Assembly (NCBI RefSeq): GCF_030013595.1
Contig: NZ_CP122768.1
Length of the DNA stretch: 64,000 bases
DNA from: Escherichia coli
GTDB taxonomy: Bacteria > Pseudomonadota > Gammaproteobacteria > Enterobacterales > Enterobacteriaceae
Reading direction: 5' to 3' (one strand)
Numbering within the stretch: the stretch's first letter is position 1; the number at the start of each line of letters is the position of its first letter. A program made the position numbers and the translations under genes. Positions 1 to 64,000 of this stretch are shown here, in pieces. Below the pieces are notes generated by a model. It saw nothing but the letters and a program-made list of their open reading frames with translations. It searched no databases and was not told the DNA's origin.

Positions 1-413
1 GGGAGTTGTATTCATTACCGTTGTCTCTCGTCCAGGTTTACTCCTGATAGAAAGTCATCGGCACTTGACGGTAATTACTTATGACCAAAAACCTCTTTGC
101 GTCACATTTTTACAACAATTATGGCAGAGAAAATTAATGCTATTGGAATGAAGAGAGTAACGAATGGCTAAACTGGCTAACCCGAATGACGAAAAATTCT
201 GGAAAACAGCACGCAATTTCGTCAGGTGATTATTTTCGTCCCTAAGGAAACCACATAGGATGCTCACGGGTGCCTGAGACTTTCTGTTTTCAGGCTAACC
301 GGGAATCAGAAAGACGAAGGCCCCGACCGATATTTCTATCAACCGAGGCCAACGAATGAACCTAGCAATTCAGATCTTAGCCTCTTACCCGCCATCCGGC
401 AAGGAGAAAGGCT

Positions 414-563
<150 letters not shown>

Positions 564-567
564 GGGC

Positions 568-590
568 AAGCGCGGGGATTTTCCCCGCGC
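568..590 (+). other. GC-rich hairpin at 3' end of hokB mRNA (gcgcgggga/tccccgcgc)
   Basis: Inverted repeat immediately after the hokB stop; Hok mRNAs carry structured 3' ends. Confidence 0.35.
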
Positions 591-1042
591 ATCTGACTAG
601 CAGATTCATTTTCTCATGGCACCCCTTTTACACTTCAGTTAGTGCATGTTTTTTTCGATGCACTAATAGAACCATCATTACAGACAAATTTGCCGCCTGC
701 CGTACAGTGTGAGATCCCCCCTTTCGAACCAGAACAGGGTTTGCGCCCGGCATCGGCAAAAAAGGAAACAAGCGCTCCTATAACCAAGATGTTTTCATAT
801 AACCTCCATGGTTTATCGAATCTTATGTTCGATTTGAACGTTATACGCTGGTTTATTTTGATACCGTTGATGAGATCAAAGATCGGGTGAATTGATTAAA
901 GATAAGCCAGATGGACGTATGGATAAGGATTATGGTTTTATTTGTCATACAAATAAATATAATAGGCGCTTCCGATGTAGACCCGTATTCTTCGCCTGTA
1001 CCACGGGTCGGTTTTAGTACAGGCGTTTTCTTTAAATATCCT

Positions 1043-1573
1043 TCAGGAACGTTTACGCGGCATCATGCGTAGAAGTGTGTTGTCCTTCCAGAAATAGTGG
1101 TGTGCCAGTGCAGCCGCAGCGTGCAACCCGATGACAAAATATCCCAGATTCGCCAGCATTTCATGCCACGACTTTAAGCTATCAACCCGTTCGAAATTGG
1201 CCTCTGATGCATAAGGCATCGTCAAACCAAACGCAAACCACGGGTTGCCTCGGTTATACATCATCACCAAACCAATCACTGGCAGCGCAATAAACAGGAG
1301 ATAAATCACCAAATGTCCCAAATGCGCCAGTCCCGTCATCATCGGTTTTGGCTTAGGTATAATCGGCGGGGTTGGGTATTTCAGCCTTAACAAAAGACGA
1401 ACGACCATCAGCACGAGAATTGATATGCCACAGGAAACATGAATCATGTTGATGAGTGGCCGATCGCTACGTGGGAAGAAACCCCGAAACTCCATTGCGC
1501 AATACGCTGCGATAACCAGCATAAAGACCAGCCAGTGAATGCTGATTTGTAACCTTGAGTATTTATTTCCCAT
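1043..1573 (-). CDS. cybB: cytochrome b561
   Basis: Multi-pass membrane protein with conserved His residues; start placed at internal Met (MGNKYSRLQ...) giving 176 aa; gene order matches K-12. Confidence 0.85.
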   Translation of the reverse strand: MGNKYSRLQISIHWLVFMLVIAAYCAMEFRGFFPRSDRPLINMIHVSCGISILVLMVVRLLLRLKYPTPPIIPKPKPMMTGLAHLGHLVIYLLFIALPVIGLVMMYNRGNPWFAFGLTMPYASEANFERVDSLKSWHEMLANLGYFVIGLHAAAALAHHYFWKDNTLLRMMPRKRS

Positions 1574-1761
1574 AACATTTCCTGCTTTAACATAATTTTC
1601 CGTTAACATAACGGGCTTTTCTTAAAATTTCATTAAATATTGTTCACCCGTTTTCAGTACGTTACGTTTCACGGCAAGAATGTAGATTGCCCATCCCGCC
1701 ATCCTGGTCTAAGCCTGGAAAGGATCAATTTTCATCCGAACGTTCCTGACAGGAGAAGACC

Positions 1762-2763
1762 ATGAGTAAAGTTGGTATTAACGGTTTTGGTCGTATCGGT
1801 CGACTGGTGTTGCGTCGATTACTTGAAGTCAAAAGCAACATAGACATTGTCGCTATTAATGATCTCACTTCCCCAAAAATTCTCGCCTACCTGCTGAAAC
1901 ATGATTCAAACTACGGACCATTCCCCTGGAGCGTTGATTTTACGGAAGATTCACTTATCGTTGATGGAAAAAGTATCGCGGTTTACGCCGAAAAAGAGGC
2001 TAAAAATATTCCATGGAAAGCGAAAGGCGCAGAAATCATTGTCGAATGTACTGGCTTTTATACCTCCGCCGATAAATCGCAGGCGCACCTTGATGCTGGT
2101 GCGAAGAAGGTGTTGATTTCCGCCCCTGCCGGTGAAATGAAAACCATCGTTTATAACGTCAATGACGACACACTGGATGGCAACGACACCATTGTTTCCG
2201 TGGCGTCATGCACCACTAATTGTCTTGCACCGATGGCCAAAGCCTTGCACGACAGTTTCGGAATAGAAGTCGGCACGATGACGACCATTCATGCCTATAC
2301 CGGCACTCAGTCACTGGTGGATGGCCCGCGTGGTAAAGATTTACGTGCTTCACGCGCAGCGGCAGAAAATATCATTCCCCACACTACGGGGGCGGCAAAA
2401 GCCATTGGTCTGGTGATCCCGGAACTGAGCGGCAAACTGAAAGGTCATGCGCAACGCGTACCCGTGAAAACAGGTTCGGTGACTGAACTGGTGTCTATTC
2501 TTGGAAAAAAAGTGACTGCCGAAGAGGTGAACAACGCGCTTAAAAAGGCGACAAACAATAATGAGTCATTTGGTTATACCGATGAAGAAATAGTCTCTTC
2601 CGATATCATTGGCAGCCATTTCGGTTCGGTGTTTGATGCCACGCAAACGGAAATTACCGCCGTGGGCGATTTACAGCTGGTGAAAACGGTCGCCTGGTAC
2701 GATAACGAATATGGCTTCGTCACACAGCTCATTCGCACCCTCGAAAAATTCGCTAAACTCTGA
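1762..2763 (+). CDS. gapC: glyceraldehyde-3-phosphate dehydrogenase, intact
   Basis: 333-aa ORF with NAD-binding N-terminus [10 protein letters not shown] and catalytic SCTTNCLAP motif; uninterrupted here. Confidence 0.9.
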
Positions 2764-2772
2764 CGCACACAG

Positions 2773-2793
2773 GCGGAGGAAAAACCTCCGCCT
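2773..2793. terminator. bidirectional rho-independent terminator between convergent gapC and aldA
   Basis: ggcggagg-aaaaa-cctccgcc hairpin flanked by A/T runs. Confidence 0.5.
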
Positions 2794-2803
2794 CTTCCAC
2801 TCA

Positions 2804-4243
2804 TTAAGACTGTAAATAAACCACCTGGGTCTGCAGATATTCATGCAGGCCATGTTTACCATCTGCGCCGCCAATACCGGATTTACGCCATCCGGCGTGG
2901 AAGCCTTGCATAGCTTCGAAGTTTTCACGGTTGATGTAAGTTTCACCAAACTTCAGCCCTTTAATGGCTTTCATCGCGACGTTCAGATTTTGGGTATAGA
3001 TTGATGAGGTCAGGCCGTAATCACTGTCATTCGCCATTGCGATAGCATCTTCCAGCGTGTCAAATGCGACCACCGGCAGAACCGGGCCAAAGGTTTCCTC
3101 ATGCATAATCGACATTTCCTGGCGAACATCCAGCAGCAATGTCGGCGGATAATAATATCCTTTCCCCTCTACCGCTTTGCCACCCAACGCCACTCTCGCC
3201 CCTTCTTCTACTGCGCGCGCCACTTTTTGCTCGACCCTTTCCAGCGCCGCGGCGTTAATCAACGGCCCCATCGCAATGTCGTTGCGTTCTGCGGGGTTAC
3301 CAAATTGAACCGCCTGCAACGCTTCACCCAGCCGATTGACGAACTGATCATAAATGCCTTTCTGTACATAAACACGTTCTGCACAGTTACACACTTGCCC
3401 ACTATTAATGACGCGTGAATCAACGATGGCTTTGACTGCCAGTTCAAGATCGGCATCGTCCATTACGATAGCTGGTGCTTTACCCCCCAATTCCAGGCAC
3501 ACTTTGGTGATGTTTTTCGCCGCAGTCGCCATGATCTTTTCACCTGCAGAGACGCTGCCTGTCATACTGACCATTGCGACCTTTGGGTTACCCGCCAGTT
3601 CTTGCCCAACGGTTTCACCACGCCCCAGAACAAGGTTAAACACGCCGCGCGGAAGGCCTATTTCATCGACGATTTTGGCGAATGCAATCGCATTGTTTGG
3701 CGTAAATTCACTGGGTTTAATGACAATGGTATTACCAGTCAAAAGAGCGGGAGCCATTTTGCGGGCAATGAGGAAGAACGGGAAGTTCCACGGCAGAATG
3801 CCGGTAGTCACACCAAGCGCACGTTTAAACAGAAGAATATTTTCTCCTGGACGATCGCTTTGAATAATCTCGCCCTCGTAACGCCGTGCCCACTCCGCCA
3901 TGTAATCGATATAGTCCGCAGTAAAAGCCACTTCGACTTCAGCCAGCTGCTGGATCTTGCCCCCTTCTTCAACAATCAGCGCACTGATTTCACTGGCGCG
4001 TTCGCGGATCCCGGCGGAGATTTTGCGCAACCAACTGGCGCGTTCAATGGCAGGCAACGCTTCCCATTCTGGTTGTGCACGTTCTGCTGCATCGATTGCC
4101 TTACGGGCATCCTCGGCCTGACCATCGGGAATGCGGGAAATGACAACCTCAGTAGCAGGGTTTACCACATCAATCCATGCGTCTCCACGCCAGGTAACAA
4201 ACTGTCCATCGATATACATAGGATGTTGAACGGGTACTGACAT
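2804..4243 (-). CDS. aldA: lactaldehyde dehydrogenase (aldehyde dehydrogenase A)
   Basis: 479-aa ORF starting MSVPVQHPMYIDGQFV; ALDH family motifs including ELGGKAP and catalytic Cys region. Confidence 0.95.
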   Translation of the reverse strand: MSVPVQHPMYIDGQFVTWRGDAWIDVVNPATEVVISRIPDGQAEDARKAIDAAERAQPEWEALPAIERASWLRKISAGIRERASEISALIVEEGGKIQQLAEVEVAFTADYIDYMAEWARRYEGEIIQSDRPGENILLFKRALGVTTGILPWNFPFFLIARKMAPALLTGNTIVIKPSEFTPNNAIAFAKIVDEIGLPRGVFNLVLGRGETVGQELAGNPKVAMVSMTGSVSAGEKIMATAAKNITKVCLELGGKAPAIVMDDADLELAVKAIVDSRVINSGQVCNCAERVYVQKGIYDQFVNRLGEALQAVQFGNPAERNDIAMGPLINAAALERVEQKVARAVEEGARVALGGKAVEGKGYYYPPTLLLDVRQEMSIMHEETFGPVLPVVAFDTLEDAIAMANDSDYGLTSSIYTQNLNVAMKAIKGLKFGETYINRENFEAMQGFHAGWRKSGIGGADGKHGLHEYLQTQVVYLQS

Positions 4244-4439
4244 GGGCGACTCCTGTGATTTATATGTTTGTTTTCGGTGAATACATTGTTAATTAACATC
4301 AATCATCAAAGAGACGGCATCGTGAAAGGACAATTCTGTGAAGGGCTTCATAAAAACAAGTGTAAAAGGAATAAAAGGCAGAAATAAACGTCAGGAGTCA
4401 TGCCCGTTTGCAAACAAGTGGTTCACAAACGGGCAATTT

Positions 4440-5240
4440 TTAACGTAACGAGCGACTTTCCATCGCCTCGATGAGCACCGCATCGTGTTTCAGCGTTTGC
4501 CATGCATGGATGACTTCTGCCGGAAAATCAACGTGAACGATAAAATCTCGCCCGCGGGGACCGTAGCCATCGCTATCATCGCGTAAACGCGGCAGCTCGC
4601 CAGTGAGTAGTGAGAGATAACGCTCAACCGGCCATAATCCTTGCAACGGATTAACAAAGATTACACTGTCTGCGTTGTTTCCTAGCTGAGGAACGAATCC
4701 GGGATAACTTAACCAGCGTGGTGCATCGGGATTGTCCCCAGTCATACGGCGGAACGTCGCCATCGTGCGCCGCTGCATGGTGGGGTCCTGAACAACGATA
4801 GCCGTATGAACTCGTTCTACGGCCTGATTCAATAGCGCGATGCTAAAGCGTGCGTTTTCACCGCAGTTTGTTGACTGGTCTTCAATCCAGATTTTTTCAT
4901 GCGGAATGTGCCAGAACTGATGAGCGATATCCGCCAGGATGGTAGCTTCTGCTCTGCCAGTGGTGCGGATAGTGTTGTAGTGCGGATGCTGTGCGATGGC
5001 ACTATACAAAAAAGTTGTCGAGTGACCGATACCACCACTAATCAGTAGAGGAATTTGCTGATCGCGGGCAATCTTGCATGCCGCATCGATAGTTGGCATA
5101 ACCGCATTGCCTGCAAGGATCACGCAATCGGCCTGATACGGCATCTCACCGGAGAAATCATCCTGCGCCAGCCACTGACCGATAACATTTATGGCATCTA
5201 TGGTTGCCGGCGAAAGCGTCGGAAACGGGGTAATGTTCAT
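4440..5240 (-). CDS. ydcF: DUF218-family protein YdcF
   Basis: 266-aa ORF; position between aldA and hrpA matches K-12. Confidence 0.8.
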
Positions 5241-5454
5241 GGTTCCTCCTTATCGTTTCCTTAAGAATACTGCGTGAGATAATAATGAGAAGCGGAGCAC
5301 TCTGAAAGGAGGAAGTCGTATTTCCTTAACCGCTACTCCGCAAGCCTGACATATCTTTTAAGGAAATGCTGTAGATAAACATTATTCATCTTGCAGCAGA
5401 GAATTGTATTTTTCTGAATTCCTGAATTTTTGCCCTTACCGTTTTAGAATTAAT

Positions 5455-5485
5455 AAAAAACCCGGCGCTAAATGCTTACCGGGTT
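5455..5485 (-). terminator. rho-independent terminator downstream of hrpA
   Basis: Hairpin cccgg...ccggg followed on the minus strand by TTTTTTATT. Confidence 0.4.
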
Positions 5486-5511
5486 TTAGATTTATCAGGC
5501 AAATAGCAGTG

Positions 5512-8500
5512 TTAACCGCTAATCTGCTCCATCGCCTGCAAAATACGCTTATCTGAAATCGGATAAGGCGTACCAAGTTGTTGAGCGAAGTAACTAACGC
5601 GCAGCTCTTCTATCATCCAGCGGATCTCTTTCACGTCTTCATCCTCACGACGTGCGGGCGGCAGTTTGTTGATCCATTGCTGCCACGCCTGCTGGACGTT
5701 TTCGACTTTCAGCATCTGAGCACGGTCACGATGCGGATCAACCGCCAGTTTTTCCAGTCGTTTTTCAATCGCCTGCAAATAACGCAGCGTGTCGCCCAGC
5801 CGTTTAAAACCGTTGCCAGTGACAAAACCGCGATACACCAACCCGCCCATCTGCGCTTTGATGTCAGAAAGCCCCAGCGCCATAGTCATATCCACCCGCC
5901 CTTTCAGGCGTTTGTTGATATTGAAGACTGCAGTAAGGATTTGCTCGACCTGCTTCGCAATATCCACCACCGTGTCGTTCAGTTCAGCGCGGACTTTTTC
6001 ATGCAGCGCAGCAAAGCCTTCTTCCGTCCAGACCGGGCCACCATTGGCGTCGATCAGTTGATCCACACCGCAGGAGATACAGTCGTCGATCAGCTCCAGC
6101 ACTTTGCCATACGGGTTAAAGTACAGCCCCAGCTTGGCTTTGTTTGGCAACTTCTCATGCAAATATTTGATTGGCGAGGGAATATTCAGCAGCAGTAGAC
6201 GGCGAAGACCGTTCCACATTGCCTGCTTTTGTTCCAGCGGATTATCAAACAGTTTGATCGCCACGCTGTCGCGTTCATCCACTAGCGCTGGCCACGCCTT
6301 CACTTTATAGTTGCCACGCTTCTGTTCGTAGCTTTCCGGCAGCTGACCAAAACTCCAGATATGTAAGCCGCTCTGCTCGATACCGTCATCCGCCACCGCA
6401 GACAGCGTTTCCTGCACTTTGCCTTTCAGCGCATCTTTCAGATCTTGTAGAGAGCGCCCTTCTTTTAGCTTCTTGTTTTTGTCATCCACCACGCGGAAGG
6501 TGATTTTCAGGTGATCAGGCACCTGATCCCAGTGCCAGTCTTCGCGGTCAACGGTAACGCCGGTCATCCGCCGTAACTCGCGCTCAAGGCTGTCGAGCAA
6601 CGGTAACTCCAGCGGTGTGACGCGGCCTAAAAACGCTTCGGCGTAGTTTGGCGCGGGCACAAAATTACGGCGTACCGGTTTCGGCAACGATTTAATCAAT
6701 GCGATGATCAGTTCACGACGCAGGCCGGGGATTTGCCATTCAAACCCGCTCTCTTCTACCTGATCAAGCAGCGGCAGCGGAATATGCACGGTCACACCGT
6801 CCGCGTCCGCGCCTGGCTCAAACTGATAGCTCAAACGCAGCTTGAGATTGCCCTGATGCCAGAAGTTCGGATAATCCAGCTTGCTGATTTTTTCCGCCCC
6901 TTCTTTGATCAACATGCTCTTTTCAAAGTTGAGCAAATCAGGCGTTTCGCGGCTGACTTTTTTCCACCAGCTGTCGAAGTGACGTGCGGAGATTACATCG
7001 TGGCTGATGCGCTGGTCGTAGAACTCAAACAACGTTTCGTCATCAACCAGAATATCGCGGCGACGTGATTTGTGTTCCAGCTCTTCCACTTCGGCCCGCA
7101 GTTTCAGGTTTTCACGGAAGAATGCGTGACGCGTCTGCCAGTCACCTTCCACCAGCGCGTGGCGAATAAAGAGTTCACGACATAACGCCGGATCGATCTG
7201 GCTGTAGTTGACCTTACGCGCAGCAACAATCGGCAAACCATAAACAGTGACTTTTTCCGTTGCCATCACCGCGCCCTGCGCCCGTTCCCAGTGCGGTTCG
7301 CTGTAGGTGCGTTTAATCAAATGCTGAGCAACGGGTTCTACCCATTCAGGGTCGATACGTGCCGCAATGCGCCCCCACAGGCGGCTGGTTTCTACCAGTT
7401 CCGCCACCATTACCCATTTCGGCGGCTTTTTAAATAAGCCGGAACCGGGGAAAATGGAGAAACGCGCGTTACGTGCGCCGGTATATTCTTGTTTATCGGC
7501 ATCTTTCATGCCGATATGGGAAAGCAAACCGGTCAGTAAGGCGATGTGAATTTCGCGATACTCCGCCGGTTCGCTGTTAACCGGAATGCCAAGTTCTTTC
7601 ACTACCTGACGCAACTGGGTGTAGATATCCTGCCATTCGCGCACGCGCAGATAGTTGAGATAATCGGTACGACACAGGCGACGGAAGGCGTTAGAAGAAA
7701 GCGCCTTTTGCTGCTCGCCGAGATAATTCCACAGATTTACAAACGCGAGGAAGTCGGATTCTTTGTCGTGGAAGCGGCGATGTTTTTCGTCCGATGCCTG
7801 CTGTCTATCCATCGGACGCTCGCGCGGATCCTGAATGGAGAGCGCGGACGTGATAATCATCGCCTCACGCACGCAGCCATGTTTTTGCGCTTCCAGCACC
7901 ATACGCGCCAGACGTGGGTCGACAGGCAACTGCGAGAGCTGGCGACCGAGCGGCGTCAGTTTATAGGCGCTGGCCTGTTCATCCGTGGTGATCGCGCCCA
8001 GTTCTTCGAGCAGACGCACGCCATCCTGGATATTGCGTTTATCCGGTGCTTCTACAAACGGGAATGCGGCGATATCGCCCAACCCCAGCGCGGTCATCTG
8101 TAAAATAACCGAGGCCAGGTTGGTACGCAGAATCTCCGGATCGGTAAACTCCGGGCGCGAGAGGAAATCGTCTTCGGAATAGAGACGAATACAGATCCCT
8201 TCGGACACACGACCACAGCGGCCTTTACGCTGATTGGCAGACGCCTGCGAAATGGGCTCAATCGGCAAACGCTGCACTTTAGTGCGATAGCTGTAGCGGC
8301 TGATACGCGCCGTACCTGGGTCGATAACGTATTTAATCCCCGGTACGGTCAGCGACGTTTCCGCGACGTTGGTCGCCAGCACAATGCGCCGTCCACTGTG
8401 CGACTGGAACACGCGGTTCTGTTCGCTGTTCGAAAGCCGCGCATAAAGCGGCAAGATTTCGGTATGGCGTAAGTTCAGCTTGTTCAGCGCATCGGCGGTA

Positions 8501-9414
8501 TCGCGAATTTCCCGCTCACCACTCATAAAGATCAGAATGTCGCCAGGGCTTTCCTGACTCAGTTCGTCTACGGCGTCAAAAATCGCCTGCAACTGATCGC
8601 GCTCGGTGTCATCGGCTTCTTCAACAATCGGGCGATAGCGCACTTCCACCGGATAGGTCCGACCGGAGACTTCGATAATCGGCGCATTATTAAAGTGGCG
8701 CGAAAAGCGTTCCGGGTCGATAGTCGCGGAAGTGATAATGATTTTTAGGTCAGGACGCCGCGGCAGCAACTCTTTCAAATAGCCGAGCAGAAAATCGATA
8801 TTCAGGCTACGTTCGTGCGCTTCGTCAATAATGATAGTGTCGTACTGCATCAGCAGGCGGTCTTGCTGGATCTCCGCCAGCAGGATACCGTCGGTCATCA
8901 GCTTGACCATCGTGTTATCACTTACGTGATCGCTGAAACGCACTTTGTAACCGATGCAACCGCCCGGCTCCGTTTTCAGCTCTTCCGCAATACGGTTCGC
9001 CACCGTTCGTGCCGCCAGGCGACGCGGTTGGGTATGACCGATCAGCCCTTTAATCCCGCGCCCCAGCTCCATACAGATTTTCGGTAGCTGAGTCGTTTTA
9101 CCGGAACCGGTTTCCCCGGCGACGATCACCACCTGGTGATCACGAATCGCGTCGAGAATGTCCTGCTTTTTCTGACTAACCGGCAAATTGTCGGGATAAG
9201 TGATTTCCGGTCGTGCCGCTTCACGCAGCAGTACTTTCCCTGCCGCCTGGTCAATCTCTTTCGCCATCTCCTGGAAAATGGCCTGTTGTGCATCAGGATT
9301 TTTAACCTTCTTAACACCGTGCAGACGGCGAGAAAAACGCTGTCTGTCGCGCAGCATCAGCGAATCCAGCCGCTGCTGCAAGGCCGTAAAGGTCAATTTT
9401 TGTTGTTCTGTCAT
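5512..9414 (-). CDS. hrpA: ATP-dependent RNA helicase HrpA (DEAH-box)
   Basis: 1300-aa ORF with Walker A GETGSGKTTQ and DEAH box (IIIDEAHERS). Confidence 0.95.
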   Translation of the reverse strand: MTEQQKLTFTALQQRLDSLMLRDRQRFSRRLHGVKKVKNPDAQQAIFQEMAKEIDQAAGKVLLREAARPEITYPDNLPVSQKKQDILDAIRDHQVVIVAGETGSGKTTQLPKICMELGRGIKGLIGHTQPRRLAARTVANRIAEELKTEPGGCIGYKVRFSDHVSDNTMVKLMTDGILLAEIQQDRLLMQYDTIIIDEAHERSLNIDFLLGYLKELLPRRPDLKIIITSATIDPERFSRHFNNAPIIEVSGRTYPVEVRYRPIVEEADDTERDQLQAIFDAVDELSQESPGDILIFMSGEREIRDTADALNKLNLRHTEILPLYARLSNSEQNRVFQSHSGRRIVLATNVAETSLTVPGIKYVIDPGTARISRYSYRTKVQRLPIEPISQASANQRKGRCGRVSEGICIRLYSEDDFLSRPEFTDPEILRTNLASVILQMTALGLGDIAAFPFVEAPDKRNIQDGVRLLEELGAITTDEQASAYKLTPLGRQLSQLPVDPRLARMVLEAQKHGCVREAMIITSALSIQDPRERPMDRQQASDEKHRRFHDKESDFLAFVNLWNYLGEQQKALSSNAFRRLCRTDYLNYLRVREWQDIYTQLRQVVKELGIPVNSEPAEYREIHIALLTGLLSHIGMKDADKQEYTGARNARFSIFPGSGLFKKPPKWVMVAELVETSRLWGRIAARIDPEWVEPVAQHLIKRTYSEPHWERAQGAVMATEKVTVYGLPIVAARKVNYSQIDPALCRELFIRHALVEGDWQTRHAFFRENLKLRAEVEELEHKSRRRDILVDDETLFEFYDQRISHDVISARHFDSWWKKVSRETPDLLNFEKSMLIKEGAEKISKLDYPNFWHQGNLKLRLSYQFEPGADADGVTVHIPLPLLDQVEESGFEWQIPGLRRELIIALIKSLPKPVRRNFVPAPNYAEAFLGRVTPLELPLLDSLERELRRMTGVTVDREDWHWDQVPDHLKITFRVVDDKNKKLKEGRSLQDLKDALKGKVQETLSAVADDGIEQSGLHIWSFGQLPESYEQKRGNYKVKAWPALVDERDSVAIKLFDNPLEQKQAMWNGLRRLLLLNIPSPIKYLHEKLPNKAKLGLYFNPYGKVLELIDDCISCGVDQLIDANGGPVWTEEGFAALHEKVRAELNDTVVDIAKQVEQILTAVFNINKRLKGRVDMTMALGLSDIKAQMGGLVYRGFVTGNGFKRLGDTLRYLQAIEKRLEKLAVDPHRDRAQMLKVENVQQAWQQWINKLPPARREDEDVKEIRWMIEELRVSYFAQQLGTPYPISDKRILQAMEQISG

Positions 9415-9605
9415 AACGTTAGTGGGCAGTAGGCTGCCTGATTAATTTTCTTTTAAATGATAGATATAGAGTACCACATCGCGGCTTTCTATGCGTTGTT
9501 CAATAAATTCGAACATAGGCTTCGATTTATTGCGCTATCTCTGTGGCAGGATTGTGAATAAAGTGTCAGCAAGCAACGGGGCATCGCCCATTCAAACATC
9601 TATAA

Positions 9606-10220
<615 letters not shown>

Positions 10221-10273
10221 CCGGACACGATCTTGATGTGGACTGTAGATATTCAGTCCACATCTCAATCCGC

Positions 10274-13280
<3,007 letters not shown>

Positions 13281-13352
13281 CGCTGTATTATCACTGGTGG
13301 TAAAAAAATGTTCCCCAGGGATGCGTGAATTTTACATTTTCTCTATTTTCCT

Positions 13353-14249
13353 TCAGTAACAGCAGTAGCGAATAAAATAAAAAAATACCGGAGCGGTGAA
13401 AATTAATGAGTCAATCCTGTCAAGGAGTCCGCCATGTCCTGGTAATAGTTTTCCACTATCTTTAACACCAATATCTCGTTTGATGGCTGACATCACTACA
13501 TCGCCGCAAAAACCACTAATACCAATTAACAAACCCGCTAATAATGCCTGTAATGTATCTAGCGGTGTCAGCAACGGTCCAATAATCAGTGACGCAATCA
13601 TGGTGGTGATTACGCCGCCCATCAGACCTTCCAATGTTTTTCCCGGGCTGACTTTAGGGACCACTTTTCTTCTGCCGCAGGATTTTCCCCATAAATACTG
13701 TGCAATATCGTTTGACTCGGTTAATGCCAAAAGAAATAACACCAGTAACGCCCCGCCCTGGATATTTGTGGTTGGCAACATTAATAACCAGGCGGCATGA
13801 CTCAAGGCGAAAACGGTCATTATCCAGCCACAAAAAATGGCGCTCACGGTATGCAGAAAACCGGAGGGGTCACCCACTAAAACTCGCCAGGTGGCTAATA
13901 TCAGAAACCCAGCCAAAGGTATAAATAACAGAAACAGCTCAAAGCAATTAAAACCGATAAGCAAATAGTTAAGAGGAATACCCCAATATAACCAACGCGG
14001 AAAATGTACAGATATAAGCGTACAATATTCTTTCAATGCCAGAAAACTTATCAGCGCAAAAAACGTCAACGTCATCCAGCGTGGACCTGAAATCACCATT
14101 GAAAAACAAATGACGATGCCCCACCAGGTACGAATACGTAATGTAACTTCATCCCCTTTTCTCTCCGGTAACCGCCATACCAGAAAACGGTTTATCAGCG
14201 TTGCTAAAATTAACAACGCGAAAAGTGTTGCCAGAGATTTTTCCAGCAT
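13353..14249 (-). CDS. ynbB: CDP-diglyceride synthetase-family membrane protein
   Basis: 298-aa polytopic membrane protein; CdsA-like C-terminal signature. Confidence 0.8.
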   Translation of the reverse strand: MLEKSLATLFALLILATLINRFLVWRLPERKGDEVTLRIRTWWGIVICFSMVISGPRWMTLTFFALISFLALKEYCTLISVHFPRWLYWGIPLNYLLIGFNCFELFLLFIPLAGFLILATWRVLVGDPSGFLHTVSAIFCGWIMTVFALSHAAWLLMLPTTNIQGGALLVLFLLALTESNDIAQYLWGKSCGRRKVVPKVSPGKTLEGLMGGVITTMIASLIIGPLLTPLDTLQALLAGLLIGISGFCGDVVMSAIKRDIGVKDSGKLLPGHGGLLDRIDSLIFTAPVFFYFIRYCCY

Positions 14250-14854
14250 TATCTTTCAGCGCTCATAAGAAGCACACTCCGACAACGATTAATCGCAGTC
14301 CAGAGAAGCAGAATTGAAGTAATGCTCCATAAAAGATTATTCCATTGCATCCATTGTGGATAAATGGCAATGGCCAGCCCCCACAAACCAAATATTAACG
14401 CGCGATCGCTTTTGCCAAATGGACCGACATAACTACGAATACCGTTAATCGTCTGCGCGAGTAAACCGCAAAACTCGGTCAATATGGTGCAAAATAACAT
14501 GAGTATCACGAGTGATGCATTACTTTCAGGTAAAAATAAAAACGGTAAATAGAGCGCAATATCGGAAATAACATCGCCAGTCTCATTCAAAATCGCCCCA
14601 AGACGTGTTTGCTGATTGCACTCACGCGCCAACATGCCATCCAGCGCATTGAGTGCCATACGAATAAAAAGCACGATGGGCAATAGCAGAAACATGCCAG
14701 GATATGGCACCAACGCCAACAACAAACCGGTGAGAAGAGAAAGTGCCAAAGCGGCAAGTGTGATCTGATTTGCAGACACTTGCAGCTTATGAAGCCAAAA
14801 CATCGTCGGCCTTAACAGCGACTGAAAGAGCGGTTTTATCTGGTAGAGCGTCAT
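14249..14854 (-). CDS. ynbA: CDP-alcohol phosphatidyltransferase-family membrane protein
   Basis: Membrane protein with D-G-x2-A-R...G...D-x3-D type motif (ALDGMLAR...GDVISD); start ATG overlaps the ynbB stop. Confidence 0.8.
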   Translation of the reverse strand: MTLYQIKPLFQSLLRPTMFWLHKLQVSANQITLAALALSLLTGLLLALVPYPGMFLLLPIVLFIRMALNALDGMLARECNQQTRLGAILNETGDVISDIALYLPFLFLPESNASLVILMLFCTILTEFCGLLAQTINGIRSYVGPFGKSDRALIFGLWGLAIAIYPQWMQWNNLLWSITSILLLWTAINRCRSVLLMSAER

Positions 14855-15024
14855 TATCAATCCTTGATAATTCTGTTTGCGCTATGGTGCATCAATTCCC
14901 CTGACGGAGATATCGCAACACGCCGCTTCATTAAAAATTCAGAATATATCAAGGTATTGGGGACTCACCGTCAGGAATGATTATCCCCAATAAATCAAGT
15001 GGTTAAAAATTATTACGCTGTTAT

Positions 15025-17337
15025 TCAATACAACTCATCAAGTTTTCTCATCGCTTGTTCCCGTATTGCGCGCGTCTTACCGTTAAGCGCCAGCTGCCGA
15101 ACTAAATCCAGTTCAGGGTTAACAAGCTCTAACGCCAGCAAAGGATCACGTTTCAGCCTCGCCTTTAATACATCAACTGGAAAACGGGGATTATTCATCG
15201 CCACAATCCACCACTCGGGATCAATTTCTGCCGCCAGTACTGCAGGCGGTGTGTGGCGGTTGCTAAGTGCGCCGAACTTGAAAAATGTGAGATTGCTTTT
15301 CGCCAGTGTACTCCACCATATACGATCCGGTTGTTTTGCCAGTACATCCAGTTGTGCTAACGCATCGGGGTCTAGTGCATAATATACACGTAACGCTTCG
15401 TTAACCTGCGCACGGGAACTGTTTTCCTGCCTCAGAAAAAACTTCGCCAAAATATCATTGCGTGGCGTGTTTTGCTGTAATTCCTTGAGAACAACAGCGG
15501 GTAAATTATCCCAACTAATTAATGCACTCTCTAAAAAGTCCCAGCCTTCCGAACGTATCAGAGAGGTGGCATTTAATAGCATCTGGTCATCAACTTCACC
15601 GTGGCTAATCAGCTCAGACAAAATCATATCAGCGCTGGTTTCATATGCTGCAGAATCTGCTTTCGGATTATTTTTTCGATGCGATAAAGCGCGATGCCAA
15701 ATTTTTTGTTTCATCGCCGTACTCAGATACTGATTTTTCGCCAGATTACTCCACCCCGCAGGATCGTTGAAACGTGTCAATAACCGTTGTAAAGCGGCGT
15801 CAGAGTGAATTACCTGCATATCCTGACAGCAAAAATAGGCAGGAAATTTTTTCTCCATCTTTTTAACAAAATTAAACTGTAAGTTATCTGGCAATGCTAA
15901 AAATAACACACGTATTAGATCATCGTCATTCTCGAATTTTTGGTGTAAATATACTGCTATTTTGTCACTCTCTTGTGGCGTCATCCGCAACAATTGACCA
16001 TGGTGTTTCATCTCTGCCAGCTTTGACGCTAAGCTTGTGACAACATCGTTTGATGAATCGTTCGCCAACTGCATTGCCTGATTGTAGGTGAGTTGTCCTC
16101 CAGCACCGACCTGACGAATAGAGAAATCATCACTGCGGATATAGCCATCAATAATGGATTCGGGCAATAACCACGCATCTTTATAAAGCTCCTGAATGAT
16201 CATATCCCAATCTCTTTTCGCCAGAGTCATGACGATATCCAGAGGGAGATTTTCACGTAGCGCAAGATTCAACGGACCGACACCATCAGGTAGATGACTC
16301 ATTCGCGTCATTATTTCGACAGAGAGCGGTTCACGGTCGAGCAACCCCAGAACAACAGGCTGGTAACCCAATTGCTGATCGGTCAACTCCAGAATCTCAT
16401 TGTCAGGCATATATCTCGCCATACTTGCAATCGTTTGTCCATCATTGCTATTAATAAGTTGTTTGCGTAGGTTAGCTGAAATTCCTTTAAGCCTTGGGAG
16501 AGTTCGCATTACGGCAAGATCAAATGTCGCAATGTCTCGTCCTTCAAATGCAGCAACTTTGCCTTCATCCAGCATTTGCAATTCCTGCACTAACTCAGGA
16601 GAAGGCTTAGGGCGAAACAGCGCTTCTTTTTTCATCTGATTACAGACATTCCCTGCCATGCGAATATTGCTTCGCTTAAAAATTTCTTTCAGAGCATCTT
16701 CATCATTTATTAGGCCCCAATAATATGCATCAGGATTTATTATCGCCAGCGCTTTTTTGACATTTTCAGTGTCATTTTTGTCACTCGCACGGACCATGAA
16801 TTCACTATTTGTCGAAGACGCAACAACAGGTGCAATTATGTCATTGATAAATATCCCACGCGCATTAATACTCCCCTTAATCGTAGACGGATTATCGTAA
16901 TATGAGTCGATAAATACCAGTCCACTTGCATTTATCGAACCGGTAATTAACAGTGGTGAATCCGTAACTATATTCGTTGCCGTCACATCACCGAGAATAA
17001 CCCATGGATTAGAAAGAGAGAAAGTGGAAATATTACCTTTGACTGTCAAATTGCCAAGAACAATCAATTTTTGATTACTCTCTATATTACCTTCTACCAC
17101 TAAATCGCCACGATGCACTTTCCAGTCCGATGCAGATAAACCGAAGGGGACAAGATTCACGCTACTGTTGATAGCTTGTTCAACTTGTTGTTTATCTTCA
17201 GCGGTAGCCGCAGAAAAAAATGGTTCAATATCAACTGCATTTGCAACACATCGAAGTTCCGCCTGTACTGGAAGACTCAGCATAAACAGGGGAAGTAAAC
17301 CTATCCAGCTGCAAATCCTGGGCTTAAACATATGCAC
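15025..17337 (-). CDS. ydbD: large secreted/periplasmic protein YdbD
   Basis: 770-aa ORF with N-terminal signal peptide; position between ynbA and the IS200 copy; a start two codons downstream is also possible. Confidence 0.8.
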   Translation of the reverse strand: MHMFKPRICSWIGLLPLFMLSLPVQAELRCVANAVDIEPFFSAATAEDKQQVEQAINSSVNLVPFGLSASDWKVHRGDLVVEGNIESNQKLIVLGNLTVKGNISTFSLSNPWVILGDVTATNIVTDSPLLITGSINASGLVFIDSYYDNPSTIKGSINARGIFINDIIAPVVASSTNSEFMVRASDKNDTENVKKALAIINPDAYYWGLINDEDALKEIFKRSNIRMAGNVCNQMKKEALFRPKPSPELVQELQMLDEGKVAAFEGRDIATFDLAVMRTLPRLKGISANLRKQLINSNDGQTIASMARYMPDNEILELTDQQLGYQPVVLGLLDREPLSVEIMTRMSHLPDGVGPLNLALRENLPLDIVMTLAKRDWDMIIQELYKDAWLLPESIIDGYIRSDDFSIRQVGAGGQLTYNQAMQLANDSSNDVVTSLASKLAEMKHHGQLLRMTPQESDKIAVYLHQKFENDDDLIRVLFLALPDNLQFNFVKKMEKKFPAYFCCQDMQVIHSDAALQRLLTRFNDPAGWSNLAKNQYLSTAMKQKIWHRALSHRKNNPKADSAAYETSADMILSELISHGEVDDQMLLNATSLIRSEGWDFLESALISWDNLPAVVLKELQQNTPRNDILAKFFLRQENSSRAQVNEALRVYYALDPDALAQLDVLAKQPDRIWWSTLAKSNLTFFKFGALSNRHTPPAVLAAEIDPEWWIVAMNNPRFPVDVLKARLKRDPLLALELVNPELDLVRQLALNGKTRAIREQAMRKLDELY

Positions 17338-17359
17338 TCCATGCCATTAAAAAAGAATA

Positions 17360-18068
17360 AATATCCTCCGGCATAGCCGGAGGTTTTTCAAATGCGCCTG
17401 TAAGGCTCTGTTACCAGCCGCGCCCTAACAGGCGCATACGATCTGACATTTGCATTCAACTTCGTTACTTACGGCCCGTAAACGGGCTGCCCGGATATGG
17501 AATCGATAACTGCTCCCCCATTTTATCCTCTTCAAGCTGGTGCTTTATGTAGTCCTGTATCTTCGCCGTGTTCTTACCCACCGTATCGACATAGTACCCT
17601 CGGCACCAGAACTCCCTGTTTCTGTATTTGAATTTCAAATCCCCAAACTGCTCGTAAAGCATCAGACTGCTTTTCCCTTTCAGATATCCCATAAAGCCGG
17701 ATACGCTCATTTTGGGTGGGATTTCCACAAGCATATGGATATGATCTGCGCAGCACTCTGCTTCCAGAATCCGTACGCTTTTCCACTCACACAGCTTTCT
17801 CAAAATACTGCCTATCGCCCTACGCTTCTCTCCGTAAAACGCCAGTCTTCGGTATTTCGGCGCAAAAACTATGTGATATTTACAGTTCCAGCGGGTGTGC
17901 GCTAAGCTCTTTTCGTCCCCCATTGGGACCCCCTTTTGATTTCTTGTTTGACACTTGCAGTTGCCAGACCGCAAGGTGTTTTAACAAATCAAAAGGGGTT
18001 TTAATAACTGGCTCAAAGCTGAAAGCTTTCCGGAACCCCCAGCCTAGCTGGGGGTTTTCTGTGCACAA
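17360..18068 (-). mobile_element. IS200 insertion sequence (IS200/IS605 family), boundaries approximate
   Basis: Contains IS200-type TnpA; perfect palindrome aacccccagcctagctgggggtt (18036-18058) upstream of tnpA and a second inverted repeat (about 17388-17438) downstream, as expected for the structured, repeat-less ends of IS200. Confidence 0.6.
17465..17923 (-). CDS. tnpA: IS200 transposase TnpA (HUH/Y1 single-strand transposase)
   Basis: 152-aa product MGDEKSLAHTRWNCKYHIVFAPKYRR... with HUH motif (ADHIHML) and catalytic Tyr region; recalled IS200 TnpA sequence is near-identical. Confidence 0.9.
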   Translation of the reverse strand: MGDEKSLAHTRWNCKYHIVFAPKYRRLAFYGEKRRAIGSILRKLCEWKSVRILEAECCADHIHMLVEIPPKMSVSGFMGYLKGKSSLMLYEQFGDLKFKYRNREFWCRGYYVDTVGKNTAKIQDYIKHQLEEDKMGEQLSIPYPGSPFTGRK

Positions 18069-18072
18069 ATAA

Positions 18073-18103
18073 AAAACCGCAACCTGTATCAGCGTTGCGG
18101 TTT
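18073..18103 (-). terminator. rho-independent terminator downstream of paaY
   Basis: On the minus strand, stem aaccgcaac...gttgcggtt followed by TTTTTTATTT. Confidence 0.5.
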
Positions 18104-18145
18104 GTGTATCACATGCTAAAAATTAGAACGTCCAGCATCAGGACG

Positions 18146-18736
18146 TTACTGTTTCGGTCGCAGATTCTCATCAAATACCAGGCGCTGCCTGCCAGGTTCA
18201 ACTTCCCGCAATGGCTCGACTTGATGTAACGTCTGCTTACAGCGTGTCACCAGCACCTGGTACTCATGCGCACCCTGCTTTTTCCATGCCAACTCCTGCT
18301 CACTGAGTTCACGAATCGCTTTCGCCGGGCTGCCGACAATCAGGTAATTAGCTGGCATTTCTGCTTTGGCTTTCACAAATGCGGATGCGCCAACAATGCT
18401 GTTCTCGCCAATCACCGCACCGTCTATCACTACCGCGTTCATTCCCACTAATGCATTGCGGCGGATAATGCAGCCGTGAAGGATAGCGCTATGACCAATA
18501 TGTCCATCTTCTTCCACGACAGTATCCTGCTCGGGAAAACCGTGCATAACGCAATTATCCTGAATGTTCGCGCCATCTTTCACCACGATACGACCAAAAT
18601 CGCCACGCAGGCTGGCATTTGGCCCAACGTAAACACCCTTGCCGAGAATAACATCGCCGATCAATACCGCTGTCGGATGAACAAAACTCTCTTCTGGCAC
18701 AACCGGAGTCAGACCGTCTATCTGATAAATTGGCAT
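18146..18736 (-). CDS. paaY: hexapeptide-repeat (gamma-carbonic-anhydrase-like) protein PaaY
   Basis: 196-aa ORF with left-handed beta-helix hexapeptide repeats; recalled PaaY length and N-terminus ([11 protein letters not shown]) match. Confidence 0.85.
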
Positions 18737-18843
18737 AACGCGTCCTGTTCAATATTCAAGCCGCCAAAACGTTGAAAATACAGGCTTCCCGGCGCAGGCA
18801 GTTCACCGACCGAGGTTTCACCTTTTTCACTAACGAACGCTAA

Positions 18844-19077
18844 AGCAGCAGGCGCTACGCGCTGATAAAGTTTGCCGATAAAGGTTTGGTGGTCGCGCAA
18901 TATATTCGTAACCGTCGTCTCGATTTTTGTGCTGATGCGATTCGCCATGCCGCAGATGATGAAAAACTGGCAGGTATTGGCTTTCATTGGGGATTTTCCG
19001 ATCAGAGTCATTTTTCAACGGTATTTAAGCAACGCTTTGGGATGACGCCAGGCGAGTATCGACGTAAATTCCGCTAA
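18844..19077 (+). pseudogene. feaR: 3' remnant of AraC-family regulator feaR (C-terminal HTH only)
   Basis: In-frame stop at 18841; remaining frame encodes only the AraC-type second helix-turn-helix (IGFHWGFSDQSHFSTVFKQRFGMTPGEYRRKF); convergent with ydbL as in K-12. Confidence 0.6.
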
Positions 19078-19248
19078 CTAATTCGCGTTGCATGTACAGC
19101 AACGCGAATTAGTTAAAACAGATATTTGACTATGCATTTTTCAGGGCGAAAGGCAATTTGACAGGAATTTTTGAATATTCACCTTGTTTCCGGAAAATAG
19201 AATAATCGCCTTCTCCTGTAGCGTTATCCCGATATTGCGGTTTTGCTA

Positions 19249-19575
19249 TTAAAATTTTCGCACCCATTTACCGTTTATCCCTTGTACATATTCCCCCGGT
19301 TTAGCCCGAGCTACGAGCTTTTGCCCGGCGAGTTTCGCGATATCATCTACCGAGACATTATTTTGCTTTGCCAGTTGTTGGTAACTCGCTTTACGTTCGG
19401 CATTAATGTCGTTTACTAATTTCTCTGTTTCAGCATCTGTTTTCAGCGCAACCAGATAACCATAAAATGTTTCCCCTACCCGCCCCTGAGTTCTGGCTTC
19501 ATCCAGAGTCAATGCCATTACATTGCTGCTTACAAGCCCAACAAGAAACGCACAAAGAAGTAATGTTTTCTTCAT
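19249..19575 (-). CDS. ydbL: DUF1318-family periplasmic protein
   Basis: Signal peptide MMKKTLLLCAFLVGLVSSNVMA; start at internal Met giving 108 aa and ending 8 bp before the ynbE stop. Confidence 0.8.
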   Translation of the reverse strand: MKKTLLLCAFLVGLVSSNVMALTLDEARTQGRVGETFYGYLVALKTDAETEKLVNDINAERKASYQQLAKQNNVSVDDIAKLAGQKLVARAKPGEYVQGINGKWVRKF

Positions 19576-19582
19576 CATCGCC

Positions 19583-19768
19583 TCAGAAAAGATCGCTACG
19601 AGTCTCAAGCAGCTCTTCGACATCTTTGTCTGCCTTGATGATGATCTCATGCTCAATTTTAACGTTCATATTGATAGTGATCGGTTCCTTAGGTGCAGCG
19701 ACTTCAATGCGAGGCGTACAGCCAACCAGCATAAAAGATGACGTCAACGCAGCCAGTAAAATTTTCAT
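19583..19768 (-). CDS. ynbE: small lipoprotein
   Basis: 61-aa ORF with lipobox LVGC; overlaps the ydbH stop by 4 bp. Confidence 0.8.
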   Translation of the reverse strand: MKILLAALTSSFMLVGCTPRIEVAAPKEPITINMNVKIEHEIIIKADKDVEELLETRSDLF

Positions 19769-22404
19769 TGTTTTTCCTCACACTCTTTTCCTTGCGGACA
19801 GTCATTTCCCGGCAGACGTGCGTTCTGCTCCAACCATGCCTGGAGATTATCGCCAAAGCGTAAACTGCGCCACAGCGTAAAAATATTCTCTTCATGATGG
19901 TAATTAAGGTTTACCGTACCGCTTTTACCATCAACGCGACTGGTACCTGTAATGTTGGCCTGCATGGTTAATAAACCGAGATTATCTAAGTTAATTTTTG
20001 TCGATGAACGGCTAATTTCCATATAGCGCAACCAGTTAATTGCTGAACCCGCAGTCATATTATCTTTTACCACCGCATCAGCAGTGTCTTTATCCAGCCG
20101 CAAGGTCATTGGCCCACTATTTGCCAGCCAGCCATCTTTCACTATCCATTTTTCATTGTTTAGCCATAACGGCAATGCACCACTAAATGCCCCGGACATG
20201 GCGAATTGTTTCGGATTGACGGCGCTAACCAGTTCGCTGGATGAGAGATTATTCAGCCGCAACAGCGCCGGGTCATGTTGCGGCATGCGTAATTGTTTCA
20301 TCAGCACGTTACCGCCTAACACATCGACGCTAACATCAGTCAACAGCAATGGTTCTTCTTCTGTCCACGGATAGCGCCCTTGCAAATCAGCCGTAATATT
20401 TTTCGCTGTCACCAGATTAATCACTTCGGCAATTCGCAACGTAACGGGGCCGCGAGTCCCCAGATGCCAGGCTCCATCGGCAAAACGGAAAGGCAGGACA
20501 AAATCGACACCGTTAACCTGATTATCTGGCATCCAGGCACTACCGCCTTTCAACACGCCGTGCCCTCCCGCGCGGAATCCTTGTTCAGGCGCAGCAGAAA
20601 ATGCAACCTGAGCATACAGTTCACCATCGCGTAAGTTCATCTTCCAGTCGGGTGGCACCAGCGGCTGGAATACAGTCAGTGATTGTTTAGGCCACCAGGC
20701 GTTACCGCGCAGACGAATACCGTCCCAGCGACCATTTACCCGAACCGGGCCAATCTCACCAGCATGTAAATCGCCTTTAAAGAGGAAATACGTCGGATCG
20801 CGTCCATCGACGCTAAATTTTAAGGTTGATGGCGGTAACACACTGCCGCCAGTGAACAGCGTTTGCCCGGCGTCCAGTGACAGCGCGCCGCTAAAGGAGG
20901 GATGCTGTGCGTCACGTACCCAGACGACGGGCTTGTCGAGAATTAGTCGCGGCTTTTCTACCGTCATCGTACCGTATTGTAACTGGTCGAAACCGGTGGA
21001 GAGATCGGTCAGCGTAATCGTGCTGTCATGCCACTCACCCTTTCCTGCGACATCCCAGGTGGCATTCATCGGTGTAAAACTGCCTTTTCCCCAGTAGCGC
21101 CACTGCCAGCGGCCAGCGTCAGGGAGAAAATCATTCGCCAGTCCATCCATATGCAGCACGAAATCGCCCAGTTCATTTTCATGCGCCTGCAAAATGGCCT
21201 GCAAACGTCCGTCAACACCACGTTGGGTGACTTTTACACCCGCTAAAGGCCAGCGGATTTCATCGATGTCCAGCGAATCAATGACTCTTCCCTTTGAACG
21301 AAGTAACGCGCCAGGCTCAAAGGCCAGCGTTGGGTCAGTCAGACTTCCGCTTAGCTTCGCAGGTAAACGGGCATATAAAATGAGGTCCGCCTGTTTCGCT
21401 TCACCGGTCAGCTGCAGAGGCAGCTGGCTGTTATCCATGCTTAATTTTCCTGGGCCAAAATTAAGCACCGCGTTGCCTTTACCCGCTTGCCCCTGGGTCA
21501 GCACACTCAGTCGTCCGCTGACCAGAGCGTTCTCGAGCCCTGCCTGCCAGTTGTCGACTTTGACACCCAGTCTGCCACTCAAAGGAAAACCTGCATACGG
21601 CCAGCTCCAGCGACCATCGCTTACAGTCAATTGTTGGCGAGTAATTTGCCACGGCAAATCGAGCAACGGATCGCCATTATCCCGTGCCAGCACAATCAAT
21701 TGCCCGCTATTTTCCTGCCAGTCCAGCTCGGCATCCACCAGTGAAGGCTCCTGCGGCAAGTTTAACGTCGCAGTAGCATGACCACTTACCGGAAGTCCAT
21801 CCGGCACGAGCGGCATAGTAAATTCCCCCACCAGTTTTATCGGTGGCTGATTTTCAAACGCGGCGACATTCAGTTCGCTGACTGTAAGTTGTTGCCCTTT
21901 AAGCTGGCCTTGAAATTTAACTTTTTCGCCCTGATAACGCAGTTGCTGGATATCAGAGGTTAACGCGAGAGAGAGTTTTCCCTGCCACTCCTGCCAGGGA
22001 GAAAAAATCAGTTTATCGATATTGATCCAGGTGTTAGGCAACATGGCCTGCCACTGCGCGAGGGTTTTTGGAGCGGCAGGCGATTGCTCCGTCTGCGGCA
22101 ATTTCGCCAGACAAGCAGAATCAAGTTCTACCGTGCCGACGTTCAATAACCAGCGGCTCGGATGTGAAAGGCTGGCGTTGGTGATATGCGCAAGCTGACA
22201 ATCTCCCACCAGATAACGGAGATCGGGAATGATTAAACCTTTACGCGTAATGCGTGGGCTTTCATCTAATGCAATACGTGTCCCGAGCGGTAGCCAGATG
22301 CCCGCCAGCGTGGGAACCCACAAGCCGAGCGTCATCAGCAGCGTCAACGGCACAAGAATAATCAGTAATAACAGCGCGAGAACGGCTTTATATTTACCCA
22401 GCAT
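19765..22404 (-). CDS. ydbH: AsmA-like/DUF748-family large envelope protein
   Basis: 879-aa ORF with N-terminal TM anchor; ydbH-ynbE-ydbL operon arrangement. Confidence 0.85.
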   Translation of the reverse strand: MLGKYKAVLALLLLIILVPLTLLMTLGLWVPTLAGIWLPLGTRIALDESPRITRKGLIIPDLRYLVGDCQLAHITNASLSHPSRWLLNVGTVELDSACLAKLPQTEQSPAAPKTLAQWQAMLPNTWINIDKLIFSPWQEWQGKLSLALTSDIQQLRYQGEKVKFQGQLKGQQLTVSELNVAAFENQPPIKLVGEFTMPLVPDGLPVSGHATATLNLPQEPSLVDAELDWQENSGQLIVLARDNGDPLLDLPWQITRQQLTVSDGRWSWPYAGFPLSGRLGVKVDNWQAGLENALVSGRLSVLTQGQAGKGNAVLNFGPGKLSMDNSQLPLQLTGEAKQADLILYARLPAKLSGSLTDPTLAFEPGALLRSKGRVIDSLDIDEIRWPLAGVKVTQRGVDGRLQAILQAHENELGDFVLHMDGLANDFLPDAGRWQWRYWGKGSFTPMNATWDVAGKGEWHDSTITLTDLSTGFDQLQYGTMTVEKPRLILDKPVVWVRDAQHPSFSGALSLDAGQTLFTGGSVLPPSTLKFSVDGRDPTYFLFKGDLHAGEIGPVRVNGRWDGIRLRGNAWWPKQSLTVFQPLVPPDWKMNLRDGELYAQVAFSAAPEQGFRAGGHGVLKGGSAWMPDNQVNGVDFVLPFRFADGAWHLGTRGPVTLRIAEVINLVTAKNITADLQGRYPWTEEEPLLLTDVSVDVLGGNVLMKQLRMPQHDPALLRLNNLSSSELVSAVNPKQFAMSGAFSGALPLWLNNEKWIVKDGWLANSGPMTLRLDKDTADAVVKDNMTAGSAINWLRYMEISRSSTKINLDNLGLLTMQANITGTSRVDGKSGTVNLNYHHEENIFTLWRSLRFGDNLQAWLEQNARLPGNDCPQGKECEEKQ

Positions 22405-22611
22405 GGGTAGTTAATATCCTGATTTAGCGAAAAATTAAGCATTCAATACGGGTATTGTGGCATGTTTAACCGTTCAGTTGAAGGTTGCGCCTACACTAAG
22501 CATAGTTGTTGATGAATTTTTCAATATCGCCATAGCTTTCAATTATATTTGAAATTTTGTAAAATATTTTTAGTAGCTTAAATGTGATTCAACATCACTG
22601 GAGAAAGTCTT

Positions 22612-23601
22612 ATGAAACTCGCCGTTTATAGCACAAAACAGTACGACAAGAAGTACCTGCAACAGGTGAACGAGTCCTTTGGCTTTGAGCTGGAATTTTT
22701 TGACTTTCTGCTGACGGAAAAAACCGCTAAAACTGCCAATGGCTGCGAAGCGGTATGTATTTTCGTAAACGATGACGGCAGCCGCCCGGTGCTGGAAGAG
22801 CTGAAAAAGCACGGCGTTAAATATATCGCCCTGCGCTGTGCCGGTTTCAATAACGTCGACCTTGACGCGGCAAAAGAACTGGGGCTGAAAGTAGTCCGTG
22901 TTCCAGCCTATGATCCAGAAGCCGTTGCTGAACACGCCATCGGTATGATGATGACGCTGAACCGCCGTATTCATCGCGCGTATCAGCGTACTCGTGACGC
23001 CAACTTCTCTCTGGAAGGTCTGACCGGCTTTACTATGTATGGCAAAACGGCAGGCGTTATCGGTACCGGTAAAATCGGTGTGGCGATGCTGCGCATTCTG
23101 AAAGGTTTTGGTATGCGTCTGCTGGCGTTCGATCCGTATCCAAGTGCGGCGGCACTGGAACTCGGTGTGGAGTATGTCGATCTGCCAACCCTGTTCTCTG
23201 AATCAGACGTTATCTCTCTGCACTGCCCGCTGACACCGGAAAACTACCATCTGTTGAACGAAGCCGCCTTCGATCAGATGAAAAATGGCGTGATGATCGT
23301 CAATACCAGTCGCGGTGCATTGATTGATTCTCAGGCGGCAATTGAAGCGCTGAAAAATCAGAAAATTGGTTCGTTGGGTATGGACGTGTATGAGAACGAA
23401 CGCGATCTGTTCTTTGAAGACAAATCCAACGACGTGATCCAGGATGACGTGTTCCGTCGTCTGTCTGCCTGCCACAACGTGCTGTTTACCGGGCACCAGG
23501 CATTCCTGACAGCAGAAGCACTGACCAGTATTTCTCAGACTACGCTGCAAAACTTAAGCAATCTGGAAAAAGGCGAAACCTGCCCGAACGAACTGGTTTA
23601 A
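22612..23601 (+). CDS. ldhA: fermentative D-lactate dehydrogenase
   Basis: 329-aa D-isomer 2-hydroxyacid dehydrogenase with NAD-binding GVIGTGKIG motif; begins MKLAVYSTKQYDKKYLQQVN. Confidence 0.95.
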   Translation: MKLAVYSTKQYDKKYLQQVNESFGFELEFFDFLLTEKTAKTANGCEAVCIFVNDDGSRPVLEELKKHGVKYIALRCAGFNNVDLDAAKELGLKVVRVPAYDPEAVAEHAIGMMMTLNRRIHRAYQRTRDANFSLEGLTGFTMYGKTAGVIGTGKIGVAMLRILKGFGMRLLAFDPYPSAAALELGVEYVDLPTLFSESDVISLHCPLTPENYHLLNEAAFDQMKNGVMIVNTSRGALIDSQAAIEALKNQKIGSLGMDVYENERDLFFEDKSNDVIQDDVFRRLSACHNVLFTGHQAFLTAEALTSISQTTLQNLSNLEKGETCPNELV

Positions 23602-23607
23602 TCTTGC

Positions 23608-23630
23608 CGCTCCCCTGCATTCCAGGGGAG
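23608..23630 (+). terminator. hairpin terminator after ldhA
   Basis: gctcccctg-cattc-caggggagc perfect inverted repeat directly after the ldhA stop. Confidence 0.45.
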
Positions 23631-23711
23631 CTGATTCAGATAATCCCCAATGACCTTTCATCCTCTATTCTTAAAATAGTCCTGAGTCAGAAACTGTAAT
23701 TGAGAACCACA

Positions 23712-24134
23712 ATGAAGAAAGTAGCCGCGTTTGTTGCGCTAAGCCTGCTGATAGCGGGATGTGTAAGTAATGACAAAATTGCTGTAACCCCAGAACAGCT
23801 ACAGCATCATCGCTTTGTGCTGGAAAGCGTAAACGGTAAGCCCGTGACCAGCGATAAAAATCCGCCAGAAATCAGCTTTGGTGAAAAGATGATGATTTCC
23901 GGCAGCATGTGTAACCGCTTTAGCGGTGAAGGCAAACTGTCTAATGGTGAACTGACAGCCAAAGGGCTGGCAATGACCCGTATGATGTGCGCTAACCCGC
24001 AGCTTAATGAACTCGATAACACCATTAGCGAAATGCTGAAAGAAGGTGCACAAGTGGATCTGACCGCGAACCAGTTAACGCTGGCGACCGCGAAACAGAC
24101 ATTAACTTATAAGCTGGCGGATTTAATGAATTAA
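23712..24134 (+). CDS. hslJ: heat-shock lipoprotein HslJ (META domain)
   Basis: 140-aa product MKKVAAFVALSLLIAGC with lipobox. Confidence 0.85.
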   Translation: MKKVAAFVALSLLIAGCVSNDKIAVTPEQLQHHRFVLESVNGKPVTSDKNPPEISFGEKMMISGSMCNRFSGEGKLSNGELTAKGLAMTRMMCANPQLNELDNTISEMLKEGAQVDLTANQLTLATAKQTLTYKLADLMN

Positions 24135-24397
24135 TAGCTGCCACAGCTCCCGGCGGCAAGTGACTGTTCGCTACAGCGTTTGCCGTTGGGTAATGCACAC
24201 ATCCCAATCGCCGTACCATCCAGTTGACGGGCAACAGAAAGCGAACCGCCGATCATTGCACAACTTGCTTCTCCACTACTGGACATCGACGCTTTTAAAC
24301 CTGGCGCTACGTGCGCCGCAGTCGCCTGCTGAACAGGTTCACTACTACACGCCGACAATAATAAAGCGGCACACCCTACCCAAAACGCTGCTCGCAT
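24131..24397 (-). CDS. ydbJ: DUF333-family small secreted protein
   Basis: 88-aa ORF with signal peptide and lipobox-like LLSAC; convergent with hslJ. Confidence 0.7.
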   Translation of the reverse strand: MRAAFWVGCAALLLSACSSEPVQQATAAHVAPGLKASMSSSGEASCAMIGGSLSVARQLDGTAIGMCALPNGKRCSEQSLAAGSCGSY

Positions 24398-24670
24398 CTT
24401 TTCTTCCTCTGATCTTCAAGCCAAACGACACCGCCATAAATAATAGGCAGCACAGAGGGCGACGTCGAGAGCTGTCCTGCGCGTTGCCCCGCATTTTTAC
24501 TTTTTTATGGCTATTTTTTTGCCCTCTGTTTGATCAAAACATTCATTACGCTGATGTGGGGGACACAAAAGCGAAAATGCAGAAGAAAGCCATTTGCTAA
24601 AATTGAAGGATTACTACTGGGCGCGCAGCAATTTCGTGCGCCCCTCATTTGCGCAATGTAAGGGTGTCAT

Positions 24671-27600
24671 ATGATTACTATTGACGGTAATGGCGCGGTT
24701 GCTTCGGTGGCGTTTCGCACCAGTGAAGTTATCGCCATCTACCCTATTACCCCCAGTTCCACAATGGCAGAACAGGCTGATGCCTGGGCCGGAAACGGCT
24801 TGAAGAACGTTTGGGGAGACACACCACGCGTGGTTGAAATGCAGTCGGAAGCGGGTGCTATCGCTACCGTGCATGGCGCTTTGCAGACGGGTGCCCTTTC
24901 AACATCGTTTACGTCATCGCAGGGTTTGCTGCTGATGATCCCGACGCTGTACAAACTGGCAGGCGAACTGACGCCATTTGTCCTGCATGTAGCGGCACGT
25001 ACCGTTGCCACACATGCACTCTCTATTTTTGGCGATCATTCCGACGTTATGGCGGTGCGCCAGACGGGTTGCGCGATGTTGTGTGCGGCTAACGTCCAGG
25101 AAGCGCAAGACTTTGCTCTCATTTCGCACATCGCAACGCTGAAGAGCCGCGTGCCATTTATTCATTTCTTTGATGGTTTCCGCACGTCCCACGAAATCAA
25201 TAAAATTGTCCCGCTGGCCGATGACACTATTCTTGATCTCATGCCGCAGGCCGAAATTGATGCTCATCGCGCCCGGGCGCTCAACCCGGAACATCCGGTG
25301 ATCCGCGGTACGTCCGCCAATCCTGACACTTATTTCCAGTCTCGCGAAGCCACCAACCCGTGGTACAACGCAGTTTACGACCATGTTGAACAGGCGATGA
25401 ATGATTTCGCTGCCGCGACAGGTCGTCAGTATCAGCCGTTTGAGTATTACGGGCATCCGCAAGCGGAACGGGTGATTATCCTGATGGACTCTGCCATTGG
25501 CACCTGTGAAGAAGTCGTTGATGAATTGCTAACCCGTGGCGAAAAAGTCGGCGTGCTGAAAGTTCGCCTGTACCGTCCCTTCTCCGCCAAACACTTGCTA
25601 CAAGCTCTGCCGGGATCCGTACGCAGCGTGGCGGTACTGGACAGAACCAAAGAACCCGGTGCCCAGGCTGAACCGCTCTATCTGGATGTGATGACCGCAC
25701 TGGCAGAAGCCTTTAATAATGGCGAGCGCGAAACCCTGCCCCGTGTCATTGGTGGGCGCTATGGTCTTTCATCCAAAGAATTTGGCCCGGACTGTGTACT
25801 GGCGGTATTTGCCGAGCTCAACGCGGCTAAACCGAAAGCGCGCTTTACGGTTGGTATTTACGATGATGTGACCAATCTGTCACTGCCGTTGCCGGAAAAC
25901 ACCCTGCCAAACTCGGCGAAACTTGAAGCCTTGTTTTATGGCCTTGGTAGTGATGGCAGCGTTTCCGCGACCAAAAACAATATCAAGATTATCGGTAATT
26001 CCACGCCGTGGTACGCACAGGGCTATTTTGTTTACGACTCCAAAAAGGCGGGCGGCCTGACGGTTTCTCACCTTCGCGTGAGCGAGCAGCCGATTCGTTC
26101 CGCTTATCTGATTTCCCAGGCTGATTTTGTTGGCTGCCACCAGTTGCAGTTTATTGATAAATATCAGATGGCTGAACGTTTAAAACCTGGCGGCATTTTC
26201 CTGCTCAACACACCGTACAGCGCAGATGAAGTATGGTCGCGCTTGCCGCAGGAAGTTCAGGCCGTGTTAAACCAGAAAAAGGCGCGCTTCTATGTGATTA
26301 ACGCGGCGAAAATCGCCCGCGAATGTGGCCTGGCGGCCCGTATTAATACCGTCATGCAGATGGCTTTTTTCCATCTGACGCAAATTCTGCCTGGCGATAG
26401 CGCCCTCGCAGAATTGCAGGGTGCGATTGCCAAAAGTTACAGTAGCAAAGGTCAGGATCTGGTGGAGCGCAACTGGCAGGCTCTGGCGCTGGCGCGTGAA
26501 TCCGTAGAAGAAGTTCCGTTGCAGCCGGTTAATCCGCACAGCGCCAATCGACCGCCTGTGGTTTCCGATGCCGCTCCTGATTTCGTGAAAACCGTTACCG
26601 CGGCGATGCTCGCCGGGCTTGGTGATGCCCTCCCCGTTTCGGCGCTGCCGCCAGACGGCACCTGGCCGATGGGCACCACGCGCTGGGAAAAACGCAATAT
26701 CGCCGAAGAGATCCCCATCTGGAAAGAGGAACTCTGTACCCAATGTAACCACTGCGTCGCCGCTTGCCCACACTCAGCTATTCGCGCAAAAGTGGTACCG
26801 CCTGAAGCGATGGAAAACGCCCCTGCCAGCCTGCATTCGCTGGATGTGAAATCGCGTGATATGCGCGGGCAGAAATATGTCTTGCAGGTGGCACCGGAAG
26901 ATTGCACCGGTTGTAACCTGTGCGTCGAAGTTTGCCCGGCGAAAGACCGTCAGAATCCAGAGATTAAAGCCATCAATATGATGTCGCGGCTGGAACATGT
27001 CGAAGAAGAGAAAATCAATTACGATTTCTTCCTCAACCTGCCAGAAATCGACCGTAGCAAACTGGAACGTATTGATATTCGTACATCGCAGCTGATTACA
27101 CCGCTGTTTGAATATTCCGGTGCTTGCTCCGGTTGTGGCGAGACGCCGTATATTAAATTGCTGACTCAGCTCTATGGCGACCGGATGTTGATCGCTAACG
27201 CCACCGGCTGTTCTTCAATTTATGGCGGTAACCTGCCCTCTACACCGTATACCACCGATACCAACGGTCGTGGACCGGCATGGGCGAACTCGCTGTTTGA
27301 AGATAACGCCGAATTTGGCCTTGGTTTCCGCCTGACGGTCGATCAACACCGTGTCCGCGTGCTGCGTCTGCTGGATCAATTTGCCGATAAAATCCCGGCG
27401 GAATTACTAACTGCGTTGAAATCAGACGCCAAGCCAGAGGTTCGTCGTGAACAGGTTGCAGCTTTACGCCAGCAACTCAACGATGTTGCCGAAGCACATG
27501 AACTGCTACGTGACGCAGATGCACTGGTAGAAAAATCAATCTGGCTGATTGGTGGCGACGGCTGGGCTTACGATATCGGCTTTGGCGGTCTGGATCATGT

Positions 27601-28195
27601 ATTGAGTTTGACCGAAAACGTCAACATTCTGGTGCTGGATACGCAATGCTATTCCAATACCGGTGGTCAGGCGTCGAAAGCGACACCGCTGGGTGCAGTA
27701 ACTAAGTTTGGCGAGCATGGCAAACGTAAAGCGCGTAAAGATCTTGGCGTCAGTATGATGATGTACGGTCATGTTTATGTGGCGCAGATTTCTCTCGGCG
27801 CGCAGCTCAACCAGACGGTGAAAGCGATTCAGGAAGCGGAAGCGTATCCGGGGCCATCGCTGATCATCGCTTATAGCCCGTGTGAAGAGCATGGTTACGA
27901 TCTGGCACTCAGCCACGATCAGATGCGCCAACTCACTGCCACCGGCTTCTGGCCGCTATATCGCTTCGATCCACGTCGAGCCGATGAAGGCAAACTGCCG
28001 CTGGCACTGGATTCACGCCCGCCGTCAGAAGCACTGGAAGAAACGTTACTTCATGAGCAACGTTTCCGTCGTCTGAATTCGCAGCAGCCAGAAGTGGCAG
28101 AACAGTTATGGAAAGATGCTGCAGCTGATTTGCAAAAACGCTATGACTTCCTGGCACAAATGGCCGGAAAAGCGGAAAAAAGCAACACCGATTAA
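24671..28195 (+). CDS. pfo: pyruvate:flavodoxin/ferredoxin oxidoreductase
   Basis: 1174-aa ORF; two 4Fe-4S ferredoxin Cys clusters (CTQCNHCVAACP, CTGCNLCVEVCP) and TPP-binding region (GGDGWAYDIG). Confidence 0.95.
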   Translation: MITIDGNGAVASVAFRTSEVIAIYPITPSSTMAEQADAWAGNGLKNVWGDTPRVVEMQSEAGAIATVHGALQTGALSTSFTSSQGLLLMIPTLYKLAGELTPFVLHVAARTVATHALSIFGDHSDVMAVRQTGCAMLCAANVQEAQDFALISHIATLKSRVPFIHFFDGFRTSHEINKIVPLADDTILDLMPQAEIDAHRARALNPEHPVIRGTSANPDTYFQSREATNPWYNAVYDHVEQAMNDFAAATGRQYQPFEYYGHPQAERVIILMDSAIGTCEEVVDELLTRGEKVGVLKVRLYRPFSAKHLLQALPGSVRSVAVLDRTKEPGAQAEPLYLDVMTALAEAFNNGERETLPRVIGGRYGLSSKEFGPDCVLAVFAELNAAKPKARFTVGIYDDVTNLSLPLPENTLPNSAKLEALFYGLGSDGSVSATKNNIKIIGNSTPWYAQGYFVYDSKKAGGLTVSHLRVSEQPIRSAYLISQADFVGCHQLQFIDKYQMAERLKPGGIFLLNTPYSADEVWSRLPQEVQAVLNQKKARFYVINAAKIARECGLAARINTVMQMAFFHLTQILPGDSALAELQGAIAKSYSSKGQDLVERNWQALALARESVEEVPLQPVNPHSANRPPVVSDAAPDFVKTVTAAMLAGLGDALPVSALPPDGTWPMGTTRWEKRNIAEEIPIWKEELCTQCNHCVAACPHSAIRAKVVPPEAMENAPASLHSLDVKSRDMRGQKYVLQVAPEDCTGCNLCVEVCPAKDRQNPEIKAINMMSRLEHVEEEKINYDFFLNLPEIDRSKLERIDIRTSQLITPLFEYSGACSGCGETPYIKLLTQLYGDRMLIANATGCSSIYGGNLPSTPYTTDTNGRGPAWANSLFEDNAEFGLGFRLTVDQHRVRVLRLLDQFADKIPAELLTALKSDAKPEVRREQVAALRQQLNDVAEAHELLRDADALVEKSIWLIGGDGWAYDIGFGGLDHVLSLTENVNILVLDTQCYSNTGGQASKATPLGAVTKFGEHGKRKARKDLGVSMMMYGHVYVAQISLGAQLNQTVKAIQEAEAYPGPSLIIAYSPCEEHGYDLALSHDQMRQLTATGFWPLYRFDPRRADEGKLPLALDSRPPSEALEETLLHEQRFRRLNSQQPEVAEQLWKDAAADLQKRYDFLAQMAGKAEKSNTD

Positions 28196-28221
28196 ATGCT
28201 CTGGATAAGAATTATCCAATT

Positions 28222-28328
28222 CTAAAAAAAAGCCCGAACGACTGTTCGGGCTTGTCTCATTATTTGTTGGATAAACAGTAACAAGGGTCCAACAGAAAAT
28301 AATCTTTGTGACAATAAAGGCATATAAC
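28222..28328 (-). ncRNA. micC: MicC small regulatory RNA (Hfq-dependent, represses ompC)
   Basis: Minus-strand sequence GTTATATGCCTTTATTGTCAC...AAGCCCGAACAGTCGTTCGGGCTTTTTTTT matches the recalled MicC sequence, including its terminator; located between pfo and ompN as in K-12. Confidence 0.8.
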
Positions 28329-28555
28329 CCGCGAAGAATAACGTATAGCAAATTAAAAGTATAATTTTTATTTTGTATGTATTATCTTCGATACATTCAC
28401 CAGACTTATTATCATTTCAGAAGAATTATTTGATTAAGGTTTTACTTAAGGCGTAACAAATGATATTTATCGGCTAACTGAACTTCTCCTTTAGGATGTT
28501 TTCACTCCCCGAAATGGGGATAAAAGGCAAATAAAATAACTAAAGGATTTATTCA

Positions 28556-29689
28556 ATGAAAAGCAAAGTACTGGCACTTTTAATTCCTGCCCTGCTCGCC
28601 GCAGGTGCTGCACATGCAGCCGAAGTTTATAATAAAGACGGCAACAAATTAGATCTGTATGGCAAAGTTGATGGCCTGCATTATTTTTCTGATAATTCAG
28701 CGAAAGATGGTGACCAGAGCTATGCGCGTCTGGGTTTTAAAGGCGAAACCCAAATTAACGATCAACTCACTGGCTACGGTCAATGGGAATACAATATTCA
28801 GGCAAACAACACTGAATCCTCAAAAAACCAGTCATGGACCCGTCTGGCATTTGCCGGATTGAAATTTGCAGATTACGGTTCTTTCGATTACGGACGTAAT
28901 TATGGCGTAATGTACGACATCGAAGGCTGGACCGATATGCTGCCTGAATTTGGCGGTGACTCTTATACCAATGCAGACAACTTTATGACTGGTCGTGCCA
29001 ATGGCGTCGCGACTTATCGTAATACTGATTTCTTCGGTCTGGTAAATGGTCTGAACTTCGCGGTGCAGTATCAAGGTAACAACGAAGGTGCCAGTAATGG
29101 TCAGGAAGGCACCAACAACGGACGTGATGTTCGCCATGAAAACGGTGACGGCTGGGGTCTTTCCACAACATATGATTTAGGCATGGGCTTTAGCGCTGGT
29201 GCGGCATACACCTCTTCTGACCGCACCAATGACCAGGTTAACCATACTGCGGCGGGTGGTGATAAAGCAGACGCGTGGACTGCTGGGCTAAAATACGATG
29301 CTAACAATATTTACCTGGCAACCATGTATTCAGAAACGCGTAATATGACCCCGTTTGGCGACAGCGATTATGCTGTTGCTAACAAAACCCAGAACTTTGA
29401 AGTTACTGCACAGTACCAGTTTGATTTTGGTCTGCGTCCGGCAGTCTCTTTCCTGATGTCTAAAGGCCGTGACCTGCACGCTGCCGGTGGTGCAGACAAC
29501 CCGGCAGGTGTTGATGATAAAGATCTGGTTAAATACGCCGATGTTGGCGCGACTTACTATTTCAACAAAAATATGTCCACCTACGTTGACTATAAAATCA
29601 ACCTGTTGGATGAAGATGACAGCTTCTACGCTGCCAACGGCATCTCTACCGATGATATTGTCGCTTTAGGTCTGGTTTATCAGTTCTAA
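28556..29689 (+). CDS. ompN: outer-membrane porin OmpN (OmpC/F family)
   Basis: 377-aa ORF with signal peptide, C-terminal ...LGLVYQF porin signature. Confidence 0.9.
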
Positions 29690-29698
29690 ATCCTCCTG

Positions 29699-29722
29699 CC
29701 CGCTGTTATGGCGGGCTTTTTC
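29699..29722 (+). terminator. rho-independent terminator of ompN
   Basis: gcccgc-tgttatg-gcgggc followed by TTTTT. Confidence 0.6.
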
Positions 29723-29748
29723 TGCTTATTCTTCCTCCTTTGATCTAA

Positions 29749-30264
<516 letters not shown>

Positions 30265-30271
30265 CACTAAC

Positions 30272-30296
30272 GCCCGCACATTGCTGCGGGCTTTTT
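30272..30296 (+). terminator. rho-independent terminator of uspF
   Basis: gcccgcacattgctgcgggc followed by TTTTT. Confidence 0.6.
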
Positions 30297-30439
30297 GATT
30301 CATTTCGCAAATGTGCTGACATTTTCCCCTCTAATCCGTACCATACACGCCACAGTTTTTATATCAGATTTCTTATGCTGGGCGTTCCGGCATGACGCAT
30401 ACTCTTCTGATGCCATATAACGAATTGAGTCGCTTTTAA

Positions 30440-30493
30440 ATGTCGCAAAATCAAGAAATTAGTAAGAAAGAACAATACAACCTGAACAAGTAA
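30440..30493 (+). pseudogene. ttcA: 5' fragment of ttcA (tRNA 2-thiocytidine synthase), cut by prophage integration
   Basis: Hand-translated MSQNQEISKKEQYNLNK then stop; matches the recalled TtcA N-terminus, after which the frame is lost; ttcA is the integration target of the K-12 Rac prophage. Confidence 0.7.
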
Positions 30494-30590
30494 GGGCAAA
30501 AATCACAACTATCTGACGCATAATAATTTTATTTATTTTTCAATACGTTAAGCAACATCAACAACTACAATAAGCTACGATAACCCACTC

Positions 30591-30645
30591 TTTTTTTGCC
30601 CCATTTTTGCCCCTTTTGCGGCTTTTTGCCCCATTTTTGCCACTA
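30591..30645. repeat. five tandem ~10-bp direct repeats, consensus TTTTTGCCCC(A)
   Basis: tttttgcccca/tttttgcccc/ttttgcggc/tttttgcccca/tttttgccac read directly; about 100 bp inside the prophage end. Confidence 0.5.
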
Positions 30646-30803
30646 AAAAAATCCTAAAACACCCAATCCGTGAACTGCAATTGGCACCCATGAATACTTT
30701 CCAATAGAATCTGTATCGGCTGGAAATCATTCAATACTCGCACTATCGAAAGTTATCCAGCCAGCCGCGGTACGTTCTTGCATACGACGTGCCGCGGCTT
30801 CTG

Positions 30804-31370
30804 TTATTCCACTACAAAATTCCTAACCGACCTCAAATCCTCCAGACTGCTCAGTTCCTCTTTCATCTCCCGCTGACGCCGATAAATCTCATCGTTGCGA
30901 TCGACCTGTGCCTGCACCATTGCAGTAAGCAGCTCATCCAGTTTCTGCATCGACAGTTTCACCTGTTGATTATCGGCATCACCCCACGCAAGGGTGGTTC
31001 GTGCCGTATCGGATTTCGCCGCCATTACTACCGGATAAAGACGGGCCATTGAGTCGGGGCCAGCATTCCAGGTACGACCGTTCCATTCGAACGTGAACGG
31101 CTGCGCTTCCTGTTCTGCACGCCAGGCGTTGATTTCCTGGCGTTTAGCGGCTTTTGCCGCTGCGATAAGTTCCGGCGTGACGGTGAACGGGGCGATTTCG
31201 CCCCATTTGCCGCTTTGTAACTCTTCCCAGATACGCTGACCTGTTGTTGCCGTGTCTTCTGGTGTGGCGGTGTACGGAACGGGGGCTTCCATACCCTCAA
31301 ACAGAACATCGCAGTCAATCGCACCGGATTCGGTATAACGGGGACTGGTAATCTCTTTTATCTGCATCAT
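30804..31370 (-). CDS. tail fibre assembly protein (Tfa chaperone)
   Basis: 188-aa ORF directly downstream of, and overlapping, a side-tail-fibre gene; typical Tfa size and placement. Confidence 0.7.
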   Translation of the reverse strand: MMQIKEITSPRYTESGAIDCDVLFEGMEAPVPYTATPEDTATTGQRIWEELQSGKWGEIAPFTVTPELIAAAKAAKRQEINAWRAEQEAQPFTFEWNGRTWNAGPDSMARLYPVVMAAKSDTARTTLAWGDADNQQVKLSMQKLDELLTAMVQAQVDRNDEIYRRQREMKEELSSLEDLRSVRNFVVE

Positions 31371-33370
31371 GCAATCCTCACAAACAAAGAAACTAAGCCC
31401 CGGTTATAAAACTTAACATCCGGGCCGCCAGATAAAGCGACATATGTACCAGGCAGGGTACCCCCGTAGACAAATGACCTCGCAGCAGCACTAAATCCTG
31501 ACGTGCGATACTCCGCTTCAAAGACCACCTGCCGGAGTCTTGAGCCTGACACGCCTTGTGCACGAAGTAACGTAACCTCACTGCTGCCATCGTCCGGTAG
31601 GTATGCAGCAAGAACCAGGCCTCCGGGGAACGGAGGACGCTTTGATGTATTTTCTGTTGCATACAACAGTTGCATCAGGCTATTACGTGACCAGAACAAC
31701 CGCGACCATGCTTTTGGTAGGTCTGGCGGACGCATGGATTTTTTAACCAGTACCTGATATTTCGCAGGACCTTCACCGAATCCCCCATCGTATTCTGCAT
31801 CACCATGAAACGTTATCCACCGACGCGCTTCTGCTTCAATACCGGCAGAGTCAATTCCGTATCGTATGTCTATATCCACAAGTCCACGGAAATAAGGTTG
31901 CCCCATGTCATACGCAATGATGGGGTTATACGAAGTGTTAGTCCCTCCATATTGTGTTACCGCGTAACGCCCGGGGGTGACTTCGAACACCCATTTCAGA
32001 AATTCGGCAGGGCCATTTTGGGCGCTGAAATACACCACTTCCGACGAAGAGAACACATGCCCGTATCCGAACGCCCCCGGCAGAGCAAGACATCCTGCGG
32101 TTCTGTCATAAATATCGCTCTGAGCCTCCATTGTTGCGGCTGCTTTCAGTTCAAGCTCTGTGCGCATGGCTTCAGGCGTGTCCAGTACCAGTAATGCGCG
32201 GGCTTTTTCTGACAACGGAGACAGTGAAGCATTTCCGTCCTGATTAAAGTACAGAAGATTATCTGCCCGTTGCGTCAGTTCACTGAGTTCACTGATTGCT
32301 GTCAGCACATCGTTTAACGGTTGTTTACCTGCCAGCGCGTTAATGACCGTCGTTGAAAAGTTCGGGTCATTCCCCAGCGCCGCTGCCAGCTCGTTCAGTG
32401 TGTCCAGGGCTTCCGGTGACGAGTCAACCAGTGCGGCGAGAAGTTTGCGGACAAACGCCGCGTTCGCTGTTTCCAGACCGACTGCATCGTCCGGTGGGGT
32501 TGGTGTGGTTGGCGTACCCGTGAACGCCGGGCTGTCCAGTGGCGCTTTTGTTTTCGTCTCGTCCATGACGGTTTTGACAGCCTTTGGTGTGGCTGCCAGC
32601 TCTTCGCTGTCGTTGTCCGTATCACTACAGAGTTGCACCAGGCCTTTTTCTGTCGTGGAAGCATTGCTTCCCTTCAGGTCATCAACTATCCGTTGCGCCT
32701 CGTCCTTATGCTGTTTCGCGTTCTGCTCGCTTTTTGCTGCCGCTTCGGCGCTGGCTTTTGCCTCGCCGGTCAGCGTTGCAGCTTCACCGAGTTTATCGAC
32801 CGCTTTCTTGACTATCGTGTCGGCATCCTTGACGGCCTGCTCTGCGCGGGCGGCATCCTGTGTGGCAGATGATGCCAGCTGTGCCACCTGCTTTTTATCT
32901 TTGGCAACGGCTTCTGCATTCTGCTGTACGTTATCCGCCAGCGTCTCGCAGTCGCTCTTAATTTGTTGCGCATCAGCGACGTGTTGCCCGGCCTGTTGTT
33001 CGCTTTCCGCTGCCGCTTCCGCGCTCTGCTGCGCCTGCGCCACCATTTCCTCAAAGCGTTTCACCACGTCGGGTTTGAGGTCGCCTTCATCAAGGGCAGT
33101 CAGAAAGTCGTTCAGCGTACCGGGCCTGGAGTCGTCGTATACAGCAATGTCGCCAACACAGTACTCGTCGCGCCAGTCCTGCTTCAGATATACGCAATAT
33201 TTTCCGGTTTGCGCCTTAAAACAGTACTCGCCACAGTTTCCTGTCACCACGTCGGCAACTGTGCGCATCACCACTTCTGAGGTGTTTACCCGGGATTTCA
33301 GAATTATGTGGCATCCGGACATGGGGATGCCTGCGCCATCTATCAGCGCACCTGATATCACTACAGACAT
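31367..33370 (-). CDS. side tail fibre protein (lambda Stf / Rac StfR-like)
   Basis: N-terminus MSVVISGALIDGAGIPMSG...YDDSRPGTLNDFL and central LAATPKAVKTVMDETKTKAPLDSPAFTGTPTTPT...LNELAAALGNDPNFS match recalled prophage tail-fibre conserved regions; Ala/Gln/Glu-rich coiled-coil shaft. Confidence 0.8.
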   Translation of the reverse strand: MSVVISGALIDGAGIPMSGCHIILKSRVNTSEVVMRTVADVVTGNCGEYCFKAQTGKYCVYLKQDWRDEYCVGDIAVYDDSRPGTLNDFLTALDEGDLKPDVVKRFEEMVAQAQQSAEAAAESEQQAGQHVADAQQIKSDCETLADNVQQNAEAVAKDKKQVAQLASSATQDAARAEQAVKDADTIVKKAVDKLGEAATLTGEAKASAEAAAKSEQNAKQHKDEAQRIVDDLKGSNASTTEKGLVQLCSDTDNDSEELAATPKAVKTVMDETKTKAPLDSPAFTGTPTTPTPPDDAVGLETANAAFVRKLLAALVDSSPEALDTLNELAAALGNDPNFSTTVINALAGKQPLNDVLTAISELSELTQRADNLLYFNQDGNASLSPLSEKARALLVLDTPEAMRTELELKAAATMEAQSDIYDRTAGCLALPGAFGYGHVFSSSEVVYFSAQNGPAEFLKWVFEVTPGRYAVTQYGGTNTSYNPIIAYDMGQPYFRGLVDIDIRYGIDSAGIEAEARRWITFHGDAEYDGGFGEGPAKYQVLVKKSMRPPDLPKAWSRLFWSRNSLMQLLYATENTSKRPPFPGGLVLAAYLPDDGSSEVTLLRAQGVSGSRLRQVVFEAEYRTSGFSAAARSFVYGGTLPGTYVALSGGPDVKFYNRGLVSLFVRIA

Positions 33371-33393
33371 AGTTTTTCTCGCGATAAATTAAA

Positions 33394-33942
33394 TCAGGAA
33401 GAGGCTTCCGGAGAGACGGGCCATTCAATGGCGTTATATGAGGTTTTATCAGTGATAATGTTGAAATCCATCGCCTGCAGCGATTTCGCGTAAATGCGGT
33501 ACGCTTTCAGTTTCTCCCTGTCTTCGTCACTGATTAATCCCAGCAGCAGGTCTTTTTCCCATTCGCTGGTCATGATGCTGGCCTGTTTTAACAGTGCATC
33601 ACGCTCATCTTCCGCTTTAAGTTTGTAGTCAAAAACAAATTCATCATTGCGGTAGAACCAGTATCCCGACGCCTCAATGCGACGATTAGCGGTAATATCC
33701 GGCAACTCAATCACACTTTTATTTTCCGGGCAGATTGAGGTGATGTCTTTTCCGACCCAGACCACTTCGCCAGTTTCAACATAAATAACTTTCAGAGTGT
33801 CTGGCTGAAATTTTTCCTGGGCTTCGTGCCATTCCTGACCATCATCGGAGAACAGCCACAATAAAAATTTATGCTGTCGTGCCAGCTGGTATTGCTCAAT
33901 TGTTTTAGGGTTTTGTGCCGTAAGATTTTTTAAGTGCATCAT
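33394..33942 (-). CDS. tail fibre assembly protein (Tfa chaperone)
   Basis: Begins MMHLKNLTAQNPKTIEQYQL, the typical Tfa N-terminus (compare recalled K-12 TfaE MMHLKNITAGNPKTKEQYQL). Confidence 0.8.
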   Translation of the reverse strand: MMHLKNLTAQNPKTIEQYQLARQHKFLLWLFSDDGQEWHEAQEKFQPDTLKVIYVETGEVVWVGKDITSICPENKSVIELPDITANRRIEASGYWFYRNDEFVFDYKLKAEDERDALLKQASIMTSEWEKDLLLGLISDEDREKLKAYRIYAKSLQAMDFNIITDKTSYNAIEWPVSPEASS

Positions 33943-33944
33943 GA

Positions 33945-35420
33945 TTACAAACTCGCTACATTTCGCCAGACACCATTAATCAGAACCTGCACCGGGCGTG
34001 CATTGGCCCAGTCCACACTTTCACCGCCATCAACACCACTCAGTAAATGACCTGATGGCGCATTTCCTCCGCGTCCAATACCAATGGCACCTCCCAGACG
34101 CACATCCTGCACACCACCTGTTCTGGTCTGGTAACGGGCATCAAAATTTCCGTAGTTTGATGGAACCATCTGCCCGTTTACGGCAAACGTTATGCTGTTA
34201 TCCGTATTCCTCTGACTGTAAAAATGCCAGCCAGAATCATCACCAAGCTCTGCAACAACAGGCCTTGAGGAATTTCCCCATAGACTAAATCTTGCACTCT
34301 TCGTGGAAGAACTGTCACACGACAGCGTGAACTTTCTTAAATTGCCGGTCGAGAGATTTTCTAATGCCAGCACACCGTTTTTTGTAAAACGAAAGGCGTT
34401 GTGTCCCTCTGCAAACACATTAATAACACCGCGTCCGCCCCACTTAAAACCGGTATTGCTATCACAGAGCGTGAGTGATTTTTCACCCAGATTGTTCTCA
34501 TTACCGATGCCAATCCTGTCACCAATAACCACATCGCCCTGGCGCAGGTTAATGGAAATGGGCCGCAGTGGGCCAATATCGCCATTCTCGCCCTGACCTT
34601 CACTGGTAGGGATAAGGTGCAGGCACTCTTCCGAGCGACGAAAAATCAGGCCAAAAGCTTCGTTGAAAATCCTCAGTGCATTAACACCACGGATTTTTAG
34701 TTCTCCGGTCATCAAATCACCAGATTTTTTTACATATCGCAGATCAAAATCTGAATAGATATTGCCAGGGTTTATCACGCTGAAATAGCTTTTCTCGCTA
34801 TCAAGAAGACAAATTAAGGGAATGCCTTTAATGATATCGTTCGCTACCAGCTCGGACTTGTTCCCCTTATAAAGCGGGAACGTACCAAGAACCTTTCCGC
34901 CCAGTGTTAATTGAAGTGTCGCGGCATTGGTATTGTTCTGAACGGGGAAAACGATAATCGGGGTTCGTAGCGTCCAGTCTGTACCTCCATTAACAAAAAA
35001 CGTCGCGGGAAGCTCCAGAGTCAGCGCGTTTGCAGTGCCGCCAGCAACTCCCGCAATATAATGACCACTCTGAAGCTGCGCTATCTGTACGAAATGGTTT
35101 TCCGAACCACGCGTGGCAAAGTTAGCCACAACGTCATTAAGGGACCAACCTTTCGCGGTCGTTCCTTCCTGCCCACGAATGACTTTCAACACATCACCGC
35201 TTACCGATACCAGGTGACAAATCTCAAATGCAGACTCTTTATTATCGGTAAGCGTAATTTTTGCATAGACGCGTTGCCCGTTCGATTTATTTTCAAAATC
35301 GGCAGAAAGCAATTTTGCAAATTTAGCTCCCGTGCCCGGCATCACCGGAATATCAGTCTGAATCGTCGTGATATCGCCAGCCAGTGCTGAAACAACGTTA
35401 TTGCCAAATCCAAGAATCAT
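33945..35420 (-). CDS. tail fibre protein (distal/receptor-binding)
   Basis: 491-aa Gly/Asn/Ser-rich ORF directly upstream of a Tfa gene and downstream of baseplate genes. Confidence 0.6.
   Translation of the reverse strand: MILGFGNNVVSALAGDITTIQTDIPVMPGTGAKFAKLLSADFENKSNGQRVYAKITLTDNKESAFEICHLVSVSGDVLKVIRGQEGTTAKGWSLNDVVANFATRGSENHFVQIAQLQSGHYIAGVAGGTANALTLELPATFFVNGGTDWTLRTPIIVFPVQNNTNAATLQLTLGGKVLGTFPLYKGNKSELVANDIIKGIPLICLLDSEKSYFSVINPGNIYSDFDLRYVKKSGDLMTGELKIRGVNALRIFNEAFGLIFRRSEECLHLIPTSEGQGENGDIGPLRPISINLRQGDVVIGDRIGIGNENNLGEKSLTLCDSNTGFKWGGRGVINVFAEGHNAFRFTKNGVLALENLSTGNLRKFTLSCDSSSTKSARFSLWGNSSRPVVAELGDDSGWHFYSQRNTDNSITFAVNGQMVPSNYGNFDARYQTRTGGVQDVRLGGAIGIGRGGNAPSGHLLSGVDGGESVDWANARPVQVLINGVWRNVASL

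Positions 35421-64000: not shown

Follow-up and report, generated by a model that had tools for sequence, protein, structure and literature searches.

The 64,000-nucleotide stretch of Escherichia coli DNA analysed here (the window) almost certainly carries the ancestral, undamaged chromosomal gapC in its usual place between cybB and aldA, where it would encode a type I NAD-dependent phosphorylating glyceraldehyde-3-phosphate dehydrogenase (GAPDH). An earlier note on this DNA had suggested, with a hedge, a second working GAPDH in the strain. Purifying selection on the gene, together with a product identical at 329 of 333 residues to an active enzyme, supports that suggestion, and on this sequence evidence the strain very probably possesses two GAPDHs capable of catalysis, GapA and GapC. 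The finding is correct but ordinary: the gene is known, and the product of a near-identical allele has already been crystallised and assayed. An intact gapC is the majority state of the species, as was already known, and K-12 is the exception.

The gapC locus and its signals

Both the list of open reading frames and the raw sequence give a single unbroken ATG-to-TGA frame of 333 codons on the plus strand (Table 1), as the earlier note had proposed in coordinates and in length. The surrounding gene order, trg-hokB-ydcA-cybB-gapC-aldA-ydcF-hrpA, is the same as in K-12, and the neighbourhood in the window comprises hokB/sokB, ydcA, RydC, cybB (-), gapC (+), aldA (-), ydcF and hrpA. The frame has the setting of E. 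coli gapC, with a divergent cybB on one side and a convergent aldA on the other in an order that matches K-12 and 17 other genomes, and it shares 95.5-100% nucleotide identity over 1002 bp with other E. coli gapC sequences.

Table 1. Features of the gapC locus, in positions of the window
Feature	Position	Strand	Description	Basis
gapC coding sequence	1762..2763	+	333 codons plus TGA; predicted type I NAD-dependent glyceraldehyde-3-phosphate dehydrogenase	
Shine-Dalgarno AGGAG	1751..1755	+	6 nt 5' of the gapC ATG	read from sequence
Codon 39, AAA (Lys)	1876..1878	+	TAA in K-12	K-12 alignment and 41-mer counts
A7 homopolymer, Gly248-Lys249-Lys250	2505..2511	+	A6 in K-12, where the frame shifts	alignment
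Catalytic nucleophile, Cys150 codon TGC	2209..2211	+	within SCTTNC	read from sequence
Catalytic base, His177 codon CAT	2290..2292	+		read from sequence
cybB-gapC divergent spacer	1574..1761		presumed site of the gapC promoter	cybB end at 1573 annotated in identical genomes
9-bp GC-rich hairpin (GGCGGAGG-AAAAA-CCTCCGCC region)	2771..2793	.	inside the 40 bp that separate gapC from the convergent aldA	

The mechanical reading frame of cybB runs from 1043 to 1609 (-), giving 188 aa from an ATG at 1609; RefSeq annotates 176 aa (1043-1573) in identical genomes. The cybB-gapC spacer is therefore taken as 188 bp, not 152 bp. A consensus scan of 1550-2900 finds no sigma-70-like site within this spacer, and the sole plus-strand match, at 1567-1596, is placed inside the annotated cybB coding sequence and does not rise above shuffled sequence. 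Nor does the spacer hold a CRP-like site with two or fewer mismatches to the consensus. The best CRP-consensus match near gapC is TGTGAAGGGCTTCATA, with one mismatch, at 4337-4352 (+) in the aldA-ydcF spacer upstream of aldA; aldA is a CRP-activated gene, and across the whole window CRP-consensus sites are no more numerous than expected by chance.

Downstream of gapC, the hairpin at 2771-2793 folds with -18.2 kcal/mol, a z-score of -4.74 against 200 shuffled sequences, not one of which is equally stable. It lacks a clear T-tract on both strands and is not called by the terminator scan. Its probable role, given its unusual stability, is that of a terminator shared by gapC and aldA.

Three known small RNAs are matched at Rfam gathering thresholds in the window: sok, of hokB/sokB, at 268-419; RydC at 969-1032, just downstream of cybB; and MicC at 28216-28331, upstream of ompN. 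IS1 activity at the gapC locus is recurrent in other strains. BL21(DE3) has IS1A in the cybB-gapC spacer (1563-2260 of the related locus) with gapC intact downstream, and the raw-milk isolate SCPM-O-B-7615 has IS1A between a truncated gapC and a truncated aldA (2850-3619 of the related locus).

Comparison with gapC of K-12

The orthologous stretch of MG1655, 1001 bp long, is annotated as the pseudogene gapC b4493, and differs from gapC of the window at 37 positions. Alignment to the K-12 region, which the earlier note had named as its check, bears out that K-12 gapC is a disrupted pseudogene and places its two disabling lesions: an AAA-to-TAA nonsense change at codon 39 (window position 1876), and an A7 run shorter by one base, which shifts the frame after Gly248. 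Neither disruption is present in the window, which has AAA and A7 at the two sites diagnostic of the K-12-type pseudogene (TAA39 plus A6 at codons 248-250) and shows no frameshift elsewhere in the gene; the R18G substitution that K-12 gapC also carries is likewise absent. AAA and A7 are found in BL21(DE3), O157:H7, O55:H7 and all remaining sampled strains outside the K-12 lineage, and the K-12 lesions are therefore derived.

Frequency of intact gapC in Escherichia coli

The gapC locus is present in 5417 of 5426 complete E. coli genomes. Alleles were counted with 41-mer queries centred on each lesion, for which the 28-base word of megablast means that only exact carriers of an allele are matched. 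The K-12 nonsense allele (TAA39) occurs in 1155 of the 5426 genomes (21%), the wild-type allele at codon 39 in at least 3718, and the K-12 A6 haplotype in 1050. Five of the gapC matches fall on plasmid-class records, which may be wrongly assigned replicons, or plasmids that have picked up a piece of chromosome.

Intactness was checked by translation in a sample of 17 genomes, most of them spread evenly along the similarity ranking. An intact 333-codon gapC, annotated as a normal coding sequence, is present in 14, which are all of the full-length sampled alleles that lack the K-12 lesions. Two genomes, both of natural isolates from people in Saudi Arabia and Tanzania, carry the K-12-type pseudogene, annotated "frameshifted; internal stop", and in the remaining one an IS1-associated deletion has removed the 3' parts of gapC and aldA. 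Together, the 41-mer counts and the sample put intact gapC at approximately 75-79% of E. coli.

The K-12 double lesion (TAA39 plus A6) is found in numerous isolates from outside the laboratory, their sources being human stool, a neonate swab, poultry, cattle, a pig, soil, sediment and beach water. Because many natural isolates share it, it would seem to mark a lineage and not to be an artefact of laboratory culture. The lesions appear to be older than laboratory domestication, at odds with the usual wording that laboratory strains accumulate mutations; this modestly refines the way the literature puts the matter.

Selection on gapC and its physiological role

Selection on gapC is strongly purifying. 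Among 13 strains with intact alleles, dN/dS by the Nei-Gojobori method is 0.045 for gapC, 0.053 for aldA and 0.085 for cybB; across 15 intact gapC alleles it is 0.043, and the 75 variable sites in their alignment fall overwhelmingly at third codon positions. Since the gapC value is close to those of aldA and cybB, selection on the gene is as strict as on its functional neighbours.

In the source strain gapC is presumably transcribed and translated. What it does there can be approached through the literature: Espinosa-Urgel & Kolter (1998), as cited in PMC2949598, described environmental isolates as carrying intact gapC, expressed preferentially in fresh water, which suggests conditional expression outside the host, in fresh water for example. 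A fuller reading would have gapC kept by niche-specific selection as a conditional second GAPDH, its loss being a natural, lineage-wide event and not a product of laboratory domestication; we offer it tentatively and regard it, taken whole, as rather unlikely.

An improbable alternative is that gapC is intact yet cryptic, an unexpressed relic that has not so far acquired a disabling mutation, with GapA as the sole working GAPDH. The cybB-gapC spacer, devoid of a recognisable sigma-70 promoter or CRP site, would fit such a gene, as would its loss in about one-fifth of E. coli genomes with no obvious harm, and the IS1 insertions and deletions at the locus (BL21, SCPM-O-B-7615) point to dispensability in some lineages. 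An unexpressed gene would nevertheless not be expected to show, over diverse lineages, a dN/dS near 0.045 that is no higher than those of its functional neighbours, and the 14 intact alleles of 14 in the genome sample argue in the same direction. So does the gapC promoter, reported in the literature as environment-responsive (PMC2949598).

Protein family, active site and a characterised near-identical enzyme

The preferred reading, a working phosphorylating GAPDH, is borne out at the level of the protein. Pfam PF00044 (Gp_dh_N) matches residues 3-102 (122.7 bits, E 9e-36) and PF02800 (Gp_dh_C) residues 155-313 (196.1 bits, E 4e-58), each over the full length of the profile. The type I GAPDH equivalog TIGR01534 (EC 1.2.1.12) scores 446.2 bits against a curated cut-off of 367.2 and is covered from 1 to 330 of 330. 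The catalytic Cys motif that the earlier note had pointed out is there in the translation as S-C150-TTNC, together with His177. The full set of functional residues, G8-x-G10-R11-I12-G13, D34, K78, S120, S149, C150, H177, T180, R198, T209-G210 and R232, aligns with the counterparts in GapA. GapC thus combines the two domains and an equivalog score above cut-off with the Cys/His pair, the NAD-binding GxGxxG and Asp34 (NAD preference), and its phosphate-site residues Thr180, Arg198, Thr209-Gly210 and Arg232 are all present.

More specific models fit less well. GapC stays below the cut-off of the GapA model PRK15425 (300.7 bits vs 662). Assignment as Epd is rejected by PRK13535 and TIGR01532 (279.6 vs 539 and 276.3 vs 530.55), and assignment as an ArsJ-associated GAPDH by a score of 306.9 against a cut-off of 450.

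A PDB search matches GapC over all 333 residues to 7C5F, 7C5H, 7C5P and 7C7K at 725 bits with 329 of 333 residues identical. The differences from 7C5F (I29V, D104E, K262Q and N265T) are exactly those from the BL21-type allele WP_000048667.1, and the strain behind 7C5F was in all likelihood a carrier of that allele. The crystallised protein, named EcGAPDH1, is an active NAD-dependent GAPDH on D-glyceraldehyde-3-phosphate (G3P), with a KM of 0.73 mM for G3P; no activity is left after the C150A change, H177A costs the enzyme a factor of about 8000, and the crystals hold NAD, phosphate, G3P and the thioacyl intermediate (PMC8615399). NAD+-dependent oxidative phosphorylation of D-G3P is demonstrated only for this BL21-type allele, 98.8% identical to GapC of the window. 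By the standard mechanism expected for GapC, Cys150, activated by His177, would form a thiohemiacetal with G3P; hydride would pass to NAD+; and inorganic phosphate would attack the thioacyl intermediate to release 1,3-bisphosphoglycerate.

Substrate divergence among E. coli GAPDH paralogues has a precedent in Epd, and GapC might accordingly be active but non-glycolytic, whether as an Epd/GapB-like erythrose-4-phosphate dehydrogenase, as an arsenate-resistance GAPDH or mainly as a moonlighting or surface protein. Its nearest solved relatives from outside E. coli are also far more distant, the closest being 6iqm at 484 bits against 725 for E. coli 7C5F. We nevertheless consider such a role highly improbable: the erythrose-4-phosphate dehydrogenase and ArsJ-associated models stay far under their cut-offs where the generic type I equivalog is passed, and the 98.8%-identical enzyme uses D-G3P and NAD+, with structures that capture G3P, phosphate and the thioacyl intermediate (PMC8615399).

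A rare and mosaic allele

The chance that the intactness of gapC is an assembly or sequencing artefact, such as a miscalled A7 length, is negligible: homopolymers like that of the K-12 frameshift are a classic site of sequencing error, but the 1002-bp sequence recurs unchanged in three complete genomes of independent assembly (100% identity; RefSeq intact coding sequence WP_064226498.1), which makes a frameshift from sequencing error very unlikely, A7 is found in all sampled alleles outside the K-12 lineage, and the absence of the K-12 nonsense codon is not a homopolymer matter.

The ancestral, intact gene is here represented by a rare allele, found at 99% identity or more in only 4 of 5417 genomes, with the next best match at 98.3%. 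These four are 2012C-4221, two pig isolates (Winchester, UK) and an ivory-gull isolate. Asp104 is private to the allele, the other 14 sampled alleles having Glu; the substitution is conservative and lies outside the cofactor and catalytic positions listed above.

The divergence of gapC is out of step with that of its flanks. JCH767 is 99.1% identical to the window in cybB, 100% in the spacer and 99.6% in aldA, but 96.7% in gapC. Synonymous divergence from the window, gapC vs aldA, is 0.138 vs 0.012 in JCH767, 0.185 vs 0.030 in O55:H7 and 0.128 vs 0.049 in AH01, and is reversed in EC6868 (0.084 vs 0.123); in three of the four strains compared, synonymous divergence in gapC thus exceeds that in aldA 2-10-fold. 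A central block of gapC (positions 384-801) matches EC6868, unlike most other strains. The mosaic is suggestive of homologous recombination at gapC, which is ordinary for E. coli and would have no bearing on function, and it hints at a recombinational exchange of old allele classes.

Other features of the window

The window runs colinear with HCP5S3_I2, the complete genome closest to it, as far as 30489, and the two part at ttcA or immediately beside it. In K-12 the attachment site of the Rac prophage lies in ttcA. Reading frames in 30490-64000 match PHROGs tail fibres, tail sheath, baseplate hub, portal, large terminase and Ant anti-repressor, and the segment is, by these predicted products, a myovirus-type prophage. 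It is absent from HCP5S3_I2 and 2012C-4221, the two nearest complete genomes compared, both of which share the gapC allele of the window. An Rfam sRNA-Xcc1 match at 38469-38552 (+), with 78 bits against a gathering score of 53, is part of the prophage and shortly precedes the Ant-like anti-repressor frame at 38586-39149.

Colinearity with the annotation of HCP5S3_I2 indicates that the phenylacetate (paa) cluster at 17465-18869 is reduced to paaY and a paaX fragment. An IS200/IS605 tnpA (Rfam STnc490 match at 17933-18056) stands where 2012C-4221 has pdxI/ydbC. The gene nifJ/ydbK, for pyruvate:flavodoxin oxidoreductase, is apparently uninterrupted at 26729-26739, where HCP5S3_I2, otherwise 99.96% identical, has an inserted ISVsa5 (IS4 family); the overlapping ends of the HCP5S3_I2 alignment at these positions suggest the target-site duplication of ISVsa5.

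Implications and comparison with known systems

Metabolic models transferred from K-12 leave out GapC; those of this strain, like those of most E. coli other than K-12, ought to permit a second GAPDH reaction. Predictions of gapA essentiality for strains with an intact gapC should be treated with care. The case is also one of reference bias, what seems unusual relative to K-12 being the norm of the species.

The K-12 pseudogene (b4493, formerly gapC_1 b1417 and gapC_2 b1416) resembles gapC of the window in its position between cybB and aldA and in its nucleotide sequence (96.7% identity), and differs from it in the TAA at codon 39, the A7 run shortened by 1 bp and R18G. GapA (b1779), the housekeeping glycolytic GAPDH, shares with GapC the fold family, the SCTTNC motif with its His, and the NAD-binding GxGxxG with its Asp. 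It is, however, only 46% identical and is encoded at another chromosomal locus, about 370 kb away in K-12; by these measures GapC is a paralogue of GapA, not a copy. Epd (GapB), the erythrose-4-phosphate dehydrogenase, belongs to the same GAPDH superfamily, but GapC scores far under the cut-offs of the models for that enzyme. The closest known system is EcGAPDH1 of the BL21 type (WP_000048667.1), a 333-aa product of the same locus in which all catalytic and NAD- and phosphate-binding residues are identical to those of GapC of the window. BL21 differs from the window in the IS1 upstream of gapC, and the two proteins are set apart by four conservative substitutions (I29 vs V, D104 vs E, K262 vs Q and N265 vs T, window first).

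Follow-up and report, generated by a model that had tools for sequence, protein, structure and literature searches.

Transposition in the IS200/IS605 family depends on an HUH/Y1 transposase, TnpA, that recognises subterminal hairpins on one DNA strand. The recognised strand is excised as a circle and pasted into single-stranded DNA at the replication fork, and no target duplication arises. IS200 itself is often described as almost immobile. The Salmonella IS200 carries a hairpin at nt 12-34, a leader stem at nt 69-138 and the same Shine-Dalgarno sequence as the copy described here (PMC4513863). A Yersinia IS1541 copy lies between pheL and pheA, in the attenuator-terminator region (PMC3082878), and according to a preprint (10.1101/2025.07.22.666184) no sequences are more strongly over-represented upstream of IS200/IS605 elements than terminator-like ones. 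An explicit target rule for IS200 or IS1541 was not found in the literature, which offered this family-level statistic and the one anecdotal pheL-pheA case.

We analysed a 64,000-nucleotide stretch of Escherichia coli DNA (the window; RefSeq assembly GCF_030013595.1, contig NZ_CP122768.1) in which an IS200 copy lies between ydbD and paaY. The copy is of a known kind and is already annotated in RefSeq, and the insertion and the loss of pdxI at this locus are ordinary events. The locus is mildly instructive on two points only, the regularity with which IS200 targets terminators and a pair of junctions specific to one clone.

The IS200 copy and its surroundings

The gap between ydbD and paaY extends from 17338 to 18145. 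The preliminary description had assigned all of this interval to IS200. An IS200 element is indeed present there, but it covers only 17358-18067 on the minus strand (710 bp, left end at 18067 and right end at 17358), and the other 98 bp of the gap are host DNA. The ends were placed by aligning the window to DFL.5 (L001), a relative free of the IS, in which homology to the window halts at 17357 and restarts at 18068. A second line of evidence is that matches at many unrelated places in chromosomes begin at nt 1 and end at nt 710, for example at ybiJ-hcxB, fdnI-yddM, ompX-opgE and htpX-yebQ. The element is a canonical IS200, a minimal member of the IS200/IS605 family.

The tnpA gene (17465-17923, minus strand) is intact and encodes a 152-aa HUH/Y1 single-strand DNA transposase. 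The protein matched the NCBIfam model transpos_IS200 (NF033573; 2e-42, 144 bits against a cut-off of 55) and the Pfam model Y1_Tnp (PF01797; 9e-37), and it is homologous to the solved HUH/Y1 transposases from Sulfolobus, ISHp608 and ISDra2. Alignment to ISHp608 TnpA (2a6m; 3e-19) placed H61/H63 on H64/H66 and Y125 on the catalytic Y127. By this alignment both the HUH motif (H61-I-H63) and the catalytic tyrosine (Y125) are present, and the catalytic set of TnpA is therefore intact. The IS200-type assignment made in the preliminary description thus stood, with no sign that the transposase belongs to another family. We also considered whether it might be a RAYT protein; this was rejected, with a score of 30 bits against the cut-off of 80 for NF047646 (REP_Tyr_transpos), IS200 ends and a multi-copy occurrence. 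No tnpB is present: tnpA is the sole family-typed gene of the element, and the remaining open reading frames overlap it in other frames. The IS200 of the sister genome is 100% identical to the window copy at the DNA level, and its tnpA is annotated as WP_000502112.1.

Both ends of the element have the hairpins expected of the group, as had been claimed from inspection. At the left end, a perfect hairpin with 10-bp arms of 100% complementarity occupies IS nt 12-34 (18034-18056, minus strand). This is the hairpin published as a bidirectional terminator, and it is presumed to be the one that TnpA binds. It is followed by a leader stem-loop region (17930-17998, minus strand) with 16-nt arms that are 94% complementary. 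The stem-loop is of the kind that sequesters the ribosome-binding site, and the art200 antisense region forms part of the same regulatory leader. The Rfam leader model RF01405 (STnc490) matched 17933-18056 on the minus strand with 146 bits (gathering score 56), and the Shine-Dalgarno sequence AAGGGGGT precedes the ATG at IS nt 145. The right-end hairpins (17365-17437, minus strand) consist of a long imperfect palindrome (17392-17437, nt 631-676) and a terminal 8-bp GC hairpin (17365-17383, nt 685-703). The latter lies 7 nt from the IS end, has a stem sequence related to that of the left-end hairpin and scored as terminator-like on both strands. When the ends were folded as single-stranded DNA, the left-end hairpin gave -12.6 kcal/mol (z = -3.3) and the right end z = -5.4, and none of 200 shuffles folded as well at either end.

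Terminal inverted repeats are absent, the two ends (TGTGCACAG... and ...GGATATTTA) being unrelated. No direct repeats flank the element; the T-tract flanks would hide a duplication of 0-1 nt, and the original target is deleted. Judged by its sequence, the copy is intact and apparently functional. By homology to the TnpA proteins of ISHp608 and ISDra2 it would move as the family does, by peel and paste through a single-stranded circular intermediate.

Both flanking genes are intact. ydbD (15025-17331, minus strand, ATG at 17331) encodes 768 aa and is collinear with K-12 ydbD at 96.4% identity. paaY (18146-18736, minus strand, stop at 18146) encodes 196 aa and matched TIGR02287 PaaY (4e-112, 372 bits, cut-off 320). 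As an orphan left over from the paa cluster, it adjoins a paaX fragment. On the ydbD side, the IS right end is followed by the ydbD leader of the host, TTCTTTTTTAATGG... (17338-17357, minus strand), whose junction with the IS is the same in 63 genomes considered below. The IS lies upstream of ydbD, its end 26 nt from the ATG.

On the paaY side, two terminator hairpins lie downstream of paaY within 18068-18145. The one directly 5' of the IS left end is a host intrinsic terminator (18068-18103, minus strand), made up of a hairpin at 18074-18103 and the T-tract TTTTTTATT. The hairpin has 10-bp perfect arms and a single-stranded fold z of -4.6. The terminator matches positions 34006-34070 of the K-12 locus, that is, the end of ydbA and the sequence downstream, and by this match the hairpin is a leftover ydbA 3' terminator common to genomes that lack ydbA. 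With terminator-like hairpins at both IS ends, ydbD is probably insulated from upstream transcription. A promoter scan of the interval returned no sigma-70-like promoter, a result that is uninformative on ydbD expression.

Gene content lost at the locus

Alignment to K-12, which the preliminary description had proposed, resolved the region into three collinear blocks (blastn of the window against K-12 1.44-1.485 Mb, a 45-kb locus) and defined the missing stretches. Positions 25064-35114 of the K-12 locus, which hold ynbG, ydbA with its IS2 and IS30 insertions and pdxI (ydbC), have no counterpart in the window. The reported absence of both ydbA and ydbC was thereby confirmed, and tblastn with PdxI also found no match anywhere in the 64-kb window. 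A second stretch of 17.7 kb is absent as well (6590-24334 of the K-12 locus), comprising the 5' part of feaR, feaB, tynA, paaZ, paaA-K and most of paaX. The 64-kb window contains no second IS200, and the 45-kb K-12 locus contains none at all.

The same description had the element standing in place of both ydbA and ydbC, which proved correct for pdxI (ydbC) but not for ydbA, which is missing independently of the IS. Relative to L001, IS200 stands in for exactly 1,050 bp (L001 3359-4408). The displaced segment comprises the pdxI terminator, pdxI, the pdxI upstream region and a REP-like sequence. IS200 accounts for the loss of pdxI only. The absence of ydbA was examined with a 361-nt query across the junction between paaY and pdxI at a coverage of at least 80%; in genomes that have ydbA the match stops at the ydbA 3' end. 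The ydbA-less junction was present in 2,024 of 5,426 complete genomes (~37%), with or without IS200, and the loss of ydbA is therefore independent of the IS. The junction between the feaR and paaX fragments lies at approximately 18867-18872 of the window, at a short AAC..TT microhomology. It occurs with pdxI intact in the three loci read, and a flank query spanning it was at least 80% covered in 173 genomes. Judged from these junctions, the absence of ydbA and the 17.7-kb deletion from feaR to paaX are older polymorphisms unrelated to the IS.

The strain is likely to be without the PdxI pyridoxal reductase, an enzyme of vitamin B6 salvage. This loss, together with that of the whole phenylacetate/phenylethylamine catabolic cluster, is relevant to metabolic models of the strain.

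Junctions within terminators and the history of the locus

Both junctions of the window copy lie within the T-tracts of two intrinsic terminators that point in the same direction. Read in the orientation of the element, GCGGTTTTTTATT precedes the left end and TTCTTTTTTAATGG follows the right end. The IS-free upstream site reads GCGGTTTTTTATT GCCGG..., and the IS-free downstream site reads ...CCCTTTTGTTTCTTTTTTAATGG. The two T-tracts have in common a heptamer, TTTT(A/G)TT. In the sister genomes the left junction has one T fewer, which means that the T-tracts are unstable or that there is a sequencing error, and arguments that turn on a few nucleotides are weakened by it. The three possible orders of events are inseparable by the junction sequences alone.

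Chimeric junction queries were used to locate IS200 positions beside pdxI in other genomes. The arrangement ydbD-IS200C-pdxI-paaY was found in 63 genomes (e.g. strain 104, L005), with CCCTTTTGTT before the IS at the pdxI terminator and TTCTTTTTT after it. The right-end junction of the window is identical to that of these 63 genomes. The converse arrangement, ydbD-pdxI-IS200-paaY, was found in 5 genomes, two of which were read. GMF065 (L004) has the same transposase as the window (WP_000502112.1), and XJ6.1 (L006) has IS200C; the two insertions may not be fully independent events. The orientation of IS200 is identical in all three loci read (L004-L006). The left-end junction of the window falls after T6ATT, 9 nt beyond the stem, whereas L004 and L006 use GCGGTTTTT at the same terminator.

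We compared the flanks of 12 IS200 copies, namely the window copy, L004-L006 and copies at eight unrelated loci. A GC-rich hairpin and a T-run precede the left end on the same strand in every one (12/12), a pattern that we read as an intrinsic terminator belonging to the gene upstream, which is co-oriented. The distance from the stem to the IS left end is 5-7 nt in the other 11 copies and 9 nt in the window, and the right-end flank starts with TT in 11 of the 12. IS200 regularly sits behind terminator hairpins, and this explains the recurrent insertion on both sides of pdxI. Such placement could yield a simple predictive rule for IS200 targets. The GC skew of the window is -0.078 throughout, and the tnpA-sense strand is therefore on the lagging-strand template. 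A bias towards the lagging-strand template in the IS200/IS605 family was reportedly found by Ton-Hoang and colleagues in 2010. A broader proposal would hold that the IS200 target is a terminator hairpin and T-tract on the lagging-strand template, not a fixed tetra- or pentanucleotide, and that adjacent same-direction terminators lead to IS200-associated loss of the intervening gene, possibly in one step by TnpA. In that full form we regard the proposal as very improbable.

For the window itself we favour insertion of IS200 at the pdxI terminator followed by a deletion of pdxI from T-tract to T-tract, a history to which we give about an even chance of being correct. In the first step, IS200 would have entered the stretch between pdxI and ydbD at the T-tract of the pdxI terminator, with the position and orientation that IS200C has in the 63 genomes. 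In the second, a spontaneous 1,050-bp deletion would have fused the T-tract of the ydbA remnant (TTTTATT, just downstream of paaY) to that of pdxI (TTTTGTT). The outcome would be that pdxI is gone and that the IS left end lies directly behind the upstream terminator. A crossover between TTTTATT and TTTTGTT predicts the T6ATT left junction exactly. The right junction is the one seen in the 63 genomes and the left junction is atypical but matches this crossover, and for these reasons insertion followed by deletion is favoured.

This history requires a deletion between imperfect 7-nt repeats 1 kb apart, which is a rare event. The collection contains no genome with the window subtype at the pdxI-terminator site and pdxI kept, as all 63 carry IS200C, so the intermediate is postulated and not observed. 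We asked with a mosaic test whether IS200C could have been the parent on the ydbD side. This was rejected: the 29 differences span nt 151-668, and copies at other loci are 100% identical to the window copy. The window IS is not a mosaic with IS200C, and the intermediate must accordingly have carried the window subtype. We also rejected a route in which IS200 inserted next to paaY and a later deletion stopped exactly at its right end, since the end points of such a deletion share no microhomology.

The main rival is recombination between two IS200 copies. Copies in the same orientation would have occupied both terminators flanking pdxI, and RecA recombination between the 710-bp direct repeats would then have removed pdxI and left a single copy. 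The surviving IS would keep the left junction of the paaY side and the right junction of the ydbD side. Both sites are proven IS200 insertion sites elsewhere (63 genomes on the ydbD side, 5 on the paaY side), and the orientation is always this one. Transposition has been active in this lineage, which has about 12 copies. Direct repeats of 710 bp recombine efficiently, and RecA recombination between two such copies would be far more frequent once both were present. However, no genome has both copies: the two sets add up to 68 records with zero overlap. Rows of "100% coverage" obtained with a double-copy query (IS left end, pdxI and IS right end) were discarded as artefacts, in which a single IS copy had been matched by the left and the right part of the query alike, giving two pieces over 1,760 bp. 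Recombination between two copies would also need a paaY-side insertion between T6ATT and GCC, where the stem is 9 nt away and the right flank begins with GC. Among the 11 copies outside the window the distance to the stem is 5-7 nt and 10 have a TT right flank, and both insertions read at this terminator follow GCGGTTTTT. With three events against two, we consider this route unlikely, though it comes closest to the favoured history.

A lower probability still attaches to the reverse order, in which pdxI was lost first through T-tract microhomology, leaving the hybrid tail T6ATTTTCT6, and IS200 inserted later at the joint or within 1-2 nt of it. pdxI is dispensable and has been lost without an IS elsewhere: in three genomes, of which ETEC4088 was read, the gene is truncated at its 5' end with no IS involved. 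IS200 does target terminator T-tracts. The joined flanks of the sister genome, GCGGTTTTTTAT plus TTCTTTTTT, are equal to the predicted product of TT microhomology. Yet a clean terminator-to-terminator deletion occurs in 0 of 5,426 genomes, and an insertion 9 nt from the stem is as atypical here as in recombination between two copies. The insertion must moreover have coincided with the joint and recreated the right junction of the 63 IS200C genomes. We therefore regard this order as improbable.

Least probable of all, and close to negligible, is a one-step event in which TnpA cut the T-tract of the upstream terminator, treating it as a target or as a left flank, and linked it to the left end of an IS200 already present at the pdxI terminator, freeing the pdxI segment: both break points are T-rich, as is the sequence 5' of every left end examined, and the joint abuts the IS end exactly, without stray bases, but nothing in the sequence requires TnpA-mediated joining. 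To our knowledge no such joining reaction has been described for IS200/IS605 transposases, which counts against it. On the model developed for IS608, each left-end hairpin directs a single left-type cleavage, and two in one complex would be unexpected.

Distribution and comparison with known elements

The element had been described as rare in laboratory E. coli and as a useful strain or lineage marker. IS200 proper is, as far as we know, absent from K-12, and the lack of a copy in the 45-kb K-12 locus agrees with this part of the claim. In natural E. coli, by contrast, IS200 is common. Of 5,426 complete genomes, 2,063 have a full-length copy; the median is 2 places per genome, and the highest number is 35. 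The window subtype was found at an identity of at least 99% in 216 records, and copies in strains N3 and FXCREC043 are 100% identical to it. The sister genome has about 12 IS200 copies. From these copies and the identical ones at other loci we conclude that the subtype was mobile recently; in some E. coli lineages IS200 has thus moved recently, as the copy number of the sister genome and the maximum of 35 places in other genomes indicate.

It is the pair of junctions, and not the element itself, that serves as a marker. Both junctions are shared by only 2 of 5,426 genomes, HCP5S3_I2 and LCP30S3_I5. The two are clonal isolates from pigs (Winchester, UK), and their chromosomes are 1 bp apart in length. 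Over 30 kb, the window and HCP5S3_I2 have 99.95% identity. The next relatives (38 listed), with 98.5-98.9% flank identity, all have pdxI and are free of the IS. The count of two was obtained from a tight junction query together with a flank-only query. A looser query was covered to at least 80% in 66 genomes, and these were not accepted as sharing the arrangement: pieces up to ~1.25 kb apart had been joined, so that genomes with both IS200 and pdxI were counted. The succession of ydbD, IS200 and the paaY terminator marks a very narrow clone and has little importance beyond strain typing.

Among known elements, the closest is IS200C of E. coli (WP_000526135-type), which has the same length as the window copy and is identical to it over nt 1-150 and 669-710. 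The two differ by 27-29 substitutions in nt 151-668 (~96% identity). IS200C shares its terminator T-tract targets with the window copy, and the sites on either side of pdxI are among them. In the loci read, the transposase of the window subtype is WP_000502112.1, which is named only "IS200/IS605 family transposase".

Comparison with Salmonella IS200, which had also been proposed, gave ~92% nucleotide identity between a Salmonella plasmid IS200F copy and the window copy, whose host is E. coli. IS200 (the element of Lam and Roth) and IS200F of Salmonella enterica likewise have a single open reading frame, a length of ~707-710 bp and no terminal inverted repeats. The left terminator (nt 12-34), the leader (~nt 69-138) and AAGGGGGT of Salmonella IS200 match the window copy (PMC4513863), and the Rfam STnc490 model, built on the Salmonella leader, is the one that scores the window at 146 bits. 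IS1541 of Yersinia pestis belongs to the same IS200 group and aligned over its full length with 87% identity, in another host. IS608 (ISHp608) and ISDra2 are related through a homologous HUH/Y1 TnpA, subterminal hairpins at both ends and an active strand on the lagging-strand template. The window copy differs from both in being without tnpB. It also has no defined tetra- or pentanucleotide target of the TTAC or TTGAT kind, and the feature shared by the copies examined is instead a hairpin and a T-run.

The feaR-paaX deletion and other differences in gene content

Comparison with K-12 revealed a 17.7-kb deletion in the window, with one end within feaR and the other within paaX. Through this deletion feaB, tynA, paaZ and paaA-K are gone, and paaY is left as an orphan. 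The remaining paaX' fragment lies on the minus strand (18718-18870) and the feaR' fragment on the plus strand (18886-19077), and a short AAC..TT microhomology is found at their joint (18867-18872). A flank query spanning this joint was at least 80% covered in 173 of the 5,426 complete E. coli genomes searched.

The window also carries a prophage (30490-64000) with genes for tail sheath, portal, large terminase, lytic tail protein and tail fibres. It begins close to the boundary between uspF and ttcA, where Rac sits as the prophage of K-12; no match to it was found within K-12 positions 1.39-1.44 Mb. The prophage is missing from the sister genome HCP5S3_I2, a UK pig isolate that is elsewhere 99.95% identical to the window. 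In the sister genomes nifJ/ydbK is split by ISVsa5 (IS4-like), while the gene is uninterrupted in the window (about 26729-26739). At this point the blast pieces of the window against the sister genome overlap by 11 nt, which fits a duplication of the target in the sister genome.

Loss of ydbA and pdxI and the state of ydbD

The ydbA autotransporter gene is missing from the window (18068-18145), and this is a common polymorphism. In 2,024 of the 5,426 genomes paaY abuts pdxI, and the 3' terminator alone remains of ydbA. A second terminator-like hairpin (18127-18147) overlaps the paaY stop.

The 5' part of pdxI is deleted without any IS in three genomes, ETEC4088, EC261 and 2017.18.04CC. The locus was read in ETEC4088, where paaY and paaX are both retained. 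Loss of pdxI has therefore occurred repeatedly and by differing routes. In strain 104, in which IS200C sits between ydbD and pdxI, the annotation of ydbD (positions 1539-2884 of the extracted locus, L005) records a frameshift and an internal stop. For many other genomes with the ydbD-IS200C-pdxI arrangement, the gene under the match is named only 'DUF2773 domain-containing protein' and not ydbD.

IS200 placement, junction and leader

A co-oriented intrinsic terminator, consisting of a GC hairpin and a T-run, directly precedes all 12 IS200 copies examined (loci L004-L014 plus the window copy, whose terminator lies at 18068-18103), and TT begins the right flank in 11 of the 12. Our literature search found no paper stating terminator placement as a rule for IS200 itself. 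At the left junction the window (18068-18070) reads TTATT| vs TTAT| at the sister-genome locus (L002, 4068-4070), so that the window has one more T than the two sister genomes. The extra T is either a real slip in the T-tract or a sequencing difference.

On the tnpA-sense strand of the element, 17933-18056 scores 146 bits with the Rfam model STnc490. In the literature STnc490/art200 is described as antisense to the tnpA 5'UTR (PMC4513863), and the leader represented by the Rfam family seems to be the sense one.

Follow-up and report, generated by a model that had tools for sequence, protein, structure and literature searches.

What event removed the phenylethylamine and phenylacetate genes from this E. 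coli chromosome, is the resulting arrangement particular to the strain, and does anything left at the locus still function? The gene order here in K-12 is hslJ-ldhA-ydbH-ynbE-ydbL-feaR-feaB-tynA-paaZ-paaA..K-paaX-paaY-ydbA-pdxI-ydbD-ynbA-D, and the window, by which we mean the whole 64,000-nucleotide stretch of DNA analysed, carries this chromosomal locus in the orientation reverse to that of K-12. A sequence-only reading had seen in it a C-terminal helix-turn-helix (HTH) remnant of the AraC-family regulator gene feaR abutting an intact paaY, the genes between them being absent relative to K-12. Alignment of window positions 12001-25000 with K-12 NC_000913.3 positions 1,441,000-1,480,000 (locus L001) by blastn, a check which that reading had proposed, located the junction between positions 18869 and 18870 and returned four collinear blocks:

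Window 12475-17361: block 1, corresponding to K-12 ynbC through ydbD
Window 18071-18131: block 2, 61 nt from the 3' end of ydbA
Window 18145-18869: block 3, 725 bp at 98.3% identity to L001 24063-23339, comprising paaY and the last 152 nt of paaX
Window 18867-24455: block 4, 5,589 bp at 98.1% identity, from the last ~210 nt of feaR through hslJ

The 725-bp and 5,589-bp matches to K-12 are well above chance level, and the features at and around the junction are as follows:

18146-18736, minus strand: paaY, an intact 196-codon open reading frame (ORF) for a hexapeptide-repeat protein
18718-18869, minus strand: paaX 3' remnant, the last ~50 codons and the stop; a pseudogene fragment
18867-18872, with the break between 18869 and 18870, no strand: deletion junction, reading GCTGATAAA up to the break and GTTTGCCGAT after it, as established by comparison with K-12 and a paa+ strain and by comparison of carriers
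18870-19077, plus strand: feaR 3' remnant, FeaR residues 234-301 and the stop; a pseudogene fragment
19075-19115, no strand: 17-bp perfect inverted repeat between the convergent feaR and ydbL stops (MFE -31.7 kcal/mol, z = -6.6)
19249-19575, minus strand: ydbL, a conserved core gene and the boundary of the variable region on the feaR side

The whole of 18737-19077 had previously been read as feaR. The K-12 alignment rules this out: the assignment holds for the 208 nt at 18870-19077, whereas the left 133 nt (18737-18869) come from paaX, which lies on the minus strand here. Contrary to the earlier reading, the feaR fragment and paaY are not adjacent, since both the alignment and the PGAP annotation place the paaX 3' remnant between the two. 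In NZ_CM149870.1, a record that matches the window at 100% identity in the 1.2 kb compared, PGAP calls paaY, a partial PaaX and a partial HTH protein; the labels for the two fragments are 'PaaX, incomplete, missing N-terminus' (window 18718-18870) and 'helix-turn-helix domain-containing protein, incomplete, missing N-terminus' (window 18871-19077).

That the right-hand fragment is a C-terminal HTH remnant of feaR was borne out. Window positions 18871-19074 translate to 68 amino acids that are 100% identical to residues 234-301 of K-12 FeaR and are followed by a TAA stop at 19075-19077, and the 208 nt share 97% identity with K-12, establishing descent from feaR. The fragment covers positions 21-80 of the 80-position Pfam HTH_18 profile, and also matches HTH_AraC, whereas residues 219-299 of K-12 FeaR cover positions 1-80; the AraC_binding_2 domain, found at residues 12-185 of K-12 FeaR, is absent from the remnant. 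Of the AraC-type DNA-binding domain this leaves only the second half, without the first helix-turn-helix. By the K-12 alignment the codons left number 68-69 rather than the ~75 first estimated, and the in-frame stop reported at 18841 does exist in that frame (18841-18843) but sits in paaX-derived DNA that is being read on its non-coding strand, not in feaR. The frame is closed there, no start is possible before the TTG at 18886, and no promoter-like site was found on the plus strand upstream. We considered the remnant as a mini HTH gene and rejected this, as it has no ATG and no promoter-like site and its domain is incomplete.

The paaX remnant overlaps the start of paaY by 19 nt, the same overlap as in K-12, and measures 152 nt with and 133 nt without it. 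Its translation is the C-terminus of PaaX (YQRVAPAAL...CQFIR); of the full 316 amino acids of this GntR-type repressor of the paa operons, the N-terminal ~266 codons are missing and, with them, the N-terminal winged-helix DNA-binding domain. From their content, neither the feaR nor the paaX stub would be able to encode a working regulator. A chimeric ORF of 97 codons (18718-19011, minus strand) runs antisense through the feaR stub and then in frame into the PaaX C-terminus, terminating at the stop of native paaX, in the overlap with the start of paaY. All 10 carriers of the junction compared below keep this frame open, and it has neither a Pfam match nor a recognisable ribosome-binding site.

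Relative to K-12, the window lacks 17,749 bp (NC_000913.3 1,446,589-1,464,337; L001 5590-23338), the breakpoints falling at L001 5589/5590 and at 23338/23339, with K-12 paaX ending at 23490. The segment contains feaR codons 1-233, feaB, tynA, paaZ, paaABCDEFGHIJK and paaX codons 1 to ~266, so that the earlier list of missing genes stands for the 5' part of feaR, feaB, tynA, paaZ and paaA-K but not for paaX, which was lost only in part. As feaR and paaX are both cut within their reading frames, the short form derives from the long form, and the truncated ORFs on both sides show the arrangement to be a deletion rather than an ancestral absence. The converse, that the short form is ancestral and K-12 gained the cluster by insertion, or else that the junction is an assembly artefact, has nothing specific in its favour beyond the flanking of the paa region by core genes and its island-like appearance in pan-genome plots in a passage of PMC4951805. 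Flanking genes truncated within their reading frames, with stubs ~98-100% identical to the full-length genes, form a pattern that only deletion gives, and the junction recurs in 258 independently assembled complete genomes; we consider the probability of either idea to be negligible.

On the window plus strand, the parental sequences are GATAAA followed across the breakpoint by TGTTGATAC on the paaX side and CCGAAT followed by GTTTGCC on the feaR side, and both are the same in K-12 and in the unrelated paa+ strain 266917_2. The direct hexamer AATGTT is thus present at both parental breakpoints, and the junction, in which GATAAA is joined to GTTTGCC, reads AA.GTT, so that one T of the hexamer is lost. 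A search for an IS element or a long repeat at the junction found neither, the nearest IS being an IS200-type element at 17358-18067, beyond paaY. Illegitimate deletion associated with microhomology, either imprecise by one base or followed by a later loss of 1 nt, is plausible but not proven, because one T is missing compared with the product of an exact crossover inside the AATGTT repeat.

The sequence-only reading had implied that the arrangement is distinctive and had proposed a survey of whether the junction is lineage-typical. We surveyed 5,426 complete E. coli genomes with a 1.2-kb query, counting one contiguous place covering at least 80% of it as presence of the junction. This revealed the junction in 258 genomes (~5%), while in most of the others the two halves of the query map to two separate places; the junction is common and lineage-typical, and its supposed distinctiveness is unsupported. 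Carriers come from human, pig, dog, bird, cattle and wastewater sources, and include the reference enteroaggregative strain 042 (NC_017626.1), in which PGAP calls both stubs partial pseudogenes. The genome paper of 042 places it in group D with UMN026 (PMC2808357); neither the locus nor the phenotype is mentioned there, every 'pAA' match in the text referring to the plasmid.

We compared the window at base level with nine further carriers spanning the identity range (042, EC0585, IMT16316, Res13-Lact-PER13-34, 18KM2445, GMF054, 2012C-4221, C4 and A10). The junction 20-mer, CGCTGATAAA followed across the break by GTTTGCCGAT, is identical in all of them (10/10), and the 932-bp block from paaY to the feaR stop contains 37 polymorphic sites and no indels. 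That the flanks are diverged and mosaic while the junction, irregular missing T included, is the same throughout indicates a single origin with later recombination, and not recurrence. The window itself differs from the nine other carriers at four third-codon positions of the feaR stub (18891, 18933, 18975 and 19002), the first of them 21 nt from the junction, and from 042 at 6 of the 208 stub positions, while the left side of its junction, paaY and the paaX stub, is identical to that of 042. The differences across 18870-19250 set against this 042-identical left side imply a recombination breakpoint that would lie very near the junction.

The same data can be asked whether the junction instead arose repeatedly and independently in different lineages, the site being a deletion hotspot. 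The carriers are diverse and their flanks up to ~2% different, a short direct repeat contains the breakpoints, feaR is broken only 41 nt away in a second, independent deletion allele, and the four variants on the right flank of the window are unseen in the other carriers examined. Repeated slippage, however, would not be expected to produce the same loss of one T each time, yet the junction is base-identical in all 10 carriers; homologous recombination in E. coli normally yields mosaic flanks, and the window-type flank is limited to two near-identical pig isolates. We accordingly give recurrence very little credence. Taken together, our analysis makes us highly confident that the locus is the scar of a single, old, illegitimate 17.7-kb deletion of phenylethylamine and phenylacetate genes that left dead feaR and paaX stubs and orphaned paaY. 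An ancestor with the K-12-type arrangement ydbL-feaR-feaB-tynA-paaZ-paaABCDEFGHIJK-paaX-paaY lost the 17,749 bp between AATGTT in feaR and the directly repeated AATGTT in paaX, probably through slipped or microhomology-associated joining that was imprecise by one T. The outcome is two head-to-head dead stubs, the 3' ends of paaX (minus strand) and feaR (plus strand), beside an intact paaY. This allele appears then to have persisted and spread within E. coli, and homologous recombination around the one original event would account for carriers whose flanks differ by 1-2% and are mosaic while their junction is identical.

Genes of the pathway were found nowhere else in the window, in the two genomes identical to it over the stretch compared or in the other carriers sampled, in agreement with the absence of paa, tynA and feaB first described. 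The K-12 17.7-kb segment has no blastn match in the 64-kb window. A chimeric megablast query combining the junction segment with 400-nt pieces of feaB, tynA, paaA and paaK found a single place per chromosome, the junction, and none of the four genes elsewhere in the 60 best carriers of 258, which include two genomes 100% identical to the window over the junction segment (1.2-2.0 kb compared). A second chimeric query, with 1.2 kb of paaA-paaB at blastn sensitivity (~65-70% identity), likewise gave a single place per chromosome and no paaA-paaB elsewhere in the 25 best carriers. Plasmid places for the 17.7-kb segment number only 4 in the whole collection. Loss of the pathway thus appears well supported at the gene level: judged by gene content, carriers would be unable to convert phenylethylamine to phenylacetate, as TynA and FeaB are absent, or to degrade phenylacetate, as PaaK, PaaABCDE, PaaG, PaaZ and PaaFHJ are absent.

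The gene that survived next to the scar is paaY, which had been described as intact but orphaned, and this description holds. The encoded protein is identical to K-12 PaaY (b1400) at 191 of 196 amino acids, with 5 substitutions and no internal stop, and matches Pfam Hexapep (2.5e-14), making it a full-length ortholog; its K-12 context is lost, the 5' part of paaX, the region upstream of it and paaZ/A-K all being deleted. PaaY is annotated in K-12 as a thioesterase for 2-hydroxycyclohepta-1,4,6-triene-1-carboxyl-CoA, a by-product of the very pathway deleted here, and paaXY is an auto-regulated operon according to work cited in a passage of PMC4640556. No consensus sigma-70 promoter was found on the minus strand between ydbL and paaY. 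Read-through from ydbH-ynbE-ydbL to paaY would have to cross the hairpin at 19075-19115; this inverted repeat is native to the locus, being present also in K-12, and because it lacks a T-run it was not called an intrinsic terminator.

Full-length paaY is present in all 10 carriers sequenced through, and the paaY gene symbol appears in 60 of 60 best carriers listed, of 258. Its polymorphism among the 10 carriers comprises 15 synonymous sites and 10 sites in 9 amino-acid-changing codons, against a neutral expectation of ~23% synonymous (136/588 sites), and pairwise pN/pS ranges from 0.15 to 0.37. When a clustered tract of strain C4 that looks imported is left out, the private changes are 6 nonsynonymous and 3 synonymous, an approximately neutral ratio in small numbers. 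The feaR stub in the same carriers has 9 variable sites, 8 of them at third positions and 7 synonymous, and at least 40 genomes have an intact feaR that matches the stub allele of the window at 100% identity over 380 bp. As the stub allele is common to intact feaR genes, its synonymous bias would be inherited or recombined from functional alleles and is uninformative on selection in carriers; and as the apparent constraint on paaY is mirrored in this dead stub, synonymous bias is not informative on paaY function either.

These observations bear on whether selection keeps orphan paaY for a paa-independent role; PaaY might, for instance, act as a promiscuous acyl-CoA thioesterase, with read-through from ydbH-ynbE-ydbL providing its expression. 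Its full length in every carrier sequenced through and its intact annotation in all 60 listed would fit such a role, as would the overall synonymous bias, an AGGA Shine-Dalgarno-like motif that paaY has kept, and the chimeric ORF that stays open up to the paaY start. The certainly dead feaR stub, however, has a like bias (7/9 sites) in an allele common to intact genes, the private changes in paaY lean to nonsynonymous, and the chimeric ORF has neither a Pfam match nor a recognisable ribosome-binding site. The native promoter is lost, with no consensus promoter upstream and the 17-bp hairpin standing between ydbL and paaY, and an independent deletion allele truncates paaY in 564 genomes, which shows the gene to be dispensable in E. 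coli. We consider selection for such a role highly improbable, and hold the same strong doubt about its most explicit form, in which PaaY would be a general acyl-CoA thioesterase whose gene is transcribed by read-through from the phospholipid-transport operon ydbH-ynbE-ydbL and kept in translational coupling by the chimeric antisense-feaR::paaX ORF. In the sequence analysis of 10 carriers we found no evidence for a function of either orphan paaY or the HTH stub. Since its only known substrate comes from the deleted pathway, its native promoter is gone and its private changes look neutral, paaY is most likely an undecayed passenger.

The region beyond paaY has a history of its own. An IS200/IS605-family element at 17358-18067 (tnpA 17465-17974, minus strand) sits where 042 and K-12 have pdxI (ydbC, pyridoxine 4-dehydrogenase), ~1,050 bp including all of pdxI being replaced by the ~710-bp element. 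IS200 lies between ydbD and pdxI in strain 405 and between pdxI and paaY in KE55, and the single copy of the window has the outer junctions of these two copies, which suggests that pdxI may have been lost by recombination between two flanking IS200 copies. The full IS200/paa arrangement occurs in only two genomes of the collection, HCP5S3_I2 and LCP30S3_I5, both UK pig isolates. The large autotransporter gene ydbA and ynbG are absent from the window; 61 nt of the ydbA 3' end (K-12 locus 33006-33066) and a 13-nt filler are all that lies at 18071-18144, between the IS200 element and the paaY stop. The same loss of ydbA is seen in 042, whereas strain AVS0533 keeps a full-length autotransporter beside a paaY stub. 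The ydbD-ynbA region (14100-17357) is only ~96% identical to 042 and K-12, while paaY through ydbH is 99.5% identical to 042, which indicates a probable mosaic origin of this chromosomal segment, with the step in divergence falling at the IS200 element. Further along, nifJ (pyruvate:flavodoxin oxidoreductase; 24671-28195, plus strand) is an intact ORF of 1,174 codons in the window. In NZ_CM149870.1 nifJ is annotated as an incomplete pseudogene, and a 1-nt indel in 17200-18250 also separates that record from the window; these differences are probably assembly indel errors in the record.

The window strain and ~5% of sequenced E. coli, 042 included, are predicted to be unable to use 2-phenylethylamine or phenylacetate via the TynA-FeaB-Paa route, which would be relevant to niche use in the gut and to metabolic models, and to little beyond strain characterisation. 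The junction 20-mer CGCTGATAAAGTTTGCCGAT provides a handy lineage marker. The locus also offers a caution, as the feaR stub is a certain pseudogene with almost only synonymous polymorphism: since this bias comes from functional alleles, intactness or a low dN/dS of orphan paaY should not be taken as evidence of function. The allele is already annotated, common and lineage-typical, an ordinary polymorphism at a locus known for repeated loss.

How the allele relates to others at the locus can be seen from the collection as a whole. The 17.7-kb segment (at least 80% of it) is carried by only 3,098 of the 5,426 genomes, and 1,512 have no match to it whatever; at least four other deletion alleles exist here, making at least five in all between the same core genes, a clear case of repeated, independent gene loss. 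Closest to the window are 042 and the 257 other complete genomes with the same junction and the same trio of intact paaY, partial paaX and partial HTH protein, with ydbA likewise missing; in 042, however, pdxI is still present between paaY and ydbD, the place taken in the window by the IS200-type element. A paaY/feaR allele represented by strain AVS0533 (positions 5002-5580 of locus L003, from NZ_CP124343.1), to which the 90-95% identity band of the junction survey with its 564 genomes corresponds, resembles the window in having lost the same catabolic genes, in retaining a C-terminal HTH stub of feaR beside ydbL, and in a join that has no IS and only a short overlap, here of 4 nt. It is nevertheless an independent event of 18,091 bp: its feaR stub is 252 nt, 41 nt longer, its other breakpoint lies inside paaY (of which the last 329 nt are left), it has no paaX, and it keeps full-length ydbA. 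The two deletions are unrelated, yet their feaR breakpoints are only 41 nt apart; this may be chance, or there may be a constraint that protects the 3' end of ydbL from disturbance. The IS-bounded alleles of REL606, S1-INA-02-A and Res13-Lact-PEB20-37-A have, like the window, wholly or partly lost the block from feaR to paaY between ydbL and ynbA-D. Unlike the window, REL606 has an IS3 at the breakpoint and keeps feaR, feaB and most of tynA, and the other two carry two different IS1-bounded deletions reaching into ynbA or ynbC.

Passages of three published studies deal with the same locus and the same flanking core genes, and describe a cluster that is variably present, lineage-associated and repeatedly deleted. 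A passage of PMC4951805 calls the interval from ydbL to ynbC a 'region of genomic heterogeneity' and describes several independent paa deletions there, and in a passage of PMC5422975 paa is missing from the one phylogroup B2 genome and the one phylogroup E genome of a strain panel. According to a passage of PMC4640556, 38% of faecal isolates have tynA, against 7% of UPEC and 0% of O157:H7 isolates, and 33 kb are missing in CFT073. To what is given in these passages of PMC4951805, PMC5422975 and PMC4640556, in which both are absent, the present analysis adds the junction at base level and its frequency among complete genomes.

Follow-up and report, generated by a model that had tools for sequence, protein, structure and literature searches.

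The window analysed here is a stretch of 64,000 nucleotides of Escherichia coli DNA, in which the genes pfo/nifJ, ompN and uspF are followed, left of a prophage junction, by an ATG at position 30440. Direct reading from this ATG gives MSQNQEISKKEQYNLNK and a TAA stop at 30491–30493. The resulting plus-strand remnant ttcA' (30440–30493) consists of the ancestral first 17 codons of ttcA plus the TAA and adjoins uspF as in strain K-12. Positions 30400–30489 were 100% identical to the 5' end of the uninterrupted ttcA in many E. coli genomes, with the match ending at 30489 (query positions 1–90). The 26-mer AAGAAAGAACAATACAACCTGAACAA (30464–30489, unstranded), which occurs as a single exact match within the 64-kb window, was found again at the int-proximal prophage end (the intR-ttcA end) of strains UMNF18, ETEC1732 and K-12, and an identical 26-bp block is labeled 'attB' in the record of Rac-SA53. 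Since the match to ttcA ends at 30489 and the 26-mer is present at both prophage ends, the junction at about 30,490, which the initial annotation had placed behind a ttcA frame of 17 codons and a stop, is correct, and the crossover took place somewhere within 30464–30489. Alignment with K-12 ttcA and with the Rac attR put the attR core, i.e., the identity block holding the crossover region, at the same positions.

The site is thus the attR of a Rac-family prophage integrated in codons 9–17 of ttcA, and the remnant, which Rac-type integration left behind at attR, corresponds to the pseudogene ttcC of K-12. The position of ttcC and the core shared with Rac-SA53 bear out the earlier assignment to the Rac site in ttcA, as do the location of the core in the 5' coding region of ttcA, the ttcA' remnant next to uspF, and the presence of intR-xisR with a phage-supplied ttcA 5' end at the far junction, the latter being read in close relatives. 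The junction itself is already known and belongs to the textbook biology of E. coli. Upstream of the remnant, a terminator hairpin of uspF with its T run (30272–30291) is followed by a weak promoter-like sequence CTGACA-17-TACCAT (30316–30344), which could be the ancestral ttcA promoter. If it is such a promoter and still active, transcription would enter the prophage arm and pass over the repeats described below, antisense to the tail-fibre genes.

The far prophage end is located outside the window, and the arm next to int (P') was read in three relatives, UMNF18, ETEC1732 and K-12, and not in the window's own genome. The 411 bp of the region under study were identical to UMNF18. A BLAST search with the whole window gave only ~97% identity to UMNF18 elsewhere, and the closest complete genome by BLAST was that of the porcine strain ETEC1732 (99.7% over 10 kb). 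In the relatives read, the prophage is ~48 kb long with full structural genes. The far end in UMNF18, ETEC1732 and K-12 consists of xisR-intR, ~50 bp, and then an intact ttcA, whose first codons are phage-derived (MQENQKNTKK... in UMNF18 and ETEC1732). This is the known Rac arrangement, with integration in the 5' end of ttcA and replacement of a few N-terminal residues (PMC4632033, PMC6379469). The phage supplies a replacement 5' end, and ttcA is therefore split rather than lost. The intact ttcA elsewhere, which might have spoken against the junction, exists at the other end only through this phage-supplied start and does not contradict the reading.

The first prophage gene inside the junction is, according to the ORF list and the RefSeq annotation of the identical UMNF18 segment, a DUF4376 tail-fibre-assembly-like gene (30804–31370, minus strand), which represents cargo and not a part of the att site. 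It is followed by tail-fibre genes, and no invertase is present at this end. The initial annotation had stated that K-12 carries stfR-tfaR-pinR-ynaE at this end of Rac and that a different tail-fibre set abuts the junction here. The former was confirmed, the K-12 order being ynaM-ydfK(ynaE)-pinR-tfaR-stfR, and the latter agrees with both the ORF list and the UMNF18 annotation. The 3' end of the DUF4376 gene, together with an imperfect inverted repeat past its stop (AGCCGCGGTACG...CGTGCCGCGGCT, ~30750–30800), forms a segment (window 30704–30810) that recurs at 86–95% identity in phiP27, in many Stx phages and elsewhere in E. coli genomes. Far from the junction, near the late-gene end of the prophage, an AB5 toxin pair is encoded on the minus strand (window 60195–61413), with an ArtA-like, pertussis-like ADP-ribosyltransferase subunit at 60688–61413 (NCBIfam NF011803, E=1e-76, under the curated cut-off) and a subtilase-family AB5 binding subunit at 60195–60677 (NF038397, E=2e-45).

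Between the core and this cargo lies the repeat array, which Tandem Repeats Finder (TRF) detected at 30593–30641 with a period of 11, 4.8 copies, 80% matches and a score of 59; it starts 104 bp and ends 154 bp beyond the core. On the plus strand, it is composed of a core-proximal pair, TTTTTGCCCC A TTTTTGCCCC, at 30593–30613 (units 30593–30602 and 30604–30613, 11 bp from start to start), a degenerate middle unit TTTTGCGGC at 30614–30622, and a distal pair, TTTTTGCCCC A TTTTTGCCAC, at 30623–30643 (units 30623–30632 and 30634–30643, the last being TTTTTGCCAC). The middle unit and the fifth unit (GCCAC) are both imperfect. Allowing up to one mismatch, TTTTTGCCCC had 16 matches in the window vs 7.7 ± 2.9 in shuffled sequences, with four of them within 50 bp. 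Moreover, the score observed in an unbiased search for tandem pairs of 7-mers was reached by none of 200 shuffles. The core AAGAAAGAACAATACAACCTGAACAA lacks any GCCCC, and the word of the array is thus distinct from the core-type sequence. A further inverted copy of the word with one mismatch to TTTTTGCCCC (TTTTTGCCCT on the minus strand, 30493–30502) adjoins the core. Of the eight E. coli sequences aligned, seven share it without change and 2013C-4991 has a modified form (GTCAGAGTAAAAACC); PHB10 lacks it. The copy possibly belongs to the region of the core-type sites.

An RNA or hairpin element was rejected, since the Rfam scan gave no match at the array and its single-strand folding was no better than that of shuffled sequences (z = 0.49). 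Elsewhere, the scan produced only sub-threshold matches, to STnc310 at 30259–30311 and to CssrB at 30766–30821 (minus strand), the latter being weak with 28 bits vs a gathering score of 76. Scans for promoters and terminators likewise gave no prediction within the array. The array also falls within a minus-strand ORF of 51 codons (30575–30730, ..AKMGQKAAKGAKMGQKK..), which is annotated as a hypothetical protein in E308 and a few other genomes, and its repeats might accordingly be coding sequence. However, the ORF is unannotated in K-12, the sequence past the array, which would encode its N-terminal part, is not conserved between elements, and strains differ by single 11-bp units (see below). 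Because such changes shift the frame, the ORF is ruled out as an explanation, its probability being practically negligible.

The array is kept at the same distance from the core in the K-12 Rac attR, in Rac-SA53, in the record 'Salmonella phage SPF_0923' and in several other E. coli, i.e., the repeats are present at the related prophage ends. The initial annotation had placed them at the phage end. The array does lie at the junction, but K-12 Rac has the same one, and it is therefore unrelated to the differing tail-fibre cargo. Among these elements, three cargo sets were found beyond the array, namely, tail-fibre genes, ynaM-ydfK-pinR and sitABCD, and the similarity between elements with different cargo ceases within ~10 bp past 30643. 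Since it ends just past the last unit, the array is the outermost conserved feature of the phage arm. Such a stop right after the array is what would be expected for the outermost functional att element and supports an attachment function. In some E. coli and in the record 'Salmonella phage SPF_0923' (which includes pfo-ompN-uspF), sitABCD directly follows the same ttcA' remnant. All these sitABCD-bearing elements keep the whole Rac P arm, including the array, and look like Rac remnants or cargo swaps ending at the outer edge of the arm. In locus numbering, the stretches concerned are 3416–3740 at one locus and 461–690 at each of two others.

The core-proximal part of the array (aligned to window 30591–30613) varies by exact 11-bp units, with three copies in E308, one in 23CRST038 and two here. 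This copy-number polymorphism, corresponding to four to six units in the whole Rac array, may tune the stability of the prophage. The gain of exactly one unit in E308 and the loss of one in 23CRST038 are also what a functionless, minisatellite-like product of replication slippage, merely carried at the prophage end, would display. Against this stands the conservation across diverged elements: between Rac and PHB10, the core was 92%, the 100-bp spacer between core and array 47%, the array 79% and the sequence beyond it 38% identical. Furthermore, the GCCCC words keep their spacing (Rac, 11/19/11; PHB10, 11/19/12; phi367, 11/20/11), and dozens of independent contigs carry the word at a constant distance from an int gene, which makes an origin by slippage highly improbable indeed. 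The middle unit is variable: other E. coli have TTTTGCAGC or TTTTGCGGC plus the following bases, PHB10 has TTTCGCAT, and phi367 has an unrelated CAACCACAC. As it is degenerate in Rac and unrelated in phi367 with the spacing kept, the array is best described as two pairs. The five tandem repeats of ~10 bp reported initially therefore stand as a real array according to TRF and the shuffles, but are better read as two pairs plus a degenerate middle unit, either a spacer between the pairs or a weak site.

Two further elements were recognized on the plus strand between the core and the array. The first is an IHF-like site TTTCAATACGTTA at 30538–30550 with a T-rich tract in front of it. It was recognized solely by its likeness to the consensus, from which it departs at one position, and it is the sole plus-strand match to WATCAANNNNTTR with up to one mismatch within 30480–30660. 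PHB10 matches the IHF consensus perfectly at the aligned position (AATCAATTAGTTA), and a similar TTTCAATATGTTA is present in phi367. The second is a direct repeat CTACAATAAG / CTACGATAAC at 30565–30584 (TRF period 10, 1.9 copies) on the core side of the array, a candidate site for an accessory protein. Similar words, GCTAC/ACTACAAT, precede the array of PHB10, and in phi367 and SaltyDalty this place is taken by other tandem 10-mers.

The repeat matching the array at the other prophage end, whose presence had been proposed as a check, was found in UMNF18, ETEC1732 and K-12 as a tandem pair of the same word beside intR. This pair, AGTTTGCCCCC-AATTTGCCCCA, follows the intR stop and precedes the phage-supplied ATG of ttcA, in the orientation of the array; it is identical in the three strains and ends ~47 bp from the core. 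Two more copies of TTTTTGCCCC lie inside intR in the opposite orientation: an exact one at 14751–14760 (locus numbering), which encodes TGAKM, residues 70–74, and a one-mismatch copy at 14694–14703. These intR-internal copies probably occur by chance, since the TGAKM peptide is not conserved in the PHB10 integrase. The gene product IntR carries an Arm-DNA-bind_2 domain (Pfam PF12167, formerly DUF3596; residues 5–69, E=3e-26) ahead of the catalytic Phage_integrase domain (PF00589). Integrases with DUF3596 have been put in the IntBPP-1 subgroup of arm-binding-domain recombinases, the named members of which are called putative (Smyshlyaev et al., PMC8138268).

The neighboring xisR encodes a DUF1233 excisionase, a second candidate to read the repeats. 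Excisionases typically bind direct repeats that follow one another at roughly one helical turn and lie on the int-distal arm, as in phage lambda and mycobacteriophage L5, whose Xis proteins polymerise head to tail on such helically phased repeats, and excisionase sites are normally confined to one attP arm. The array would have the geometry and the int-distal position of a binding platform for XisR as a directionality factor, polymerising in the same manner in the attR arm, and it is included in the 294-bp attR probe which XisR binds (PMC4632033). In the published experiment, performed under a single condition, XisR shifted the 294-bp AttR probe, but not the 291-bp AttM probe (Liu et al., 2015, PMC4632033). 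Mapping of the published primers on K-12 (locus numbering) placed AttR at 2967–3260 and AttM at 3091–3381, with the array at ~3194–3244 in both. The unshifted AttM holds the entire array, and binding needed the core or the bacterial side present only in AttR. As the array is in both probes and only AttR was shifted, it is not sufficient for XisR binding under those conditions. The unshifted probe also contains the segment with the direct repeat 30565–30584. In addition, the int-proximal arm carries a tandem pair of this word, and word and geometry also adjoin the integrases of streptococcal phages (see below), all of which makes a platform for XisR an unlikely function of the array.

The word and its layout were followed in the attP regions of other phages according to the identity of their integrases to IntR. 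In the reconstructed Rac attP, the word TTTGCCCC forms a pair at +7 and +18 from the int stop, followed by the core (+75 to +101) and by units at +205, +216, (+225), +235 and +246. PHB10, with an integrase 69% identical to IntR, has TGCCCCT at +8 and +19 and at +205, +216, +235 and +247 from the int stop, and its intact attP shows both arm sets in one molecule. In phi367 and the Stx1 phage of the wrbA/yehV type (44%), TGCCCCA is located at −61 and −50 and at +150, +161, +181 and +192, while SaltyDalty (43%) has TGCCCCA at −40 and −29 and at +167 and +178. In these Stx phages of the wrbA/yehV type and in SaltyDalty, the integrase ORF includes the int-proximal pair, which codes for the C-terminal tail of the protein (..APDVPQ.. 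/ ..APSLPQ..). In the locus numbering, the phi367/Stx-type pair spans 2440–2461 and the SaltyDalty-type pair 2434–2453, i.e., the arm sites overlap the end of int. The record of the Stx1 phage has the attachment site annotated between the two sets, and the distal set is marked as a repeat region. With more distant integrases the word changes, being GTTCCCA in phiCTX (32%) and TGGTACA in TC7 (30%), each as pairs on both sides, and the tandem-pair search of the phiES15 attP region (29%) was negative. Overall, TGCCCC pairs accompany integrases that are 43–100% identical, and phages with integrases 69–30% identical share a common attP layout, consisting of a pair at the 3' end of int and one or two pairs 170–210 bp further. 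In six of the eight attP regions searched for tandem pairs, none of 200 shuffles reached the observed score.

These homologous arrays also bear on the role of the T tracts. Runs of T5 start at 30593, 30604, 30623 and 30634, with a T4 at 30614, and tracts of T4–T7 recur every 9–11 bp in the array, judged by tract positions. In-phase A/T tracts bend DNA, and the array might be mainly structural, an intrinsically bent segment which folds the att arm by its T5 tracts phased at 10–11 bp, with GCCCC not read by any protein. However, the homologous arrays keep TGCCCC and lose the T tracts, as in TTTGCCCCAAATATGCCCCAAA of phi367, TTTGCCCCATCCATGCCCCA of SaltyDalty and TTATGCCCCAAAAATGCCCC of phage SMP, while bending alone would leave unexplained both the matching word on the other arm and its covariation with the integrase. 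Since TGCCCC is kept and the T tracts are not, a protein reading the sequence is the better explanation, and a purely structural role appears very unlikely. Bending is compatible with such a protein, and part of the conservation of the array could be structural, as the phased T5 tracts alone are expected to bend DNA.

A scan of IMG/VR for TTTGCCCCN5TGCCCC yielded at least 120 loci. Among the 120 matches listed, 61 have the pair within −70 to +60 bp of the point where an IntR-family int gene ends (3' end), in every case on the strand of that gene; at two loci it was ~220 bp downstream of int and at 15 more within 300 bp of the locus end. A search of viral contigs with IntR returned 80 loci that were 98–100% identical and mostly cut at the int stop, adding neither diversity nor arm sequence. 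The record vB_EcoS-683R6, considered as a phage with an internal int, was rejected because it represents a prophage with ttcA and dbpA flanks.

These observations support the idea that the array is, with good probability, the cluster of P-arm sites to which the arm-binding domain of the tyrosine integrase IntR binds, as predicted from the word and its layout. Its four good units are likely to be the individual arm-type sites, read by the N-terminal domain of IntR. Integrase arm-type sites were among the functions suggested initially for the repeats, and this has become the favored reading: the word is found on both arms, IntR has a predicted arm-binding domain, the layout is kept, and the word covaries with the integrase. 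Four of the features by which arm-type sites are recognized were found here, namely, words on both sides of the core and outside the crossover region, a cognate integrase with an N-terminal arm domain, a word unlike the core, and a word and layout which track the relatedness of the integrases.

According to this model, IntR would act as a heterobivalent protein, with its C-terminal domains at the 26-bp core and its N-terminal arm-binding domain recognizing TTTGCCCC. The attP would then comprise, over ~255 bp in total, the intR stop, the tandem pair of the P' arm, ~47 bp with the replacement ttcA start, the core, ~100 bp with the IHF-like bend site, and the two tandem pairs of the P arm. Bending of the DNA, for which the sequence at 30538–30550 is the putative site between the core and the arm sites, would let the Int protomers bridge arm sites to the core and build an intasome, in which the P' pair and the IHF-type bend would join the P-arm units as in lambda and P2. 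Once integrated, the prophage would keep the P arm at attR, as in this window, and the P' pair at attL beside intR; during excision, both arms would be reunited with the participation of XisR. The binding of IntR to the words, the usage of the sites in integration vs excision and the role of IHF are inferred.

In the literature searched, no IntR binding or mutational data, no description of IntR arm sites and no such word for the DUF3596 subgroup were found, and a literature search for the literal motif strings gave nothing relevant except for a paper on phage phiEf11 (see below). As no description of IntR arm sites or of the word was found in the searchable literature, the array is apparently new for IntR, i.e., a further case of a well-known type of site, apparently undescribed for this integrase. 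If IntR binds the array, the functional Rac attP would be a fragment of ~255 bp from the intR stop to ~30645, useful for Rac-based integration vectors, and this would help to explain why some Rac remnants remain excisable. The IntBPP-1 (DUF3596) subgroup, including the wrbA and yehV Stx-phage integrases, would gain a predicted arm-site word and geometry. The array would then also be the true outer limit of the prophage at attR, which would explain why very different cargo (tail fibres, the pinR region, sitABCD) starts at the same base.

In at least eight low-GC viral contigs of IMG/VR, the same pair directly adjoins the stop of a streptococcal-phage-type integrase. In the Streptococcus phages SMP and LF4 (circular genomes) and in the record 'Campylobacter phage CJLB-5', a TGCCCC pair is located at about +5 to +25 of the int stop and a second one at about +220 to +240. 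In locus numbering, the pairs span 1943–2200, 1943–2200 and 1952–2210, respectively, the second being ~205–220 bp downstream of the first. Tandem TGCCCC pairs at 11-bp spacing might thus represent an attP 'arm code' shared well beyond Rac, by enterobacterial Rac/Stx and streptococcal SMP/LF4 phages and possibly by phiEf11, a proposal made tentatively from the pattern, with somewhat less than even chances of being right. In such a code, a first pair may directly adjoin the integrase stop, with one or two more pairs ~200 bp further on. Comparison of the N-terminal ~75 residues of the IntR family with those of the streptococcal-type integrases by hhalign gave a probability of 2.5% with shallow alignments, which leave a common ancestry of the two arm-binding domains unsupported, and Pfam calls no arm domain in the streptococcal-type integrase. 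If the arm code is true, it would reflect either convergence or an AP2-like mode of recognition conserved since very early times, and a simple motif rule would then suffice to locate attP sites and to set the borders of prophages.

Among known systems, the Enterococcus phage phiEf11 has direct repeats AAAGGGGCAAA / AAAGGGGCA in both attP arms, which were proposed as potential integrase-binding sites (PMC12540744). These repeats are the reverse complement of TTTGCCCCTTT; phiEf11 differs in being a phage of Firmicutes with ffs as its integration site and a distantly related integrase, and its sites are likewise a prediction only. With the P2-type phages, Rac shares the logic of a pair on each arm, and phiCTX, which is counted as having a P2-type integrase (32% identical to IntR), has pairs on both sides. 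Their words (tgTGGaCa, tgccGCCActt) are different, the P arm of Rac holds an additional pair, and P2-type phages use Cox/Apl while Rac uses the DUF1233 excisionase.

In the attP of phage lambda, the arm-type sites P1, P2 and P'1–P'3 are bound by the N-terminal domain of lambda Int. The Rac attP resembles it in having short non-core words on both arms within a site of ~240–255 bp, a shorter arm beside int, a longer arm with an IHF-like site between the words and the core, and an integrase with a separate arm-binding domain. It differs from lambda by the word TTTGCCCC, by P-arm sites arranged as contiguous tandem pairs rather than separated by IHF, and by an arm domain of another Pfam family (PF12167), the Rac sites being predicted from sequence. 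The four to five contiguous predicted sites of the Rac P arm are also more than those of the lambda P arm. Another close counterpart is K-12 Rac, whose attR has the same chromosomal site, 26-bp core and ttcA' remnant, and a P arm, including the array, which is 92% identical over 30400–30660. The K-12 prophage also has, like the relatives of the window, the intR-xisR module and a phage-supplied ttcA 5' end at the other junction. The difference lies beyond the arm, where K-12 carries ynaM-ydfK-pinR-tfaR-stfR, whereas here the tail-fibre genes abut the arm.

Follow-up and report, generated by a model that had tools for sequence, protein, structure and literature searches.

The final genes of a prophage in the 64-kb window analyzed here (the whole stretch of 64,000 nucleotides of Escherichia coli DNA) are best explained as the terminal host-range cassette of a Rac-SA53-type contractile-tailed temperate phage, with two receptor-binding fibres, a chaperone for each, and no switch between them; we place the probability of this reading at roughly 0.7. 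The initial annotation described two tandem pairs of fibre and chaperone-type genes on the same strand, and this arrangement was confirmed by open reading frames at the positions listed in Table 1 and by family matches far beyond chance. Simultaneous display of both fibres appears to be the best reading of the arrangement, which we infer from the intact reading frames, the purifying selection on the docking domain of the second fibre, and precedents such as Ur-lambda (the gpJ central fibre and Stf) and T5.

Organization of the four-gene cassette

All four genes are encoded on the minus strand and are tightly packed. An ATGA overlap joins the start of fibre 1 to the stop of the baseplate gene lying upstream, 2 nt separate fibre 1 from Tfa, 23 nt separate the Tfa stop from the Stf start, and the Stf stop and DUF4376 start share a second ATGA overlap. 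Both fibre genes are full length when compared with their homologues; neither is a pseudogene or a fragment, a possibility that the initial annotation had raised. The cassette adjoins attR, where identity to the K-12 uspF-ttcC-Rac end is 97% and reaches window position 30660. The position of the attR core, approximately 30440-30490, was extrapolated from K-12 coordinates, and the Rac-SA53 annotation has an attB at the corresponding site.

Table 1 Features of the cassette and its borders (window coordinates)
Feature	Position	Strand	Size or residues	Family or match
Rac-type attR core (ttcC fragment) and arm, right end of prophage	30440-30660	not assigned		K-12 match
DUF4376 protein	30804-31370	-	188 aa	PF14301
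Stf-like fibre (fibre 2)	31367-33370	-	667 aa	PF08400, E 9e-62
Stf distal hypervariable tip	31367-32125	-	416-667 and stop	
Stf shaft	32126-33091	-	94-415	coiled-coil-like Ala/Gln-rich stretch and Phage_fiber_2 repeat
Stf lambda-Stf-type "collar" (virion-docking) domain	33092-33370	-	1-93	PF08400, E 9e-62
Tfa (Tfa1)	33394-33942	-	182 aa	PF02413
Fibre 1	33945-35420	-	491 aa	
Fibre 1 gp34-type repeats and Mu S-like distal tip	33945-34715	-	236-491 and stop	
Fibre 1 lineage-specific baseplate-proximal domain	34716-35420	-	1-235	phrog_25419
Baseplate protein, directly upstream of fibre 1	35417-36043	-	208 aa	phrog_8212, E 1e-118

The four genes apparently form one late tail operon. It is highly improbable that the two fibres are alternatives, selected by differential termination, by translational control, or by competition for one docking site. 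While a weak hairpin followed by a T-rich tract (33397-33409) lies across the stop of Tfa, shortly upstream of the Stf start, and the ribosome-binding site of Stf looks weak, terminator-like matches in the region are no commoner than in shuffled sequence (13 found, 10.2 expected), and no convincing terminator was found between Tfa and Stf. Moreover, at their N termini the two fibres carry domains from unrelated families, which makes competition for one site unlikely, and no regulator or recombinase was found near the cassette.

The cassette lacks inversion machinery

That the fibres come without an invertase, as first proposed, was borne out by every search. A tblastn search of the 64-kb window with K-12 PinR gave no hit (the best E value, 0.03, lay outside the prophage), and the same search of 80 related viral loci also gave none. 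Zero matches to the Din-type 26-bp crossover site were present in the window with up to 3 mismatches allowed, and the inverted repeats in 30200-37400 were short only and at chance level, with 74-93% complementarity. Likewise, the annotation shows no invertase anywhere in the related ETEC1732 prophage or in phiP27.

In phage Mu, two tip/Tfa sets serve as alternatives; they face in opposite directions and are flipped by a serine invertase at 26-bp sites, and one set of this G segment is expressed at a time. The cassette resembles Mu S-U/S'-U' (Gin) and e14, Rac, and P1 (Pin or Cin) in providing one genome with more than one receptor specificity; unlike in the G segment, the second fibre has an entire gene to itself, on the same strand, and a docking domain of its own.

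In K-12 Rac, pinR is indeed present beside stfR-tfaR, but the contrast drawn initially with the K-12 Rac end is misleading, since the attachment/integration site is all that the window prophage has in common with K-12 Rac and its virion genes are those of a contractile tail, including a sheath (phrog_205), tube, baseplate hub, and Baseplate_J. The ETEC1732 prophage, which is near-identical to the window prophage (about 97-99.8%), also has Rac-type early genes (recET, intR). Rather than a Rac that lacks pinR, the window prophage represents a different tail joined to a phiP27/Rac-SA53-type cassette.

Fibre 1 and its Mu U-like assembly protein

The N-terminal part of fibre 1 matched phrog_25419 over residues 1-254 (E 2e-120), and residues 1-235 showed a weak match to a "putative tail fiber protein" (PDB 8jov_1, E 2e-4). 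The 208-aa baseplate gene follows the Baseplate_J gene (36027-37253; PF04865), and the identity of its product covaries with that of the fibre 1 N terminus across the 80 loci (baseplate protein/N terminus: 100%/97-100%, 96%/83%, and 75%/63-75%). By sequence, the 208-aa protein would be the docking partner of this domain.

In a phmmer search of the PDB, the distal part of fibre 1 matched Mu S (5yvq_A residues 413-503, E 2e-10) and T4 gp34 (E 5e-12), and it also matched phrog_6859, "tail fiber protein" (E 1e-76). The distal tip is probably receptor binding. The adjacent Tfa1 matched PF02413 (E 2.2e-22; 80 bits against a cut-off of 22.1), phrog_136 (E 1e-54), and Mu U (5yvq_B, E 2e-34), so that, as in a Mu S-type fibre, a Mu S-homologous distal domain is followed by a U-like Tfa gene. 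Each half of Tfa1 varies in step with the tip of fibre 1 (rho 0.48 and 0.61), and Tfa1 is predicted to be the cognate assembly protein of fibre 1, belonging to the Mu U/lambda Tfa family. In Mu, U remains bound to the fibre tip.

The fibre is mosaic, with breakpoints near residues 236, 292, 419, and 441-479 in comparison with phiP27, Rac-SA53, and pPE4. The phiP27 protein L54 has a different N-terminal part, and similarity starts at L54 residue 115, corresponding to approximately residue 229 of fibre 1.

Fibre 2 joins a conserved collar to a hypervariable tip

In addition to PF08400, the whole Stf-like fibre matched phrog_2636 (E 1e-213). Residues 1-93 aligned to residues 1-93 of the Ur-lambda Stf collar (PDB 9e7m/9mgh, E 6e-17), and residues 1-193 to residues 1-184 of the collar spike gp40 of the Vibrio myophage XM1 (7kjk_A3, E 7.7e-10). 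The collar is 81-100% conserved across loci and, where the pair is intact, is under purifying selection, with a dN/dS of about 0.09-0.1 (19 alleles). Part of this selection was possibly exerted in siphovirus donors before transfer. The shaft matched PF03406 (residues 238-277, E 1.5e-15), Mu S residues 99-155, and the shaft of "tail collar fibers gp4" (9d93). It varies in length: residues 167-415 are missing from phiP27 L56, the shaft is longer in Rac-SA53 tail3 (1061 aa), and whole fibres of relatives range from 473 to 1061 aa. The distal tip, presumed to be the receptor-binding domain, falls into eleven allele groups below 70% identity among 26 loci, and it also occurs joined to PF12571 N termini in E. 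coli fibres of about 430 aa. The tip of the window is 94% identical to residues 220-490 of phiP27 L56; it gave no sequence match in the PDB and no Pfam match, and its AF2 model (pLDDT 49.5) gave no fold match.

The two homologues of the collar with solved structures are mounted differently. The lambda Stf collar encircles the gpV/gpM junction as a 12-mer ring, and lambda Stf, an accessory and dispensable fibre displayed beside the primary receptor-binding protein, speeds adsorption without being essential (PMC12617516). Similar to the window fibre, Ur-lambda Stf has its gene at the tail operon's end, with a chaperone gene behind it. However, lambda is a siphovirus whose Stf has a T4 gp37-like tip that binds OmpC and a PF02413 Tfa, whereas the window prophage encodes a sheath and baseplate rather than a noncontractile tail with a gpV/gpM junction, and its Stf has an unrelated tip and a DUF4376 chaperone. 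It counts against the reading proposed here that the lambda collar binds siphovirus gpV and gpM, which the window phage lacks. XM1 is closer in morphology, with a contractile tail and separate baseplate spikes in addition to gp40, whose Ig-like N-terminal domain binds the neck and is followed by a trimeric coiled coil (PMC10457771). At the neck, gp40 attaches to the head-completion and tail-terminator proteins. Nevertheless, gp40 has a tailspike-like C terminus, and its gene is not located with those of the baseplate. Our leading guess is that fibre 2 would dock, as XM1 gp40 does, as a ring at the neck.

We searched for a docking partner among 18 structural proteins of the prophage, from the baseplate to a putative head protease (35417-52366). 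No lambda tail protein was matched when their concatenated sequences were searched against the PDB, where the only matches were of the lytic-transglycosylase/tape-measure type and to a phi92 gp138-like spike. Similarly, phmmer showed no similarity between the 18 proteins and the XM1 chains, and no neck or tail protein was detectably common to phiP27 and the window prophage.

The second chaperone gene encodes a DUF4376 protein

The initial annotation called both pairs fibre plus Tfa, which holds for the 182-aa Tfa but not for the 188-aa ORF downstream of Stf. The latter was rejected as a lambda- or Mu-type Tfa, as it does not match PF02413; its sole Pfam match at E <= 0.01 was PF14301 (DUF4376; residues 71-175, E 4e-17, 63 bits against a cut-off of 25). 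Moreover, a PDB search gave no match to Mu U, and tblastn with K-12 TfaR found nothing at this ORF. The gene lies directly downstream of the fibre gene, an order kept in 26 loci, and the N-terminal 65 residues of its product vary together with the tip of Stf (Mantel rho 0.56, p 0.0005), although physical linkage alone could explain this covariation. A confident structural model consists of a helical body with beta-hairpins. The putative role of the protein is to chaperone or cap the tip of Stf.

Experiments on Alteromonas phages have shown that members of this family act as fibre chaperones (PMC7289586, PMC10579305). In V22 (gp26/gp27) and A5 (gp8/gp9), the gene for a C-terminal DUF4376 chaperone likewise lies directly downstream of the fibre gene, and the module is common to morphologically different phages; the predicted architecture of the chaperone is a helical body with beta-hairpins (PMC10579305). 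However, the similarity to the window protein is distant and at the level of the domain family only, and the partner fibres are unrelated. The Alteromonas chaperones reportedly resemble intramolecular chaperone domains such as those of T5 pb1 and K1F, but fold searches with our model did not recover this similarity and gave prefoldin as the best match.

The cassette is shared by otherwise unrelated tails

The cassette is also present in phiP27 (L54-L57), Rac-SA53 (tail1-tail4), and pPE4 (gp67-gp70). Among 5,426 complete E. coli genomes, at least 105 contain the Tfa-to-Stf junction. Our census covered the 80 related viral loci; the codirectional gene order is kept in all informative E. coli-type loci among them, and 26 distinct intact pairs of Stf and DUF4376 genes were counted. 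The two-fibre arrangement is thus the norm in this phage group, a finding that is real but ordinary. Our literature search found no experimental study of the phiP27 or Rac-SA53 cassette fibres and no electron microscopy or virion proteomics for the group.

Rac-SA53 has the same baseplate, integration site, gene order, and orientation, with 92-96% DNA identity to the window prophage and no invertase, but differs in the fibre 1 tip and the N-terminal part of Tfa. The Stx2e phage phiP27 likewise carries the four genes at the end of the prophage, arranged and oriented as here; identities are 96% for Tfa (L55), 84% for the Stf N terminus, and 85% for the DUF4376 protein. In contrast, its tail is unrelated and Mu-like, and the cassette is the only part that it has in common with the structural genes of the window prophage. 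The common block begins at about residue 229-236 of fibre 1, and the sequences suggest that a single unit of approximately 4 kb, comprising the fibre 1 tip, Tfa, Stf, and DUF4376 genes, moves among contractile tails that are unrelated to one another.

The second pair is accessory, being absent from distant relatives and leaving Stf deletion remnants in seven or eight loci, and Stf is frameshifted in one locus (L020). From the remnants and the absence, the phage evidently can do without the second pair. These losses, together with the position of the cassette at the extreme prophage end, the failure to find a docking partner in comparisons with phiP27 and XM1, and the siphovirus tube and tip proteins that the lambda collar contacts and that are missing here, would fit a different origin, in which Stf and DUF4376 are passenger DNA that recombined in from lambdoid siphophage prophages at the prophage end, whether or not it is expressed, kept as a recombination reservoir or decaying relic and not assembled on the virion. 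We consider this unlikely, because so many distinct pairs are intact, because the collar has stayed conserved under strong constraint while the tip has split into its allele groups, and because Stf starts close behind Tfa in the same operon. In addition, the pair is kept in two unrelated myovirus backbones, and XM1 mounts a homologous N-terminal domain on a myovirus.

Discussion

In the two-fibre reading that we prefer, the products of the four genes would be made together from the late tail operon, and both this coexpression and the specificity of the chaperones are inferred. Fibre 1 would be the primary baseplate fibre, with an N-terminal segment of 235 residues specific to the baseplate type and a Mu S-like distal part folded by the Mu U-like Tfa. 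Fibre 2 would be an accessory side fibre, whose lambda-Stf-type collar docks on the virion and carries a variable shaft and a hypervariable tip, the latter folded or capped by the DUF4376-family chaperone encoded from the overlapping start. By analogy with lambda Stf, fibre 2 may speed or broaden adsorption without being essential.

Where the collar docks could also be answered within the cassette itself. In a branched arrangement, it would dock on one of the cassette's own products, for example on the fibre 1 segment of residues 236-292 or on the tip-bound Tfa. This segment is a conserved island between variable segments, and the cassette from about residue 229-236 onward is the sole thing common to the two unrelated tails. 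Such branching is nonetheless very unlikely, because both solved collar homologues ring a six-fold tail or neck structure rather than a fibre, and conserved islands in fibre genes are commonly mere recombination linkers. If it were true, the cassette would be self-contained, and only the N terminus of fibre 1 would have to fit a new baseplate.

It is also conceivable, though doubtful, that the lambda-Stf collar is a backbone-independent adaptor, through which a cassette of approximately 4 kb carries an accessory fibre and its chaperone between contractile tails dissimilar in sequence. The collar would then ring any six-fold neck or tail structure or dock on the primary fibre of the cassette. 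If so, a single recombination event would transplant two receptor specificities together.

The cassette and its gene products

All four ORFs of the cassette were confirmed on the minus strand at the positions first reported. The start of fibre 1 overlaps the stop codon of the preceding gene, only 2 nt lie between its own stop and the Tfa start, 23 nt separate the Tfa stop from the Stf start, and the DUF4376 ORF, which has GAGG upstream, overlaps the Stf stop (ATGA). Promoter-like and terminator-like motifs inside the cassette occurred at or below shuffled expectation, and these scans give no evidence for separate regulation of the genes within it. The simplest reading is that the cassette is one late operon.

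The N-terminal domain of fibre 1 (phrog_25419, residues 1-254) is lineage-specific; the distal half carries T4 gp34-type repeats followed by a terminal homologue of the Mu S C terminus (5yvq_A residues 413-503, E = 2e-10). The 182-aa ORF that follows is a bona fide Tfa, matching PF02413 (E = 2e-22) and Mu U (E = 2e-34). Stf starts with PF08400 (E = 9e-62) and is ordered as a collar domain, a shaft with a Phage_fiber_2 repeat, and a tip of 250 residues. Its residues 1-93 match the collar domain of Ur-lambda Stf in a structure from 2025 (9E7M/9MGH, E = 6e-17), and its residues 1-193 match gp40, the collar spike of Vibrio myophage XM1 (E = 8e-10). Comparison of the C-terminal domains with characterized fibres thus gave a match for fibre 1 to Mu S, whereas the Stf tip has no relative in Pfam or PDB. 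An AlphaFold2 model of residues 400-667, built from an alignment of 22 sequences, reached a mean pLDDT of 49.5, and a Foldseek search of PDB with this model returned nothing at E <= 1e-3. The same tip allele is also fused to a PF12571 N-terminal adaptor in many E. coli fibres of ~430 aa, which shows that it acts as a module of its own.

The initial annotation described two fibre/Tfa pairs. This holds for the first pair; the 188-aa ORF of the second has no PF02413 signal and belongs instead to DUF4376 (PF14301, 63 bits). Two fibre chaperones have DUF4376 as their C-terminal domain: Alteromonas myophage V22 gp27, which active fibres require, and schitovirus A5 gp9, which binds the fibre and was proposed to be a transient cap (PMC7289586, PMC10579305).

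Coordinates of the cassette, the prophage genes, and the compared segments
Feature	Position	Strand	Remarks
ydbK/nifJ, ompN, uspF	24671-30264		chromosomal genes before prophage
TTTTTGCCCCA copies	30593-30644		Rac-type attR arm
phiP27 DNA identity block	30704-32122		DUF4376 gene, Stf residues 416-667
Segment matched in Stx phages	30708-30911		DUF4376 gene 3' end and downstream
DUF4376 ORF	30804-31370	-	188 aa
Stf (fibre 2)	31367-33370	-	667 aa
phiP27 DNA identity block	32871-34163		Stf residues 1-166, Tfa, fibre 1 residues 419-491
Tfa	33394-33942	-	182 aa
Fibre 1	33945-35420	-	491 aa
phiP27 DNA identity block	34543-34712		fibre 1 residues 236-292
208-aa protein	35417-36043		adjacent to fibre 1
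Baseplate_J protein	36027-37253		
Insert	37275-39149	+	
Two low-GC ORFs of insert	37275-37823, 37833-38306		signal-peptide-like N-termini, no Pfam match
AntA/AntB antirepressor of insert	38586-39149		PF08346, E = 8e-27
phi92 gp138-like spike	39926-40639		
Baseplate hub	40639-41646		
Tape measure	42581-44662		lytic transglycosylase domain
Putative tube	45338-45781		placed by adjacency to sheath gene; sole match phrog_6566, function unknown
Sheath	45793-47130		phrog_205
Portal-like ORF	53125-54564	-	Phage_portal_3 (PF06381, E = 2.5e-14)
AB5 toxin cassette	60195-61413	-	two genes, GC 38%

A contractile-tailed prophage at the Rac site

The prophage starts at ~30440-30490 and extends beyond the end of the window. 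Identity to the K-12 uspF-ttcC-Rac junction (97%) ends at 30660, which indicates that the phage occupies the Rac attachment site. In the attR arm, within sequence that K-12 Rac has as well, TTTTTGCCCCA is directly repeated three to four times, and these copies may be arm-type binding sites for the integrase or excisionase. At the 3' end of the DUF4376 gene and downstream of it, ~200 bp are 86% identical to more than 100 records of Stx1/Stx2-converting phages, where the matching part is the unannotated extreme end; this suggests a shared prophage-end or recombination linker.

Because the structural module encodes a contractile tail, the prophage is not a Rac-like siphovirus remnant. The 208-aa baseplate protein had been considered a DUF2612 member, an assignment dropped for want of a Pfam match. 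When 18 concatenated structural proteins (4,850 aa) were searched against PDB with phmmer, the only matches were lytic-transglycosylase/tape-measure-type chains and a phi92 gp138-like spike; nothing tied the tail to those of XM1, Mu, P2, or lambda.

Three other loci were noted in the prophage. The baseplate operon is broken by an opposite-strand insert that separates the gene at 39125-39472 from that of the Baseplate_J protein and is kept in Rac-SA53 (rac61, rac62, ant). An AB5 toxin cassette sits between late-regulatory and lysis genes, the position of Stx in Stx phages; its 241-aa A subunit has Pertussis_S1, Scabin-like, and Enterotoxin_a matches (PF02917, E = 4e-15), and the small ORF downstream is annotated in porcine strain ETEC1732 as a subtilase-family AB5 binding subunit. 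RefSeq calls the ETEC1732 orthologue of the portal-like ORF "anti-CBASS protein Acb1 family protein", a name that probably arose as an artefact of annotation.

Mosaicism among the closest relatives

The closest records include chromosomes of porcine ETEC strains, Escherichia phage Rac-SA53 (93%), and Actinobacillus phage vB_Apl-pPE4 (95%), while the Stx2e phage phiP27 is close over the cassette only (94%). The ETEC1732 prophage is 99.2-99.8% identical over most of its length and 96.6% over 43389-51547, and its annotation covers the whole element, with Rac-type early genes (intR, xisR, recET, ydaT, and others) and the structural module. The pPE4 record (L003, PP818812.1), whose stated host is A. 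pleuropneumoniae, has DNA 91-97% identical across the baseplate, fibres, and cassette; its host attribution looks doubtful, and it may be an E. coli prophage.

Among the phiP27 structural proteins, only L54 (from residue 115), L55, L56, and L57 had tblastn matches in the window, indicating that everything in the cassette from roughly residue 229-236 of fibre 1 onward has been exchanged between two contractile tails, which have no detectable sequence in common outside it. Compared with the window, Rac-SA53 has another fibre 1 tip, a largely different Tfa, and a longer Stf, whereas pPE4 departs from it only over a short segment close to the tip of fibre 1. Breakpoints of this kind are what host-range mosaicism usually leaves. 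Literature searches yielded nothing useful on virion morphology or fibre function of these three phages, or on PDB entry 8JOV.

Absence of an inversion system

As first proposed, no invertase accompanies the cassette: a PinR search found nothing in the window or in 80 related loci, and none is present in phiP27 or the ETEC1732 prophage; in the latter, no recombinase besides the integrase is annotated. The Din-family crossover consensus had no match in the window at up to 3 mismatches, and around the cassette there are only short, imperfect inverted repeats. That the two fibres are displayed alternatively rather than simultaneously seems very unlikely. We rejected the cassette as a degenerate Mu-like G segment, since it lacks sites and invertase and its second pair is a complete same-strand fibre with its own docking domain. 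The contrast drawn with K-12 Rac is right in that Rac has pinR after stfR-tfaR; the tails, however, are unrelated, which makes the framing inapt.

The second pair is accessory

For the census, 80 IMG/VR loci encoding the 208-aa baseplate protein were taken with 10-kb flanks; in those with a full upstream flank, the match to this gene stops at about locus position 10624. On the basis of tblastn and ORF calling, the set divides into 53 E. coli-type (>=91% identity) and 27 distant loci (69-79%). Wherever an E. coli-type locus extends far enough downstream, it carries fibre 1, Tfa, and Stf in this order on one strand. In 22 of the 53, counting one (L020) with an Stf frame disruption ~87 codons in, an intact DUF4376 gene comes after an intact Stf, and one locus pairs Stf with a TfaR-like Tfa. 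Eight (L027, L041, L043, L048, L050-L053) carry a 608-aa Stf, ~1.9-3.9 kb downstream of the baseplate gene, with the usual collar domain, an unrelated C terminus, and no intact or recognizable chaperone gene downstream; L053 retains a DUF4376 remnant of only ~37 aa. This allele may encode a fibre that chaperones itself by means of an intramolecular chaperone.

In 7 or 8 of the 53 (L019, L022-L024, L028, L030, L032, L046), and in complete E. coli genomes (H59, H60), a recurrent deletion joins the first ~45 Stf codons, by way of a short piece of the shaft, to the C-terminal portion of the DUF4376 gene, so that Tfa is followed directly by a truncated DUF4376 ORF. Among the distant loci, the second pair was seen only in L085; about a dozen with ~4 kb or more downstream have a single fibre-Tfa pair, and the others do not extend far enough for an assessment. 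The deletions and these distant loci show that the second pair is accessory and can be lost. That it is a passenger, not assembled onto the virion, we consider unlikely. Its collar domain is 81-100% identical to the window's among E. coli-type loci, with dN/dS of 0.09-0.12 (19 alleles).

Across 26 distinct Stf-DUF4376 pairs, including those of the window, Rac-SA53, phiP27, and pPE4, Stf ranges from 473 to 1061 aa and its tips form 11 groups below 70% identity. Tip identity covaries with residues 1-65 of the DUF4376 protein (Mantel rho 0.56, p = 0.0005) and not with the DUF4376 domain itself or the collar. The pattern is consistent with a generic chaperone body whose N-terminal part determines specificity, although physical adjacency could also give rise to it.

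How two fibres could be mounted

The best-supported reading is that both fibres are produced constitutively; the earlier interpretation that both are displayed at once is reasonable but unproven. Fibre 1 would be the primary baseplate fibre, as its N terminus covaries with the adjacent baseplate protein and is the only part exchanged when the cassette sits on another tail. Its Mu S-like tip would be folded by the Mu U-like Tfa; Mu Tfa stays on the fibre tip, according to work cited in PMC10579305.

Fibre 2 would act as an accessory side fibre anchored by its collar domain. In Ur-lambda, twelve collar domains encircle the gpV/gpM junction, and the side fibres are non-essential and make adsorption 10-30 fold faster (PMC12617516). 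The homologous domain of XM1 gp40 attaches at the neck, to the head-completion and tail-terminator proteins (PMC10457771). None of the prophage's neck or baseplate proteins resembles a solved one by phmmer against PDB, and with no XM1, Mu, P2, or lambda match the docking site is not inferable by homology. A sheath covers the tube, which leaves the neck as the most plausible place for the collar to dock; the candidate neck, terminator, and sheath proteins are the ORFs at 47130-48074, 48061-48516, 48498-48938, 48938-49450, and 45793-47130. A branched fibre, in which fibre 2 docks on the cassette's own components, seems very unlikely.

Implications

The initial observation is correct except for the family of the fourth ORF. 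A phage group that is already known has this arrangement as its standard host-range cassette, with annotated depositions from 2002 (phiP27) and 2016 (Rac-SA53). The main value is in annotation, where the "second Tfa" becomes a DUF4376-type chaperone and the prophage a contractile-tailed phage of the Rac-SA53/phiP27 type. How a lambda-type collar is mounted on a contractile tail is a modest question that bears on fibre swaps in phage engineering. As a mobile host-range module, the two-fibre cassette is common among E. coli, porcine and bovine strains included; its Tfa-to-Stf junction occurs at >=80% coverage in at least 105 of 5,426 complete E. coli genomes. As these phages carry toxins, Stx2e in phiP27 and a pertussis-like AB5 toxin in the window prophage and its Rac-SA53 relatives, the receptors of the two fibres determine which strains can be converted.
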